64,000 nucleotides of DNA from Candidatus Cloacimonadota bacterium (GTDB lineage: Bacteria; Cloacimonadota; Cloacimonadia; Cloacimonadales; TCS61): positions 1,908 to 65,907 of the forward strand of contig JAIPGP010000005.1 of NCBI GenBank assembly GCA_021735645.1, in the 5' to 3' direction. This document shows, piece after piece, positions 1 through 64,000 of the stretch (its first letter is position 1; the number at the start of each line of letters is the position of its first letter). The translations under genes were made by a program, and so were the position numbers. The notes under the pieces were generated by a model. It made no database searches, was not told the DNA's origin, and worked only from the letters and a program-made list of their open reading frames with translations.

Positions 1-3000
1 TATGGTTAACCTTCCCGCAGAATCCCAGCGGTTATGTGAACACATTTTCCGTCTGGAATACAATGATGGGCGAAGCTTGTGTGGAACTTTGGACGCGAGT
101 ACCACAGCAGATGAGTGCCATATATGAAGACGTAATACCGGAAGGTGCTAATTATTATCAGATAGCAGTAACTGATTCCATAGGCAACCCGGCAGAAGGT
201 GCCTGGGTAACATTGACATCTGAAGACCTGGATTATAAAGAAACCGGATTCTGCAATGCCAGCGGCGTTGTACTTTTGGGCGTGGAAGGTGCAGAGAATG
301 GCGATTATACTTTAGTAGTAACCAAGCATGATCATATTCCGATCATAGAAGAAATATCCATTGAACAGGTAGATTATTTTGTAGATATCAGTGAAGTAAG
401 CTATGATGATGCCGCTGGAAACAATAATGGGAATGTAAATCCTGATGAGAGCGTAGAAATAATGCTGACTCTGGAAAACAGTGGCAGCATGGCATTAAGC
501 GGCGTAATCGCCAGCGTGGAATGCAATAATGATATGATCACGATCACTGGAGATGAAGTAAGTTTTGGTGATATAGCAGCCGGAGCAACAGCCAGTTCCG
601 CAACTGGATTTGGAATAGAAACCTCAGCAGCTATTCAGGGTGGAATCGATGTGAGAATGGATATTACCATCACCGATAGTGATGATAATGAATGGGATAC
701 CTGGCTGATGGTTCCCATTGAAGCACCCAGTCTTTATGCCAGCGCTTATACTATAGCCGGAAATGGTATAATTGATCCGGGAGAGACAGAAGACATCTAT
801 TTTACTTTGACCAATAATGGCAATATGACAGCCAGCGATGTGAGTGGATTACTTACATGTAATAATCAGCGTATAACTATCACAGACGATACTGGCAGCT
901 TTGGCAATATATCAGGCGGAGGCAGTGGAAATAATTCTACGAACCGTTTTACGATAACAGCCAGCAATGCTATCCTGCCGGGGACTTATATTCCCTTTAT
1001 CATTCATCTTACAAATGCTGATGGTTATGATGGATTTGTGACCATGAATGTTCCGATTGGTGAAGCAGGAGTTACTGATCCCTTTGGACCAGATGAATAT
1101 GGTTACTGGTGTTATGATGATGGCGATGTGGATTATGATAAATGCCCGACTTATGACTGGGTGGAAATAGACCCCTATTATGATGGAGATGGCTCACAAC
1201 TTACCTGGATAAATGACGTTGACACTGGTCATGGAGGAGGTGAGGGAATCTATTCCCATCTGGAACTTCCAGAAGACTTTTCATTCGTATTTTATGGTGA
1301 AGAATATGATTTGTTAACAGTGTGCACAAATGGCTGGGTTGCTCCAGGCTACCATGAAACAGCTAATTTTATGAACTATCAGATACCGGGACCGCAGGGA
1401 CCTAGCCCGATGATCGCCCTTTTCTGGGATGATTTGAATGCTCAGGCTAATGAAGTATTCTGGTATTATGATGAAGACCTGCACTATCTGGTGGTAGAAT
1501 GGTCACGTATTATCAATGGTGATACTAGTTCACCTGACACTTTTGAAATGATCCTTTATGATCCTGTCTTCTATCCCACCACAACAGGTGACAGTGAAAT
1601 AAAGTTCCAGTATATGGAAGTTAATAATGATAATGCTGGTTCATATCCCAGTAATCATGGTCAGTATGCTACAGTAGGGCTGGAAAATGAAGATTCGCAG
1701 ATCGGCTTGCAATATACCTTTAATAACAGCTATCCTGAGGCTTGTAAGGCTTTGCAGGATGAGATGGCAATACTTTTCACACCTCCGCCAATCCCGCCGG
1801 ATGGACCTTTCCTGAGCGTTAATAATTACTACGCCTATTCTGGGGATGATGCCTTTATCGAATCTGGAGAAACTGCGGTTCTTTCTATGGTACTGGAAAA
1901 TATGGGTGGAGATTCTGCCTCAAACATTAATGTAGAGATTTCTATAAATGATCCCTATGTGACAGTGGTAGAAAGCAGTGGAAGTTATGGCATGATAGCA
2001 CCAAATGGTTTTGGAACTCTGGAAGATGAGTTTACTTTTGAAGTATCGGAGAGTGTTCCAGATTTCTATGTGTTCTATATAGAAGCCATCATAAGCTGCG
2101 ATGAAGACAGCTGGAACTGGATGCTTCCCTTTACAGCGTATCTGCCAAACACTTTTGCAGTGGATCAGGATAGCATTTATTATCACCTGGAACCACAACA
2201 AACAGGCAGTCAGACATTTACTTTGAGCAATATTGGTGATCTGCCGGTTAATTTTTATATCCGAACAGATGAGACTACTCCAATGGGTCGTGATATTAGC
2301 GGTTCTGTGATCACCTGTGATACAGATTCATTCACCCCCGGAGAAGAGGCAACCTGGACATTCTCAGTGCTGAATGCTGCGCCAGATGGCGAATGGGTCT
2401 CTGATGTCTGGTTAGATTTCCCGCTGGGAGTTACCGTGCTTGATGCCAGTGATGTAGTTGGCGGTTCGGGTGGAGATATGATCTGGGATGGTACAACCGG
2501 ATCGGGTGCTTATGTAAACTGGCATGGACTGACACCTTATGACTGGGGAGTATTGCATGATGCCGAGGTAGGTGTCTGGGAAGTAGATGTGCTGTTAAGC
2601 ACAGAGTTTGCCGGAGATATGACCTTTGGCTGGGAGATAGGCGGAGATGGTTTTGGAGAGGAGCCTCATAACGTAACGGGAGAGATCAATATGCTTTATC
2701 CCTTGAGATGGATAAATCTTGATACTTCTTCGGGCACTATAGAAGACGGCGAAGATTTAGAAATAACAATAAACTATGATACTAATGATATAGAGGAAGG
2801 CATTCATACCTGCGATATCGTAATCACCTGTGACAGCTGGGATACCAAGATAGTAAATGTGGTTTTTGATGTAAGTTTCAATAATGACAACGATGAGGAA
2901 CTGCCAGAGGCAGTTGAACTTTCAGGAAACTATCCCAATCCCTTTAATCCTGAAACAGAGATCAAGTTCATGTTGCCAGATAATGCTAATGTAAACCTTT

Positions 3001-3185
3001 CAGTGTATAATTTGAAGGGACAGCTTGTGAAAACTCTAAGTGACAGTTACATGCCGGCAGGAAATCATTCCCTGGTCTGGTATGGCAGTGATAATAATGG
3101 CAGGCAGGTGGGCAGTGGAGTATATTTCTATAAATTATCTACCGGCACAACGAGCCAGACAAGAAAAATGGTCTTACTTAAGTAA
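1..3185 (+). CDS. 3' ~1060 codons of a giant peptidase C25 (gingipain)-family-like surface protein paralogue with T9SS-type C-terminal sorting domain; 5' end cut by window edge
   Basis: The reading frame is open from nt 3 (WLTFPQNPSGYVNTFSVWNTMMGEACVELWTRVPQQM). It is colinear with roughly residues 540-1588 of the two full-length paralogues downstream. The C-terminus NYPNPFNPETEIKF...GVYFYKL...RKMVLLK fits the Por/T9SS CTD pattern. Confidence 0.85.
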   Translation, partial: WLTFPQNPSGYVNTFSVWNTMMGEACVELWTRVPQQMSAIYEDVIPEGANYYQIAVTDSIGNPAEGAWVTLTSEDLDYKETGFCNASGVVLLGVEGAENGDYTLVVTKHDHIPIIEEISIEQVDYFVDISEVSYDDAAGNNNGNVNPDESVEIMLTLENSGSMALSGVIASVECNNDMITITGDEVSFGDIAAGATASSATGFGIETSAAIQGGIDVRMDITITDSDDNEWDTWLMVPIEAPSLYASAYTIAGNGIIDPGETEDIYFTLTNNGNMTASDVSGLLTCNNQRITITDDTGSFGNISGGGSGNNSTNRFTITASNAILPGTYIPFIIHLTNADGYDGFVTMNVPIGEAGVTDPFGPDEYGYWCYDDGDVDYDKCPTYDWVEIDPYYDGDGSQLTWINDVDTGHGGGEGIYSHLELPEDFSFVFYGEEYDLLTVCTNGWVAPGYHETANFMNYQIPGPQGPSPMIALFWDDLNAQANEVFWYYDEDLHYLVVEWSRIINGDTSSPDTFEMILYDPVFYPTTTGDSEIKFQYMEVNNDNAGSYPSNHGQYATVGLENEDSQIGLQYTFNNSYPEACKALQDEMAILFTPPPIPPDGPFLSVNNYYAYSGDDAFIESGETAVLSMVLENMGGDSASNINVEISINDPYVTVVESSGSYGMIAPNGFGTLEDEFTFEVSESVPDFYVFYIEAIISCDEDSWNWMLPFTAYLPNTFAVDQDSIYYHLEPQQTGSQTFTLSNIGDLPVNFYIRTDETTPMGRDISGSVITCDTDSFTPGEEATWTFSVLNAAPDGEWVSDVWLDFPLGVTVLDASDVVGGSGGDMIWDGTTGSGAYVNWHGLTPYDWGVLHDAEVGVWEVDVLLSTEFAGDMTFGWEIGGDGFGEEPHNVTGEINMLYPLRWINLDTSSGTIEDGEDLEITINYDTNDIEEGIHTCDIVITCDSWDTKIVNVVFDVSFNNDNDEELPEAVELSGNYPNPFNPETEIKFMLPDNANVNLSVYNLKGQLVKTLSDSYMPAGNHSLVWYGSDNNGRQVGSGVYFYKLSTGTTSQTRKMVLLK

Positions 3186-3206
3186 GATAATCTAAATAAA
3201 TAATAA

Positions 3207-3241
3207 AAGGATCAGGTATTATTACCTGATCCTTTTTTTTA
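3207..3241 (+). terminator. Rho-independent terminator after paralogue 1
   Basis: Hairpin AAAGGATCAGGTA / TACCTGATCCTTT followed by a T8 run, about 20 nt after the stop codon. Confidence 0.75.
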
Positions 3242-3676
3242 TGTCATCCAGAAACTCTGGAAGTATGTTTCAGCAACTATCTATAGATACGTTGTAATAA
3301 TATAAGTTAACAATAACGATAAAGAAAGGAGCGAATTCAGGAAATGAAACACTTGTAACCCACAGGGAAGCCACTCGGAGGGTACTTGGGGTTATTTGGA
3401 GTAAAAATAAATTAGTTAACTTCATATAAAACATGACATTTAGGCATCAAGGGACATTCTTTGGTGGAAAACTGGTAATATGAAACACCTGGACTAATAT
3501 TTTGAGCGGTTGAAAAGTGAAATATAATAATAGAACTCTTGTACTATGGGAAGTGGAAGAAGCCACAACCTTGCATGAAGGGAATAAATTGGATTAATAG
3601 ATTTATCTGATAAATTACAAAGATTTTTCTTTATTTGATTTTCCATTATACTATATAAAAAATACAGGGAGATAAA

Positions 3677-4360
3677 ATGAAGACTGTAATATTCATATTG
3701 AGCATGATAAGTGTGCTTTTTCTATCTGGCGTCAGTCAGTCTGCTGATATATTGGAACAATTAAAAAATAATGAAGATTGGAAAGTGATCAAAGATGATG
3801 CTGAAACGCAATTCCGTAGAAAGCCGCTGCGGGGATTTGATTTGTATGCTCTGGAGATCAGCAGGGAAGTGAAAGTTTCGCCTGGTCAGGTATTTGCGGT
3901 GCTCTTAGACGTAGCCAGTTACCCGGAAGTACTGGCAGATAATGATCTACTGGAAGCAGAAGAAGTAGAGCGTGACCCTGAGCAGATAATCGGTTATCAA
4001 TTTGCGCGTCTGCCTCTGGTATCGAACCGGCATTACCTTTTTAGTTTTGATTTAACGGCATATGAGCAGAGCTTGAAAGCGGGGGCAATGAACCTGCACT
4101 GGACTTTACTGGAGCCGGACGGGAAATATTCCGGATTTATAAAGGCTAAAGAGGAGTTGAATAATAATCCGATCTATATCGCAAATGGGGCGGGGTTATG
4201 GATGATTCGAGAAGTAGAAGACGGTGTGTATGAGAATGTATATCGATTATATCTTGATCCGGCAGGCTGGATGCCGGGCTGGCTGGTGAACAGTTTTAAC
4301 CAGAAGAATCTGGAGCAGTTATTTAATAGAGTCTTAGCAGCAGCAGAAAAAAGGAGCTAA
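3677..4360 (+). CDS. Secreted START/SRPBCC-like lipid-binding domain protein
   Basis: GGGAG SD upstream of the ATG and an N-terminal signal peptide (MKTVIFILSMISVLFLSG). The ~200-aa body resembles a START fold by motif recall (WKVIKDD..., PLVSNRHYLF, LDPAGWMPGWLVN). Its stop lies 2 nt before the next gene. Confidence 0.55.
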   Translation: MKTVIFILSMISVLFLSGVSQSADILEQLKNNEDWKVIKDDAETQFRRKPLRGFDLYALEISREVKVSPGQVFAVLLDVASYPEVLADNDLLEAEEVERDPEQIIGYQFARLPLVSNRHYLFSFDLTAYEQSLKAGAMNLHWTLLEPDGKYSGFIKAKEELNNNPIYIANGAGLWMIREVEDGVYENVYRLYLDPAGWMPGWLVNSFNQKNLEQLFNRVLAAAEKRS

Positions 4361-4362
4361 AA

Positions 4363-4881
4363 ATGAGAATATTAATTATCCTGGCATTATTACTGGTTTT
4401 ATCGGGTTGCAGAAATGATCACAGCGATCAAACGGTTGCTGGAGTAAATCTGGAGAAATTTATGGGGGACTGGTATGTGATATCAATTTTACCAAATTCG
4501 ATCGAGAAGAACGCGGTAAATTCCATCGAGTCCTATCAATTGACTGAAAAGGGTGATGTGGATATAACCTATACATTTTATCAGGGTTCACCTAAGGGTA
4601 AAAAGAAGGTGATGCACCCGAAAGCAACAATATATAACCGGGAATCCAATTCCGAGTGGCGCGTAAAGTTTTTGGGTTTATTTAAATTTCCCTATCTGAT
4701 AATCTGGCTAGATGATGACTATGAGACCACCGTGATCGGTGTACCAAATAAGAAATATGCCTGGATAATGAGTCGTAGTCCGGAGATAGAGAGCGAAAAA
4801 TATGGACAGATATTAACCCGAATGAGAGAATTGGGTTATGAAGTAGATAAGTTGAAGGAAATTCCGCAGATATGGGAGTAG
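4363..4881 (+). CDS. blc: Bacterial lipocalin (Blc-like) lipoprotein
   Basis: AGGAG SD; lipobox LVLSGC; lipocalin signature FMGDWYVI near the N-terminus; size ~170 aa. Confidence 0.75.
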   Translation: MRILIILALLLVLSGCRNDHSDQTVAGVNLEKFMGDWYVISILPNSIEKNAVNSIESYQLTEKGDVDITYTFYQGSPKGKKKVMHPKATIYNRESNSEWRVKFLGLFKFPYLIIWLDDDYETTVIGVPNKKYAWIMSRSPEIESEKYGQILTRMRELGYEVDKLKEIPQIWE

Positions 4882-4884
4882 ATA

Positions 4885-6654
4885 TTGATAAAATATATAG
4901 ATGGCAGGCGTTTATATAGGGCATTTTTAGCCGGTAGTCACAGAGTGCTATCCCAGCGTGAATATTTGAATGAGATCAATGTGTTTCCGGTAGCAGATGC
5001 AGATACAGGAGCCAATCTGGCAGCGACTTTGAAAAACATCATAAGTGTGAGTGAATTTGATCTCAGTCTGAAAGCAACAGTGAGGAATATGGCAGAAACC
5101 GCTTTAGCAATGGCGAGGGGCAATTCCGGCATCATATTTTCCCAATTTCTATATGGTATAAGTGAGGAACTTGAATCAGAGAGACGTCAAACGATAAGGA
5201 CATTTTCTCAGGCATTGCAACGAGCTGTAGGCTATATGTATAAATCGCTGCTGAATCCGGTAGAAGGGACAATGATCACAGTGATAAGAGAATGGGTAGA
5301 AAGCCTGCACAATCTATCACAGAAAAGCCTTGATATGGCACATGTCCTGGAGCAATCGCTTCTTAAAGCTCGCGAATCATTGGCAAAAACACCTGCCCGG
5401 CTGGCGATTCTTAAAAAAGCTGGAGTTGTTGACGCTGGAGGAATGGGATTCGTATTATTTTTAGAAGGCATAATTCATTATTTGAAGACTGGTAAGCTGG
5501 AAATGGCAGAAATGCAGCAACAGGTAGCTCATTTAGAACATCATGAGTCAGAAAATTTAGGGCAATATAGATACTGCTGCGAAACATTGCTGTCTGATTT
5601 AACTGAAGAGCCGTCAGAGATTGTGAACAAAATATCCAGGTATGGAGATTCGGTGGTAATCGCTGGAGGCAGGAAGATGCTTCATATGCATTTACACAGC
5701 AATGCACCAACGGAGGTATTTCATTACTTATCTCAGGCAGCAAATATCAGCAGCGTAAAAGTTGACGATATGCATTGGCAGCATGAAATCCAGGAAAGGC
5801 GAAAATATAAGATAGGATTAGTCACAGATAGTGCTGCTGATTTTCCTCTGGAACTGAAGGAAAAATACCAGATCAATACCATACCGATCAAGCTGATCTT
5901 TGGTGAAGATATTTATCTGGATAAAGTAACTATTGATCCGCCAGCCTTTTATAAAAAAATAGAAAGTGGAGGCGACTTTCCTCACAGCTCCCAGCCGGAC
6001 CCGGCCCAGGTTAGTGCCAGTATTGATTTTGTGCGATCGCATTATTCTGAAGTAATCTGTATATCCATATCAAGTCAATTATCAGGAATTTATAATCTGA
6101 TGCAGCAGTCAATAAGTGAGAAGCAGGCAATATCGGTATTTGATTCGCGGCATTTATCGGTAAGTGAAGGTTTACTGGTACTTAGGGTGGCAGCAGCAAT
6201 AGAAGCAGGCATTCCTTATTCCGGGATAATCGATCAAATCCCATCCTGGCGTGAAGGTTGCTGGATATTTACAGATATACATTCTTTAAGTTATATGGTG
6301 AGAGGAGGACGCGTAAGCCCTTTGAAGGGTAAAATTGCCCGGTTCTTAAATCTGAAACCAATCGTCTCTGTAGATAGTAGCGGCAAGGGAATCGCCTGGG
6401 GCAAATCATTTTCGCGGCAGGCAAATATGAAGAAGATCATTAAACTGGTTCAGGAAAAAAGCAGTGCCGGCAGGTTATGGAATTATGCCATAGTTCACGC
6501 TCAAAATCCTGACAGAGCAGAGAAATATGCCGTTCAACTGGAAAAATTATTAAATAAAAAACCTCTATATATAATGGAAATCAGCCCTGTAGTGGGCGTC
6601 CATAATGGACCCGGAGCCTGTGCGGTGGGTTTATTAGTGGAAAAGGAGAAATAA
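4885..6654 (+). CDS. Fusion protein: DAK2/DhaL-like (FakA N-terminal-type) domain plus DegV (FakB-type) fatty-acid-binding domain
   Basis: TTG start 7 nt after a GGGAG. The N-terminal half carries the Dak2 signature ([41 protein letters not shown]). From about aa 308 it is DegV-like ([13 protein letters not shown]...[10 protein letters not shown]...SSQLSGIYN...[12 protein letters not shown]...KPIVS). Confidence 0.8.
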
Positions 6655-7424
6655 TGTGTTGTTATAAAACAGCAATAATAGCTTTATTAGCATATATGTC
6701 CATTGGCTGGGTAATCGCCCAGCTAAAGAAGGATAATTCCATAGCAGACATTTTTTGGGGATTAGGATTCGTTTTAGTTGCCTATGTATCTTTATTTTCA
6801 AGTGCTTTATATACACACCGTCAATTAATAGTTACAGCTTTGGTAACTATCTGGGGATTTCGTTTATTTTTTTATATCAGCCTGAGGAACTGGAACAAAG
6901 GCGAGGATTTTCGATATCAGGCGATGCGTCTTAGATGGGGCAAGTGGCAGGCGTTCCGGGCATACACAGATGTTTTTATCTTGCAGGGGATATTTCTATT
7001 TGTGGTAGCGCTGCCTATGCTTATAGTAAATTCTTCTGCGGATGCTAGCCTTAAATGGACAGATTATCTGGGGATAGCAGTCTGGATAGCAGGTTTTATC
7101 TTTGAAGTAGTGGGAGATGCCCAGTTAAAGGCATTTATCCGGAATCCGGCAAATAAAGGGAAATTAATGACCAAAGGACTGTGGAGCTGGACACGTCATC
7201 CCAATTATTTTGGTGAAGCAAAAATGTGGTGGGGACTGGCAATCATAGCTTTTGGTGCTGATCAGAGCTGGAAAGTATTGATCAGTCCGGTATTTATAAC
7301 ATTTCTGCTGCTATTCGTGAGCGGAGTTCCATTATTGGAGAAGAAATATGCCCAGCGTTCCGATTTTCAGGAGTATAAAAAGCGAACCAGCAGATTTTTT
7401 CCTTTGCCTCCCCGGAAGAAATAA
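6654..7424 (+). CDS. DUF1295 / steroid 5-alpha-reductase-ICMT-like polytopic membrane protein
   Basis: AAGGAG SD; TAATG overlap with the upstream stop; multiple TM segments; motif [14 protein letters not shown] typical of this family. Confidence 0.7.
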
Positions 7425-7535
7425 AAAAGCGTTATTTTAGATACTTTGATCACAATCGCATAAATCACGGTCAATTGGCATGATAATTGCTTGTATATTT
7501 GTAGCTTAAAGAAATATTAAGGAAAAGGAAGTAAT

Positions 7536-10500
7536 ATGAAAAAGTTTTTTGTTTTTGCGATAGTTATGCTGATTGGCATATCACTATTCGGTGCCTGGGT
7601 GACAATACCCGAACATGACGGTGCAGAGCTGGTAAAATATACTCAGCCTGAGCGGGGAAATATCTCCCTGGAATTTAATCTGGATGGTTACCAGTTAGAG
7701 CAGATTGTCAAATCTGGTAACAGTTACTCACAGATAAGTTACCCTGAAGAAGGAAAGATTCTGGAAATAGGTATGCCGGATCTGCCGGTATTTACGCGGT
7801 TGATAGCAATCCCAGATGAAGGAACTGCTACTTTGACTATCACATCATCAAGTTCCCGTATTATCAAAGATATCACGGTATATCCGCAGGAAGAGCTGCT
7901 CACTGAGAGTGAACCCATAAGAGAGACATTTAGCATTAATGCAGAATATTATCAGACCGGTGGAATCTATCCGGCTGCTTTAGCTGAATTAGGCGAACCG
8001 GCAATTATGCGAGACCTGCGTCTGGTGAAAGTCACATTTTGCCCGTTCCAGTATAACGCAGCCAAACGCGAACTGACCATCCATGAAAATATAATTGTAG
8101 AAGTAGAAACTTCCGGCAGAGGCGGGATCAATGCCAAAACAGCAGACCGTCCACGCTCCCGTGCTTTCACTAATATTTATCAATCACAGGTATTGAATTA
8201 TGCCGAAGTGGCAAATTTGCGGGAAGATTATCAAAGACCGGCAATATTATTTATTTATCCTGATAATACAACCGTGGAAAATAGTCTGGAATACCTGCTG
8301 GACTGGAAAGATAAGAAAGGGTATGACGTGAGTGCCGCCCATACAGGGGAAACCGGAACTTCAAATACATCTATCAAGAATTATATTCAGGACGCTTATG
8401 ATGACTGGACAAATCCTCCTGAATTTGTAGTGCTGGTGGGAGATGCCAATGGCAGTGTTGCCATACCGTCCTGGACGGAGACCTGGAGCTGGTATAGTGG
8501 AATTGGAGATCAGCCTTATTCACAGCTTGCTGGTAATGATGTGCTGGCTGATGTGCTGGTGGGGCGTTTATCTGTGAACAGTGTAAGTGAATTGCAGACC
8601 ATGATCGCTAAATCTATCAACTATGAACGTGATCCTTATATGGGAAATACAGACTGGTTTGAGCGGGCAATTTTAGTAGGAGACCCATCTCACTCAGGTC
8701 CATCTACCGTTTCTACCTGTAAAGCAGTAAAAACCTATATTCAGAATTATAATGATGATTTTACTTTTAATGAGACCTATACCAGTAACTGGGATACGGG
8801 CTTATCCAATGGCATCAACCAGGGTGGCTCATTTGTCTGCTACCGTGGTTATATAGGCATGAGCGGCTGGGATACCGGAGATATTAATGCTCTCACAAAT
8901 GGCTGGATGCTGCCTTTGGGCTGCATTCTCACCTGTTCAACGGGAAGTTTTGACGGCACAGCAAATAGCGAAGTTTTTGCCAAAGCAGGTTCAGCAACAG
9001 TTCCTAAAGGCGCTATCGCTGCTTACGGCACCGCAACATCCGGGACGCATACCTGCTTTAATAACAGCGTAACTTCCGGAATATACTATGGTATCTTTAT
9101 CGATCACATCTTTAATCCTGGTGGAGCTTTAGTGCGTGGTAAACTTAATCTTTATACGCAATATCCGCAAAATCCCAGTAATTATGTGGACATCTTCTCT
9201 CACTGGAACAACCTGATGGGTGACCCTTCCGTGCAATTATGGACTGGAGTACCTCAGCAAATGACCGTGTTTTATGAAGATGAAGTAGCCGCCGGTACAA
9301 ATTATATGCAGATAGTTGTCCTTGATCCTGCCGGAACACCGTTGCAGGGTGCCTGGGTTACTGCCCGTGGTAATGACTATTATCAAACCGGTTTTACTGA
9401 TATTAATGGTGTATATTATCTTGATGTTCAGGATACAGAAATTGGTGAAGATTATGAATTAACAGTTTCCTCTCATAACTGCCTGATCTTTGAAGAAGAA
9501 TTCACCGTAGAACTGGCAGATATCTATCTTGATATTGAGAATCTGGTTTTAAATGATGACGGTGGAGATGGCATAGCTAATCCTGGTGAAAACATCATCC
9601 TGGAATTAACAATAAATAACTATGGCACTAATCCTGCCACTTCTGTAGAAGCCAGCCTGGAATCATTTAATGATCTGGTGACAGTCACCTCTGCCACAAC
9701 TCAATTAGACGACATCGCAGTAGGAGAATCTGTGAATAACAATGACCTGACAATATCAATTGATCCAGCTGCACTGGGAAGCATGACTATTCAATTGAAT
9801 CTTACCCTTGATAGTGATCAGGGAACCTGGATAGCTCCAATATTTTTGTCTATAGAAGGTGCTGTGCTGGAAATCACTGATTACACAGTAGTAGATGCAA
9901 ACGGTGTGATTGATCCCGGTGAAACCCGCGAAATATATTTTGATATTACCAATCTGGGTGAAATAACTGCTATGAATGTAACCGGAGAACTGGAATGCCT
10001 GAATCGCCGTATCACGATTATTGACAGTCTGGCAGATTTTGGTTCCGTGATGCCTGGAGATGACGTAAACAACTACAATGACCGCTATGAAATCACAGCC
10101 AGCAGTGCTATCCTGCCGGGTTCACAAATACCTGTAAGCATTCATTTCACAAATGCAAACGGCTATGATGCCATGGCAGCTTTTATGATAGAAGTAGGCA
10201 TAGTAACTGTATCTGATCCTCTGGGTCCCGATGATTATGGCTATTACTGCTATGATGATGAAGATAGTGATTATGATAAATGCCCGGAATATGACTGGAT
10301 AGAGATCAATGATATTGGTGATGATACTGGTTTATATGTTACCAATGTTCCTCAGGATGATTGCGATATTGAAAATATTGATTTCCCTGCCGATTTCACA
10401 TTTGTATTTTATGGTGAAGAATATGATATGTTCACAGTGGCTACTGCCGGTTGGATCAGCCCAGGTGGAACAGAGGTGAAATCATTTATGAATTGGACAG

Positions 10501-12302
10501 TCCCGGGTCCACATGGTCCCAGCCCGATTATTGCAGCTTTCTGGGATGATCTTATAAACAGCGGAGGTCATGTTTATACCTATTATGACGCAGCCCAGCA
10601 CTACTATGTGATTGAATGGGATTATATGCATAATGAAGCAACCAGCTCAGAAGAAACTTTCCAGATGATCCTTTATGATCCAAATTTCTATCCCACTACA
10701 TCCGGTGACAGTGAAATTAAGATGCAGTATAAGACAATAAACAATAATAACGCTGGCACATATCGGGCAGATCATGGTCAATATTGTACAGTAGGACTGG
10801 AAGACCCCACAGGAACTATCGGTCTGCAATACACCTATAATAATACATATTCCAATGCAGCCAAGCCTCTGGAAAACCAGATGGCTATCCTCTTCACCAG
10901 CCCTCCGATCCCTCCGGATGGTCCCTTCCTCACTATCGTTGATTATAGTGCTGTTGCCGGCGGTGACAGCTTCATAGAAGCTGGCGAAGAAGCTGTTATC
11001 ACTATCACTCTGGAAAATATTGGAGCAGATACTGCTAATAATATTGATGTGGTAATCACCGAAAATGACCAGTATATAGAGCTTGTGAATGATACAGGTT
11101 CATGTGATCTGGTATTAGCAAATGGCATGGTAACCATACCAGATGCCTTCACGATCAGTATCAGCGAAAATGTCCCTGATTTTTATACTTTCTCTCTTAA
11201 TGCCAATATTTCAAGTGATGAAGATTCCTGGAGCCAGTTAATTGTGCTCACTGCCTATCAGGCAAATACTTTTGCAGTTAATCCAGAATCTATTGATTAT
11301 GAACTTATCTGGGGTAATACCGGCAGCACTTCATTTGAAATAACAAACATTGGGGATGTACCGGTTAATTTTTATATCAGAACAGATGAAACTCACCCAA
11401 CCAGAGATATCACAGGCTCTTTCATGACTTGTGATACAGAAGGATTCACACCTGGTGAAACTACCACCTGGACTTTTACGGCTTATAATGGAGCCGCAGA
11501 CGCTGAATGGATTTCTGATCTCTGGTTAGACTTCCCCTTAGGTGTAACGGTTAATAGTGCCAGCAGCTTTATAGGTGGTTCCGGTGGAGATATGCCCTGG
11601 GATGGTACAACGGGACAAGGTGCTTATGTAAACTGGCATGGTGCATCAGTTAATGACTGGGGATACCTGCATGTAGGCGAAGCTGCATCAGCCGCAGTAG
11701 AAGTGACATTGAGCACAGAATTTGCCGGTGACTTGACCATTAATTATACAATTGGCGGAGATGGCTATGGTAATGACCCTCATCTGGTTGATGGCGAGAT
11801 CATGATGGATTATCCTTTGCGCTGGATAAATCTCAATATGTCATCAGGCACAATTTTTCCCAACCAGTCACAGGAAATCATTGTTAATTTTGATACCAGT
11901 GACATTGAAGAAGCTGTGCATTCCTGCAATATCGTGATCACATCTGATAGCTGGGATGGTAAAACCATTCCTGTTACCCTCACCCCCAGCACTAATGATA
12001 GTGATCCCCAGCAGATACCTGCCAGCAACCTGCTGAGCCAGAACTACCCGAATCCATTCAATCCGCAAACCAGTATTCCTTTCAGCATTAGTCAGCCGGC
12101 TGCCAATGTTACTCTGAAGGTTTATAACATGAAAGGTCAGGCAATCAGAACTCTGCTTAACGCTCCTTCTGAGGCTGGAAATTACTCCCTGAACTGGGAC
12201 GGAAAAGATGATAAGGGCAAGGACGTTGCCAGCGGAATTTATTTCTCTAATCTATCGGTAGATGGAGAAAGACAAACCCGCAAAATGGTGATGATCAAAT
12301 AA
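7536..12302 (+). CDS. Giant (1588 aa) peptidase C25 (gingipain)-family-like protein with Ig-like/CARDB-like repeats, a NIDO-like module and a T9SS C-terminal sorting domain
   Basis: Signal peptide; C25 propeptide/catalytic-domain-like N-terminus (VVLVGDANG..., GDQPYSQLAGNDVLADVLVGRLSV, ILTCSTGSF); repeated NPGE/DPGE Ig-like segments; C-terminus NYPNPFNPQTSIPF...GIYFSNL...RKMVMIK. Confidence 0.85.
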   Translation: MKKFFVFAIVMLIGISLFGAWVTIPEHDGAELVKYTQPERGNISLEFNLDGYQLEQIVKSGNSYSQISYPEEGKILEIGMPDLPVFTRLIAIPDEGTATLTITSSSSRIIKDITVYPQEELLTESEPIRETFSINAEYYQTGGIYPAALAELGEPAIMRDLRLVKVTFCPFQYNAAKRELTIHENIIVEVETSGRGGINAKTADRPRSRAFTNIYQSQVLNYAEVANLREDYQRPAILFIYPDNTTVENSLEYLLDWKDKKGYDVSAAHTGETGTSNTSIKNYIQDAYDDWTNPPEFVVLVGDANGSVAIPSWTETWSWYSGIGDQPYSQLAGNDVLADVLVGRLSVNSVSELQTMIAKSINYERDPYMGNTDWFERAILVGDPSHSGPSTVSTCKAVKTYIQNYNDDFTFNETYTSNWDTGLSNGINQGGSFVCYRGYIGMSGWDTGDINALTNGWMLPLGCILTCSTGSFDGTANSEVFAKAGSATVPKGAIAAYGTATSGTHTCFNNSVTSGIYYGIFIDHIFNPGGALVRGKLNLYTQYPQNPSNYVDIFSHWNNLMGDPSVQLWTGVPQQMTVFYEDEVAAGTNYMQIVVLDPAGTPLQGAWVTARGNDYYQTGFTDINGVYYLDVQDTEIGEDYELTVSSHNCLIFEEEFTVELADIYLDIENLVLNDDGGDGIANPGENIILELTINNYGTNPATSVEASLESFNDLVTVTSATTQLDDIAVGESVNNNDLTISIDPAALGSMTIQLNLTLDSDQGTWIAPIFLSIEGAVLEITDYTVVDANGVIDPGETREIYFDITNLGEITAMNVTGELECLNRRITIIDSLADFGSVMPGDDVNNYNDRYEITASSAILPGSQIPVSIHFTNANGYDAMAAFMIEVGIVTVSDPLGPDDYGYYCYDDEDSDYDKCPEYDWIEINDIGDDTGLYVTNVPQDDCDIENIDFPADFTFVFYGEEYDMFTVATAGWISPGGTEVKSFMNWTVPGPHGPSPIIAAFWDDLINSGGHVYTYYDAAQHYYVIEWDYMHNEATSSEETFQMILYDPNFYPTTSGDSEIKMQYKTINNNNAGTYRADHGQYCTVGLEDPTGTIGLQYTYNNTYSNAAKPLENQMAILFTSPPIPPDGPFLTIVDYSAVAGGDSFIEAGEEAVITITLENIGADTANNIDVVITENDQYIELVNDTGSCDLVLANGMVTIPDAFTISISENVPDFYTFSLNANISSDEDSWSQLIVLTAYQANTFAVNPESIDYELIWGNTGSTSFEITNIGDVPVNFYIRTDETHPTRDITGSFMTCDTEGFTPGETTTWTFTAYNGAADAEWISDLWLDFPLGVTVNSASSFIGGSGGDMPWDGTTGQGAYVNWHGASVNDWGYLHVGEAASAAVEVTLSTEFAGDLTINYTIGGDGYGNDPHLVDGEIMMDYPLRWINLNMSSGTIFPNQSQEIIVNFDTSDIEEAVHSCNIVITSDSWDGKTIPVTLTPSTNDSDPQQIPASNLLSQNYPNPFNPQTSIPFSISQPAANVTLKVYNMKGQAIRTLLNAPSEAGNYSLNWDGKDDKGKDVASGIYFSNLSVDGERQTRKMVMIK

Positions 12303-12340
12303 TTTTGAATTGAAAATAAAACTGCTGTGCAGTTAAACCT

Positions 12341-12378
12341 GCCGGGACTTCTAACTTCACTGAAGTCCCGGCATTTTC
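12341..12378 (+). terminator. Rho-independent terminator after paralogue 2
   Basis: Perfect 11-bp stem GCCGGGACTTC / GAAGTCCCGGC followed by ATTTTC. Confidence 0.7.
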
Positions 12379-12417
12379 AACTGCTGGATAAATAGAAGAA
12401 TCAGGATGGGATATTTT

Positions 12418-15400
12418 ATGAAGAATTGCGGCTTATTGATTTTGATAACACTGCTGAATATTACATTGTGGGGATTGCAGATTGATATACCTGATAATGC
12501 TCAGAACAAATTAGTGGAATATGAACAAATTGATGAAGGCAATATTCATCTGGAATTTAACCTGGATAAATATGAAAGAGAAGAACTCACCAGAGCTGAG
12601 GTCACCTACACAAAAATAAGCAATCCGGAAGCTGGCAGTTTATTAGATATCGGCATGCCAGACCTGCCGGTTTTCACCCGCCTGGTCGCTATACCTGATG
12701 AGGGGAATCCCCTCTTGACCATAACTTCTTTAAACTCACATACAATAAAAAATATCATGATCTATCCGCAAGAAGAAATCCTGACTGAGACTGAAACCGA
12801 GCGAGATGTTTTCACAATTGATTCCGAATACTATCAGCAGGGAGGTATTTATCCGGCTGCTGCAGCAGTGCTGGGAGAACCGGCAATAATGCGTGATATA
12901 AGACTCGTAAAAGTCACCTTCAATCCCTTCCAGTATAATGCTGCTGCCAGGGAACTGGTAATACACGATAATATCTGCGCGGAACTTACTATCAGCGGCA
13001 GTGGAGGCATAAATGTCAAAACCGGAAACCGCCCACCATCACGTGTCTTTGACAATTTATACGCTTCTTCAGTATTAAATCATGCGGAAACCACAAATCT
13101 GCGAACCGATTTCCAGAGACCGGCTATTTTATTCATTTATCCGCAAAACAACAATGTTGAGAACAATCTGCAATATCTCATGGACTGGAAAAACAAAAAA
13201 GGATTTGATGTTACTTCTGCCAGTACCAGCCAAACCGGTACAACATCTGCCATGATCAAAAACTATATCCAGAACGCTTATGATAACTGGGAAAATCCCC
13301 CTGACTATGTGGTTTTAGTAGGCGACGTGAGCGGGACAATTTTACTTCCTTCCTGGTATGAAAGCTGGAGCGGTACGCAGGGGATTGGTGATCATCCCTA
13401 TGCACAACTGGAAGGTAATGATGTATTGGCAGATATTATCTTAGGCAGAATATCGGTAAATAATATCAATGAATTGCAAACCGTCATCGCCAAATCTATA
13501 AATTATGAAAGAGAACCTTATATGGATAATACCCAGTGGTTTGAAAACGCAATATTATTTGCTTACGGCGGACCGGGTAAAATTGCCACCTGTGAAACAG
13601 TAGAAGGATATATCAGCATTCACAATAACGATTTCTCTTTTACCGAAATTTACTACAGTAACTGGGTATATGCGTTAGACCAGGCCTTAAATACGGGAGC
13701 TAGTTATTTATGCTGGCGGAGTCAAGGAGTGGATTGTGACTGGAATAATAATAATATATATGCCTTGAACAATGGCTGGATGCTGCCTTATGGTGTATTA
13801 TGCACCTGCTTTACTGCTGATATTTATGGAAGCAGTCTCAGTGAAGCTTTTGTGAAAGCGGGAACTTCTACCATCCCAAAAGGCGGAATTGCCGCAGTGG
13901 GCACTTCCACGGGAATGACTTCCGGCTGCTTCAATAATTGCATTACAAATGGTGTCTTTTATGGCATTTTTATCGATAATATCTATACTACCGGCGGAGC
14001 GTTAGTGCGGGGAAAACTGAATCTCTATCAGCAATATCCCAGTAATCCCAGCAATCATGTAAATTGCTGGTCACATTGTAATAATCTCATGGGCGATCCT
14101 TCTATAGAGCTGTGGACAGGTATTCCTCAACCCATGCTCGTGAATATCCCGGATGAGGTGGCTTTCGGGACGAATTTTATGGAAATTAACCTGACTGATG
14201 AGGCTGGTGTTCCTCTGGAAAATGGCTGGGTTACTGCCCGTGGAGATAATGATTATTACCAGACTGGCTATACAGATATGCAGGGTAAATATTATCTGGA
14301 TATCTCAGGCACAGAAATGAACCAGACATTTGAAATCACTATAACCTCACATAATAAAATACCTTATGAAAATGAGATCAACGTTATTCAGGCTGAATAT
14401 CTTCTTGATATTGCTCAGGTAAACTTCCTGGACTCACAGGGCGATGGAATCCCTAACCCCGGCGAAGAAATCACTCTGGAACTCACTATTGCCAATGACG
14501 GCTCCAGCGATCTCACAGGTATTTCTGCAGAACTGGTTTCTCTAAATGATAACGTTTCAGTTGTTATTTCCAATACTGATTTAGGAGACCTTAACAGCGG
14601 AAGTCAATTAGTAAATTCCGATCTTGCAATTTATCTCGACTCGGCAACTCCTGGAGGCAGCAGAGTCCAATTACAGCTCATTCTCACTTCTGATGGAGAA
14701 ATATATGTGATACCGCTCTTTATAGATATTTCCGGTGCTACACTCTATATAGCCAGTTATGTTGCCCAGGATTCTAATGGCATACTTGATCCTGGAGAAT
14801 CTGCTGATATCTATTTCATGATTGAAAATCTGGGTGCTATTGCTGCAACTTCAATTTACGGTGAACTGGCTTGCTTTAACAGCAGGATCTCGATTCAGGA
14901 CAGTACGGGATTTTTTGGAGATATTGCCCCGGGAGGCACTGCCTATAATTTTTCTGATACTTTTGAAATCACTGCCGACAGTAACATTATTCCTGGCACA
15001 CAAATCCCGGTGACTATCACTTTTACGAACCTTAATGGTTATAATGAAACCTGTTCTTATTTAATTGAGATAGGCACTGTAACTGAGGAAGACCCTTTAG
15101 GTCCCGATGAATACGGATATTACTGCTATGATGATGGAGATACTGCTTACGATGAATGCCCCGTTTATGACTGGATAGAAATACACAGCATCGGAGATAA
15201 TCTGGGCTTATATACCCCAGGTGACGAAGCTGATATCGAAGATGTTGAACTGCCGGCTGATTTCTCATTTGTCTTTTATGGCTTAGAATACGATATGATC
15301 ACTGTAGCTTCTGCCGGCTGGATTTGCCCCGGTGGAACAGATGCCGCGGAATTTATGAACTGGACCCTGCCCGGAGCTGGAGGAGCAAGTCCCATGATCG

Positions 15401-17181
15401 CAGCTTTCTGGGATGATATCCACAATGGCTATAATGGAGGTGTATATACTTATTATGACGCTGCCCAGCATTATTTTATCATCGAATGGGATCACATGCA
15501 AAATGAGCATAATAATGAAGAAGAAACATTTCAAATATTGCTCTACGACCCTGATTACTATCCGACTACTACAGGTGACAGCAAAATAAAAATACAGTAC
15601 AAGGCATTTACTAATGCCAATATCGGTGAATATCCCTATCACGGAGCTGATCATGGTCTCTATTGCACTGTAGGACTGGAAGACCATACTGCCACAAGAG
15701 GATTACTTTATACTTATAATAATACCTATCCCACTGCTGCAAAACCGATCACCTCTGAATCTGCCCTGCTGTTCACCGTTTCTCCTGTCCCCCAGGATGG
15801 TCCCTTCCTTAACATTGTAGATTATGAAGCCTATGCCGGAGGTGACTGCTTTATCGAAGCCGGCGAAGAAGCCATGATCTCGATTGTACTGCAAAATTTA
15901 GGGGCTGAATCTGCTAATGACGTGCAGGTTATTCTCTCCGGAGATGATCAGTATATTGATATTCTGAATGATACCGCTAATTGTGACCTTGTTTTGGCAA
16001 ATTCCATGGTAACAATTCCCAATGCTTTTTTAATCAGTGTCAGTGAAAATGTCCCTGATTTCTATTCTTTTTCTCTTAATGTAAATATCAGCAGCAATGA
16101 AGAAGCCTGGAACCAGCTGATCATACTCACCGCTTATGAATTAAACACCTTCACAGTTGATCCGGCGGTTATAAATTACGAAATGATCTGGGGTAATTCT
16201 GACAGCACTTCTTTTGAACTCGCTAATATAGGTGATATTCCCATAAATTTCTATATCCGCACAGATGAAACTTCTACCAGCAGAGATGTTATGGGTTCTT
16301 TCCTGGAATGTGATGCCACAGGTTTTACTCCCGGGCAATCCACTTACTGGACATTTACGGTGCATAATGGCGCAATTGATAATGAATGGATTTCTGATGT
16401 CTGGATAGATTTCCCCTTAGGGGTTACCCTGATTGAAGCCGGAGATTTTGTCGGTGGTTCCGGTGGAAATATGTTCTGGGACGAAACTACTGGTCAAGGT
16501 GCCAATGTCAACTGGCATGGAACTACTGTAAGTGACTGGGGAGTACTGCATTATGGAGAAGTAGCCTCCGCTACAATGTTTGTAAATCTCAGCACCGAAT
16601 TTGCCGGTGATCTCACTATTAATTATTCAATTGGCGGAGACGGCTATGGCAATGAACCTCATGTCATAAATGGCGAGATCATTCTGGAATACCCGCTGCG
16701 CTGGATTAACCTCAATATGTCATCTGGTACAATACCTCCCGGTCAGTCACAGGAAATCTGCGTTGATTTTGACACTGCTGATATTGAAGAAACCGTGCAT
16801 ACCTGCAATATCGTGATCACATCTGATAGCTGGGACACTAAAACCATTCCCGTCACGCTAATTCCTGTCGCCCAGGGTAATGATCCGGAATCAATTCCTG
16901 CCAGTAATATATTGAGCCAGAATTATCCTAATCCCTTCAATCCCCGAACGATTATTCCCTTCAGCATCTGCGAGTCAGCTGCAAATGTGACCCTGAAAAT
17001 ATATAATCTGAAAGGTCAGGCAATCAGAACTCTGCTGAATGCCCCGACAGAACCAGGCAATTTCACCTTGTACTGGGATGGAAAGGATGATAACGGCAAA
17101 GATGTTGCCAGTGGTATATATTTCTCTAATCTCTCAGTAGATGGAGAAAAGCAGACCCGCAAAATGGTGATGATCAAATAG
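12418..17181 (+). CDS. Giant (~1587 aa) peptidase C25-family-like paralogue with T9SS C-terminal sorting domain
   Basis: Colinear with 7536..12302 over its full length and ends in the same RKMVMIK. I prefer the ATG at 12418 (MKNCGLLILI... signal peptide) over the ATG at 12406 used in the ORF track. Confidence 0.85.
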   Translation: MKNCGLLILITLLNITLWGLQIDIPDNAQNKLVEYEQIDEGNIHLEFNLDKYEREELTRAEVTYTKISNPEAGSLLDIGMPDLPVFTRLVAIPDEGNPLLTITSLNSHTIKNIMIYPQEEILTETETERDVFTIDSEYYQQGGIYPAAAAVLGEPAIMRDIRLVKVTFNPFQYNAAARELVIHDNICAELTISGSGGINVKTGNRPPSRVFDNLYASSVLNHAETTNLRTDFQRPAILFIYPQNNNVENNLQYLMDWKNKKGFDVTSASTSQTGTTSAMIKNYIQNAYDNWENPPDYVVLVGDVSGTILLPSWYESWSGTQGIGDHPYAQLEGNDVLADIILGRISVNNINELQTVIAKSINYEREPYMDNTQWFENAILFAYGGPGKIATCETVEGYISIHNNDFSFTEIYYSNWVYALDQALNTGASYLCWRSQGVDCDWNNNNIYALNNGWMLPYGVLCTCFTADIYGSSLSEAFVKAGTSTIPKGGIAAVGTSTGMTSGCFNNCITNGVFYGIFIDNIYTTGGALVRGKLNLYQQYPSNPSNHVNCWSHCNNLMGDPSIELWTGIPQPMLVNIPDEVAFGTNFMEINLTDEAGVPLENGWVTARGDNDYYQTGYTDMQGKYYLDISGTEMNQTFEITITSHNKIPYENEINVIQAEYLLDIAQVNFLDSQGDGIPNPGEEITLELTIANDGSSDLTGISAELVSLNDNVSVVISNTDLGDLNSGSQLVNSDLAIYLDSATPGGSRVQLQLILTSDGEIYVIPLFIDISGATLYIASYVAQDSNGILDPGESADIYFMIENLGAIAATSIYGELACFNSRISIQDSTGFFGDIAPGGTAYNFSDTFEITADSNIIPGTQIPVTITFTNLNGYNETCSYLIEIGTVTEEDPLGPDEYGYYCYDDGDTAYDECPVYDWIEIHSIGDNLGLYTPGDEADIEDVELPADFSFVFYGLEYDMITVASAGWICPGGTDAAEFMNWTLPGAGGASPMIAAFWDDIHNGYNGGVYTYYDAAQHYFIIEWDHMQNEHNNEEETFQILLYDPDYYPTTTGDSKIKIQYKAFTNANIGEYPYHGADHGLYCTVGLEDHTATRGLLYTYNNTYPTAAKPITSESALLFTVSPVPQDGPFLNIVDYEAYAGGDCFIEAGEEAMISIVLQNLGAESANDVQVILSGDDQYIDILNDTANCDLVLANSMVTIPNAFLISVSENVPDFYSFSLNVNISSNEEAWNQLIILTAYELNTFTVDPAVINYEMIWGNSDSTSFELANIGDIPINFYIRTDETSTSRDVMGSFLECDATGFTPGQSTYWTFTVHNGAIDNEWISDVWIDFPLGVTLIEAGDFVGGSGGNMFWDETTGQGANVNWHGTTVSDWGVLHYGEVASATMFVNLSTEFAGDLTINYSIGGDGYGNEPHVINGEIILEYPLRWINLNMSSGTIPPGQSQEICVDFDTADIEETVHTCNIVITSDSWDTKTIPVTLIPVAQGNDPESIPASNILSQNYPNPFNPRTIIPFSICESAANVTLKIYNLKGQAIRTLLNAPTEPGNFTLYWDGKDDNGKDVASGIYFSNLSVDGEKQTRKMVMIK

Positions 17182-17185
17182 TATA

Positions 17186-17884
17186 TTATTCCAGCGGTAG
17201 CATGTATTTCTTGCTGACAACACTCAGGTCATCTTTAAGCTCATAGACCAGGGGATTACCGGTGGGAAGTTCCAGACTTGCTATCTGGTTCTCATCCAAA
17301 TCTTCCAGCAGCATGATCAAGGCGCGTAAAGAATTACCATGGGCAGATATTAGAACATTTTTGTGATCTTTAACTACCGGCATTATATTACTTTCCCAGT
17401 AACCTTTAAATCTATTAAGTGCATCCTCTAAAGATTCTCCATGAGGCAATACCCCTTCCGGAAGAGCAGAATATTTTGCTTCTCTATCAGGAGATCGAAC
17501 ATCATCCTCAGCCATTTGGGGAGGTCTGGTTGAATAACTTCTCCGATATTGTTTGAACATTCCAACGCCCACTTCTTTTTTCACAACCTCTTTCACCTGA
17601 CCCTGCAAATCGCCATAATGACGCTCATTCAGGTGCCAGTCTTTTACTACCGGAATCCACATTAAATCCATTTGCTCCAGTATTATCCAGAGTGTGTGAA
17701 TTGCCCGCTTTAAATATGAAGTGTAGGCAATATCAAAACTATATCCGGCATTTTTCAAAACCTCTCCGGCCAGCTTCGCTTCCTGCCTGCCCTCTTCAGA
17801 TAAATTCACATCCGTCCAGCCCGTAAATATCCCCGCTTTATTCCATTCACTCTGTCCATGTCTTATTAATACCAGCTTTATCAC
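17186..17884 (-). CDS. gpmA: 2,3-bisphosphoglycerate-dependent phosphoglycerate mutase
   Basis: LVLIRHGQSEWN...FTGWTDV...ERHYG...SAHGNSLRAL. A GTG start at 17884 lies 6 nt after GGAGG and gives the typical (M)IKLVLIRHG N-terminus. The ORF track's ATG at 17902 adds 6 residues. Confidence 0.9.
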   Translation of the reverse strand: MIKLVLIRHGQSEWNKAGIFTGWTDVNLSEEGRQEAKLAGEVLKNAGYSFDIAYTSYLKRAIHTLWIILEQMDLMWIPVVKDWHLNERHYGDLQGQVKEVVKKEVGVGMFKQYRRSYSTRPPQMAEDDVRSPDREAKYSALPEGVLPHGESLEDALNRFKGYWESNIMPVVKDHKNVLISAHGNSLRALIMLLEDLDENQIASLELPTGNPLVYELKDDLSVVSKKYMLPLE

Positions 17885-17997
17885 AAATAACCTCCAGCCC
17901 ATATATTACTCACTTTCTGAGTCCTGGCAAATTATATATCATACTATTACATTGCAAGATTTTTTATCCTAAACCATCCCTGATCCTTTGAGGGGTA

Positions 17998-18033
17998 GGG
18001 TTATAGGTCATATAGGACATATAAGACCTATAG
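17998..18033. repeat. Four tandem 9-bp units of the YTATAGGNC family
   Basis: GGTTATAG GTCATATAG GACATATAA GACCTATAG, in the divergent gpmA/mfd spacer. Confidence 0.8.
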
Positions 18034-18147
18034 TTTGTAAGGTTGACACTTTTTGCAAGAGCACAGTTTTTGTTTTCAGTTACCGATAAATCCCCCTGCG
18101 GGTGATATATCGGCTATTGGTGTTTTGGTAAATAAGAGGAGAAGCCA

Positions 18148-21100
18148 ATGAGATATTATGATCTGATCAAGAGTGATCTGGATAAATCAGCTTTCTTTCT
18201 GAATTATGACAGTATCCTGCGGGAAGACGTACGCGGCAATTTATTCCATCATCTGAACCGGACAGTGAAAGCTCTTCTGCTGAGTAGAGCCTATTTTGTG
18301 ACGGGTAAGAATGTGCTGATGGTTTGTGCTGATGATAAGCTGGCAGAAGATTTCATGGATGATCTGCAATTACTTGCCGGTAAATCTAATGTGTTTATGC
18401 TGCCCGACTATGAAACTCTTGCCTATGAGCAGCGTTCACCGCATTACACGATCCGGGCAGAACGGATTCGCACCCTGAGCAGTGTATTCCGGGAAAAACC
18501 GGCAATTTATATTGTCTCTATCCGCTCATTACTGCGTAAAATAGTGCCCGCTGAGATATTTTCGCGTTATGTGATCAATCTTAAGCTTTTTGAGACTAAA
18601 AATCCTGATCATCTGCTTTCTGAACTGGTAGGGATGGGCTATAAAAACGAATTTCAGGTAACAAAAGTGGGGCAGATTGCCAGACGGGGCGGGATCATAG
18701 ATATCTTCAGTCCTAATCTGGTGAATCCTGTGCGCATTGAATATTTTGGCAATGAAATAGAATCTCTACGCTATTTCACATTATCAACTCAGCGTTCCTT
18801 TGGCAAAGAACTGGAAGAAGTTACTCTGATCCCTTCGCGTGAATTTTCGCTGCATGACATCGAAGCCAGTCCGCAAATCTGGGAACGCATCCACGACAAA
18901 GGTTTTTATGAAGGTATAGAGCAGGACATTAGTCTGTTATTAAAAAAGACTAGCGGTTTTGCGGAATATTTTCAGGAAGATAAGTGTCTTTTTTTCTGGG
19001 ATGAATATCAGTTCTTTAGTGCTACTTACCGTGAGATCCAGGATGAGACGCAGCAGGCTTTCATTAAAGCGAGAGAAAAAAGAAGCAAGGATGAGCTGCC
19101 GGAGCCGGAGAATCTCTTTTATAGTAAAAGCTATATCCAGCGTTTATTTCAGCGGTTTTCGCATTGTTTCCTGAGTAACAGTTATCAGGAATTTAAGCGG
19201 ATTAGTGTGCAGGTGGAGGTGCCGGTAGCCAGTCAGGTGAGTCAGCAGGGTAATCTGGAAAGTCTGGAGCAGGAATTAGGCGAAAAACTGGATGACGGTT
19301 ACCGGGTGATTATCCAGAGTGATAATAAAAGCCAGAGTAAGCGGATGAGTGATCTTTTGGAGAATCTGGAAGGCAGAATTCATTTTGAGATCGGAGTTTT
19401 TCAGAAAGGATTTATATTAGCAGATGCCCGGCTGGCTATATATACCGACCATGAGATATTTGCCCGGTACCGGCAGCGGACCCGCAGTGCCAGATTCAGC
19501 CGTGAAGAAGCACTGGTGGATTATGAAGCACTGAAACCCGGTGATTATATAGTTCATATAGATTATGGCGTAGGCATATATAAAGGTCTTAGTAAAATGC
19601 CTTCCGGTGGCTCGACAATTGACTGTCTAACTATTGGTTATGCGGATAATGATGTAGTATATGTCCCCACTTTTCAATTAAACCGTGTCTCCAAATTCGT
19701 CAGCGAAGAAGGCAGCACTCCTACTATCCATAAGCTGGGCGGTAAAGTGTGGGCACTTGCCAAGAAACGCGCCAAGAAACAGATAGAAATACTGGCAGAA
19801 GATTTGCTGCAGCTCTATGCAGAGCGGCAGGTGCGGCGAGGCATCAGCTTTGATGCAGACAGCTCCTGGCAGCAGGAGATGGAAGACTCTTTCATCTATG
19901 AGATCACACCTGATCAATTGCAATCGACTAAGGAGATCAAGCGTGATATGGAAAAGGATAGTCCCATGGAGCGGTTATTGTGCGGTGATGTAGGCTTTGG
20001 CAAAACCGAAGTGGCGATCCGGGCAGCATTTAAAGCCGTGATGAGCGGTTATCAGGTGGCTATTCTGGCACCTACCACCCTGCTGGTGGAACAGCATTAT
20101 CACACGTTCAAAGAAAGGCTGGCACAGTATCCCATGCGTATTGCCATGCTCAGCAGATTCCGCAGTAAAGCCATGATAGGTAAAGACCTGGTGGATATGC
20201 ACGATGGTAAAATAGACATCGTGATCGGAACGCACAGGCTGCTTTCCAAAGACATCCAGTTCAAGAAACTGGGGCTGCTGATCATTGATGAAGAGCATAG
20301 ATTTGGCGTCCGGCATAAGGATAAGTTGCGGCAATTAAAATCTAATGTGGATACGCTCTATATGAGTGCCACGCCAATTCCCCGCACGCTGAGCATGTCA
20401 CTCAGCAGATTAAAAGAGATGTCACTCATCCGCACTTCGCCTAAGGCAAGGCTGCCCATCCGCACAGTAGTAGTACCTTTTGATGAAGAAGTGATCAAAG
20501 ATGCAATTAATCGGGAAATAGACCGGGGCGGTCAGGTGTTTTTTGTTCATAACCGGGTTCAGACTATAGACAGCATGGCAGAGAAGCTGCGAAATCTCTT
20601 ACCACATGTGAGCTTTGGGATAGGTCATGGTCAAATGCCGGAAAAGCAGCTGGAAGCTATTATGCTTGATTTTTCGGAGCATAAATTTGATGTTCTGCTG
20701 GCTTCCACGATCATAGAATCCGGCATCGATATCCCGAATGTAAACACTATGATCGTGAACCGGGCAGACACGTTCGGGCTGGCACAGCTTTACCAGATAC
20801 GCGGCAGAGTAGGCAGAAGCAACAGGCGGGCTTATGCCTATCTGATCATTCCAGCCCAGATGACCGATATAGCCCGTAAACGCCTGGAAACATTAACTGA
20901 ATACGAATCCTTAGGCAGTGGCTACCAGATAGCCATGAAAGACCTGGAAATCAGAGGTGCCGGAGCTATGCTGGGCACGAAACAGAGCGGTGCGATTAAT
21001 TCTATAGGCTTCAATCACTATAACCGGCTTTTGGAAAATGCCGTGGAAAGTCTTTCCCAGGGCAAAGGCAAGATTGAATGGGAAGATGAGGAAATTGAAG

Positions 21101-21540
21101 AAAAGCAGGATATTTCTGTGGCTGAAGACTATTATCTGCCGGAGGAATACATTAAAGATGAGCAGGTACGGCTGAATATTTACCGGCGCATCAATACTTT
21201 TAGCACTGATAATGAATTTGATGAATTACCCGGAGAACTGCGGGACAGATTTGGGGAAGTGCCGGAAGTGGTAAGCAGGGCGCTGGAATATTTTCGTTTG
21301 CGCTGGCGGGTTTCGCAAACCAGTATGACAAAGTGCAAGATTCGTGGCAGAAAGATAGTGCTGGAATTTCCGGCTAATAATCTTCCCGGTAGAGCAACAT
21401 TAACCAGTTTAATCGGCTCTATGAACTATCCGGTCAAATTTGAGACTATCAACGATCTCAAGATCACCTTTGACTTAAGCAAAAGCAGCGATAACGTGCT
21501 GGATGTGGCGTCAAAAATAGTGGATTTTTTTGGGAATTAA
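18148..21540 (+). CDS. mfd: Transcription-repair coupling factor
   Basis: AGGAG SD; 1130 aa; CarD-like segment (GDYIVHIDYGVGIY); SF2 helicase motifs (GDVGFGKTEVA, IIDEEHRFG, SATPIPRT, QIRGRVGRS). Confidence 0.95.
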   Translation: MRYYDLIKSDLDKSAFFLNYDSILREDVRGNLFHHLNRTVKALLLSRAYFVTGKNVLMVCADDKLAEDFMDDLQLLAGKSNVFMLPDYETLAYEQRSPHYTIRAERIRTLSSVFREKPAIYIVSIRSLLRKIVPAEIFSRYVINLKLFETKNPDHLLSELVGMGYKNEFQVTKVGQIARRGGIIDIFSPNLVNPVRIEYFGNEIESLRYFTLSTQRSFGKELEEVTLIPSREFSLHDIEASPQIWERIHDKGFYEGIEQDISLLLKKTSGFAEYFQEDKCLFFWDEYQFFSATYREIQDETQQAFIKAREKRSKDELPEPENLFYSKSYIQRLFQRFSHCFLSNSYQEFKRISVQVEVPVASQVSQQGNLESLEQELGEKLDDGYRVIIQSDNKSQSKRMSDLLENLEGRIHFEIGVFQKGFILADARLAIYTDHEIFARYRQRTRSARFSREEALVDYEALKPGDYIVHIDYGVGIYKGLSKMPSGGSTIDCLTIGYADNDVVYVPTFQLNRVSKFVSEEGSTPTIHKLGGKVWALAKKRAKKQIEILAEDLLQLYAERQVRRGISFDADSSWQQEMEDSFIYEITPDQLQSTKEIKRDMEKDSPMERLLCGDVGFGKTEVAIRAAFKAVMSGYQVAILAPTTLLVEQHYHTFKERLAQYPMRIAMLSRFRSKAMIGKDLVDMHDGKIDIVIGTHRLLSKDIQFKKLGLLIIDEEHRFGVRHKDKLRQLKSNVDTLYMSATPIPRTLSMSLSRLKEMSLIRTSPKARLPIRTVVVPFDEEVIKDAINREIDRGGQVFFVHNRVQTIDSMAEKLRNLLPHVSFGIGHGQMPEKQLEAIMLDFSEHKFDVLLASTIIESGIDIPNVNTMIVNRADTFGLAQLYQIRGRVGRSNRRAYAYLIIPAQMTDIARKRLETLTEYESLGSGYQIAMKDLEIRGAGAMLGTKQSGAINSIGFNHYNRLLENAVESLSQGKGKIEWEDEEIEEKQDISVAEDYYLPEEYIKDEQVRLNIYRRINTFSTDNEFDELPGELRDRFGEVPEVVSRALEYFRLRWRVSQTSMTKCKIRGRKIVLEFPANNLPGRATLTSLIGSMNYPVKFETINDLKITFDLSKSSDNVLDVASKIVDFFGN

Positions 21541-21780
21541 GTCATACTCCCCTGCCGGGTATTGCCTTATACCACGAAGTGGTTTGCCATGTATTCAAAC
21601 TTTCCAGTTTGAGGGAAATTCAGAACACCTGAACTCATAAAAGATAACTAAACCCATTGTGCAGTAGTACCTTGCAACTAATATTCTGTCAATTTTTAGC
21701 AGGAATCTTTTTCACACTATTGTAAATCATATGTATTTGGAAGCTTATACGAGCAAATGAATATTTCCTTTTCTTCTCTG

Positions 21781-21807
21781 TCTTCCGCGTTTTCCGCGCC
21801 TTCCGCG
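21781..21807. repeat. Three tandem 9-bp units NNTTCCGCG
   Basis: TCTTCCGCG TTTTCCGCG CCTTCCGCG, inside the 740-bp non-coding spacer. Confidence 0.8.
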
Positions 21808-22132
21808 GTTCAAACTCTTCCTTTTTGGTTCTGGCTTGTCCAGGTTAGGCTTTTGCAAAGAGTCGTATTCCTGATACAGGGACAAGTGCTGTTGGATTTA
21901 CCCATCACAGTTCACTGTTCACTGGTTAAATATTTATTATCACTTTGTAATTTTCTCTGCTACAAGTTCTCCGCAGCTTCAGCGTAGGGGGATGCCAGAA
22001 ACTTGGTGCTATTTGTGAAATCCTACTGCATAATATGGGTTAAAAAAATCCTCATCTGAAAAATTAGCGTATTATCTCTAATGCCAGCAAGTAATTGTCA
22101 GAATCCCAGACCAGGATGCTCTGGATACAATC

Positions 22133-22184
22133 CGTCCACTGCGTCCACTTAGTCCTCTGCGTCCACTTAGTCCACTGTCCACTC
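22133..22184. repeat. Six tandem ~9-bp units containing GTCCACT
   Basis: CGTCCACTG CGTCCACTTA GTCCTCTG CGTCCACTTA GTCCACTG TCCACTC. The GTCCACT core recurs at 22134, 22143, 22152 (variant), 22161 and 22170. Confidence 0.8.
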
Positions 22185-22306
22185 ACCCCAGAGCAACTTA
22201 TATGCAAAGATAAGGTTAAATAACATTATTATCTTCTAAGTTAATTTTATCTTGACTGATCAGATAATAAAAATATAAATTGTCTCATCATTTTTGGGAG
22301 GTATTT

Positions 22307-22786
22307 ATGGAAATATACAGTAAAGTGAGTTGCACAGAATTGCCGGAGATGAAAGTGGTGTCAGCCAGGCGTGTAAGTGAGAATCCCGAGGAAGAGGTCA
22401 TTGAATTTTTATGTAAATGGCTGCAGGAGCGGGGTATTGATCTGGAAAGCCGGCGTGGTTTTGGCTTTGATATTCCGGTATCTGATGAGGAACTTTCTGC
22501 GGGGCTGCGTGGTTATGAGTACTGGATAACGCTTGAGGAGGAATTGTCAGGCGATGAGCAGGTGATCATTAAGACGATTGCGGCAGATAAGTATGCTTTT
22601 ATGCGGATACGCGAGCCTTTTGCCGAACCTTTTGAGCGGATAGGTAACGGCTGGCGGATACTGGCAGGAGAAGCATCTAAACTGAAAGAGACTTGTTCGA
22701 AAAGCGATTATGAGGGCAGATATTGCCTGGAGGAAGTGATAATCGAAGGAGATATCACCTATATGGATTTATATTGCCCGGTGTAA
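22307..22786 (+). CDS. GyrI-like / effector-binding-domain small protein
   Basis: The ATG at 22307 lies 6 nt after GGGAGG. The pattern MKVVSARRVSENPEEEV..FL..WL...G is recalled from the GyrI-like family. The function call is weak. Confidence 0.45.
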   Translation: MEIYSKVSCTELPEMKVVSARRVSENPEEEVIEFLCKWLQERGIDLESRRGFGFDIPVSDEELSAGLRGYEYWITLEEELSGDEQVIIKTIAADKYAFMRIREPFAEPFERIGNGWRILAGEASKLKETCSKSDYEGRYCLEEVIIEGDITYMDLYCPV

Positions 22787-22986
22787 ATAATCCTGTAATA
22801 TCGTTGTTGAAAAATATAATGGCGTGAGCCGAGACCGGATTTGCCCACCTGACAGTCAGTGGTGAACTGAGTAGACAATGCAAACGAAGGTCAATCGACC
22901 ATTCGTAAAGTAATATCTGAAAACAGTTTAAATAGATGAACAGGTTTTTTGTTGACTATAAGTGGAGTAGTAATAAATAAAGCGTT

Positions 22987-24222
22987 ATGAAGAAGTTTTC
23001 AGATTTTATAGCGTTAAGGTATATTCGGGGTCACAGCCGTTTTTTGTTGAGCTTTTCGAACTTATTGAGTTTGATAGGGATCGGACTGGGCGTGTTTTCC
23101 CTGTTAACTGTAATCAGTGTAATGAACGGCTTTGATACTGATATCCGGGAGCGGATAGTGGCTTTTAGAAGTGACGTGAAGATCAGCCGGACAGGCTGTG
23201 AACCGTTATATGAATATGAAGAACTGGTGCAGCAGGTGGAGAAACTGGATTATATCGATCATGCAACTCCGGTGATCAGCAATGAATTATTGATTCAATC
23301 CGCAGATGGCATTTATGGTGGAGTGTGCATGGGTATAGACTATGAGAGCTATGCAGCGAGCACTGATCTGGAGAAGCGGGTGTTGATAGGCCATCCTGAT
23401 GCAGCGAGTCTGGAAGAAAATGGCATTATTCTTGGATTTGATCTGGCGGTAAATTTGAATTTAACCGTGCGGGACTATGTGCAGTTATCTGCTCCTGTAG
23501 GCACAGAGGCGACACCTTTTGGGCTGTTACCTCGCAGCAGACGGATGAAAGTGGTGGGGATATTCAGTTCCGGAATACCTGATTATGATCTGCATTACTG
23601 TTATTATTCTTTGGCAACAGGTCAATATTTCAGTGGTAATGGCATTAGTGTTGATGAAATTGAGGTGCGGACAGAAAATGCTGATAGAGCCTGGTATTAT
23701 CGGCGATTGTTGAGCAGAGAGCTGAGTTCAGAATACATAGTATCAGATTGGAGTGATTATGAGGCAAACCTGTTTAATGCCATCAAAATGGAAAAAGTAT
23801 TAATGATCCTGGTGCTATCACTGATCATATTATTGGCAGGCTTTAATATGGCGGGTAATTTAAATCGTTTAGTAACTGAGAAGAAGCGGGATATAGGCAT
23901 TTTGCAGGCTTATGGTGTGAGCAGCCGGAATATCAGGCAAATATTTATCAATTCCAGTTTTTATATTGGACTAGCGGGTATAGCGGGTGGAATTGTATTA
24001 GCTTATGCTTTTTTATGGTCACAGTTACAATGGCATTACATCATAATTCCGATCAGTGGATTTCCGATTCAGGAATTACCGGTAGATATGCGTATAAGTG
24101 ATTTTATAATCATTCCCCTTCTGGCACTTGTGATCACATTACTGGCTGCCTTAGTGCCGGCAGCGAGAAGCAGATCAGTATCCACGATCAGTATTATCCG
24201 TAACCGGGATCGTGTGGGATAA
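22987..24222 (+). CDS. Lipoprotein-releasing system permease, LolC/LolE (FtsX-type) family
   Basis: N-terminus IALRYIRG...LIGIGLGVFSLLTVISVMNGF, a large periplasmic loop, and a C-terminal FtsX-type 3-TM bundle. Confidence 0.8.
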   Translation: MKKFSDFIALRYIRGHSRFLLSFSNLLSLIGIGLGVFSLLTVISVMNGFDTDIRERIVAFRSDVKISRTGCEPLYEYEELVQQVEKLDYIDHATPVISNELLIQSADGIYGGVCMGIDYESYAASTDLEKRVLIGHPDAASLEENGIILGFDLAVNLNLTVRDYVQLSAPVGTEATPFGLLPRSRRMKVVGIFSSGIPDYDLHYCYYSLATGQYFSGNGISVDEIEVRTENADRAWYYRRLLSRELSSEYIVSDWSDYEANLFNAIKMEKVLMILVLSLIILLAGFNMAGNLNRLVTEKKRDIGILQAYGVSSRNIRQIFINSSFYIGLAGIAGGIVLAYAFLWSQLQWHYIIIPISGFPIQELPVDMRISDFIIIPLLALVITLLAALVPAARSRSVSTISIIRNRDRVG

Positions 24223-24245
24223 AAGCAGAAAATAAGGAAAGTTTC

Positions 24246-24725
24246 ATGGATAAAAAAATTCAAAAAGCAAATGATCTGGCATATAATTACTATCAGGAGT
24301 ATGGAACCTGTTCACAGTGCGTGATAGCAGCAATGATGGAAGTGATGGAGATTGATCTGAGCAATCTGGTAAAATCAGCCCATTTTCTGGCAGGTGGCGG
24401 CTGTTTGATGGGCGAGGGCACTTGCGGTGCTCTGGCAGGCGGCGAGCTGGTACTGGGACATTATTTTGGCAGGGAAAGAGAAGAATTTGCTCAGGGCAAA
24501 TTTAGAGAACGACTGCTGCCTGGCAAAGAACTATGGGAAAAATTCAAACTGGAATTTGGGGGAACAAGCTGTAACTGGTTCAAAGAGAAATATACCGGTA
24601 AACAGTTTGATATGTGGAATAATGAAAATGTGGCAGAGTATAAAAAATTGATGAAGCAGGAATGTGCCACGATGACAGGTAAAGTGGCAGGCTGGATAGT
24701 GGAACTCATTTTGCAGAGTAAATAA
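24246..24725 (+). CDS. C_GCAxxG_C_C family protein
   Basis: CSQCV...GGGCLMGEGTCGALAGGELVLG...C pattern; ~160 aa. Confidence 0.75.
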   Translation: MDKKIQKANDLAYNYYQEYGTCSQCVIAAMMEVMEIDLSNLVKSAHFLAGGGCLMGEGTCGALAGGELVLGHYFGREREEFAQGKFRERLLPGKELWEKFKLEFGGTSCNWFKEKYTGKQFDMWNNENVAEYKKLMKQECATMTGKVAGWIVELILQSK

Positions 24726-24835
24726 CATCAGGCTGATCTGTAAGATGAAAACTGCTAATTGAGTCAGATTTGTTTAGGTCTCAAGATAATATTTCCAGAT
24801 GGCATATTTTTACCAAATATTACCCTATGAGTATT

Positions 24836-24868
24836 GGATATATAGGACCTATATCCTAAAATACCCTC
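24836..24868. repeat. Degenerate copy of the YTATAGGNC 9-bp array; includes a GGATATA/TATATCC inverted repeat
   Basis: GGATATATAG GACCTATAT CCTAAAATA. Confidence 0.5.
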
Positions 24869-25153
24869 TTCTATATTACAATTTCTTTGTTAAGTAATAA
24901 AAAAAATGTCTCCTTCAAAGAAAAATTGTTTGGGGTTATCTTTTTCTACAAATAACAAATCCCAGCCGGGTAGCAAAAAGGTTTATTATCTGTAATATAC
25001 GGAATTGACATTTTCCCTGAAAGTGATAAATTCAACATAAAGATTAAACAGACTCTTAATTCCGGGCGGGTGACAGGTTAAATTATACCTTGACAGTTGA
25101 TTAGGATTTTTTTTTATGCACATAATAGGTAAAGTATAGGAAAAAGGTAGAAA

Positions 25154-26068
25154 ATGGGTATTAAATCTATAGAGGATACTAATTTCAGACTTAAGGTAAG
25201 TTTGAAGCGAAATGTGCTGATAGCGGTTAGTGTTGCGCTGCTGTTACTGGTACTTTTTATGGTATCAGGTATTATATATATACATAATGGTTATCGTGAT
25301 ATGGATAAAACTTATCTGGTGATGGAGGAGAATTCACATCTGAAAGATAAGATAACACATTTGAATAGTGAGATAGACTCGATAATGATCCGTCTGGAAC
25401 TGATGGAGAACTGGGAAGATGACATCCGCTCACGGGAGAATTTCAAAGAGATCAATAAAGAAGTACGTGAGATGGGAATAGGTGGTTTGCCGCAGATAGA
25501 TAATGAACTGCGATTAAGCGACCCGAAAGCAAATCTGGAATACAACTTATTAGTAAACCGGATCAACCATTTACGCAGCAAGGTGGCATTTAACTATCAG
25601 ACGCACGAGGAACTCCACGGCAATTATCAGTTGCGAAGTGATCTGTATCGCAGCACTCCATCAATTTATCCTACTTTTGGGAGGATATCCTCAGCTTATG
25701 GCAAACGCAAGCATCCGATCTCAGGTAAGAAAGATTTTCATTATGGTGTGGATCTGGCAAATAAAAAGGGCACACCTGTTTATGCCACAGCCAGTGGTAA
25801 AGTGACCGTGACCTCTCGAACAGCTAAGATGGGCAGATATATCAAGATCAGTCATGATTTTGGCTTTGAGACCGTATATGGACATTTAGACCGGATACAG
25901 GTCAAGAAGGGTCAGGAAGTAGAAAAGGGTCAGATCATAGGCAGGATGGGCAATACAGGAGACTCTACGGGACCTCATTTGCATTATGAGGTGCATCGTT
26001 ATAATCGATATCGTAATCCGGCGAAGTATTTTATCCAGGAACGCGAGGATATAGCACTAACAAAATAG
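25154..26068 (+). CDS. M23 family metallopeptidase (membrane-anchored, coiled-coil N-terminus)
   Basis: HYGVDLA...GTPVYA...GHL...GQIIGRMGNTGDSTGPHLHYEV. Confidence 0.85.
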   Translation: MGIKSIEDTNFRLKVSLKRNVLIAVSVALLLLVLFMVSGIIYIHNGYRDMDKTYLVMEENSHLKDKITHLNSEIDSIMIRLELMENWEDDIRSRENFKEINKEVREMGIGGLPQIDNELRLSDPKANLEYNLLVNRINHLRSKVAFNYQTHEELHGNYQLRSDLYRSTPSIYPTFGRISSAYGKRKHPISGKKDFHYGVDLANKKGTPVYATASGKVTVTSRTAKMGRYIKISHDFGFETVYGHLDRIQVKKGQEVEKGQIIGRMGNTGDSTGPHLHYEVHRYNRYRNPAKYFIQEREDIALTK

Positions 26069-26076
26069 GGGAATTA

Positions 26077-26970
26077 ATGAGTCAAGACAGGATGCTTTTA
26101 AAGCGTGATATCAAAGAGAAAAAGGAATTAGTCAATATAGAGATGGATCGGTTTCTGCCACGCAAAGATGAATATCCGAAACAGATACATAAAGCTATCC
26201 GTCATTCGCTTTTTGCTGGCGGGAAACGGCTTCGACCCTATCTGTTACTGCACACTTATCTATTATTTGGAGTAGAGACCAAAAAGATATTGCCTGTAGC
26301 AGGAGCACTAGAGATGCTGCATACTTATACCTTGATACATGATGATCTGCCAGAGATAGACAATGATGATTACCGCAGGGGTAAAAAATCCTGTCATGTG
26401 GTTTATGGTTCTGATATTGCCTTGCTGGCAGGAGATTCGTTATTAGTGAGTGCCGTCGAAGCGATCAATTCTGCTGAGATAAATGATAAATTGAAATTGC
26501 AGTTATTGCGTGAATTTTGTATAGAGACCGGTCATCGCGGGTTAATAGCCGGTCAAATGGTAGATATAGAATCAGAAGGTAAAAAAATCAAAGAAAAAAC
26601 GCTCAATTATATTCATACTAACAAGACCGGACGGTTGATCAATCTATCCATCCGTTTTGGCTGTATATTAGGTAAAGCATCAGAAGCAGATACCGAGAAT
26701 ATGCGGATATTTGGAGATAAAATTGGACTTGCTTTTCAGATCATAGATGATATTCTTGATATCGAAGGTGATGAGATCACTTTGGGTAAGAGCACGGGGA
26801 AAGACAGTCAGCAGAAAAAAGCAACATATCCTTCTTTAAATGGTTTGGAAGAATCACGGCAGATGGCAGAAAAATTAATCTCTGACGCTCGGGCCCGTTT
26901 AGTAAGATACGGCGAGAAAGCAATTTATCTTGATCTATTAGCAGAATTTTTATTAACGCGTAAATACTAA
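26077..26970 (+). CDS. ispA: Polyprenyl (farnesyl/geranylgeranyl) diphosphate synthase
   Basis: First and second Asp-rich motifs: [18 protein letters not shown] and FQIIDDILD. Confidence 0.85.
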
Positions 26971-26978
26971 GAATCATA

Positions 26979-27413
26979 ATGAAGGTTGAGATAAAACTGC
27001 TTAGTGAGGCAGCAAAAAAGCCTCAGAAAATGAGCAGTAGCTCATCAGGTTATGATATTTTTGCAGCCAATCCAGAAGAAATAATCCTGCAGCCCGGAGA
27101 AATTCAGCTAATACCCACCGGAATAGCAATCAGCTTGAGTCCGGGTTATGAAGCCCAGGTACGTCCCCGCAGCGGTCTTGCTTATAAGCACGGCATCGGG
27201 ATATTGAATTCTCCTGGAACAATAGATGCTGATTATCGGGGCGAGATAGGCGTGATCCTCTTTAATTTTGGCAGTCAACCTTTTATAGTGTCCTCCGGGA
27301 TGCGAATCGCTCAGCTTGTGATAGCTCGTTATGAGAACGTGGATTTTCAGGAAGTAGAAGAATTAAGCAGGACTGAGCGTGGAGAGGGGGGATTTGGACA
27401 TACGGGAGTGTGA
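26979..27413 (+). CDS. dut: dUTP diphosphatase
   Basis: [43 protein letters not shown]. Confidence 0.92.
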
Positions 27414-27417
27414 AGTA

Positions 27418-28323
27418 ATGAATAAATTTGAATTACAATCAAAGATTCTCAAATTAAAAGAAGAAAAACAAGCCATAATTTTAGCACATAATTATCAGAT
27501 TTTAGCAGTACAGGAAATCGCTGATTTCATAGGAGATTCTCTGCAGCTTTCACAAGTCGCAGCAGATTTGAAGCAGGAGTTAGTGGTCTTTTGCGGTGTT
27601 CAATTTATGGCAGAAACAGCCAAACTTCTGAAACCGGAAGCAAAAGTGCTATTACCCGTGCTGGAAGCTGGCTGCCCCATGGCGGATATGATCACCGGCG
27701 AGCAGTTAAGGAGCTTCAAGGCACTATACGATAATCCGGTAGTGGTCTGTTATGTGAATTCTTCTATTGAGGTAAAGGCAGAATCAGATATCTGCTGTAC
27801 TTCCGGTAATGCCCTGAAAGTGATCAATTCGATACCGGCTGATAAAAATATTTTGTTTGTGCCAGACCGTAATCTGGGCAGTTATGCGGCACAGCAAACG
27901 GGTAGGAAAATTGTTTTGTGGCAGGGTTATTGCAATGTTCATGAAAGGATATCGGCAGCAGATGTGAGAGCTGTGAAGGAAAAATATCCGGGATATAAAC
28001 TGATAGTACATCCGGAATGCCGTCCAGACGTAATAGCTCTGGCAGATTTTGCAGCATCAACCAAGGGTATGATCGACTATGTGGCGGATCATGATAATGT
28101 GATTGTAGGAACAGAAACGGGGCTTTATGATCAATTGCAGGCCCGTTATCCTGAGAAAAATCTGGCACCTATCAGTGAGAGCAATATATGTATAAATATG
28201 AAAAAAACGCGACTGGAAGATGTTTTACGGTCACTTGAACGGGAAGAATTTGAGATCACGATAGCAACTGAGATAGCGGCGAGAGCCTTGAGTTCCGTTG
28301 AAAAAATGCTGAGAATAAAATAA
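27418..28323 (+). CDS. nadA: Quinolinate synthase
   Basis: ILAHNYQ...ADFIGDSL...FCGVQFMAETAK...CPMA...HPEC. The in-frame ATG at 27418, just after the dut stop, is preferred over the track start at 27379. Confidence 0.9.
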   Translation: MNKFELQSKILKLKEEKQAIILAHNYQILAVQEIADFIGDSLQLSQVAADLKQELVVFCGVQFMAETAKLLKPEAKVLLPVLEAGCPMADMITGEQLRSFKALYDNPVVVCYVNSSIEVKAESDICCTSGNALKVINSIPADKNILFVPDRNLGSYAAQQTGRKIVLWQGYCNVHERISAADVRAVKEKYPGYKLIVHPECRPDVIALADFAASTKGMIDYVADHDNVIVGTETGLYDQLQARYPEKNLAPISESNICINMKKTRLEDVLRSLEREEFEITIATEIAARALSSVEKMLRIK

Positions 28324-28947
28324 TTGTTAGATTTAAAAAAAGTAAAACCTGTAGAACTTCCCTTTGGCAAAGTTATATACCAGTCATTAACCAGTCAGGG
28401 GATCAGTTCAGATACGGTTTTTCTGGTGGAGACAGTGCTTAGCCAGGAGAATGGCAGCAGTGAAAGCGTGCTGGAGCTGGGTAGCGGGAATGGCATAATA
28501 GCTTTGATGCTGGGTTATTACCGGAGTGGCTGGGAAATTACCGGGATAGAAATTGCAGAATTTCTGGTGCAGATATCTCAGGAAAACAGAGCTCTTTGCG
28601 GTTTGTCAACTGCTTTCAGACAGGCAGATATCAAGGAATATACTTCCGGGAAACCATTTAGTTTGATAGTGAGTAATCCACCCTATCTATCTGAAAATAA
28701 AGGCAGGATAAGCCCTGTATATGAACGGGCAATTGCCAGACATGAGATATTATGCAATCTGGCAGAAATCATGCTGTGTGTGAAAAGAAACCTGAAGAAT
28801 GGGGGAATGGCATATATTTTGAATCTGAGCGAGCGGGAAGCAGAAATCAGGGTATTAGCCGAAAAAGAGAATATGGTTCTTGACAAGATTTACCCGGATA
28901 TATGCAATCAGAAAGGAAAAACAAGTATTTTCAGGATAAGAAAATGA
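28324..28947 (+). CDS. SAM-dependent N6-adenine methyltransferase, TrmN6/YfiC-like
   Basis: SAM motif LELGSGNGIIALML and catalytic SNPPY. The TTG start is uncertain. Confidence 0.6.
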   Translation: MLDLKKVKPVELPFGKVIYQSLTSQGISSDTVFLVETVLSQENGSSESVLELGSGNGIIALMLGYYRSGWEITGIEIAEFLVQISQENRALCGLSTAFRQADIKEYTSGKPFSLIVSNPPYLSENKGRISPVYERAIARHEILCNLAEIMLCVKRNLKNGGMAYILNLSEREAEIRVLAEKENMVLDKIYPDICNQKGKTSIFRIRK

Positions 28948-29555
28948 TAGAATTAAAAGAATTTGTGATAACTGGAGCACAGGAATTCAGGTTAAAGGCA
29001 GATAACCTGCAAATAAAGAGCGGGTTATTTATCCAGATCAATGGCAGTAATAATTCGGGAAAGAGCCTGCTGCTGAAGACCCTGGCAGGTTTATACAGTG
29101 ACTTTGAGGGTGAGCTTTATTATAATGGTGTTAAGGAAAAACCGGGGAACTACAGCGTTATACTGATAAATAATTTTGCGGCGGTGCTGCCCAAGAAAAG
29201 TGTGAAATATAACCTTAACCTGCCTTTAGGTAAAACAACAGCCAGGAAAACCAGGATTTTACTGGAACTGCTGAAAGATAGCGGACTGGATAAGTGCCTG
29301 GACTACAAGCTGAATACTCTTTCGGATTCACAAATAAAGATACTTGAGCTAATTCGGGCAATAATCCAGCAACCGCACTTTCTGCTGATAGATGATTTTG
29401 ATACTTATTTTGATAATGTAAGTCTTGATAATCTAACGAAAGCCTTTGATCATGCAGCCAAAGCTGGAACAGCGATAGTGATAACCACCAGAAAGAAATT
29501 TGAAGGAATCACTAACAGCTATACATTAAAATCCGGGGAAATAATTAAACAATGA
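28944..29555 (+). CDS. FtsE-like ABC ATPase with non-canonical catalytic motifs
   Basis: ATGA overlap with the upstream stop. Walker A GSNNSGKS; signature LSDSQ; Walker B FLLIDDF (DD instead of DE); switch region VITTRK (no His). Confidence 0.6.
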   Translation: MIELKEFVITGAQEFRLKADNLQIKSGLFIQINGSNNSGKSLLLKTLAGLYSDFEGELYYNGVKEKPGNYSVILINNFAAVLPKKSVKYNLNLPLGKTTARKTRILLELLKDSGLDKCLDYKLNTLSDSQIKILELIRAIIQQPHFLLIDDFDTYFDNVSLDNLTKAFDHAAKAGTAIVITTRKKFEGITNSYTLKSGEIIKQ

Positions 29556-30376
29556 AACTGAGATATATAGTTCAAATGCTGATAATTTTGATCCTGCTTC
29601 TATTCAATGACGGCATCTACAATTTACGGCAATACAGTCAAAAAGAGATATTGCAAAGAGCGGAAGAGGTTTATCTTGAGATCGAAGATATACCGGCAGT
29701 GATGATAGTAACGGAGGAAAACTCAGAGATTATCTATGATAACCTTCGTAATTTATACTTTGTGAAGCAGGTGATTAAACAGTCAAAACCTGAGATAATC
29801 GAGAGATTGAGTTCTCAGTATCGTCTGGAAGAAGCACATTCGCTTTTGAGCGAACTTAACCTGCCGGCAATTCTGGAGATACAATTTGATGGTGAAACCT
29901 TTTCGGCTACTGAATCCAGTTTATTTTTACAGGCTACAGAAAAGGAAGCCGGGATATTTCAGATAATTTATACAGAAGATGAGTATCATGAGAGCTGGCA
30001 GAAAATGGAAATGCTGCTACGGGTCAGTAGTTTGATCGAGAAATACTGGCGCTGGATTTACTGGGTATTTGCCGGGATAATTTTATTAATTGTGATTTAT
30101 TTCCGCAGCAGTTATGAAAACCGGCAGTCCCATTATTGGAGAGTATATTGCCGGGCGGGAGGTAATCCGCTGAAAAAAAGGATATTCAGGATACTGAACA
30201 GCGTATTTCTGGTTTTCGCACCTTTAATACTGGCTGTTGGAACTGAATATTATCTCTGGATATATCGGGTAGCGGGTTATATGCCGGATTTCCGGTTTCA
30301 GATAATCAGGTCAGCGGCTTTGCTTGCCGTAAGTTTGCTTACACTATTATTTATCAGGAGAGAAGATCATGATTAG
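29552..30376 (+). CDS. FtsX-like membrane protein
   Basis: ATGA coupling to the ATPase. Topology is TM1, a ~130-aa external domain, then 3 C-terminal TMs, as in FtsX. Confidence 0.5.
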   Translation: MKLRYIVQMLIILILLLFNDGIYNLRQYSQKEILQRAEEVYLEIEDIPAVMIVTEENSEIIYDNLRNLYFVKQVIKQSKPEIIERLSSQYRLEEAHSLLSELNLPAILEIQFDGETFSATESSLFLQATEKEAGIFQIIYTEDEYHESWQKMEMLLRVSSLIEKYWRWIYWVFAGIILLIVIYFRSSYENRQSHYWRVYCRAGGNPLKKRIFRILNSVFLVFAPLILAVGTEYYLWIYRVAGYMPDFRFQIIRSAALLAVSLLTLLFIRREDHD

Positions 30377-30941
30377 ATTTGTTCCTAATATATTAACAAT
30401 GCTGAGGATATTGCTGGTACCTGTATTTATCTGGTTTTTCTTTTATTCCAGAATCCCCCATAGCCTCATCTGGGCAGCAGTGATCTTTGTGATAGCGGAA
30501 ATAACTGATTATCTGGATGGGAAAATTGCCCGGAAATATAATGTGATCAGCAATTTTGGAAAAGTGATGGACCCCCTGGCAGATAAGATACTCACGGGAA
30601 CAGCTCTGATTGGTATCGCGGTACCCCCCTTTCAATTGATAAGTGTTGTGACAGTGATTGTGATAATTTTCCGGGAAGTGGCTGTATCTATCCTGCGTCA
30701 GGTATATGTGAAAAGAAAAATATATCTTCCGGCTAATAACTGGGGCAAGATTAAGACAGTCAGCCAGATGACTGGTTTAACTATCACGATAATCTATCTG
30801 GCCCTTGTAAACGTGGAAAACTATGTGATATCGATGATAATCTATTATTATTTCTGGCTGGTAGCTCTTATAACCGCTTTATCGGGAGTCAGTTATTTTA
30901 TACCCTTATTTTTCCCAGCCAGAAATGGAGAAAGTAAATGA
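30369..30941 (+). CDS. pgsA: CDP-diacylglycerol--glycerol-3-phosphate 3-phosphatidyltransferase
   Basis: CDP-alcohol phosphatidyltransferase motif DYLDGKIARKYNVISNFGKVMDPLADK. Confidence 0.88.
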   Translation: MIRFVPNILTMLRILLVPVFIWFFFYSRIPHSLIWAAVIFVIAEITDYLDGKIARKYNVISNFGKVMDPLADKILTGTALIGIAVPPFQLISVVTVIVIIFREVAVSILRQVYVKRKIYLPANNWGKIKTVSQMTGLTITIIYLALVNVENYVISMIIYYYFWLVALITALSGVSYFIPLFFPARNGESK

Positions 30942-31984
30942 GAAGGATAATTCTGATAATACTGGCTGTTCTGGTTCTGTCATCCTGCGGCAATCAGGAG
31001 AAGGGAGCTTCTTCTGCCTATAAAGGAGCAGTGAAAGACCGCAAAAAGCCATTATCATGGGGTAAACAGCAGAAGATATTTGTATTTGCTGATGATAATG
31101 TCTGGAAATATGCTGAAAATCCACTGCGGCAGACAATAGAAAGAACCTTTTATACTACTATAAATGAAAAGATGTTTACTCTGGAAAGAGTGCCGGTTGG
31201 CAAGCTGGAAGACCATTTCCGGTTTAATAATCTTTTATTTTATTGTGATGCATCTTCCGAACAGGAAGTGTCTAAATTCGTGAAAGAAAGACTGGGTGCC
31301 AGGATTGAGGAAAAAATTGCTGCTGATGGTGGTGCAATTTATCCGGCGTTTAATGTCTGGGCAGATGACCAGCTTGTTTTATTTGTTGTAGGCGAAACGG
31401 AAGAGAGCTTATTGAAGCTGAATATTTTGCAGGCTAATGAGATTTGGGAAATGTACCGACAGCGCTATTATAAGCGAGTGGAATATCAGGTGTATCGGTC
31501 ACGTCAAAAGCCATTAACAAATTTTGCTGAGCAAATATGGGAAATAGATTTACCCGCTCGATATGTGCTTTATAAAAAAGATGATATCAGGCATTTCAGG
31601 TCATATCTTGCCCGTTCAGACAAGCAGCCGGATCGTTTTCTATCAATTTACCATGAAGACATGCCGGAAAACATCCTCTCCAGAGACTGGCTGATTGATA
31701 AGAGAAATGCTCTGGCAGGCAAATATTATGATGGGGATAAATTTGACCGGCAGGATGTGACGATAAGCAGCTGCAGTATTGCCGGGTATGAAGGACTAAA
31801 ATTGATGGGTCGCTGGCAGAATGATAAGCATGCAATGGGTGGGGCATTTGCCTGTTTTGCTTTCTGGGAGCCAGAACTGAAACAGGTATTTATTATTGAT
31901 AATTCAGTCTATTATCCTGAAGGTGACAAACTGCCTGCTTTGATCGAACTGGAGATTATCAGTAATTCACTGCGAATCAAGTAA
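30938..31984 (+). CDS. Lipoprotein of unknown function
   Basis: ATGA coupling; lipobox LVLSSC; no motif that I recognise. Confidence 0.6.
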   Translation: MRRIILIILAVLVLSSCGNQEKGASSAYKGAVKDRKKPLSWGKQQKIFVFADDNVWKYAENPLRQTIERTFYTTINEKMFTLERVPVGKLEDHFRFNNLLFYCDASSEQEVSKFVKERLGARIEEKIAADGGAIYPAFNVWADDQLVLFVVGETEESLLKLNILQANEIWEMYRQRYYKRVEYQVYRSRQKPLTNFAEQIWEIDLPARYVLYKKDDIRHFRSYLARSDKQPDRFLSIYHEDMPENILSRDWLIDKRNALAGKYYDGDKFDRQDVTISSCSIAGYEGLKLMGRWQNDKHAMGGAFACFAFWEPELKQVFIIDNSVYYPEGDKLPALIELEIISNSLRIK

Positions 31985-33216
31985 TGAAATCTGCTATAGA
32001 AAAGATAAAAAAAATTATTACCGGCACTGAATTTGAAGGTAATACCTATATCGCCGGAGGTTACGTTCGGGATCTGGTTCTGAAAAACAATAACAGCGAT
32101 CTTGATATTGCTGTGTCTCTGCCTCAGGGCGGTATTAGATTAGCAGCACTATTACATCGCCATAAAGTAGCCACCGAACCTGTTATCTTTGAGCAGTTTG
32201 GTACGGCATTAGTAGAAATGAACGGTCATAAAATTGAGTTTGTGATGACCCGCAATGAGAGCTACCGTAAAGGCAGCAGAAAACCCACTACTAATCCTGG
32301 CACATTACTGGAAGATATTAGCAGACGAGATTTCACGATCAATTCTCTGGTGATGGATATTTTGACTGGTAAAATACTTGATCTCACTGGCAGGGGACTA
32401 AAGGATATTGAGGATAAAATTATCAGGGCAACATCAGACCCTGATTTTATATTCCATGATGATCCTTTGCGGATATTACGGGCTGTGCGCTTTGCTAACA
32501 GACTGCAGTTTAAAATCGAGAAATTAACTGCTATTGCCATGAAGAAAGACAGTGGTGAGCTGGCGGGAATTTCCTGGGAAAGAAGACGTGATGAATTCAT
32601 TAAAATACTGCTCTCAAACACTCCACAAAAGGGGATTGAACTGCTTTTTGAATATAAACTGATGCAGTACATCATCCCGGAACTGGATAACCAGAAGGAT
32701 AACATTAATTATAATGAGATCAATGCTCTGCCGGCTTCGGAAGAAATGCGGCTGGCGGCACTTTTACAGAATGCTGCTATTCAAACCGAAGAGGATATCA
32801 TCAGCATTATCATCGATAGATTAAGGCTGTCAAATAGAGTGAAATTCAAGGTCAATTTTTTAGTGAAATACTGCCATTGTTTCGCACCCGCAAATAATTG
32901 TGATAGCGATGATCTTCAAGTCCGGAAATTAATCTATGATCATCAAGCTCTACTTACACTTTTTATTCAGTATTACACAGTTTTTGCCCGTTCCGGTAAC
33001 TGGCAGGATCAACCTCAAAAGCTAATTGCAGAGATTAGGGGTATTGAGACAGAATTAGAAGGTCGCAGTTTTCCACTGAATGGGAATATCATCAAGCAGG
33101 AATTTGAAATTCCGGAATGTGAGGAAATTGGCAGGATAAAAGAGAAAGGCTTAAATATCTGGCTGAAACGTCCTGATATCAGTAAAGCAGAGCTTCTTAA
33201 GCTGCTGAAACAGTAA
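31984..33216 (+). CDS. CCA-adding enzyme / poly(A) polymerase family nucleotidyltransferase
   Basis: GGYVRDLVL...DLDIAV, RRDFTINSL, DPLRILRAVRFA. Confidence 0.8.
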   Translation: MKSAIEKIKKIITGTEFEGNTYIAGGYVRDLVLKNNNSDLDIAVSLPQGGIRLAALLHRHKVATEPVIFEQFGTALVEMNGHKIEFVMTRNESYRKGSRKPTTNPGTLLEDISRRDFTINSLVMDILTGKILDLTGRGLKDIEDKIIRATSDPDFIFHDDPLRILRAVRFANRLQFKIEKLTAIAMKKDSGELAGISWERRRDEFIKILLSNTPQKGIELLFEYKLMQYIIPELDNQKDNINYNEINALPASEEMRLAALLQNAAIQTEEDIISIIIDRLRLSNRVKFKVNFLVKYCHCFAPANNCDSDDLQVRKLIYDHQALLTLFIQYYTVFARSGNWQDQPQKLIAEIRGIETELEGRSFPLNGNIIKQEFEIPECEEIGRIKEKGLNIWLKRPDISKAELLKLLKQ

Positions 33217-33225
33217 AATTATTCT

Positions 33226-33759
33226 CTACAATTTCCAGAAAGCTTTACTAATTATGCGGTAATGCGGCTGATAATTCTGCCGGTATATTTCACTGTGATG
33301 TACTCCGGTTTTCTGTCTGGCAAAATCATCCAGCTTATTTTTGTCATTCTTAATAAGCCCATTATATTCCCTGATAATGATCTTAGTGATATTTTCCCAG
33401 TGTTCATGCCAGGGCAACGGTTGAAAAAGTTCAAGACGCGAACTGCGCCAAAAAAGATCAGCCATCTCTTCTATTGTGAAATTGCCCCAGGTTATCCACC
33501 TGATATCTACTCGAATAAAATTGTTTAAACAGCCTATCTCCTGAATTCCGGGTGCTGAACCTGTCGGGTCAGAAAACTCATCAAGCTCACGGATCAAGGA
33601 GATAATAATATTATTTTTATCAGAAAAAAAATGCCCCGGACCAAAGTAATCCTGATAAAAGAGTTTATAGATATCAACCGGTTGTGCCTGCGGGAATTTG
33701 CTTAATTCTTTTTGAATAAGGTCAGTAATCTTATTCTGGAAATCTTGATCTGTTTTCAT
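33226..33759 (-). CDS. Hypothetical protein
   Basis: Clean 177-aa ORF convergent with the cca-family gene. No motif recognised. Confidence 0.5.
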   Translation of the reverse strand: MKTDQDFQNKITDLIQKELSKFPQAQPVDIYKLFYQDYFGPGHFFSDKNNIIISLIRELDEFSDPTGSAPGIQEIGCLNNFIRVDIRWITWGNFTIEEMADLFWRSSRLELFQPLPWHEHWENITKIIIREYNGLIKNDKNKLDDFARQKTGVHHSEIYRQNYQPHYRIISKAFWKL

Positions 33760-33807
33760 TAATAAGTCAGGAAGACAGCATTAATTGCTGTCTTCCTGAT
33801 AGATTAT

Positions 33808-35472
33808 TTAGATTCTGTTTATGATATCTTGTTCAATAGCAGAGGCTTTCTTTTCAATAGAACTGAGCAGTTTTTCAGAATTATCCATCACATTCTGTTT
33901 AAAAGCTTCATCAGTTATTCCTGCCATATTAATTTTCACATTAAGGAAAGCGCTTTTTGCTGCTGCTGCTGCGGTGATTGCTGCTACACCAGCATCAGAT
34001 AGGGCATTACTATTTCCTATTGCTGCTATTTCTGCGGCAAGTTCCACTGCTTGAAATGCCAGCTCCAGGGTAGCTAAAGGTACCATAATAGCACCCTTGG
34101 TGGCTTCCTGAATTGCCTGATTGCGGACTAATATTTCCGCATCTGTTTTCCGGGACAACTTAATGGCTGCCATCATTTCATTAAAGGCTTCCGTATCCTC
34201 ATCTATGGCAGACATTGCTTTAGCTTTGATGCTTTGACCTTTTTCAGCAATAGGCTTCACTGCCTCCCAATGAGCTTCATAACCCTTTTTGCCAAATGTG
34301 AGATTTGCCACCATACTGCTTAGTGCCCCAGAAATAGAAAGGCATAAAGCCGCCACACTCCCACCCCCAGGAGCCGGGGTATCAGTTGAAAGTTCGTCAG
34401 CAAATTCCATCAGCGTCATATCTGCCAGTTTATTATCTTCTTTTATGGCATACTCTATCACCTTTTTATCAAGTTGAAATTTATAGAGATCGTCCAGACC
34501 CATTGATTGCACAGCAGTAGTTAAAATCATTTTTTCCGGTAAACCGGCACATTCACCTAATCTATTCAGATAATATTTTCCGGCTTCCAGCATGGCTTCT
34601 TTGGGCAGTAAGCCCACTATCTCGCTGCCAGTGATCTGGATACCATTGGCAACTGCCAGTTCCCGCACTTTTTCCAGCACCAGGTGAGGTGGAGTGACCT
34701 TATAATTTGTGAGATTGATAGAAATCTGGGCTCTTTGAAAATCTTCCACATACCAGCCAACCGCTTTACAATTAGAGAATAGTCCTTCTGTCATGACTTT
34801 TTTACCATCTTTATCTTTGATCAGCTTACCATTTTGATCGCGGGTCACGCGTCCTTTTTCCCGAATAGTCAATGCCAGGTCATGAGCTTTTTTCTGATCG
34901 CGGCTATTAAGATTAATATTATAAGCAATCAGGAATTCACGAGCACCTATTGCCAGTGCACCACTTTTAGCGTTAAAGGTGTGAGGTCCAAAATCCGGCT
35001 GCCACTCCGGCTTGCCTACTCTGCCTGCCAGTCCTTCATATTCACCTTTTCTCACCTCTGCCAGGTTCTGCCATTTCGGTTTACTGGCAGCATATTCATA
35101 GAGATATACAGGTATTTGCAGCTCTTCACCTACCCGTTTTCCAAGTTTACGGGCTAATTCCACACATTCTTCCATACTGATATCAGAGACAGGAACAAAG
35201 GGACATACATCAGTAGCACCAAAGCGGGGATGTGCTCCCGTATGTTTACTCATATCAATTAGTTCTGACGCCTTTTTTATGGCGATAAAAGCAGCTTCCA
35301 AAACACTCTCGGGACTGCCAACCATGGTAAATACTGTTCGATTTGTGCTTTCTCCCGGGTCAACATCCAGCAGAGTAACTCCTTTTACTGTGTTTATCAC
35401 TGCTGAAATAGCATCAAGAATACCTTGATCTCTACCTTCCGAGAAATTCGGTACGCATTCAACTAACTTCAT
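33808..35472 (-). CDS. Formimidoyltransferase-cyclodeaminase (bifunctional FTCD-type)
   Basis: MKLVECVPNFSEGRD...THPRFGATDVCPFVP (formiminotransferase) plus a C-terminal helical cyclodeaminase domain (PAPGGGSVAAL). The internal ATG at 35472 gives the canonical N-terminus. Confidence 0.88.
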   Translation of the reverse strand: MKLVECVPNFSEGRDQGILDAISAVINTVKGVTLLDVDPGESTNRTVFTMVGSPESVLEAAFIAIKKASELIDMSKHTGAHPRFGATDVCPFVPVSDISMEECVELARKLGKRVGEELQIPVYLYEYAASKPKWQNLAEVRKGEYEGLAGRVGKPEWQPDFGPHTFNAKSGALAIGAREFLIAYNINLNSRDQKKAHDLALTIREKGRVTRDQNGKLIKDKDGKKVMTEGLFSNCKAVGWYVEDFQRAQISINLTNYKVTPPHLVLEKVRELAVANGIQITGSEIVGLLPKEAMLEAGKYYLNRLGECAGLPEKMILTTAVQSMGLDDLYKFQLDKKVIEYAIKEDNKLADMTLMEFADELSTDTPAPGGGSVAALCLSISGALSSMVANLTFGKKGYEAHWEAVKPIAEKGQSIKAKAMSAIDEDTEAFNEMMAAIKLSRKTDAEILVRNQAIQEATKGAIMVPLATLELAFQAVELAAEIAAIGNSNALSDAGVAAITAAAAAKSAFLNVKINMAGITDEAFKQNVMDNSEKLLSSIEKKASAIEQDIINRI

Positions 35473-36712
35473 TATTTCCTCCAGATTTAGCTTTATTATA
35501 TAATTCTTTTCCCTGTATCCAGGTACTCTCAATTTTTATTTCCTGGTTAAGATAGATCAGCAGCGATAATATATCTTCGCTATCAACTGCTGTTTTGAAA
35601 AACTCATCATGCTGCAAAAATACCAGATCCGCTTCTTTACCCGCTTCCAATGAGCCTATTTTGCTTTCCAGCCCCAGTAAAACGGCATTGCCCAGAGTTC
35701 CATGGTAAAACGCCTTTGCCGGAGTAAATGTTGATTTGTCCAGAATATAATCGGCAAATTTCATCATTTTCAGCATACTGAGGTCCGTTCCGGCACCCAC
35801 ATCGCTTCCCAGCCCTACTCTGATACCGCTTTCCTCTATTTCGTTCCACTTAAAGCGGCCGCTCTTGAGAAAAAAATTGGAATCAGGACAAAAGGCAATA
35901 CCGGTATCTGTGGCCCGCAAACATTCTATTTCCTGCCTGGCAAGATGGATTCCATGCCCCATTATACTACGGTTTCCCAGTAAACCATATTTTTCATATA
36001 ATGCAGTATAACTGCTGTTGCCGGGAAATAAATCTAATACCTGCTCTATCTCAAAAGTATTCTCTGATAAATGCGACTGTAAACGGGCAGTCAAAGATTT
36101 TACCAGATTACCTGTTTCCTCTAAAAGCTCGGCACTGCAGGTAATGGCAAAACGCGGTGAGAATATATAATCCAAAAGTCCTTTATCATGCCACTTATCC
36201 CAAAGCTCACAGCTTGCCCGAATTGATGCAGCCGTCTCCTGCTTTAAATAGTCAGGACAGTTTCTATCCATCATGGTCATTCCGATAATACTGCGGACTC
36301 CTGCTGCTTCCGCCACTTTAAAAGCGGTTTCACAGGCTGCAGGATAAGGTGACGTGTAAACCACGCTGGTAGTTGTTCCTTTTGCCAGGGATTGCTGATA
36401 AAAATCCTGCGCTATCTGCTCACTGAATTTGGCATCCCGGGACATTCCTTCTGCCGGAAATGTATGTTTGTGCAGCCATTGCATCAAATCCGGAGCATAT
36501 TTCCCCCGAATATAAAGTTGTGATAGATGAACATGAGAATCGATCAGCCCAGGAATACACAGACAATCAGTTTTATCCAGACATTCAACTTGTGGTGCTG
36601 TTTCACTGACAGCAAATATCTTACCGGCTGAAATCGTTATATAACACTTCGGAATATAGATTATATCACCATTGGCAATAGGAGTTAAAATATTGGTAGC
36701 TATACAGTTCAT
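35459..36712 (-). CDS. Amidohydrolase, guanine-deaminase-like
   Basis: PGLIDSHVHLSQ...LMQWL..HTFPAE, LQSHLSEN, GHGIHL, CPDSN, GLGSDVGAGT. Confidence 0.7.
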   Translation of the reverse strand: MNCIATNILTPIANGDIIYIPKCYITISAGKIFAVSETAPQVECLDKTDCLCIPGLIDSHVHLSQLYIRGKYAPDLMQWLHKHTFPAEGMSRDAKFSEQIAQDFYQQSLAKGTTTSVVYTSPYPAACETAFKVAEAAGVRSIIGMTMMDRNCPDYLKQETAASIRASCELWDKWHDKGLLDYIFSPRFAITCSAELLEETGNLVKSLTARLQSHLSENTFEIEQVLDLFPGNSSYTALYEKYGLLGNRSIMGHGIHLARQEIECLRATDTGIAFCPDSNFFLKSGRFKWNEIEESGIRVGLGSDVGAGTDLSMLKMMKFADYILDKSTFTPAKAFYHGTLGNAVLLGLESKIGSLEAGKEADLVFLQHDEFFKTAVDSEDILSLLIYLNQEIKIESTWIQGKELYNKAKSGGNNEVS

Positions 36713-36722
36713 TACTGAATCA

Positions 36723-37967
36723 TTATCTCTTGATCAATTTTACCTGTTTGATCTTTTTTTTCGTTGCCTTGTTCACTAGTAAAGTATATTTCCCTACATC
36801 TAATTTGCTGTTGACCTTTGGTATGCGAGCCAGACGGTCTATGATCAAGCCGGCAATAGTTTCATAATCTCCTGCCGGTAACTGCATATCATAATTATCA
36901 TTTAATATATCTATCTCAGTATCACCATTTATCAGATATGAGCCATCAGGCAGCAATTCCAATTCATTTTCTTCCACGTCATATTCGTCTTCTATTTCTC
37001 CTACCAGTTCTTCCATTATATCTTCAATAGTAACCATACCCGCAGTACCACCATAAGAATCCATCACAATAGCCACACTGCGTTTTTTTGCCTGTAAATC
37101 TGCCAGCAGGGAATCCACATTCATTGTCTCTGGAACGAACATCACAGGACGCATAAAATCTGAGGCGGTCTCTTTGCTGCCTGCCACGCGTCTTAAAAGA
37201 TCATAGATTATCAACACTCCCTTGATATTATCAATATCTCCATCATAAACGGGAAAACGGGTAAATCCTTCTTTCCGGGACAATGCTATCACTTCATCGA
37301 CAGGTGTGTCCTGATCTACTGCCATAATCTCTGTCCGGTGCGTCATTACATTTTCTGCTTTCAATTCCCTAAATTCCAGAGCTTCTTCCAGTAAATCCTT
37401 TTGATTGATCTCTGAACTGTTTTCACTGGTCTCACTTTCTGATACCATGAAGCTAAGGTCTTCACGACTGACTCTCAGCAGATTATCTGTTTCCTTTAAA
37501 CCAAATAGTTTAGATACTTTCAGATTGATAAAGGTAACTATTCTGATAAAGGGACTAAGCAGAAAACCAAAGAACTTCAAGATTTCAAAATTCTTGGCTA
37601 CCAGCTTGTTAGGATGTTCGCGAAACAAAGCTTTAGGGATGATCTCGGCAAATATCAGTAATATAAATGAAACTATCAGCGTACCAGCATGATCAGATAT
37701 CTTCCAGGAAAAATCGTCCCGCAAAGAGTTTAATAATAGCATTGTCAAAGATGATACGATAACTATCGAGAAGTTAGTTCCGATCAGAGTCGTGCCAAAG
37801 AGCTTATCCGGCTTTCTTAAAAAGTTCAGTATCTGTTTTTTCTTCTGATTGTTCTTAGCTTCCTGTTCCAGCTTCAATTTATCAAGGGAAATCAAGCCTG
37901 TTTCCATCCCGGAAAAAAAGGCTGATAAGAAAATAAATAAAATTATTATTATGATTATTATGACCAT
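36723..37967 (-). CDS. CNNM/CorC-family transporter-associated protein (DUF21 + CBS pair + CorC_HlyC)
   Basis: N-terminal 4-TM DUF21, then CBS region (VMTHRTEI...), then C-terminal GDTEIDILND...ETIAGLIIDRLARIP. Confidence 0.85.
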   Translation of the reverse strand: MVIIIIIIILFIFLSAFFSGMETGLISLDKLKLEQEAKNNQKKKQILNFLRKPDKLFGTTLIGTNFSIVIVSSLTMLLLNSLRDDFSWKISDHAGTLIVSFILLIFAEIIPKALFREHPNKLVAKNFEILKFFGFLLSPFIRIVTFINLKVSKLFGLKETDNLLRVSREDLSFMVSESETSENSSEINQKDLLEEALEFRELKAENVMTHRTEIMAVDQDTPVDEVIALSRKEGFTRFPVYDGDIDNIKGVLIIYDLLRRVAGSKETASDFMRPVMFVPETMNVDSLLADLQAKKRSVAIVMDSYGGTAGMVTIEDIMEELVGEIEDEYDVEENELELLPDGSYLINGDTEIDILNDNYDMQLPAGDYETIAGLIIDRLARIPKVNSKLDVGKYTLLVNKATKKKIKQVKLIKR

Positions 37968-38061
37968 GGTCTATTTGTGATGCAGTCCTGACTGCAGAGC
38001 ATTATCTATTAGACAGTGCTCATTGTCTTCTTTATCAGTTTTTGCGTTCTCTTTGTTCTTT

Positions 38062-39129
38062 TTACCCATTTACCTGTTCATTCCGGTGTGCTATTTTTAA
38101 TGCCTCTATAAATTCTTCTATCTCGCCGGTCAATATCGTACTTAGTTTATATGATGTCAAATTTATTCTGTGATCAGTCACTCTCGACTGCGGAAAATTA
38201 TAAGTCCGTATCTTGGCACTGCGGTCACCAGTGCCTACCTGAGTTCGCCGGTCTGCTGCTATTTCCGACTCATGTTTAAGTATCTCCTGATCCAAAAGAC
38301 GTGAACGCAATACCTTCATTGCTTTGTTCTTATTCTTTAATTGTGATTTCTCATCCTGGCAGGTAACTACAATGCCTGAGGGCAGATGTGTGATCCGCAC
38401 AGCAGAATCCGTAGTATTCACACTTTGACCACCATGACCTGATGATCTATATACATCTATCTTCAAATCTCTTTCATTTATCTCAAGATCTACTTCATCT
38501 GCTTCCGGCAATACCGCCACAGATATTGCCGAGGTATGTACTCTGCCCTGGGATTCTGTTACTGGTATGCGCTGCACCCGGTGTACTCCACTTTCCCAAC
38601 GCATAGTGCCATACACCCCGTCTCCGCTCAAGGAAAATATTATCTCCTTAAATCCTCCTACTCCTGTGGGATTTGAGGACAGCACGGTCTGTTTCCAACC
38701 CTGTTTCTCGCCAAAATAACTGTACATACGGTAGAGGTCTGCACAGAATAATGCTGCCTCATCACCTCCGGTTCCTGCCCGAATCTCCACAATTGCATCT
38801 TTGAAATCATTTGGATCCTTAGGAATCATTAATTCTCTCAGCTCTTCCTGCACACTTTCCAGTTTACCCCGCAACTCTTCATTTTCTTCCTCAGCCATTT
38901 CATGAAGTTCTTTTTCTTCTTCTTTATTCAATATTTCCTGATTTTCTTTTATTGTCTGCTGCAATCTGAGATATTCATCCACTATCTGTAAAATGTTCTG
39001 CAACTCTTTATAACGCCTCGATATCTGGGTATAAAGACGCTTGTCAGTCATTTTAACCGGATCATAAACATCTTTCTCCAGAACTTGCATCTCCTGACGC
39101 AGTTTCTCTATTTTCTCTACTGGAATCAT
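38062..39129 (-). CDS. prfA: Peptide chain release factor 1
   Basis: GGQ motif ([23 protein letters not shown]) and the RF1-type PVT tripeptide ([14 protein letters not shown]). Confidence 0.93.
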
Positions 39130-40109
39130 TTCTTGTTTCCCTTAAAATCTAAATAAATAACTTCCCGATCTACTTCCAGATCCAGGGCACTCTGCATTGC
39201 CGTTAAGGCTATTTCTATCTGATCATTGCTCGGTGGCTGGGTGGTTATTCGCTGTAATGCCATACCCGGGGCTGTCATCAGCTTCACCAGCGGATGGTCG
39301 ATCTTTTTGCCTGAAAGCTTCAGTACTTCATAAGATATTCCCGATACGAAAGGTATCAGTAATAAATGATAACCCAGCCGGAATATTATGGGTGGTATAC
39401 TACCCAGAATATGACCCACTATCGTATCTATCAGCGAAAATACGAGAATAGAGATCAAAAGCACAAAAAACATGAAACTGGTTCCGCAGCGGGGATGCAG
39501 TGTGCTGTGATACTGGATATGGGCAGGGTCAAGCTCTGTGCCTTTCTCATAAGCATAAACTGTCTTATGCTCAGCTCCATGATATTCAAAAAGACGGTGA
39601 ACGTCTTTCATCCGGCTGATCACCCAGACATAAACTACAAAAAAGATGATCCTGATCCCCCCAGCAAATAAATTGAACCACAGATTCTCTTTACCCAAAC
39701 CTAACCAGTCAGCTATCTGATACGGCAAAAATCCAAAAAGTACAAATGCCAGTCCAAAGGCTATCACATACATCAAAAAGCTTTCACGCTTTTCTGCTGC
39801 TGCACTCTTTTCCTTGATCGTCTTACCTTTGGCTTCTTCATCTGCTTTCCAGTCCAGACTGGCACGCTCTTCCGAAAAACTCAAACTGCTGAACCCGATG
39901 CCCATCATCTCGATCAGGGACACGAATCCCCGCACGATTGGCAAACCCAGAAATTTATTCGCTTTTGTCTTGCTGATAAATTCTTTTTTCCAGATTTCTA
40001 TCTCACCGTTCGCTCGCCGTACCGCTGTAGAAATATGAGAAGGACCTCGCATCATCACACCTTCGATTACTGCTTGTCCGCCTACCTGTATAGCTTTCTT
40101 GTCTCCCAA
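39126..40109 (-). CDS. DUF1385 (YqhQ-like) membrane protein
   Basis: [16 protein letters not shown]-terminus and conserved HGAEHK. It occupies the common position between rpmE and prfA, with a 4-nt overlap with prfA. Confidence 0.8.
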
Positions 40110-40186
40110 AATTGTCCCCTTTCAGAAAAAAAATGCACCACAATTTCCCGAAGGAACAGTGTGGTGCCTATTTCTGTTTATCTGCT

Positions 40187-40435
40187 CTAATTTTCGTTAG
40201 TTGTCTCGTCTTCTTCTACTACTTCTTCTTCTTCTTCTTCCACTTTGTATTTCTTATTAAAACGCTCGATCCGACCTGCTTTCTGTACTGATCGCTGCTT
40301 GCCAGTATAGAAAGGATGGCATTTCTCACAAATCTGGACGTCAAGCTTATCTGACGTTGACTTCGTCTCAAATGTGTTACCACAAACACATCTCACGGTC
40401 ACTGTTTCATACTTCGGATGAATTTTATCTTTCAT
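40187..40435 (-). CDS. rpmE: 50S ribosomal protein L31 with an acidic C-terminal extension
   Basis: MKDKIHPKY...CVCGN...[12 protein letters not shown]. The internal ATG at 40435 gives the canonical start. The tail is [17 protein letters not shown]. Confidence 0.9.
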
Positions 40436-40583
40436 TGAGAACTCCTTTCTCGCTATATTCTTATCCAAATAACACTTTTTTTATCTTGCTCTCTTAATGT
40501 CAACTATTTTCCCAATAAATCTGATTTTGACAGATCATGACAGTTCAATTTTCTTAATATTCTCACTGCTCTACCATCAAAGG

Positions 40584-40628
40584 GTCTTATAGGTCTTATA
40601 GGGCTTATAGGGCTTATAGGGCTTATAG
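40584..40628. repeat. Five tandem 9-bp units (GKCTTATAG)
   Basis: GGTCTTATAG GTCTTATAG GGCTTATAG GGCTTATAG GGCTTATAG. Confidence 0.9.
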
Positions 40629-40775
40629 ATAATCAAAATAACGTCATTTAATCTGTAAAGAAGATTTTCGGCGAAGTGATTGAGGTAAATTCTGGCATCC
40701 CCCTGTTTTTTTTAGCAATTCATTATCTAATTGTCTGATATTATTGAGATTAAACACAATAATTTATATCTATCT

Positions 40776-40992
40776 AACCATTCTCATTAACACCAGATTT
40801 CAATCTGGTGCCCCTGATTAGAAGAAGTTCGCTAGTGGTTTCAACCACTTCATAAAATAGTGAATGCTCCAATTTGTCAACAATTATAATATTCCATAAT
40901 CACATATATTTATATAAGAAGTCACTGAAGTGACTACACTTCGTTCGTATATTTATACCACCAACTAAAGTTGGTGGTTAATGAGAATGGTT
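40776..40992. repeat. 217-bp element bounded by a perfect 16-bp inverted repeat and containing four hairpins (MITE-like element or structured RNA candidate)
   Basis: AACCATTCTCATTAAC (40776-40791) matches GTTAATGAGAATGGTT (40977-40992). Internal hairpins: CACCAGAT-ttca-ATCTGGTG (40791-40810), AGTGGTT-tc-AACCACT (40834-40849), AGTCAC-tgaa-GTGACT (40920-40935) and ACCACCAAC-taaa-GTTGGTGGT (40957-40978). Confidence 0.7.
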
Positions 40993-41057
40993 TTCAGATT
41001 AAATTAGAGATTACATATCGATGATAAATTTCGGGGGGATACCAGATTAAGCTAAAT

Positions 41058-44000
41058 TTGATTGACATGAAAATGAGTAAGGTTAAAAGACGAAATAAGG
41101 AAGGAAATGAAATGTTAAAAGATATAAATGAAAAATCAACAGCTTTGGAAAGTAATTTACGGGAGACAAACCGGGGCAGCAAAATTATTCCGGAAAAATA
41201 TCAGTGGCTGTTGTCTCAGTCAATTGGTAAAAAGGGTATAAATGAGCGTTGTAAGACTCTATTAGATGAGTATAATCATCCTTTTTCTAACCATAAAGTA
41301 GCAACAGAAGATCTGGTGCAGGTTGCTTTAAGTGATTTATGGTATTATGATCAGCTGCCTGAACGCCGGAGGATATATGAGTTGATATTAGGAATATTTT
41401 CTGATTTATTGCAGCGTTATATAGAAGTAGATATTCAAGACCGTCTGATTCAGACCCTGATTCGGTTTATTAGTAAGCTTGCTGAGCAGGATAACTATGA
41501 TCTGGTATCAATCCAGTCAGGTCTGGAGCTGATAAAAAACATCTATCGCAGTGATTCTATACTACTGGAGCGTAACAGCACTTATATCAAGAATAATTTC
41601 AAGGTTGTATATGAGATTCCGGAAATGAGAGAGGTTTGTCTGGATTATTGCCGTAAGTTATTAAGCGGAGTTTATTCACGCTGGCATGATTTACCGCAAT
41701 TAGAGGAATGGTATAAGGAAAAACAAGCACTTTTTGGAGAAGATTATCAGTCATTGATCCATGAGACGGGCAGGGAATTTATCGAATCTGAGCGAAAACG
41801 TCTGATGTCCATCAAGAATTGGGACGATGTCAGAGGAATGTCATTTTATGGTGATCTGGCTCAGAAATACCGGAGCCTGATTAGCCGCTTTGCGACCAGT
41901 CAGGAAAAGATTTATTATATTCTCTATTTATTTAAACTGGATGACATGTATCAGATGAGAAAGAGTTTATTGCTGGACTTGAACCGAACAATGCGTCGAG
42001 TGGGTGAAGAAATAGAATTAGAAGAGATGCAGAAATTTATGCAGGAAATATTTGGCTTGTTTGCAGAGCTAAAGGATAATTACCGCGAGACGGTTCTGGA
42101 CAGCATTTTATCATTGGGCAAGACGATAATAAGCTATGGCAATAAAGATTTACGACATTTATTCATAGATTTAGTGATCGGGCTGGGATTTGTCTCGCCA
42201 CGTGATGTAAAGATAGATAACGAGTGGCAGGTAGTGATAGACAGCAATCACATCAAGAATATCAGGGTATGGCTGCAGCTTGTGGAGCTGGACCCGATCG
42301 GGATGAACCGCTTGCTAAGTGCGCTTATTATAAATTTACGCGTAGGCGGTATATTTGTCTCTGATACGGATTTATTCCAAAAAGATATATCAAGGTTTCT
42401 GAGAGGAAATATTCAGCCTATCTTTAAACAAGTAAAGCAATTAGCCAGATTATTCCCTATTTATTATAATAAAATTGGGGCAGAAGGCGAATTACGGGAA
42501 TTGACAACAGCTATTGATGAGATGGGTCGCAGGCAGGACCGGCTGCTGCATTTTTTCCGCAAACAGGTTCACACTGAGAGCAATAATACTAACGTGGATC
42601 TGGCAAGGGATATACTGGAATACTGGGAGGGTGGTTATAGTGCGAAGGCGAAAACAACTCTACCAGATGATGTAAGAAAATTTATGAATACTGAAAATGA
42701 ATTTTATATTTTTAATCATCAGCTGGTGAAATTGTTGTGCGGGGAATATAAGTGCACGGTAATGGGTCTGGCAGAGCTGGATAGAAAAATCCTGGAGCGG
42801 TCCATAGATGAGAAACAGGAAATACCGGAGGTATACCGCCGGAAAGTGATGTATTTGATTCGGATTTATAATATTCTGCAGGAAAAGTATAGTTTTGGGA
42901 TAACAGATTTGGATAGTACCTTGCGGAAAAGCGGATTATGCGAAGAAAAGGATATCAAGTTATTGCTGGAATCATGGAAAGGTAAAAAATGGGCAGAGGC
43001 ATTGGAGAGTTTATTTGCGATCATGAAGAAGCTTGTGAAAGTAATATTTTCTTCAGAGCCTACAGAGGTGCGGGAAGACATCTATTATAAGCGTCATGTT
43101 GCTGCAGGGATACCTTCGATGTATGGCGAATACCGAGAGGCAAGGTTTGATGCCTTGGGCTTGATTTTCCGGCTGGAACAATTGGGTAAAGTGCTTTTGG
43201 AGAAAATTGAGAACAGAATAGACCTGATCTATTTCACCCATAAAACTCTGGAGCGGATTTATAGATTATTAAGGTTATATGAGACCGGATTGGAGATGGA
43301 TGGCATCAGTAATCCGGGATTCAGTTCCAATCTTGAGATGTTTCGCTATAGTCTGGAATCCAGCTTCACTTTGGATCAGTACCAGAACATTTTTCAGTTT
43401 CTGGCAGAGAATGCAAAGGAAATAGTGAAGGAATATTTTTACCGGATATATGAGCAGCCTTTGATGAAGATCACTGTGCAATATTTAGCAGAAGGCGGGA
43501 TAGAAGAGCGAATGCAGCAATCAGACCGCCTGTCGGAAAAATTTTACCGGGATGTTTTAACCTCGGCTTTTATTATCCAGAAGCTGGATAATTTTATCAT
43601 GACGCTCTTGAAATCTAACCGTGATATTGTCCAAAAATATGAAAAACAACACTTGATTATGCTCTTAAATTATGAGCCAGACCAGATAATGAGTCCGCTT
43701 TATTTATCTACTCCCGAGGTGGACAATCCGATATTTCTGGGTTCAAAGGCATATTTCTTGAAAGTAATGCTGGAAAAGGGATTTCCCATTCCACCAGGAT
43801 TTGTGCTTTCTACAGAGCTGTTCCGGCACCGTCCACTGGTTCTGCTTGAGGGTGCCTTTCGCACAGATATCTTGAATAAGATACGTAAGCAGGTGAAAAG
43901 ATTGCAGAGCCTGGCAGGCAGAAAGTTTGGTGACCCGGCAAATCCGATGTTACTAAGTGTGCGTTCCGGTACAGCGATTTCGATGCCGGGAGCGATGAAT

Positions 44001-45212
44001 ACTTTTTTAAATGTGGGAATGAATGATGAAATTGCTGAAGAGATGAGTAAGCAGAAAGGTATGGGCTGGACTGCCTGGGATTCTTACCGGCGTTTATTGC
44101 AGAGCTGGGGAATGGCGCAAAAAATTGAGCGGGATAAATTTGATGAGATCATTCAGGGTTATAAAACGGAGTTTGGGATTGCGATGAAGCAGAACCTGAG
44201 CACTGAGCAGATGAAACGGATTGCCCTGGCATATAAGAAAAAGATTCTGGATTGCGGAAAAGAATTTATCGATGATCCTTTTGAGCAGCTGTTTAAGGCT
44301 ATTGGATATGTGCTGGACAGCTGGGGCTCAGATCGCGCTTTGGTATATCGGGAGCAAATGCAGATAGCACATGAATGGGGAACTGCTGTTGTAGTTCAAC
44401 AAATGGTGATGGGTAATATGAGCGAGAATTCGGGGACTGGTGTCCTTTTTACCCATGACCCGGCAAGTAATGAACCAGGCTTAAAGCTCTATGGTGAATA
44501 CACTGTGTGCAGTCAGGGAGAAGATGTAGTTGCCGGACTGGTGAATGTGAAACCCTTAACCCGCCAGCAAGGTAAAGTCTTAAGCGATAATGGCAATGAC
44601 AGCCTGGAAGCAAAACTGCCGCTGATTTTTAATCGCTTAAATGAACTGGCAGCAAAAATGATCTATGACCATGGTTTCAGCCACCAGGAAATAGAATTTA
44701 CTTTTGAGTCTGAGAATCCGGAAGATTTATATATCCTGCAGACCCGGAATCAGGACATTCAAACTAAGCGGGACTTCAAGATATTTTCTGCCAAGCGGGA
44801 AGAAATGGTATTTGCCGGTAGCGGCATAGGCATAGGTGGCGGAGCATTGAACGGGATTTTAGCCTTTAATGAAGATGATTTGCATACTTACCGTCAGCAG
44901 TATCCGGATATGGCAATGATCTTAGTCCGCCCCGATACGGTTCCAGATGATATCGGCATGATCTTTAAATGTGATGGCTTGATCACGGGTAGAGGTGGAG
45001 CAACCTCTCATGCAGCTGTAACAGCAGTGAGGCTGGGTATAGTGTGTATAGTAAATTGCCGGCAACTGGTTGTTGATGAAGAGAAAAAATGTTGTCAAAT
45101 CCTTGATAAAAAACTGTTTAGCGGAGATAAAGTGGCGATTGATGGTCATTTTGGGAATATCTATATCGGTAATTATGATGTGCAAACGGAAAGGATGTCT
45201 TATCAGGGATAG
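41058..45212 (+). CDS. 1384-aa protein: ~870-aa unrecognised N-terminal region fused to a PPDK-type ATP-grasp nucleotide-binding domain and swivel phosphohistidine domain; no PEP/pyruvate TIM barrel
   Basis: The C-terminal ~510 aa are colinear with PPDK: FGDPANPMLLSVRSGTAISMPGAMNTFLNVGMND, YRRLLQSWG, GTAVVVQQMVMGN, SGTGVLFTHDP, QGEDVVAGL, QEIEFTFE..LYILQTRN, ILVRPDTVPDDIGMI, GLITGRGGATSHAAVTAVRLG. The start is uncertain: TTG at 41058, or ATG at 41112, which follows AGGAAGGA. Confidence 0.8.
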   Translation: MIDMKMSKVKRRNKEGNEMLKDINEKSTALESNLRETNRGSKIIPEKYQWLLSQSIGKKGINERCKTLLDEYNHPFSNHKVATEDLVQVALSDLWYYDQLPERRRIYELILGIFSDLLQRYIEVDIQDRLIQTLIRFISKLAEQDNYDLVSIQSGLELIKNIYRSDSILLERNSTYIKNNFKVVYEIPEMREVCLDYCRKLLSGVYSRWHDLPQLEEWYKEKQALFGEDYQSLIHETGREFIESERKRLMSIKNWDDVRGMSFYGDLAQKYRSLISRFATSQEKIYYILYLFKLDDMYQMRKSLLLDLNRTMRRVGEEIELEEMQKFMQEIFGLFAELKDNYRETVLDSILSLGKTIISYGNKDLRHLFIDLVIGLGFVSPRDVKIDNEWQVVIDSNHIKNIRVWLQLVELDPIGMNRLLSALIINLRVGGIFVSDTDLFQKDISRFLRGNIQPIFKQVKQLARLFPIYYNKIGAEGELRELTTAIDEMGRRQDRLLHFFRKQVHTESNNTNVDLARDILEYWEGGYSAKAKTTLPDDVRKFMNTENEFYIFNHQLVKLLCGEYKCTVMGLAELDRKILERSIDEKQEIPEVYRRKVMYLIRIYNILQEKYSFGITDLDSTLRKSGLCEEKDIKLLLESWKGKKWAEALESLFAIMKKLVKVIFSSEPTEVREDIYYKRHVAAGIPSMYGEYREARFDALGLIFRLEQLGKVLLEKIENRIDLIYFTHKTLERIYRLLRLYETGLEMDGISNPGFSSNLEMFRYSLESSFTLDQYQNIFQFLAENAKEIVKEYFYRIYEQPLMKITVQYLAEGGIEERMQQSDRLSEKFYRDVLTSAFIIQKLDNFIMTLLKSNRDIVQKYEKQHLIMLLNYEPDQIMSPLYLSTPEVDNPIFLGSKAYFLKVMLEKGFPIPPGFVLSTELFRHRPLVLLEGAFRTDILNKIRKQVKRLQSLAGRKFGDPANPMLLSVRSGTAISMPGAMNTFLNVGMNDEIAEEMSKQKGMGWTAWDSYRRLLQSWGMAQKIERDKFDEIIQGYKTEFGIAMKQNLSTEQMKRIALAYKKKILDCGKEFIDDPFEQLFKAIGYVLDSWGSDRALVYREQMQIAHEWGTAVVVQQMVMGNMSENSGTGVLFTHDPASNEPGLKLYGEYTVCSQGEDVVAGLVNVKPLTRQQGKVLSDNGNDSLEAKLPLIFNRLNELAAKMIYDHGFSHQEIEFTFESENPEDLYILQTRNQDIQTKRDFKIFSAKREEMVFAGSGIGIGGGALNGILAFNEDDLHTYRQQYPDMAMILVRPDTVPDDIGMIFKCDGLITGRGGATSHAAVTAVRLGIVCIVNCRQLVVDEEKKCCQILDKKLFSGDKVAIDGHFGNIYIGNYDVQTERMSYQG

Positions 45213-45287
45213 AATATTCATTGACAGAAAAAGTATGGTATTATAATTAATAGGTAATAAAAATCGAATACATTAAGGAGAATTCTA

Positions 45288-46520
45288 ATGGGAAATATCT
45301 TAGGTATCAATGGTTTAGGTAGAATAGGTAAACTTACCCTCTGGAATCATATTGCCTTAGACCATTTTGATGGATATGTGATCAATGTGGGCAGAGAAAT
45401 AGGTAATAGCCTGGATGATTTTATCAGGACAATAGAATCCGATTCCACTTATGGTCACATAGACCGTTTTTTATATGGTGCATCAGGTAAAAAAGCTCAG
45501 ATCGAAATTATCAATGAAAAACAGGGACTACTGAAAATCAATGGCAAAAAAGTCTGGGTGCTGCGTAAAGAACGTAATCCATTGAATTTGCCCTGGAATG
45601 AGATGGGCGTCCGATTAGTAGTGGATTGCACGGGAGTGTTTCTTGACCCTACCGTGCCAGTGGATAATCCCAGGGGCAGCGTGCGGGGGCATCTGGAAGC
45701 CGGAGCGGAAAAAGTATTATGTTCGGCTCCTTTCAAGATCAAAGACAAAGCTCTCAGCATGCCGGAAGATAGTAAACTATTTGTCTATGGTGTCAATCAT
45801 CATGATTATAACCCCAGCCAGCATAATATTCTTTCAGCAGCCAGTTGCACAACTACCGGGCTGGCTCACATGATGATGCCGCTGCTGGAAAATGAGGCAG
45901 CATCTAAAATAGTGACAGCTTCCATGTCCACAATTCATGCCTCCACCAGTACGCAAAGCATCCTGGACAGCGTTCCTAAAGCCGGAGCAAAAGACTTGAG
46001 AAAAAACCGCTCTATTATGAATAATATAATTCTTACTTCTACCGGAGCAGCTAAGGCTCTGGAACAGATACTGCCACAAATCAAAGATATCGGGTTCATG
46101 GCAGACAGCGTTCGCATACCTACTAATACAGTATCAATGATCAGCTTGAATATCACTTTCCATGAGCAAATGAATGAAAAATTAGAGCCTGTGATCAATG
46201 GTGAATTTCTGAATAATATCTACCGCGCTGCTGAAAAAAATAAACAAAAAGGACTGCTGGTCTTCAGCGAAAGACAAAATGTTTCCAGCGATCTGATCGG
46301 GATACGGGCAGCAGTAGTGATTGAGGGTAACGATACTCATACCAGGACGGGATTCTTGAAGCTGAATAGTGTCATGCTGCAAGAACTGGGACTTAATGCC
46401 AAAGACAATATCTCACTGCCGGTTACCCATGCCAAAATTTTTGGCTGGTATGATAATGAGTTTGGCAGCTATGTGAATATGCTGGGTAAATTAACCTTGC
46501 ATGTTGATGAAAACTTATAG
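45288..46520 (+). CDS. Divergent, long (410 aa) glyceraldehyde-3-phosphate dehydrogenase family protein
   Basis: INGLGRIGK (NAD fold), SAASCTTTGLAHMM (catalytic Cys), STIHASTSTQ (His), NIILTSTGAAKAL, RIPTNTVSM, WYDNEFGSY. It is about 75 aa longer than classical GapA. Confidence 0.75.
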   Translation: MGNILGINGLGRIGKLTLWNHIALDHFDGYVINVGREIGNSLDDFIRTIESDSTYGHIDRFLYGASGKKAQIEIINEKQGLLKINGKKVWVLRKERNPLNLPWNEMGVRLVVDCTGVFLDPTVPVDNPRGSVRGHLEAGAEKVLCSAPFKIKDKALSMPEDSKLFVYGVNHHDYNPSQHNILSAASCTTTGLAHMMMPLLENEAASKIVTASMSTIHASTSTQSILDSVPKAGAKDLRKNRSIMNNIILTSTGAAKALEQILPQIKDIGFMADSVRIPTNTVSMISLNITFHEQMNEKLEPVINGEFLNNIYRAAEKNKQKGLLVFSERQNVSSDLIGIRAAVVIEGNDTHTRTGFLKLNSVMLQELGLNAKDNISLPVTHAKIFGWYDNEFGSYVNMLGKLTLHVDENL

Positions 46521-46725
46521 CAGAATGTAGCGTAATGCAGTTAAATGTATTATATGGGAGGTAGATAAAAAAGCGGAGATAAAAAAAATTGACAGATCGG
46601 GAAGTGAGAAATTACTGACCCTAAAGTTAATAAAGGATTTTATATGGTGTTTAATTCCGCAGATAAGACGGGAATAATGATGAAGGTAGAGAGCACGATA
46701 ATTGCTCTTGAAAGCATAAATCATA

Positions 46726-46760
46726 AAGCATTCACTCTCAAGGTGGATGCTTTTTTTGTT
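46726..46760 (+). terminator. Hairpin plus T-run immediately upstream of nadC (terminator of the upstream unit, or an attenuator)
   Basis: AAGCATTCAC / GTGGATGCTT (one G-T pair) followed by TTTTTTTGTTTT. It ends 12 nt before the nadC ATG. Confidence 0.5.
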
Positions 46761-46771
46761 TTGGGGCTTGT

Positions 46772-47599
46772 ATGAATATTAGCGAATTGATTAGACTTAG
46801 TCTGGAAGAAGACATTTTTCAGGGTGACATCACCACCGAAAGCCTGAAGCTCGGTAACAAAGAGATCTCAGCGAAACTTGTTGCTAAGGCAGAAGGTGTT
46901 TTAGCCGGATTGGACGTATTCTGTGAAACTTTTTATCAGGTTGATGACCAGGTGCGGATAGACCGCTATAAAGAAGATAGTGAAAAACTGCAGAAAGGCG
47001 ATGTGATCTGCAGGATTTATGGGGCATCTGCTTCGCTTCTGAAGGCAGAGCGGGTGGCATTGAACTTTTTACAAAGAATGAGTGGTATCGCAACACTCAC
47101 TGCCGAATTAGTAGCAAAGATAGGTGACGAACGGGCAAAATTGCTTGATACCCGCAAAACAACTCCGCTATTGCGGCAGCTTGAAAAATATGCCGTTCGG
47201 GCTGGAGGTGGATTTAACCATCGGTTTGGGCTTTATGACATGCTGATGCTGAAAGAAAATCATATCTTAGCTGCCGGCTCAATCAGCCGGGCAGTAGAAC
47301 TGGTGCGGCAGACAGACAGCAGCCATAAGCTGGAAGTGGAAGTAACTAATCTTGAAGAGCTTCAGGAAGCAGTATCCTGTGGAGTAGATAGAGTTATGCT
47401 CGATAATATGAGCATATCCGAGATGGAAACAGCCGTGCTGAAATTTCACGGCAAAGTGGAGCTGGAAGCATCCGGAAATGTGAATTTATCCTCAATTTCG
47501 CAAATTGCGAAAACGGGTGTAGATTTTATCTCGAGCGGTTTAATGACCCATTCTTACAAATCAATGGATATCAGTTTGATATTTGAGGAGGGCAAATAA
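46772..47599 (+). CDS. nadC: Nicotinate-nucleotide pyrophosphorylase (carboxylating)
   Basis: ERVALNFLQRMSGIAT, LDTRKTTP, GGGFNHRFGLYD, MLKENH, MLDNM. Confidence 0.92.
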   Translation: MNISELIRLSLEEDIFQGDITTESLKLGNKEISAKLVAKAEGVLAGLDVFCETFYQVDDQVRIDRYKEDSEKLQKGDVICRIYGASASLLKAERVALNFLQRMSGIATLTAELVAKIGDERAKLLDTRKTTPLLRQLEKYAVRAGGGFNHRFGLYDMLMLKENHILAAGSISRAVELVRQTDSSHKLEVEVTNLEELQEAVSCGVDRVMLDNMSISEMETAVLKFHGKVELEASGNVNLSSISQIAKTGVDFISSGLMTHSYKSMDISLIFEEGK

Positions 47600-48309
47600 T
47601 GCGAAAAGAATTAGAAATTTTAATTGAAATGCAAAAACGTGATGATGAAATCACTAAGTTACAGGTACTTGTAGAAAAACTGCCCGAGCAGTTGAGCAAT
47701 TTAAAGAAAAATGTAGCAGATGCCCAGCAGGAAAAAATAGACAATAATGAAGCAATTATTCATAATAAGAAAGAACAGGATAGCAGAGAATTATTAATTC
47801 GCTCTAATAAAGAAATGATGGCAAAATATCAAAATCAGTTATTGACAATCCAAACCAATAAAGAATACAAAGCACTCAATAAAGAAGTGAGTCACCTGGA
47901 AAAGCGGAATGAAGAACTGGAAGACGAGATTGTGGAACTGATGGAAAATTACGATGAACTGCAGGAAAAGAAACGAAAAGTCGAGCAGGATTTAAAATCT
48001 GCCGAACAGGAATTACAGGCAAATGAGAAACGCCTGGAAAATGAGATCAAAGAAGTGGAAATCGATATGGAAAAGTTCAGAAGCGAACGCAAAGAACTTG
48101 CTAAAGGACTTCCACTACCTTTAGTGAAGAAATATGTTACTTTGATCAAGAATAGAAATAGAAAAGCGTTAGTTTATAATGTAGGTAATTGTTGTGGGGG
48201 ATGTGGCTTTATGATTCGTCCCCAGGTGATGGTGGAGCTGCATGCAGGAGAAAAGATTATCTTTTGTGAAAGTTGCAGCCGCCTCATCGTTTTGAATATA
48301 AAAGAATAA
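47599..48309 (+). CDS. COG1579-type coiled-coil protein with C-terminal C4 zinc ribbon
   Basis: Long heptad-rich body, then CCGGCGF...CESCSRL. Confidence 0.75.
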   Translation: MRKELEILIEMQKRDDEITKLQVLVEKLPEQLSNLKKNVADAQQEKIDNNEAIIHNKKEQDSRELLIRSNKEMMAKYQNQLLTIQTNKEYKALNKEVSHLEKRNEELEDEIVELMENYDELQEKKRKVEQDLKSAEQELQANEKRLENEIKEVEIDMEKFRSERKELAKGLPLPLVKKYVTLIKNRNRKALVYNVGNCCGGCGFMIRPQVMVELHAGEKIIFCESCSRLIVLNIKE

Positions 48310-48316
48310 TCGAAAA

Positions 48317-48708
48317 CTGTCGGAGAGGATCATATATCTGCTGTCCCGCTTGCGGGAGAGAGGAAAGTCCGAACACCAAAGGGCAGGATACTTCTTAACT
48401 GGAAGTCCTTGTGAAGGGGAGCTAGCTCCACAGAAACAAACCGCCGAAAGGTAAGGGTGAAATGGCAGAGTAAGAGCCTGCCAGATTCTGACGTGAGTCA
48501 GAATGCTCGGAAAGCCTTATCCGGTGCAATGCCAAATAGGGAAGCAGTCTTCGGACCCGGATTTGCCCGATCCGGTTTGCTTTCGGGTAGGCAGCTTAAG
48601 CCGGCTTAAATGTCCCGGTTGGGAATAGCAATATTCGGCTTAGAGAAATAGATGTATGATCACTTGTTAGGTGATTAACAGAATTCGGCTTATGACCGTC
48701 TCCGACAG
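48317..48708 (+). ncRNA. rnpB: RNase P RNA, bacterial type A
   Basis: P1 pairing of CTGTCGGAGA (48317-48326) with TCTCCGACAG (48699-48708). Conserved blocks: AGGAAAGTCCGAAC (48361-48374), ACAGAAACAAACCGCC, GGTAAGGGTGAAA, and ACAGAATTCGGCTTA (48678-48692). Confidence 0.92.
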
Positions 48709-48735
48709 AACCAGAGAAAAATAATAGGAAATATA

Positions 48736-50460
48736 ATGCAGAAAAGATGGAAAATCGCTGATGCACTGGCAGAATCTGATATAGAAGCCCAAAAGCAGAT
48801 TGTTGAAAATTTTCATTGCCCGGACATGATTGCTGAAATGCTGATTAGAAGAGGCTTGAAAACCGAACGGGAAATTAATCTATTTTTTAAACCCGAACTG
48901 GATTGTATTCATGATCCTTTTTTGTTCAAAGATATGGAAAAGGCTGCTCTACGCATTGTTCAAGCAATAGAAAATAACGAACTGATTACGATATATGGCG
49001 ATTATGATGTGGATGGAACCACCTCGACCGCACTTTTGTATCTGGGTCTCAAAAAAATGAATGCTCAGATTGACTACTATATTCCCCATAGAATGATCGA
49101 TGGCTATGGACTCTCAATTTCCGGCGTTGACCTGCTGAAAGAAAACGGCACCTCACTGATCATCAGTGTGGATTGCGGTATTAATTCTATCAGTGAAGTG
49201 GACTCGATCAATGAATTGGGGATGGAAATAATTATCACAGATCATCATAATCCCAAGGAACAATTACCGAATGCCCTGGCTATTATCAATCCCAAACTGC
49301 CAGATAGTATATATCCGTGTCAGGAACTGGCTGGTGTGGGCGTTGCCTATAAATTATTAATGGCTGTTTATATCAAGCTGGGGGTGGATACTCACGAATT
49401 GTGCAATAAATATCTTGATCTGGTGGCATTAGGGACTATTGCCGATATAGTGCCGCTGGTGGGAGAAAACAGAATATTTGCCGCTATTGGAATGGACAGG
49501 CTGTGCAAGAGGCAGAATATTGGCTTAAATGCCTTGATCAGCCTGGCAGGGTTGACAGAGAAGACACTGAATGCCGGTGATATCGTGTTTGGCATTGCTC
49601 CCCGCATTAATGCTGCCGGCAGAATGGGCACAGCTCTCACTGCCGTGGAACTAATGGTTTCCAATGATGAAACTGAAAGCCGTGAACTGGCTCAGCAGAT
49701 AGAGCAGCAGAATTCCCTGAGGCAACAGATAGACCAGCGCACCTTTAATGAAGCCTGCCAGATAATTGAGGAAAAATATAAAAATATTGAAGAAACACTT
49801 TTCATCGTGGTTTCGTCTGATGAGTGGCATCCCGGAGTTATTGGTATTGTCGCTTCCAAACTGGTAGAAAAGTACTACCGCCCTGCTGTGATGATTTCTT
49901 TTAAAGATGGCATTGGCAGCGGTTCGGGACGCAGTATAGCAGATTTTGACCTGTTTGATGCTCTGAGCCATGTTCAGGACAGCCTCGATACTTTTGGCGG
50001 ACATAAATATGCCGCCGGTTTATCTATTTATGCCGAATATATCGATACTTTTGAAAACCAGATCACTAAATATATGAAATCTGTTATCTCACCTGAATTA
50101 TTGGTGCCGCCCTTGAAGATAGATTCAAAGCTGGAGCTTTATGAAATTAATGAAAACCTGCTCGAATGGCTAAACCGGTTTGCCCCTTTTGGACCGGGAA
50201 ACATGAAACCGGTATTTTTTACCAGTCTGGTTACTATCGTGGGCTATCCCTACTGCGTAGGTAAAAATCATCTGAAACTCAAAGTCATGAAAGATGGCTG
50301 TGAATTAGATTTAATCGGCTTTAATCTGGGAGATTACCTGCCATTCCTTAAGAAAGGTAAAATGATTGAAATTGCCTATTCTCTGGAATTCAATACCTGG
50401 CAGGGAAGAACCAGTATTCAAGGAAAATTAAAAGACCTGCATTTTGAAAAAGATATTTAG
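48736..50460 (+). CDS. recJ: Single-stranded-DNA-specific exonuclease
   Basis: DHH-family motifs (YGDYDVDGTTS, SVDCG, ITDHHNP) and DHHA1 (GGHKYAAG). Confidence 0.92.
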   Translation: MQKRWKIADALAESDIEAQKQIVENFHCPDMIAEMLIRRGLKTEREINLFFKPELDCIHDPFLFKDMEKAALRIVQAIENNELITIYGDYDVDGTTSTALLYLGLKKMNAQIDYYIPHRMIDGYGLSISGVDLLKENGTSLIISVDCGINSISEVDSINELGMEIIITDHHNPKEQLPNALAIINPKLPDSIYPCQELAGVGVAYKLLMAVYIKLGVDTHELCNKYLDLVALGTIADIVPLVGENRIFAAIGMDRLCKRQNIGLNALISLAGLTEKTLNAGDIVFGIAPRINAAGRMGTALTAVELMVSNDETESRELAQQIEQQNSLRQQIDQRTFNEACQIIEEKYKNIEETLFIVVSSDEWHPGVIGIVASKLVEKYYRPAVMISFKDGIGSGSGRSIADFDLFDALSHVQDSLDTFGGHKYAAGLSIYAEYIDTFENQITKYMKSVISPELLVPPLKIDSKLELYEINENLLEWLNRFAPFGPGNMKPVFFTSLVTIVGYPYCVGKNHLKLKVMKDGCELDLIGFNLGDYLPFLKKGKMIEIAYSLEFNTWQGRTSIQGKLKDLHFEKDI

Positions 50461-51256
50461 TGTTTTATTTATCTGCGGGTTATCAGCCTGCACACTTTAT
50501 AATTCCGGCAGCTCTGCCAGACCGGCAGGATTTTCTGAAATACTGCTTTTGAATACTAATATTGCCGTAGAAAAAGCTTGCTATAATTCCCTGAAGCAGG
50601 TTACATATATCTGGGAATCAAATACAGAAAAAATCCACATCTTCAAACAAAATAAACAGATTAATACTATTGGCGGCGAGGGATTTGACCGGGCAAATTT
50701 CCAGAAGCTGACAGATATCTGCCTGTCTCCCGATGGAGATATCTTTGCTCTGGACAGCCCTGATCGAAGTCTCAAGAAATTCGATGAGAAAGGTGAATTG
50801 AGAGCTGTTATTAAAATTGATGCTGACTTGAGCCCTCTACTGGTGGCAGTTGCACTTGACCAGAAAATTTATGTCTATGGCGATAAACGTAAAGAAATTG
50901 TTGTCTTAAATTATAAGGGTAAAGAACTCGAAGCTTTTGGCAGTATGCAATTTTATGAGCCTGCCAGCCTGGAACTGTATAATGACCTGATAGCTGTTTA
51001 TGAGCCTCTAAATGATATTACTGTTTTTTTTAGCAGATTAGGACAGGTTGTAGATGAGCAGAAAGGTCACTGTTATATTGAAAACCGGCAGGTATATTGT
51101 GCAGGCAGCTTCTTTCTGCAGCAGGTGAACGGGCAGAATAAATTTGCTGTTAATACCTCTCCCTGGCAGAAAGTTTTTTTCCAATCTCCAGAAATTATTC
51201 TTTCTGACGGCAATAAATTATTAGTGGGAATGATTAAATATGATGTTCAAAGATAA
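50444..51256 (+). CDS. Lipoprotein, possibly NHL-repeat-like beta-propeller
   Basis: Lipobox ICGLSAC. Repeated segments of the type LSPDGDIFALDSPDRSLKKFDEKGEL. The function call is weak. Confidence 0.5.
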   Translation: MKKIFSVLFICGLSACTLYNSGSSARPAGFSEILLLNTNIAVEKACYNSLKQVTYIWESNTEKIHIFKQNKQINTIGGEGFDRANFQKLTDICLSPDGDIFALDSPDRSLKKFDEKGELRAVIKIDADLSPLLVAVALDQKIYVYGDKRKEIVVLNYKGKELEAFGSMQFYEPASLELYNDLIAVYEPLNDITVFFSRLGQVVDEQKGHCYIENRQVYCAGSFFLQQVNGQNKFAVNTSPWQKVFFQSPEIILSDGNKLLVGMIKYDVQR

Positions 51257-52715
51257 AAAATTATTGTTATTACCCCTTCTCTCAGCCTTTCTTTTAGGTA
51301 TAGCCAGACTGCCGATTCATCTGGGCTTTTTAGCCTATTGCGGTTTCATCCCGCTGCTTTATTTCTTTGACCGCAAGCCGGATTACAAAGAAGTTAACCT
51401 GGCGGCAGTAATATTCAGCTTAGTGTACACCGTAACGGCTCTGCATTGGATTACGCTGGTAACTATCCCGGGCTTTGTGGCAATGATCCTGCTTTTCAGT
51501 CTTTATTTCCTGATCGTTTTTCAATTGAATAAAATCATCTGGCTCAGAAAACATCAGTTCCGCTATTTAGGATTTATCCTGCTCTGGTTATCTTATGAGC
51601 ACCTTCAAAATTACGGGCAATTCAGCTTCCCATGGTTCTATACCGGCTATTCTCTGGCGGATTACACGGTTCTGCTGCAACCTGCTGAAATTGGCGGGAT
51701 CACGCTCATATCTTTATACATCATGCTCACTAATCTGCTGATCTATCTGATTATTACCCAGCACAAAAAAAAATGCCTGCTCTGGCTGCTGCTGCTGCAT
51801 CTTGCCTGGACTGGCTACTCGAACTGGCGCTACCAGACAATTTCTCTGGAAAACACTCATCGCAGAGCAGGAATTGTCCAGGTTAGTATTCCCCAGCACC
51901 TCAAATGGAAAACTGCTTATAGAGATACCACATTCAATCTTTATGATGAATATATCGGCAAAATTTCTGCTGAAACCGACTTGGTGATATTGCCTGAATC
52001 AGCAATTCCAGGCTATGTGATGCGCCGCTTTGTATTCAAAAATTTTATTGATAGAATGGTAAAAAAGCATAAAAAAGCAATTTTTGCGGGATTCCCTGAT
52101 TACATCTATGATGATAAGAATGACGAAGCATTATATTACAATTCCTGCAATCTCTTTGATTCCACGGGATACGCCTATAAACCTTATTACAAACATATAC
52201 TGGTACCCATTGGTGAACGAATTCCACTTCTTAGTGTGATACCGGTGCTCAATAGAGTGGAATTAGGTCAGGCGAATTGGGAATATGGCAAGGAATTTAG
52301 ATATTATGACTATGAAGGCTTGAAATTTACACCCCAAATATGCTTTGAGGTCGCCTTCCCTGAGATTAATGTCCAAATGGCTTCCCAGAACCCGGTTTTT
52401 CTGGTCAATCTTACTAATGATGCCTGGTACTATCATTCTGCCGGCTTGTATCAACATGCAATGATGACCAAATTCAGAGCTATTGAAACCCGGACTCAGT
52501 ATTTCCGCTCCGCTAATACAGGTATTTCTTTGATCGTAAATCCCCGGGGCGATATTCTGGCAAAATCGGAGATTTATACTCGAGAAACTATTGAAGCAGA
52601 TATTTATGATTACCAGGGGAAATCGCTCTTTGTCAGGTATTTTCATATTTTCCCAAACATCCTTGTGGCAATGCTGGTAATCTTATTACTCTGGGCATTA
52701 ATAAAAAAAGATTGA
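51240..52715 (+). CDS. lnt: Apolipoprotein N-acyltransferase
   Basis: Multi-TM N-terminus plus a CN-hydrolase domain (ILPESA, CFEVAFPE, NDAWY). Confidence 0.9.
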   Translation: MMFKDKKLLLLPLLSAFLLGIARLPIHLGFLAYCGFIPLLYFFDRKPDYKEVNLAAVIFSLVYTVTALHWITLVTIPGFVAMILLFSLYFLIVFQLNKIIWLRKHQFRYLGFILLWLSYEHLQNYGQFSFPWFYTGYSLADYTVLLQPAEIGGITLISLYIMLTNLLIYLIITQHKKKCLLWLLLLHLAWTGYSNWRYQTISLENTHRRAGIVQVSIPQHLKWKTAYRDTTFNLYDEYIGKISAETDLVILPESAIPGYVMRRFVFKNFIDRMVKKHKKAIFAGFPDYIYDDKNDEALYYNSCNLFDSTGYAYKPYYKHILVPIGERIPLLSVIPVLNRVELGQANWEYGKEFRYYDYEGLKFTPQICFEVAFPEINVQMASQNPVFLVNLTNDAWYYHSAGLYQHAMMTKFRAIETRTQYFRSANTGISLIVNPRGDILAKSEIYTRETIEADIYDYQGKSLFVRYFHIFPNILVAMLVILLLWALIKKD

Positions 52716-52768
52716 CTCTTATTTATTAATATCTAATTTAATCTTAAAATATTTATGGAAGGGGTAAT

Positions 52769-53242
52769 ATGCCTAAGCATTACTACCAGATCGGCGAGGT
52801 TGCCAAAATGCTTGGTATTAGAAGGCACACTTTACGCTACTGGGAAACTGAATTTCCCAAGCTGAAACCACGTAAAAATAACAGTGGTAAACGCAATTAC
52901 ACCCTGGCAGACATTGAAACTCTCAAAACCATCAAATATCTGCTCCATGAACAAAACTACAGCATCGAAGGTGCCCGGAAAAAAATGGCTTCCCATTCCA
53001 CCGCTCATCTGGAAGAAGAAATAACTGAATCAAATCTGTCTTCTCAGGAATTAAAAAGTAAGCTTGTCAGCAAAATTGAAAATATCCAGGATGCTATCAG
53101 TTTAACCCCTGAAAATCGCGATAGAATAGAAAAAAAGAGAATGTTAAAAAATAAGCTTAGTCTGCTTAGAGAATTACTTTTCATTAAAGAAAAGAAGCAG
53201 GAAATTGATCCTGCTTCTTCTGATTCTATTGATTTAGATTAG
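52769..53242 (+). CDS. MerR-family transcriptional regulator
   Basis: YQIGEVAKMLGIRRHTLRYWE...GKRNYTLADIETLKTIKYL. Confidence 0.8.
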   Translation: MPKHYYQIGEVAKMLGIRRHTLRYWETEFPKLKPRKNNSGKRNYTLADIETLKTIKYLLHEQNYSIEGARKKMASHSTAHLEEEITESNLSSQELKSKLVSKIENIQDAISLTPENRDRIEKKRMLKNKLSLLRELLFIKEKKQEIDPASSDSIDLD

Positions 53243-53249
53243 GCCCTAA

Positions 53250-53801
53250 TTAGTCGTCATCATCCTGATGTTCCCGCAGCCGCTCGTGACGCTGTATACC
53301 CGTTTTCTCATCATCATCACAATCTTTCATTCTTCGCTGCATCCCTTTTGGCTGCTTGCGAAGTTCCATTGCCTGTGCTTTCTGTTCCGCAGTGAGTATA
53401 TTCCAGCATTTCTCCTGATTATCGATGCGTAAATTCTTTAATTCCTTCTTTAGATCAAAGATAGAATTAGATACCTTTTTCATCTGACTAAAATTCATTT
53501 CATCCATTGCTACACGTGCATCTATTTCCAGGCTCTTGATCTGGGCATTGATATCGATAGCTGATTTCTCGATTTTCACACGCTGACTCTTCATTTGCGC
53601 TTCCTGAGCATCGGTTAATTCCAGCTGATGCATTATTCCCATCATCATATCGCCGTGATTACCCTGCTGACCTCTGTTCATCATACCCATTCTCTCATTT
53701 CCCATGCCCTGACGGCAATCCCTTCCCGGGTTATCGTGATTCATAGCAAATATCGTGGCTGCTACCAGTAATACTGCTGCAATTACAAGAATCTTTCTCA
53801 T
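53250..53801 (-). CDS. Periplasmic Spy/CpxP-family (LTXXQ) protein
   Basis: Signal peptide; two LTxxQ motifs (LTDAQEAQ, LTAEQKAQ); His/Met-rich N-terminal region; ATGA overlap with the upstream gene. Confidence 0.7.
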   Translation of the reverse strand: MRKILVIAAVLLVAATIFAMNHDNPGRDCRQGMGNERMGMMNRGQQGNHGDMMMGIMHQLELTDAQEAQMKSQRVKIEKSAIDINAQIKSLEIDARVAMDEMNFSQMKKVSNSIFDLKKELKNLRIDNQEKCWNILTAEQKAQAMELRKQPKGMQRRMKDCDDDEKTGIQRHERLREHQDDDD

Positions 53802-54202
53802 TTTCTTCTCCTTTGAGGTTTGTTTCTTCTTTCATGTGGCGGTTCTGGAAATCTATCATCCGTGAACTCGCCGTTTTTCTTCATTTCTATTAGTTTTTTC
53901 CCTAAAGCCTGCTCCATCTTAAACTGCTTTTTTAACATCGATTGCAGTAAGCTGTCAGCTTTTGCTTCTTCGAATTCATCGCCTTTAAGAAAATCCATAA
54001 AAACCCGTCTTTCATCCATAAATCCTTTTCTAAATCCATCCATTTCCTCATGGTGACCCTGCAACTTTTCCCGAATATGAGGTAAATCTGGTCGGCTTTC
54101 TGGAAATGGTATATGAGTGCGATGCCAGATAAACATGCCAATAAAGGCAAGATTAAATGCCAGCGATATCACCAGCAAAAGGTAAAGTAGTTCTTTCTTC
54201 AT
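53798..54202 (-). CDS. Membrane-anchored periplasmic helical protein (Spy/heavy-metal-sensor-like)
   Basis: A single N-terminal TM, then a helical charged domain. 1-nt overlap with the anti-sigma stop. Confidence 0.5.
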   Translation of the reverse strand: MKKELLYLLLVISLAFNLAFIGMFIWHRTHIPFPESRPDLPHIREKLQGHHEEMDGFRKGFMDERRVFMDFLKGDEFEEAKADSLLQSMLKKQFKMEQALGKKLIEMKKNGEFTDDRFPEPPHERRNKPQRRRK

Positions 54203-54507
54203 TATTCCCCCTCCACCAGATAGCTGTATAAGCCCGTGTCTCCAAAACTCCAGCTGCTACTTTCCGTGCTGGAAGAAAATACCTGATTGCTCATGATCAC
54301 CCCTAAAGCAAATGCGGCAACCGAAGCTGCCAAAGATAAGCGTTTCCACATGGGAGCTATTCTTAATATCCCAGGTGATTGTGAAGAATTTATTGCATTA
54401 TTAAATACTCTGCTTTGAAATTCTGCCGTAAGCTCTTCCTCCTGATAGGTAGACAGGAAGTCGCTTAATCGCTGATCTGTCTGGCTTATTACTTTTTTAT
54501 CTTTCAT
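54202..54507 (-). CDS. Putative anti-sigma factor (single-pass membrane protein)
   Basis: Immediately downstream of the ECF sigma gene. The ATG at 54507 lies 7 nt after AGAGGT. It has a central TM (LSLAASVAAFALGVIM). Confidence 0.55.
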   Translation of the reverse strand: MKDKKVISQTDQRLSDFLSTYQEEELTAEFQSRVFNNAINSSQSPGILRIAPMWKRLSLAASVAAFALGVIMSNQVFSSSTESSSWSFGDTGLYSYLVEGE

Positions 54508-54523
54508 TTCACTTACCTCTATA

Positions 54524-55045
54524 CTACAGGACAGCTGCAAACTGTTTTTCCTGCAAATTATTTATTCCCCTTCTCTCAAGTAGCTCGCGTAATTTACGCT
54601 TTGCCCGCACTAATCTGGAATCTACTGCACTTTCACTGTATCCGGTTATCTCTGATATTTCCTGATAACTCTTGCCCTGATAAAATTGTAATTCTATTAA
54701 TAAGGCTTCCTCAGGTTTCAAGAGTGCCAGACTTTCTCGAATCATTATGTTACGCTGCTCAGGATCACTATCTTCTTCTATACCCGGCTGATTGAATTGT
54801 TTCAGCATAAATTTCAGGTCTCGCTGGCGGGACTTTATCTGGTTCAATGTCTTGTTATAAGCAATCCGGTACAGATATGATTTATAGGCTACAGGCTGCA
54901 CTTTTCCCAGATTGTGATAAAAGGCGGTGAACACCTCTTGATACAAATCCTCAGCTTCCTGACGCTGTCGTACCATTCTCAGTATCATATTAAATACCTT
55001 CTTACCTTCGTTTTTCATCATCTCTTCTAATATTTTTTCTTTCAT
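54524..55045 (-). CDS. ECF-type RNA polymerase sigma-70 family factor
   Basis: Region 2 (DLYQEVFTAFYHN...YLYRIAYNKTLN) and region 4 (SYQEISEITGYSESAVDSRLVRAKRKL). Confidence 0.88.
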   Translation of the reverse strand: MKEKILEEMMKNEGKKVFNMILRMVRQRQEAEDLYQEVFTAFYHNLGKVQPVAYKSYLYRIAYNKTLNQIKSRQRDLKFMLKQFNQPGIEEDSDPEQRNIMIRESLALLKPEEALLIELQFYQGKSYQEISEITGYSESAVDSRLVRAKRKLRELLERRGINNLQEKQFAAVL

Positions 55046-55235
55046 TTTCCTGCTCTCTGATACTTAAGACTAAAAACTGCCCTTTACCCTGCAATAAAAA
55101 TCTCTAAGATATACTAAGCAATATCTCCTGATTAGCATATTTTTTCACAAAATCTTTATTTTTATAGAATTTACTTGCCAGAAATCTGCCCTATCAATTT
55201 TGTGGCTGAACAGAATATTATGTGGAAGGTGAATT

Positions 55236-55427
55236 ATGTCTAGAGTATGTGATATTTGCGGAAAAAGAGCTTTGACTGGCAATAATAGAAGTCATTCTCT
55301 GAATGCAACAAAAAGAAGATTCTACCCAAACCTTACGAAAATGAAAGCTGACTTTAACGGTGTTGTCAAATCCGTTCGAGTGTGTGCGGCTTGCCTGAAA
55401 GCCAATAAGGTAAAAAAAGTAGTATAA
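55236..55427 (+). CDS. rpmB: 50S ribosomal protein L28
   Basis: [33 protein letters not shown]. Confidence 0.92.
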
Positions 55428-55431
55428 AGAT

Positions 55432-55458
55432 AAAGACCGCATAGCGGTCTTTTTCTTT
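55432..55458 (+). terminator. Rho-independent terminator after rpmB
   Basis: AAAGACCGC-ata-GCGGTCTTT followed by TTCTTT. Confidence 0.75.
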
Positions 55459-55582
55459 ATATATATCCCGTTTGTGAATAATTCTTATTGACCTATTTGA
55501 TTAATTAAAAAAAATTCTATTATGTTTTAAGTTCTCCCTGAAATGGGACTCGTATCCCAAAACTAAAGGATGGTAATGTAGT

Positions 55583-56071
55583 ATGAAGACGATTATTGAA
55601 CCTATCAATGTGCCGGAGGAGTATAATATTATCTACGGGATGGCTCACTTCATCAAAACGGTGGAAGACCTCTACGAAGCTATTATCAATTGTGTTCCGG
55701 GCATTCAATTCGGGCTCGCTTTCAATGAAGCATCTGGTCCATGTCTGATCCGCAAAGAAGGTACTGATCCGGAACTGATCGAAATGGCTATGCAAAACCA
55801 GAAAAGACTCAAAGCCGGGCATACTTTCCTGATCATTCTCAAAAATGCTTTCCCTATTAATGTCCTGCCCTCTGTGAAAGCCTGCCGGGAAGTTGTTGCC
55901 ATTTATTGTGCCACTGCTAATCCCGTGCAGGTGATTCTGGCTGAAACAGAGCAGGGTCGTGGAGTACTGGGCGTGATAGACGGCTCTTCACCTAAAGGTG
56001 TTGAACTTGATAGCGATGTTACCAGACGTAAACAATTCCTGCGTAATATTGGCTACAAAAGGTCTCAATAA
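55583..56071 (+). CDS. PF04008-like (adenosine-specific kinase family) protein
   Basis: AHFIKTVEDLYEAI...PGIQFGLAFNEASG...AGHTFLI...FPINVL...CATANPVQVI...RGVLGVIDG...LRNIGYK. This matches my recollection of that family. Confidence 0.55.
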   Translation: MKTIIEPINVPEEYNIIYGMAHFIKTVEDLYEAIINCVPGIQFGLAFNEASGPCLIRKEGTDPELIEMAMQNQKRLKAGHTFLIILKNAFPINVLPSVKACREVVAIYCATANPVQVILAETEQGRGVLGVIDGSSPKGVELDSDVTRRKQFLRNIGYKRSQ

Positions 56072-56074
56072 TTT

Positions 56075-56623
56075 ATGCGTGCCTTTATTGCTCTGGAACT
56101 CCCAAGCCCGATCCGTAAACAGCTTGCCACTGTCTCTCAGCAGTTGCAGCAATATGATCAAAGGTTTGTTAATTGGGTTGAACCGCAAAACCTGCATATC
56201 ACTTTCCAGTTTCTGGGTGATATCAGCGCTTCTCACCTGCCGGATATTGAGCAGATCATCACGGAAAATTGTGCGGATTTAAATACTCTCCAATTATCTC
56301 TGCCTGTCCTGCAGCTTGTTCCTGCTGCCAAACCTCGCGTTTTATGGGTAAATTACCAGTCAAAATCAAATGATTTGATCAAAGCTCAGCACCGCATGAA
56401 TGACGCTATTGCCAGCCTGGGTTATAAATTAGACCGTAAACCTCTGGTTTTCCACGTTACTCTGGCAAGAATCAAAGCTGCTCTGCAACCTGCCCTGATT
56501 GACACTGTTATGAAATATAAAATCAACCATACAAGTTTTTCACCGGATAAACTGACCCTGTTCAAGAGCATTCTCAAACCTCAGGGTCCCATCTATCAAC
56601 CTCTGTTCTCTCTTACCTTGTAA
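56075..56623 (+). CDS. thpR: RNA 2',3'-cyclic phosphodiesterase (2H family, LigT/ThpR)
   Basis: Two HxT motifs: LHITFQFLG and FHVTLARI. Confidence 0.85.
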   Translation: MRAFIALELPSPIRKQLATVSQQLQQYDQRFVNWVEPQNLHITFQFLGDISASHLPDIEQIITENCADLNTLQLSLPVLQLVPAAKPRVLWVNYQSKSNDLIKAQHRMNDAIASLGYKLDRKPLVFHVTLARIKAALQPALIDTVMKYKINHTSFSPDKLTLFKSILKPQGPIYQPLFSLTL

Positions 56624-56645
56624 CTATTTCTAAGGAGATTATATT

Positions 56646-57686
56646 ATGAATGAAAAAGACAAAAATTCTGCACTCAAAACCGCTATGAGCCAACTGGAAA
56701 AACAATTCGGCTCCGGCACGATTATGAAAATGGGCGAAAAACCCCATATTGATGTTAATGTGATCCCTACTGGAGCACTTAGTCTGGACGCTGCCATGGG
56801 TGTGGGTGGCATACCTCGAGGACGGGTTTCTGAAATCTATGGTCCCGAAGCTTCCGGTAAAACCACTATTGCCTTGCACGTGGTTGCCGAAGCCCAGAAA
56901 TTGCATGGTATCGTTGCTTTCATCGATGCCGAACACGCCTTAGACCCGATATATGCCAAAAATATCGGAGTTGATACTGATAACCTTCTCATATCTCAAC
57001 CTGATGGCGGTGAACAGGCTCTGGAAATCGTGGAAACTCTCGTACGCAGTAATGCCATTGACCTCATTGTAGTGGATTCTGTCGCTGCACTGGTGCCTAA
57101 AGCAGAAATCGAAGGCAGCATGGGAGATTCTCACGTGGGTCTGCAGGCAAGATTGATGTCTCAAGCTTTGCGTAAACTTACTGGCATCATCAATAAAACA
57201 AATACTGCCGTTATCTTTATTAACCAGACCCGCATGAAAATCGGCGTTCCTTCTTATATGAATCCCGAGACTACCACCGGTGGGGTTGCCCTCAAATTTT
57301 ATGCTTCCATGCGCCTCGAAGTTCGCAAAATAGGTTCTATTAAAAAAGTGGGCGTCGCTGATGAAATCGTAGGAAATACTGTCCGCGTGAAAGTAGTGAA
57401 AAATAAATTTGCACCTCCCTTCAAAAAAGTTGAATTCCCCATTATTTTTGGCGAAGGCATCTCTAAAATTGATATTATCCTCGATCTTGCCGTGACCTAT
57501 AAACTCGTTACTAAAAGCGGCTCCTGGTATTCTTGCGGAGATATTAAACTGGGACAGGGAGCTGAAAAAGTGAAAGAATTTTTCAACGAGAATCCGGAAA
57601 AATACCTTGAAATAGAAAACCAGATTAAACAGGAATTAGGAATTGTCTCCCAGGATGATGATGCTAAGGACAAAGCCAAAAAGTAA
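56646..57686 (+). CDS. recA: Recombinase A
   Basis: [35 protein letters not shown]. Confidence 0.97.
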
Positions 57687-58290
57687 ATTCTCTGCTCTTG
57701 TCGAGATTGATGAACAAATTCTGGGAGTCTTATCTAATAAGGCTCTCAGAAATTTCTCTCTGCTCCCTGATCAGGAAATTCAAATCGAGCCCGATTTAGC
57801 GGAAGCCCTGAAAACTCAAATTGTCAGCGACGCCTGGCTCAAATTCCTGGACTGGCTGGCTTTTCAGGAAAGAACTGTTTCACAAAGCAGAATGCATCTT
57901 ACCCACCTGCCCCTGGCTCCTGATATTGTAGAAGATTTTATTGACAAAGCCTGCCGCTATAATTACCTTAATGACGAAAGATTTGCCATTCTGCTCATTG
58001 AATCACTCATCGAAAGAGCAAAAAGCCTGCCGGAAATTAAAAATAAACTTTATGAAAAAAAAATCCCGCCCCTCCTCATCGATAAATTCCTCTTCCAGAT
58101 ATATGATCAGGAAACTCAATACCAGGTGCTGGAAAAACTTGTTGACCAGTTTTACCAGCGCTGGCAAAATCTGGAACCAGAAAAAAGAAAGACAAAAGTC
58201 TGCGAATATCTCGCCAGACGCGGCTTTAATTATTATAAGGTGATAGAAATGTATCAAAGGATTGAAAATGCCCAGGAAAATAACTGTTAG
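57643..58290 (+). CDS. recX: RecX-like regulatory protein
   Basis: Sits directly after recA, with the size and helical-repeat composition of RecX. The true start is probably one of the downstream in-frame ATGs at 57655-57661. Confidence 0.6.
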
Positions 58291-59281
58291 CAACCTGATC
58301 AAGATAATGCACGATTTCGCGCCACCTGCCCTGGCTTATGACTGGGATAATGTAGGATTTCTGCTCGGAGATGCTGCCAGTGAAATAAAAAATATCCTCC
58401 TCTGCCTCGATATCACTCCTCAATGCGTGGATGAAGCTATCCGCCTCCATGCAAACCTGATTATTTCTCATCACCCGCTTATCTTCCGGCCTCTAAAAAA
58501 AATCACTAATCCGCTCTACCTTAAGCTCATCAAAAACGAGATAGCGGTAATTAGCGCTCACACGAATCTCGATATCACGCCCCAGGGCGTTAATCACCAG
58601 CTGGCTGAATTATTTTGCCTGAATGACCTGGAAATCCTCTCTTCCTCGATTGGCAGCGATCTCTTTCAGGTAGCGGTCTATTCCCCACTTGCCGCTCTGG
58701 ATGATCTTACTAAAGCACTGCAGATTTCCGGAGCCCGTAACTTTAATTACAGCCCCTCTACAGGAGAAATCAAACTGGAATTCTTCTGCGACAGCTTTGA
58801 CCTCAATAAGATCATTGCCTCTATCCATAAACATCACCCCGCTCCTGACCCGGTTTACGCTGTATACCCCCAAAAACAAATGAATAAGCTCTACGGTTTA
58901 GGCGTTATTGGCTCATTACCTGACCCCATAACTATCTCGGATTTTGCCGGTATTGCTAAAGAAACCCTCCAGACTCCCGCGATCAAAGTCTGGCTGGCAA
59001 ACAAAAAACCTGAGACTGTTATCCAAAAAATTGCCCTCTGCGGCGGTAGCGGCAGCAGCCTCATCGCCTCAGCTTCAAACCGCGCTGACCTTATGCTCTC
59101 TGGTGAATTTGGCTATCACAGTATGCTCGATAGTCCCTTGCCTCTCATAGAAGCCGGACACTTCCATACCGAATTCCCCGTACTTGATTATATCAAAAAA
59201 CTGCTGGAAGCTGCTGACATAAAATCTACCATCCTCCCCCGCAATCTTCACGAAACTTCTACCCATATTCTCTACCTCTGA
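58262..59281 (+). CDS. NIF3-family dinuclear-metal-centre protein (long form with inserted domain)
   Basis: DWDNVGFLLGD, ISHHPLIFRP, SAHTNLD, C-terminal GHFHTE. The start is either TTG at 58262 or ATG at 58268. Confidence 0.85.
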   Translation: MKMPRKITVSNLIKIMHDFAPPALAYDWDNVGFLLGDAASEIKNILLCLDITPQCVDEAIRLHANLIISHHPLIFRPLKKITNPLYLKLIKNEIAVISAHTNLDITPQGVNHQLAELFCLNDLEILSSSIGSDLFQVAVYSPLAALDDLTKALQISGARNFNYSPSTGEIKLEFFCDSFDLNKIIASIHKHHPAPDPVYAVYPQKQMNKLYGLGVIGSLPDPITISDFAGIAKETLQTPAIKVWLANKKPETVIQKIALCGGSGSSLIASASNRADLMLSGEFGYHSMLDSPLPLIEAGHFHTEFPVLDYIKKLLEAADIKSTILPRNLHETSTHILYL

Positions 59282-59380
59282 TCCCAAACTACCCCTGATC
59301 CCCAATAAAAATCAATATTTTCACCCTATTCTCCCCATAACACCCGTATCATCACCACCCATATGCCAGCTATAAGGTAA

Positions 59381-59430
59381 AACAACAAAGCACAATCTAA
59401 CAAAAAAATGTTAGATTGTGCTTTGTTGTT
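59381..59430. repeat. Perfect 22-bp inverted repeat with an A6 loop
   Basis: AACAACAAAGCACAATCTAACA aaaaaa TGTTAGATTGTGCTTTGTTGTT, 100 nt after the NIF3 stop. Confidence 0.9.
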
Positions 59431-59483
59431 CTGCCTTAGGGTTGCGTTATTGGCTAAATGATGCTAAATTAGCTGGTTATAAT

Positions 59484-59536
59484 GTTTATAGGACTTATAG
59501 GACCTATAGGACCTATAAGTCCTATAAGACCTATTG
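59484..59536. repeat. Six tandem 9-bp units of the YTATAGGNC family
   Basis: GTTTATAG GACTTATAG GACCTATAG GACCTATAA GTCCTATAA GACCTATTG. Confidence 0.9.
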
Positions 59537-59687
59537 GGAGATTAAGAAGCAAAATGATAATAATGATTAATTCTCTGGGATGGCAGTGATACGTTAGAGG
59601 AAATGATAAAGATATGATTCAGGAAGTTGATGTTGAATAACTTCATAAAAGTTGACATATAAACAACCAGTCAAAGGGATTGCATTT

Positions 59688-60668
59688 ATGAAAGAGATAT
59701 TAAAAGAGAATTTAGAGACTGGTGGGGTAAAATTACCTGAAAGTGCTGGAGTTGTAGCGTTTTTTGGTGAAGGCAAGATGCTGATGTGCAGCATGACCAG
59801 CAACATATCAGTATATCTGGGAGTATATTTTCTGGAAGATATAGAGGATAAGAATCAGGGTGAATTAGTGGAGCGTTGTGATAAAGTGGGATATTGGGAG
59901 ACGGGCAAGGTATTTGCCGCTCTTCTGGGCTTCAAAGCTCTGGTACAGAAATACGCTCCTCCATTTAACCGGATGATCAGGTATTATGATGATTATGTAT
60001 ATCTGGGTATAAATTTTGTGAAAGTGCCCTTTATTAAGGTGGAGAGTACAACAATACATGATTATTTTTATGTGGGACCATTTCGGAGCCGTTATTTTCT
60101 GCATGATGTGATAGACAGTTCAGGCGAGTATTTTGGGACTCCGGGCTGTCCTGGAGAGAGTTTTCCCTGTGAATTGATGGAGGCAGGAAAGTGTCAGGGA
60201 TATTGCGTAACCGGTCAGGATAATCTATCAGCAGAGCTTACCCGTTATTTTTTACTGCCCCGGCATGAGAACCTTGAAAAAGTGAAGTTAGAAATAGATG
60301 AGCTGCTTGATGCTTTACGTTTTAGTGAAGCGGAAGCTGTGCGTCAGCAGGAGAAGATATTGACCAGTTTTTATCATCAGATAGCTTTTTTACTGGTAAC
60401 CAAGCACTTAAATATGCATTATGACTACAATGGCAAGCAGATAGAAATAGCTGAAGGATTGATCACGCGGATAGATGGCAGGATATTAGACAGAGTGAAG
60501 CAGGAATATCAGCCAAATGAATTATTTGCAGTCGATAAATCTGAGCTTGATGAGCGTTGGATAGTTTTTAATGAAGTGATTCATCAGATACCGGAGAAGC
60601 TGCTGGAATGTCATGAAACAGCACGGCAGCAGTTAGCGGAATATTTATTAAATAAGGAAAAGCCATGA
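59688..60668 (+). CDS. UvrC N-terminal-half-like protein (degenerate GIY-YIG, Cys-rich segment, UVR-like helix); lacks the C-terminal endonuclease/HhH half
   Basis: Colinear by eye with UvrC residues ~1-250: LPESAGVVAFF (PGVYlf), AALLGFKALVQKYAPPFNRMIRYYDDYVYLGI (EALLLE..LIk...P.YN..l.DDk.YP), YVGPF (YFGPY), CPGESFPCELMEAGKCQGYCV (C...pCl.yqi.rC.gPC), LLDALRFSEAEAVRQQ (UVR). The ATG at 59688 is preferred over the TTG at 59652, which is itself a TTGACA box. Confidence 0.6.
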   Translation: MKEILKENLETGGVKLPESAGVVAFFGEGKMLMCSMTSNISVYLGVYFLEDIEDKNQGELVERCDKVGYWETGKVFAALLGFKALVQKYAPPFNRMIRYYDDYVYLGINFVKVPFIKVESTTIHDYFYVGPFRSRYFLHDVIDSSGEYFGTPGCPGESFPCELMEAGKCQGYCVTGQDNLSAELTRYFLLPRHENLEKVKLEIDELLDALRFSEAEAVRQQEKILTSFYHQIAFLLVTKHLNMHYDYNGKQIEIAEGLITRIDGRILDRVKQEYQPNELFAVDKSELDERWIVFNEVIHQIPEKLLECHETARQQLAEYLLNKEKP

Positions 60669-61078
60669 AAGAAGAAAAGAAGATAAATTTGTTAATAGTT
60701 GATGATGATGTAATAAATGTTCGAGGTTTGCAGTTAAGGATCAGTAAACAGTATAAGAATATTACAGTAGAGACAGCCTATGATGGTTTTAGTGCCTTAC
60801 GCAGGATCCGTCAGGGTGGTATAAATGCAGTGCTCACAGATGTAATGATGCCTGATATGGATGGTTGTGAGCTTTATAATAAGATCAAGGAAACCGATAA
60901 TGATATTCAGGTGATCATGATGACAGCCTTTTATGATCCATCTCATGCCGTGATTAGAGCTAAAGTGAAGGGATTAAAGGATGTGGTACCCAGTCTGGAA
61001 TTAATAGAGAAGCAAGATCTGGCAGATATAATATTCCAGAAAATCGAGCAGCATTTTTTAAATAGCGAGGAAGAATAG
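60665..61078 (+). CDS. Stand-alone response-regulator receiver (CheY-like) protein
   Basis: ATGA overlap with the upstream gene. LLIVDDD..., acceptor LTDVMMPDMDG, MMTAF; no output domain. Confidence 0.85.
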   Translation: MKEEKKINLLIVDDDVINVRGLQLRISKQYKNITVETAYDGFSALRRIRQGGINAVLTDVMMPDMDGCELYNKIKETDNDIQVIMMTAFYDPSHAVIRAKVKGLKDVVPSLELIEKQDLADIIFQKIEQHFLNSEEE

Positions 61079-61088
61079 AGTCGCTGCA

Positions 61089-62006
61089 GTGAAACAGATA
61101 GCGATATTATTATTACTACTGCTGATTTTGCCTTGTTTGGCAGAGGTGCAGAATTATGATAATATTTATCTGGAATACACGGCGGGAGATGGGCGATTAG
61201 CTGCTGAACTGGGCGAGAAATTAGCAGCAGATATAGGAGATTTTCAGAAGAAGATAGGTCATTATCCCCTACTTGAGACGCATATAATCATTGCTGCTGA
61301 CCAGAAAGAATATGAGAGTTTTCTGCAGAGCAGCAGCGGAATCCAGGAATTTTCGCAGGCGATTTACCGGCATAGTACAAATACCATATATATTCGTAGT
61401 CCTCGAGATAACCTGCGGTATCAGGAATTAAATAAAATACTTCTGCACGAATATATTCACAGTTATGTATTCCATTATTTCAGTAATGCGCCCTTGTGGT
61501 TTCATGAAGGGATGGCGGTGTATTTCAGTAATGATTTCAGTCATAATCGGGAATTGGGTTTAGCAAGGGATTATTTGTTTGGTAATACCATGCCCTTATC
61601 AGAAATGCGGCAGAATTATCCGGTCAACCGGATAGAATGGGAATCGTTTTACGCTAAATCAGCTTTAGCAGTGAGATATTTATCTATTAATAAATCAGGT
61701 CAATTTTACCGTTTATGGGATTTTGCCGAAGATAGTGGACAATTCAATGCTTCATTTTTGCGTAGTTTTAAATATACAGCTTTAGATTTTTCACTGTTTT
61801 TTGAGGAGTATTGTAAGACTCATTTCCGGTCGGAAATCATTTTGGCACTTAGCGGGATGATCTGGCTGTTATTTCCTTTGTTATTTATTATCGGCTATAT
61901 TCGCCGGAGCCGGAAGATGCGTCAGAAACTTGCCGAGATGGAAGCTGGGGAAAGAATAGAAGATGCAGAACCGGAATTTGATTTTGAGATTGACGTGGAA
62001 GAATAG
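61089..62006 (+). CDS. Peptidase MA-like zinc metalloprotease candidate, C-terminally membrane anchored
   Basis: GTG start and signal peptide. HEYIH followed by WFHEGMAVYF (HExxH...E). C-terminal TM plus an acidic tail. Confidence 0.6.
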   Translation: MKQIAILLLLLLILPCLAEVQNYDNIYLEYTAGDGRLAAELGEKLAADIGDFQKKIGHYPLLETHIIIAADQKEYESFLQSSSGIQEFSQAIYRHSTNTIYIRSPRDNLRYQELNKILLHEYIHSYVFHYFSNAPLWFHEGMAVYFSNDFSHNRELGLARDYLFGNTMPLSEMRQNYPVNRIEWESFYAKSALAVRYLSINKSGQFYRLWDFAEDSGQFNASFLRSFKYTALDFSLFFEEYCKTHFRSEIILALSGMIWLLFPLLFIIGYIRRSRKMRQKLAEMEAGERIEDAEPEFDFEIDVEE

Positions 62007-62044
62007 AAGTTAAAAATAGTGCAAATCAATTAACAGGAGCTTGA

Positions 62045-62818
62045 ATGAAGGAATTTGATCAGCTGGTGCAGATCGTGGCAGACTTACGAAAGCCGGAAGG
62101 TGGCTGTCCCTGGGATAAGAAGCAGACTCATGCCAGTTTAGTACCCAATTTTATTGAAGAGCTGTATGAGGGTATAGAAGCGATCGAAGACGGAGATATG
62201 CAGGATTTACGGGAAGAATTAGGGGATTTGATGCTGCATATCGTGATGCAGAGCCGGATAGCGGAAGAGGACAGCGATTTCACAATGGCAGAGGTCTTGC
62301 AGGGTATCAATGATAAACTGGTGCGTCGTCACCCCCATATCTTTGGCACTGATATCGTGAAAGATGCTGAAGAAGTAAAAATGAACTGGGAACAGATCAA
62401 GCTGAAAGAGAAGACATTTCGCAAATCCGCCTTGGAGGGAGTACCGCAGGGGATGCCGAAATTGATTGTAGCTCAGCGGATGCAGGAGAAAGCGGCAGCC
62501 GTAGGTTTTGACTGGGATCATCATGGTCAGGTATTTGAGAAGCTTGATGAAGAGGTGATAGAGCTGAAGGAAGCTATAGAAAGCGGAGATCAGGAGCATA
62601 TAATGGAAGAATTGGGTGATTTACTATTTACAGTAGTGAATTTGAGCCGCAAGCTGGGCATAGACGCCGAAAGTGCTTTATCGGGCACAAACCGGAAATT
62701 TGAGCGACGATTTCGCCAGGTGGAAGAAATTTATAAAAGCAGAAAAGAAAAGATGCATGACAGCAGCCTTGAGCAGTTAGATGAAGTTTGGGAAACAGTT
62801 AAAGATACTGAAAAATAG
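62045..62818 (+). CDS. mazG: Nucleoside triphosphate pyrophosphohydrolase
   Basis: Tandem MazG domains: EELYEGIEAIE...EELGDLMLHIV and EEVIELKEAIE...EELGDLLFTVV. Confidence 0.9.
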   Translation: MKEFDQLVQIVADLRKPEGGCPWDKKQTHASLVPNFIEELYEGIEAIEDGDMQDLREELGDLMLHIVMQSRIAEEDSDFTMAEVLQGINDKLVRRHPHIFGTDIVKDAEEVKMNWEQIKLKEKTFRKSALEGVPQGMPKLIVAQRMQEKAAAVGFDWDHHGQVFEKLDEEVIELKEAIESGDQEHIMEELGDLLFTVVNLSRKLGIDAESALSGTNRKFERRFRQVEEIYKSRKEKMHDSSLEQLDEVWETVKDTEK

Positions 62819-64000
62819 TACTTCCAATATAATAAAGCTGTATTTTATTATTGGAAGTATCGTGATATTACTTGGTTTTCTGCTATTTACCAATTTATTG
62901 AGTAAAGACATTCAACGGGATATATCTGTAGTGCCGGATTTATATGCACAGTTCATCGGCTTGCCGGATAATGTGAATCTGGAGAACTTTTTAACGGATT
63001 ATTTCATGACCAAGATAATACCCTCCATAGATTATCCCATAATATTCTGTGATAGTTTACAAGTTCCCTTTTCCTGGGAAAACATCAATGTGGAGTCGAT
63101 AAATTATTCTGGTTTGGTGGATTCTGAGAAAGAGAAGCTGCAAAAGATGGTAAAAAAGCTTCATAAGCGGGGCAGCTATATTCTACTTTATAAGAGCAAA
63201 CATAAGAAAGACCTGATAGGTTATGTCTATTTTGGTGAGACAAGCTCCATGAAGCAATTGCGGTTCATGCCTTTTGTGGCAAGCGTTTTAGTGGTGGTAT
63301 TTATTTCTGTGGGAGCATTTGCCCTGGGTTATATGCGGAGAAATGAAAAGAATCAGCTCTGGATAGGACTGGCTAAAGAAACTGCCCATCAGTTTGGTAC
63401 GCCCACCTCCTCGCTGCTGGGCTGGCTGAGTATTATGCGCAGCAGGCTGGAAGGACGGAATGAGCAGGGTGAGTCGCAGGAATTGCTGGAATATATCGGT
63501 CATATAGAAACGGATGTAAATCGTCTGCAGAATGTAGCTTCCAGATTTGGCAAGGTAGGTTCTACTATTAAGCTGCAGGAAACAGTCTTAGATGAGATAA
63601 TTGATGAGACAGTGGGGTATTTTCGTTCGCGGGTGCCACAGGGCAGTAATAAGATAAGCATATATTATTTTAGTGAGATACATGATTTGAAGTTGCTAAT
63701 TGATAAAGATTTGATCAAGTGGACATTGGAGAATTTGATCAAAAACGCCATAGATGCCATGACCGGCAAGAGCGGCAGGATCATCCTGACTTCTGTCTTG
63801 CGTGACAGCAGTGTGCAATTGCGAATAAGTGACGAAGGAAAGGGAATACCGCGTAATATGTTTCAGCGGGTATTTCTGGCAGGAGTAACGAGCAAAGAGC
63901 GGGGCTGGGGACTGGGCTTGAGTCTGGCGAAGCGGATAATTGAGGAATATCATGAAGGCAAGATCAGGATATTGCAGAGTGACCTGAAAAAAGGAACTAC
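62781..64000 (+). CDS. Sensor histidine kinase (two TM segments, HisKA, HATPase_c); 3' end cut by window edge
   Basis: Not in the ORF track because there is no stop in the window. Hand translation from the ATG at 62781 gives MKFGKQLKILKNSTSNIIKLYFIIGSIVILLGFLLF..., a second TM FMPFVASVLVVVFISVGAFALGYM, the H-box ETAHQFGTPTSSLLGW, the N-box LENLIKNAIDA and the G-box GWGLGLSLAKRII. Confidence 0.8.
   Translation, partial: MKFGKQLKILKNSTSNIIKLYFIIGSIVILLGFLLFTNLLSKDIQRDISVVPDLYAQFIGLPDNVNLENFLTDYFMTKIIPSIDYPIIFCDSLQVPFSWENINVESINYSGLVDSEKEKLQKMVKKLHKRGSYILLYKSKHKKDLIGYVYFGETSSMKQLRFMPFVASVLVVVFISVGAFALGYMRRNEKNQLWIGLAKETAHQFGTPTSSLLGWLSIMRSRLEGRNEQGESQELLEYIGHIETDVNRLQNVASRFGKVGSTIKLQETVLDEIIDETVGYFRSRVPQGSNKISIYYFSEIHDLKLLIDKDLIKWTLENLIKNAIDAMTGKSGRIILTSVLRDSSVQLRISDEGKGIPRNMFQRVFLAGVTSKERGWGLGLSLAKRIIEEYHEGKIRILQSDLKKGT

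Follow-up and report, generated by a model that had tools for sequence, protein, structure and literature searches.

Short UvrC homologues of the class III Cho-like type consist of a GIY-YIG domain, a Cys-rich region, a UvrB-binding motif, and a C-terminal domain (PMC10085695). Examples are P0130/P0188 from Cloacimonas MAGs and P0137 from Cytobacillus spongiae. The 326-aa protein described here, and the family to which it belongs, resemble these proteins in length (~310 to 350 aa), in domain order, in the spacing of four Cys residues, and in the presence of a C-terminal helix motif. However, the active class III members all keep the residue set G-Y-Y-G-K-R-Y-E-N, which not a single member of the 326-aa family does, and the latter has a C-terminal motif of its own and no Pfam GIY-YIG or UVR match. 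The genetic setting also differs: a receiver gene accompanies that of the 326-aa family, but the class III gene encoding P0188 lies between metallophosphatase and GAF genes.

The N-terminal half of UvrC, as described for Deinococcus radiodurans UvrC-N (PMC10085695), shares with the 326-aa protein the GIY-YIG fold, the β-sheet motif described there, the Cys-rich insertion in a four-helix bundle, and the position of the UvrB-binding hairpin. Unlike UvrC, the 326-aa protein has neither the RNase H-type 5′ endonuclease nor the (HhH)2 domain, and its catalytic residues are substituted. A Cho-like N-terminal half, including the C-terminal domain, is likewise found in the fusions of a DEDD exonuclease to UvrC-N (the PRK07883 group), but these fusions keep the full catalytic set (P0114, P0120, P0121, P0125, and others), and the 326-aa protein carries no exonuclease domain.

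A response regulator gene and uvrC are adjacent and cotranscribed in the gacA/uvrY-uvrC operon of the γ-proteobacteria, an arrangement of unclear significance (PMC8228185). The locus reported here is similar to the extent that a response regulator gene adjoins a uvrC family gene. In the gacA/uvrY-uvrC operon, however, a full-length, active UvrC is encoded downstream of a regulator that carries a DNA-binding output domain, whereas in our locus the UvrC-like gene comes first, its product is truncated and apparently inactive, and the regulator consists of a receiver domain alone. The phyla concerned are unrelated, and the two arrangements almost certainly came about independently. A first-pass annotation of this DNA had noted that a pairing of an inactivated UvrC N-terminal domain with a phosphoreceiver is not known to have been described; the juxtaposition of a regulator gene and uvrC as such is already on record.

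A short, N-half-only UvrC homologue

The window (the whole stretch of 64,000 nucleotides analyzed) contains a plus-strand open reading frame (ORF) that ends at position 60668 and that could start either at a TTG codon (59652) or at an ATG codon (59688). Because all of the orthologues start with MKEILKE and the TTG codon falls within a conserved upstream box, we took the ATG form, encoding 326 aa, to be the correct one (Table 1). The columns of the upstream box are invariant across six aligned orthologous regions despite the presence of different genes further upstream, and the box is probably the operon's own promoter element. An Rfam search of the upstream spacer gave no match, and we discarded the notion that a 9-bp tandem repeat in the upstream region regulates the operon because the repeat is not conserved at the orthologous loci. 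The gene is intact in every locus, and its product was modeled by AF2 with a pLDDT of 95.5 from the covariation in 58 sequences, which together argue that it is not a pseudogene.

Table 1. Features of the locus (window coordinates)
Feature	Position	Strand	Basis
Upstream box AAAGTTGACAT (TTGACA, −35-like), ~30 nt 5′ of the ATG	59649..59659	+	Invariant columns in six orthologous upstream regions
Catalytically degenerate Cho/UvrC-N-like protein (putative pseudonuclease), 326 aa	59688..60668 (stop codon included)	+	Homology, fold, residue mapping
GIY-YIG-fold domain with substituted catalytic residues, aa 1 to 97	59688..59978	+	Foldseek to UvrC crystal structures; residue mapping
Three-stranded β-sheet motif, YxYLG and Y.GPFR.RF blocks, aa 98 to 134	59979..60089	+	AF2 strands 104-108, 116-119, 127-132
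Cys-rich motif C-x6-C-x3-E-x3-C-x3-C, putative FeS cluster site, aa 154 to 173	60147..60206	+	Family conservation, UvrC spacing
Helical hairpin at the UvrC UVR (UvrB-binding) position, aa 193 to 240	60264..60407	+	AF2 helices 193-208, 212-240
C-terminal β3-α2 domain, family-specific motif Y(R/Q)xNExxAxxKxxxxERW, aa 241 to 326	60408..60665	+	Conservation; alignment
Single-domain response regulator receiver, 137 aa	60665..61078	+	PF00072, 70.2 bits, E = 2e-19
Putative membrane-anchored metallopeptidase-like protein, 305 aa	61089..62006	+	Weak SprT-like and BSP matches around HExxH
MazG nucleoside triphosphate pyrophosphohydrolase	62045..62818	+	PF03819, E = 5e-39; conserved in type-A loci
Membrane sensor histidine kinase (incomplete at the window end)	62781..64000	+	TM segments, H-box ETAHQFGTPTSSL, start of ATPase domain

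Pfam searches with the 326-aa protein alone gave nothing useful (a chance match to Mre11_C at E = 0.02), and a single-sequence phmmer search of the PDB returned only noise, the single sequence being insufficient for a match to a known structure. With a family profile, the PDB search identified the GIY-YIG domain of Bacillus caldotenax UvrC (1yd6; E = 1.4e-6). NCBIfam models did recognize the protein: the uvrC model TIGR00194 matched aa 15 to 320 over model positions 7 to 322 of 574 (E = 8.8e-13), with a score of 47.8 bits that lies below the curated equivalog cutoff of 285 bits, and the best match was to PRK07883.1-4, the model of fusions between a DEDD exonuclease and a UvrC-N/Cho-like part (aa 15 to 226; E = 4e-16). 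Foldseek aligned the protein with 1yd6 with TM scores of 0.84 to 0.86 and rmsd values of 1.3 to 2.0 Å, and over 1yd6 and 1ycz the values were 0.84 to 0.88 (target normalized) and 1.3 to 3.5 Å, with a probability of 1.00, showing that the protein has the GIY-YIG α/β fold.

The extent of the homology was established with hhalign, which aligned the family with 17 short active homologues over 296 columns (15-313 against 5-317; probability, 100%; E = 1e-41), whereas the family's alignment with full-length UvrC mostly ends near residue 230. The protein therefore has the N-half-only architecture of the Cho/class III homologues, in agreement with the domain order of the AF2 model. The RNase H-like 5′ endonuclease and (HhH)2 domains are absent, as there was no PF08459, PF22920, or HhH match and the protein ends at aa 326. 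These results bear out the first-pass annotation, which had likened the ORF to the N-terminal half of UvrC and had placed its end before these two domains. We concluded that the homology between the 326-aa protein and the N-terminal half of UvrC is far beyond chance and that the protein, rather than being a truncated UvrC, belongs to the short class III Cho-like branch as a degenerate member. We also rejected a split UvrC, of which the protein would be one half, since the catalytic residues are lost and its nearest relatives are short proteins that stand alone.

The active site has decayed throughout the family

To describe the active site, we used the catalytic positions of Thermotoga maritima UvrC (Y19, Y29, K32, R39, E76, and N88). 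Replacement of the two Tyr residues and the Arg had been claimed earlier, and all three substitutions are real (Y19 to V23, Y29 to M33, and R39 to Y43). K32 and E76 are replaced in addition (by M36 and F82, respectively), and N88 is retained as N94.

The family comprises about 100 sequence clusters of 310 to 335 aa (~320 aa), with 87 representatives at E ≤ 1e-30, and all members with an organism name belong to Candidatus Cloacimonadota. Residues were counted over 85 members, and Pfam models were tested on 58 members and, for comparison, on the 17 active short homologues. None of the 85 has more than four of the six catalytic residues, whereas all six are present in 19/19 active homologues. Four of the six are retained in 11/85, so that residual activity is possible in some lineages, and R39, E76, and N88 occur together in some members, e.g., P0029. 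Across the family, the catalytic positions are occupied by many different residues, some of them hydrophobic. PF01541 did not match the 326-aa protein at E ≤ 10 and gave subthreshold matches to 6 of the 58 members (best E = 0.023); the Pfam GIY-YIG match was significant in 0/58, compared with 17/17 active short homologues. With a pairwise identity of 23%, the GIY-YIG domain is the family's least conserved part apart from helix α6 (21%), whereas among active homologues it ranks with the most conserved parts. Thus, the family is phylum-wide in Cloacimonadota, its active site has decayed throughout, and the degenerate catalytic set is not that of an intact-site 3′-incision nuclease of the Cho/class III type.

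At least two Cloacimonas-type MAGs contain, besides the degenerate copy, another UvrC-N-like gene, which encodes an intact paralogue of 310 aa (P0130/P0188) with matches to Pfam GIY-YIG and UvrC_M. No further uvrC-like ORF is present in the 64-kb window. When the intact Cloacimonas paralogue was used as the query, the only proteins matched within Cloacimonadota were short ones, and nothing informative on full-length uvrC in this phylum was found in the literature.

Conservation outside the active site

The best-conserved part of the family is the β-sheet motif (mean pairwise identity, 41%), in which Y105 and G130 are invariant. The four-Cys segment seen in the first reading of the sequence is also present (C154, C161, C169, and C173), inserted between helices α5 and α6, and its spacing fits the UvrC consensus CX6-14CX3(H/Q)X3CX3C (PMC10085695), with Glu standing at the H/Q position. 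In the 326-aa protein, this motif is a putative FeS cluster site. All four Cys residues are found in 73/85 family members and all four are lost in 9/85, implying that an FeS cluster cannot be essential to the common function of the family.

At the position of the UVR motif, a helical hairpin is predicted, and three residues of the region are widely retained (L210 in 77/85, F212 in 83/85, and A215 in 65/85). However, the Pfam UVR model did not match the 326-aa protein and touched only 2/58 family members (PF02151; best E = 0.14), compared with 15/17 active short homologues, and a Glu that is invariant in 19/19 active homologues is found in only 23/85 family members. The UVR motif is thus eroded at the sequence level. 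The predicted hairpin lies where a "UVR-like helix" was originally proposed; the further suggestion of a possible UvrB interaction module is weakly supported, with the hairpin and the three residues speaking for it and the scarcity of Pfam matches against it.

The C-terminal domain aligns with that of the short active Cho-like proteins in the hhalign comparison but bears the family-specific motif, in which E278 is invariant and A281 (82/85), K284 (79/85), and E289 (79/85) are nearly so. The second half of this motif (ldERwII) aligns with the helix motif lDRANI of the active homologues, where it is noncatalytic.

Linkage to a receiver gene persists across the phylum

The TGA stop codon of the 326-aa ORF (60666-60668) overlaps the ATG start codon of the receiver gene at 60665 in the ATGA manner (GCCATGAAAG), as had been noticed at the outset. 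Receiver residues D13, D14, D59, and T87 align with CheY D12, D13, D57, and T87, so the acceptor Asp (D59) is indeed intact, but the earlier description needs correction in one respect: the receivers of the window clade do not have the conserved Lys equivalent to CheY K109 (DVVPSLE, compared with D(V/I)(I/V)FKPF in other Cloacimonadota orthologues) and as a consequence may not switch in the classical way.

The linkage is not peculiar to one genome: all orthologous loci of sufficient length showed it, to as little as ~26 to 30% identity. None of the three outcomes by which the first-pass annotation would have been refuted (no relationship to the UvrC N terminus, catalytic residues present after all, and a receiver linkage confined to this genome) was obtained. 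The receiver gene lies directly 3′ of the family gene in the window and in loci L001 to L006, L008 to L011, L013, and L014, and purC is inserted between the two genes in L012, L015, and L016. The junctions measure −20 to +29 nt where the receiver gene follows directly and, in the loci with purC in between, −4 to +36 nt from the family gene to purC, with start and stop codons of the family gene and the next gene overlapping in several lineages. Upstream neighbors vary from locus to locus; in the window, recA and recX are located upstream at a distance of two to three genes, but we rejected the recJ/recA/recX neighborhood as meaningful because the upstream genes differ in every other locus.

Downstream of the receiver gene, the 305-aa protein has a predicted N-terminal signal or TM segment, an HExxH motif (HEYIH ... 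WFHEGMAVYF), and a C-terminal TM segment; its gene lies 3′ of the receiver gene in 14/15 informative loci and is absent from L016. The sensor kinase gene previously placed at 62781 is a histidine kinase ORF that overlaps the end of mazG by 38 nt, and a complete orthologue of it contains HATPase_c (E = 1e-20). L016 has lost four neighboring genes, those for MazG, YjeF, the HExxH protein, and the kinase, and yet retains the receiver linkage. PADLOC matched the 326-aa protein and its neighbors to no defense system.

Discussion

The homology of the 326-aa protein, its fold, the loss of its catalytic residues, the retention of the Cys motif, and the conserved gene linkage are direct observations. 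A dead nuclease copy that has kept its fold and Cys residues and that is adjacent to a receiver gene phylum-wide suggests a nonenzymatic role that has not been described. We give about an even chance to the view that the protein is a Cloacimonadota-specific pseudonuclease that serves as a scaffold or binding partner and works with the adjacent receiver. It would be a paralogue of the short, N-half-only Cho/UvrC-N proteins in which the one-metal GIY-YIG active site decayed and the whole fold was retained (the GIY-YIG domain, the three-stranded β motif, the four-helix bundle with its four-Cys insertion, and the small C-terminal domain), and selection would have moved to the β motif, the Cys motif, and the new C-terminal motif. 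Its gene would be the first of an operon transcribed from the conserved promoter-like box, translationally coupled to that of the single-domain receiver, with the likely kinase of the receiver encoded in the same operon. The protein, possibly with an FeS cluster, would then have a binding or scaffolding role, with its activity or partnerships set by the receiver, and would act as the output or adaptor of a two-component pathway rather than as a DNA-incising enzyme.

The alternative that fares best, although we consider it rather unlikely, is that the synteny is conserved without functional coupling, such that the protein has an unrelated structural or FeS role and merely shares an operon with the receiver, MazG, kinase, and YjeF genes. 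The operon does contain unrelated housekeeping genes (mazG and yjeF, and purC or lpxK in other lineages), so that the synteny could reflect coexpression only, and the gacA/uvrY-uvrC operon is an earlier case of a regulator gene paired with uvrC whose significance is likewise unclear (PMC8228185). However, the linkage to the receiver gene outlasts rearrangements that replace every other neighbor, namely, the losses in L016 and the insertion of purC in L012, L015, and L016; it also persists at only ~26 to 30% identity, and the codon overlap recurs in several lineages.

It is decidedly improbable, in our estimation, that the protein is a noncutting accessory of nucleotide excision repair, which would use its UVR-like hairpin to dock on the UvrB-DNA preincision complex, and perhaps its FeS region to dock on DNA, and so modulate, delay, or hand over incision, e.g., as a competitor or recruiter for an active nuclease, with the receiver gene being either a mere neighbor or the regulator of this activity. 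Retention of the UvrB-binding four-helix bundle fold, of the Cys motif, and of the equivalent of the key Phe of the UvrB/UvrC motif in nearly all members would fit such a role, as would the presence in the window genome of an Mfd with a UvrB interaction domain, which implies a working UvrAB pathway. Repair genes are also found nearby, mfd being a divergent neighbor in one locus and recA and recX lying upstream in the window, but these neighbors differ between loci, and the erosion of the UVR motif, including its otherwise invariant Glu and almost all Pfam matches, argues against docking on UvrB.

That the protein is still a nuclease with a rewired or relocated active site, for instance, at E278/K284/E289 or in the GIY-YIG remnants of some members, is very improbable: the acidic and basic C-terminal motif is strongly conserved, unusual GIY-YIG active sites such as that of R.Hpy188I exist (PMC2630997), and some members retain R39, E76, and N88, but the GIY-YIG pocket offers no alternative conserved polar residue, and part of the C-terminal motif corresponds to a noncatalytic helix of the active homologues.

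Returning to the pseudonuclease that works with its receiver, FeS binding, a physical interaction with the receiver, and any tie to UvrB or DNA are inferences only. One specific version, offered as no better than an unlikely guess, would have the kinase phosphorylate the bare receiver, which would then bind the FeS-bearing pseudonuclease and gate its access to UvrB, damaged DNA, or some other partner; alternatively, the two proteins might form a redox-sensing pair via the FeS cluster.

To our knowledge, bacterial pseudoenzymes derived from repair nucleases have rarely been documented, and in the literature that we searched, no inactivated paralogue of UvrC or Cho is described. The family is large, phylum-wide, and clearly under selection; its structure is predicted with very high confidence, and its genetic partner is stable. 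The family thus offers a clean system in which to ask what the noncatalytic parts of UvrC and Cho, namely, the β motif, the Cys/FeS insertion, and the "inactive RNase H1-like" end, can do by themselves, and it bears on why the FeS motif is kept, be it for structure, DNA charge transport, or sensing. In the same way, the window-clade receiver bears on how a single-domain receiver passes a signal without the canonical Lys. Annotation pipelines label members of the family "excinuclease UvrABC nuclease subunit," which probably overstates the repair capacity of Cloacimonadota. If the relay from kinase to pseudonuclease, unlikely as we hold it to be, is true, the output of the pathway would be a dead DNA repair nuclease rather than a transcription factor, and environmental signaling would be wired directly to the genome maintenance machinery in an anaerobic, uncultured phylum.

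Homology and fold

The 326-residue product of the focal gene is a full-length homologue of the short Cho/UvrC-N proteins. Pfam gave no significant match to it, and its best database match, at 100% identity, is a hypothetical protein from a Candidatus Cloacimonetes MAG. The first-pass annotation had proposed homology to the N-terminal half of UvrC, and this was borne out: the NCBIfam uvrC model TIGR00194 aligned residues 15-320 with its positions 7-322 of 574 (E 8.8e-13), the NCBIfam DEDD-exonuclease/UvrC-N fusion model matched at E 4e-16, and a 13-homologue profile matched UvrC GIY-YIG crystal structures (1yd6, E 1.4e-6; 1ycz, E 1e-3). We searched 1.84 billion representatives exhaustively with the family profile and obtained 5467 matches, 87 of them at E<=1e-30. 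The top ~100 are proteins of 300-335 aa that align end to end; genuine UvrC (~600 aa), DEDD fusions, and short Cho-like proteins appear from about E 1e-20 on, and alignments of full-length UvrC to the family profile reach only approximately residue 230. When a profile of 58 family members was compared with one of 17 short active homologues (those with the full GIY-YIG set), the probability was 100% and E was 1e-41 over 296 columns. We therefore concluded that the family is a branch of the short, N-half-only UvrC homologues, which have been named class III Cho proteins (PMC10085695). Truncated UvrC was rejected as its identity because the profile alignment with the short active homologues runs end to end. 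All organism-named members come from Cloacimonadota, as do all five species in which a GTDB genome scan found the family.

The AlphaFold2 model of the focal protein had a pLDDT of 77 when built from 13 sequences and of 95.5 (pTM 0.91) when built from 58 family sequences. Its domain architecture (see table) is that described for the N-terminal half of Deinococcus radiodurans UvrC (PMC10085695). Foldseek matched only the GIY-YIG domain to the PDB (TM 0.84-0.88) and found no solved structure there covering the rest.

Two starts are available to the focal gene. MKEILKE is the N terminus of 13/13 close homologues, and the alternative TTG falls within a box, AAAGTTGACAT, that alignment showed to be invariant upstream of six orthologues with differing flanking genes; the ATG form is therefore taken as the gene. 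Conservation of this box suggests that the gene probably has its own promoter. The 406-bp spacer 5' of the gene also holds a 9-bp tandem repeat, TATAGGACC, which two orthologous loci (L001 and L002) lack upstream of the gene. Just past the NIF3-family gene lies a hairpin whose 20-bp stem is perfect; it was scored as terminator-like on the minus strand, with a T-run following, and is probably where the upstream transcription unit ends.

Features of the window
Feature	Position	Strand	Basis or remark
Focal ORF	59652 (TTG) or 59688 (ATG) to 60668	+	ORF scan
GIY-YIG domain	aa 1-97		AlphaFold2 model
Three-stranded beta motif	aa 104-132		AlphaFold2 model
Four-helix bundle	aa 135-240		AlphaFold2 model; Cys-rich insertion between first two helices
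Beta3-alpha2 C-terminal domain	aa 243-323		AlphaFold2 model
Response-regulator receiver, 137 aa	60665-61078	+	PF00072, E 2e-19
HExxH membrane protein	61089-62006	+	downstream of receiver
MazG	62045-62818	+	downstream of HExxH protein
Membrane histidine kinase	from 62781, past window end	+	downstream of MazG
Box AAAGTTGACAT	59649-59659		upstream of focal gene
Repeat TATAGGACC	59487-59534		5.3 copies, 89% matches
Hairpin	59382-59429
mfd, recJ, recA, recX	18148-21540; 48736-50460; 56646-58290
Peptidase_C25 paralogues, ~1590 aa	7536-12302; 12406-17181		tandem
ORF with T9SS tail	36-3185
PPDK_N protein, 1384 aa	41058-45212
RNase P RNA, bacterial class A	48322-48707		234 bits, full-length match

Decay of the active site

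We aligned all profile matches with the Thermotoga maritima and Bacillus caldotenax UvrC proteins and read positions Y19, Y29, K32, R39, E76, and N88 (T. maritima numbering). The full six-residue set was present in every UvrC, Cho, and fusion match (~50) and in no family member. Among 85 full-length representatives, zero, one, two, three, and four of the six residues were kept in 2, 26, 26, 20, and 11 proteins, respectively; the 19 active homologues aligned with them all have six. The focal protein reads V23, M33, M36, Y43, F82, and N94, only the last being kept, so that the substitution of GIY-YIG residues previously read from the sequence held up. Pfam GIY-YIG matched 17/17 active short homologues and none of 58 family members significantly. 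The GIY-YIG domain is among the best-conserved parts of the active homologues; mean pairwise identity within the family is 23% for this domain and 41% for the beta motif, and only helix a6 (21%) falls lower. Thus, the nuclease site has decayed throughout a phylum-wide family while other parts are still under selection, and the focal protein is probably a pseudo-nuclease.

No second uvrC-like ORF was found within the window. Two Cloacimonas-type MAGs hold both a family member (MDN5353544.1, HCX73668.1) and an intact 310-aa short paralogue (MDN5354040.1, HCX72964.1). No catalytic residue is missing from the paralogue (database proteins P0188 and P0130), which Pfam recognizes by its GIY-YIG and UvrC_M models. 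The P0188 gene (locus L017, 6001-6933) lies in a neighborhood unrelated to that of the family gene: it overlaps a metallophosphatase gene at that gene's end, and a GAF-domain gene comes next. The paralogue also has relatives in MAGs of Latescibacterota and Proteobacteria.

Retained parts

The beta-motif blocks YxYLG and Y.GPFR.RF are kept, with Y105 and G130 invariant. The four cysteines C154, C161, C169, and C173 are all present in 73/85 members and all absent from 9/85, and their spacing in the focal protein (C-x6-C-x3-E-x3-C-x3-C) agrees with the UvrC consensus CX6-14CX3(H/Q)X3CX3C, which is thought to hold a [4Fe-4S] or [3Fe-4S] cluster (PMC10085695). Members lacking all four include L012 7968-8915, L007 42-998, P0078, P0081, and P0095; both loci examined (L012 and L007) have purC 3' of the family gene, and the other purC-type loci (L015/P0047 and L016/P0067) retain all four cysteines. 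A family-specific C-terminal motif, Y(R/Q)xNExxAxxKxxxxERW, has an invariant E278, with A281, K284, and E289 each in at least 79/85 members.

Linkage to a single-domain receiver

Across 15 independent loci and the window, the receiver is the sole invariant neighbor of the family gene. The linkage of the focal protein to this single-domain receiver is stable. In the most frequent order (window, L001-L005, L008-L011, L013, and L014), the family gene is followed by genes for the receiver, HExxH protein, MazG, kinase, and YjeF; L006 is listed here but is too short to show anything past the receiver. In L012 and L015 the order is family gene, PurC, receiver, HExxH protein, and TPR protein, and in L016 it is family gene, PurC, receiver, and LpxK; L007 is a short contig ending inside purC. 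Direct junctions with the receiver gene span -20 to +29 nt and those with an intervening purC -4 to +36 nt. The first-pass annotation's other claims also stood: the stop/start overlap (GCC ATG A), the intact acceptor Asp (by orthologue alignment), and the downstream sensor kinase. The pairing with the receiver extends beyond one genome.

Upstream genes vary by lineage (smpB, a beta-lactamase-fold gene, an RRM gene, mfd, and glycosyltransferases; NIF3/recX/recA in the window). The window contig also carries mfd, recJ, recA, and recX; other genomes do not preserve their nearness to the family gene. In L004 and L005, which are more distant loci with the most frequent gene order, identity to the window is 47-48% for the family protein, 58-64% for the receiver, and 71-78% for the kinase, and the family gene thus evolves faster than its neighbors.

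All receiver orthologues keep the acidic pair, acceptor Asp, and Thr/Ser, and all those from Cloacimonadota carry an unusual MM(T/S)(G/A)(F/Y)(G)YDPxH segment after beta-4; they may form a distinct receiver subfamily. Comparison of the receivers of the window, L001-L005, and L008-L010 with those of L012-L016 showed the switch Lys (FKPF) in most orthologues and VVPSLE in the window clade, so the window receiver is atypical despite its intact acceptor Asp. The HExxH protein, encoded after the receiver in 14/15 informative loci, has 305 aa, a hydrophobic segment at each end, and an HEYIH ... WFHEGMAVYF motif; with only weak SprT-like and BSP matches in Pfam, it looks like an uncharacterized family of membrane-anchored metallopeptidases.

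Elsewhere in the window, each of two tandem paralogues has a Peptidase_C25 (gingipain-like) domain with propeptide and a FlgD-Ig domain, and the first matches a type IX secretion C-terminal sorting domain. The 1384-aa protein matches PPDK_N and the PEP-utilizing mobile domain in its C-terminal third; Pfam assigned nothing to its first ~900 residues at E<=1e-5.

Possible function

We infer a non-catalytic role for the focal protein, probably that of a scaffold or adaptor, possibly with a bound FeS cluster. Its functional partner would be the receiver, a protein lacking an output domain whose likely kinase is encoded in the operon; we give this partnership an even chance. The conserved linkage could instead be operon synteny without functional partnership, for which the gacA/uvrY-uvrC operon, its meaning still unclear, is a precedent (PMC8228185).

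Alternatively, the protein might be a non-cutting accessory of nucleotide excision repair working through UvrB. A hairpin is confidently predicted where UvrC has its UvrB-binding UVR motif, with L210, F212, and A215 kept. Mfd with a UvrB-interaction domain goes with the UvrAB pathway in transcription-coupled repair, and such an mfd in the window implies that pathway in this organism. The UVR-region Glu invariant among active homologues is present in just 23/85 family members, however, and Pfam UVR touches 2/58 of them versus 15/17 active homologues; these data therefore allow for an interaction with UvrB but do not support one. A re-wired nuclease is the poorest fit, since the replacements at the catalytic positions vary widely among members, a pattern that marks relaxed constraint and not the re-design of a site.

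Neither the fold nor the parent family is new, nor is a regulator gene adjoining uvrC; an inactivated UvrC or Cho paralogue, or the pairing of one with a receiver, did not come up in literature searches. The family itself is real, large, and cleanly defined, and it comes with a testable partner for the proposed scaffold or adaptor.
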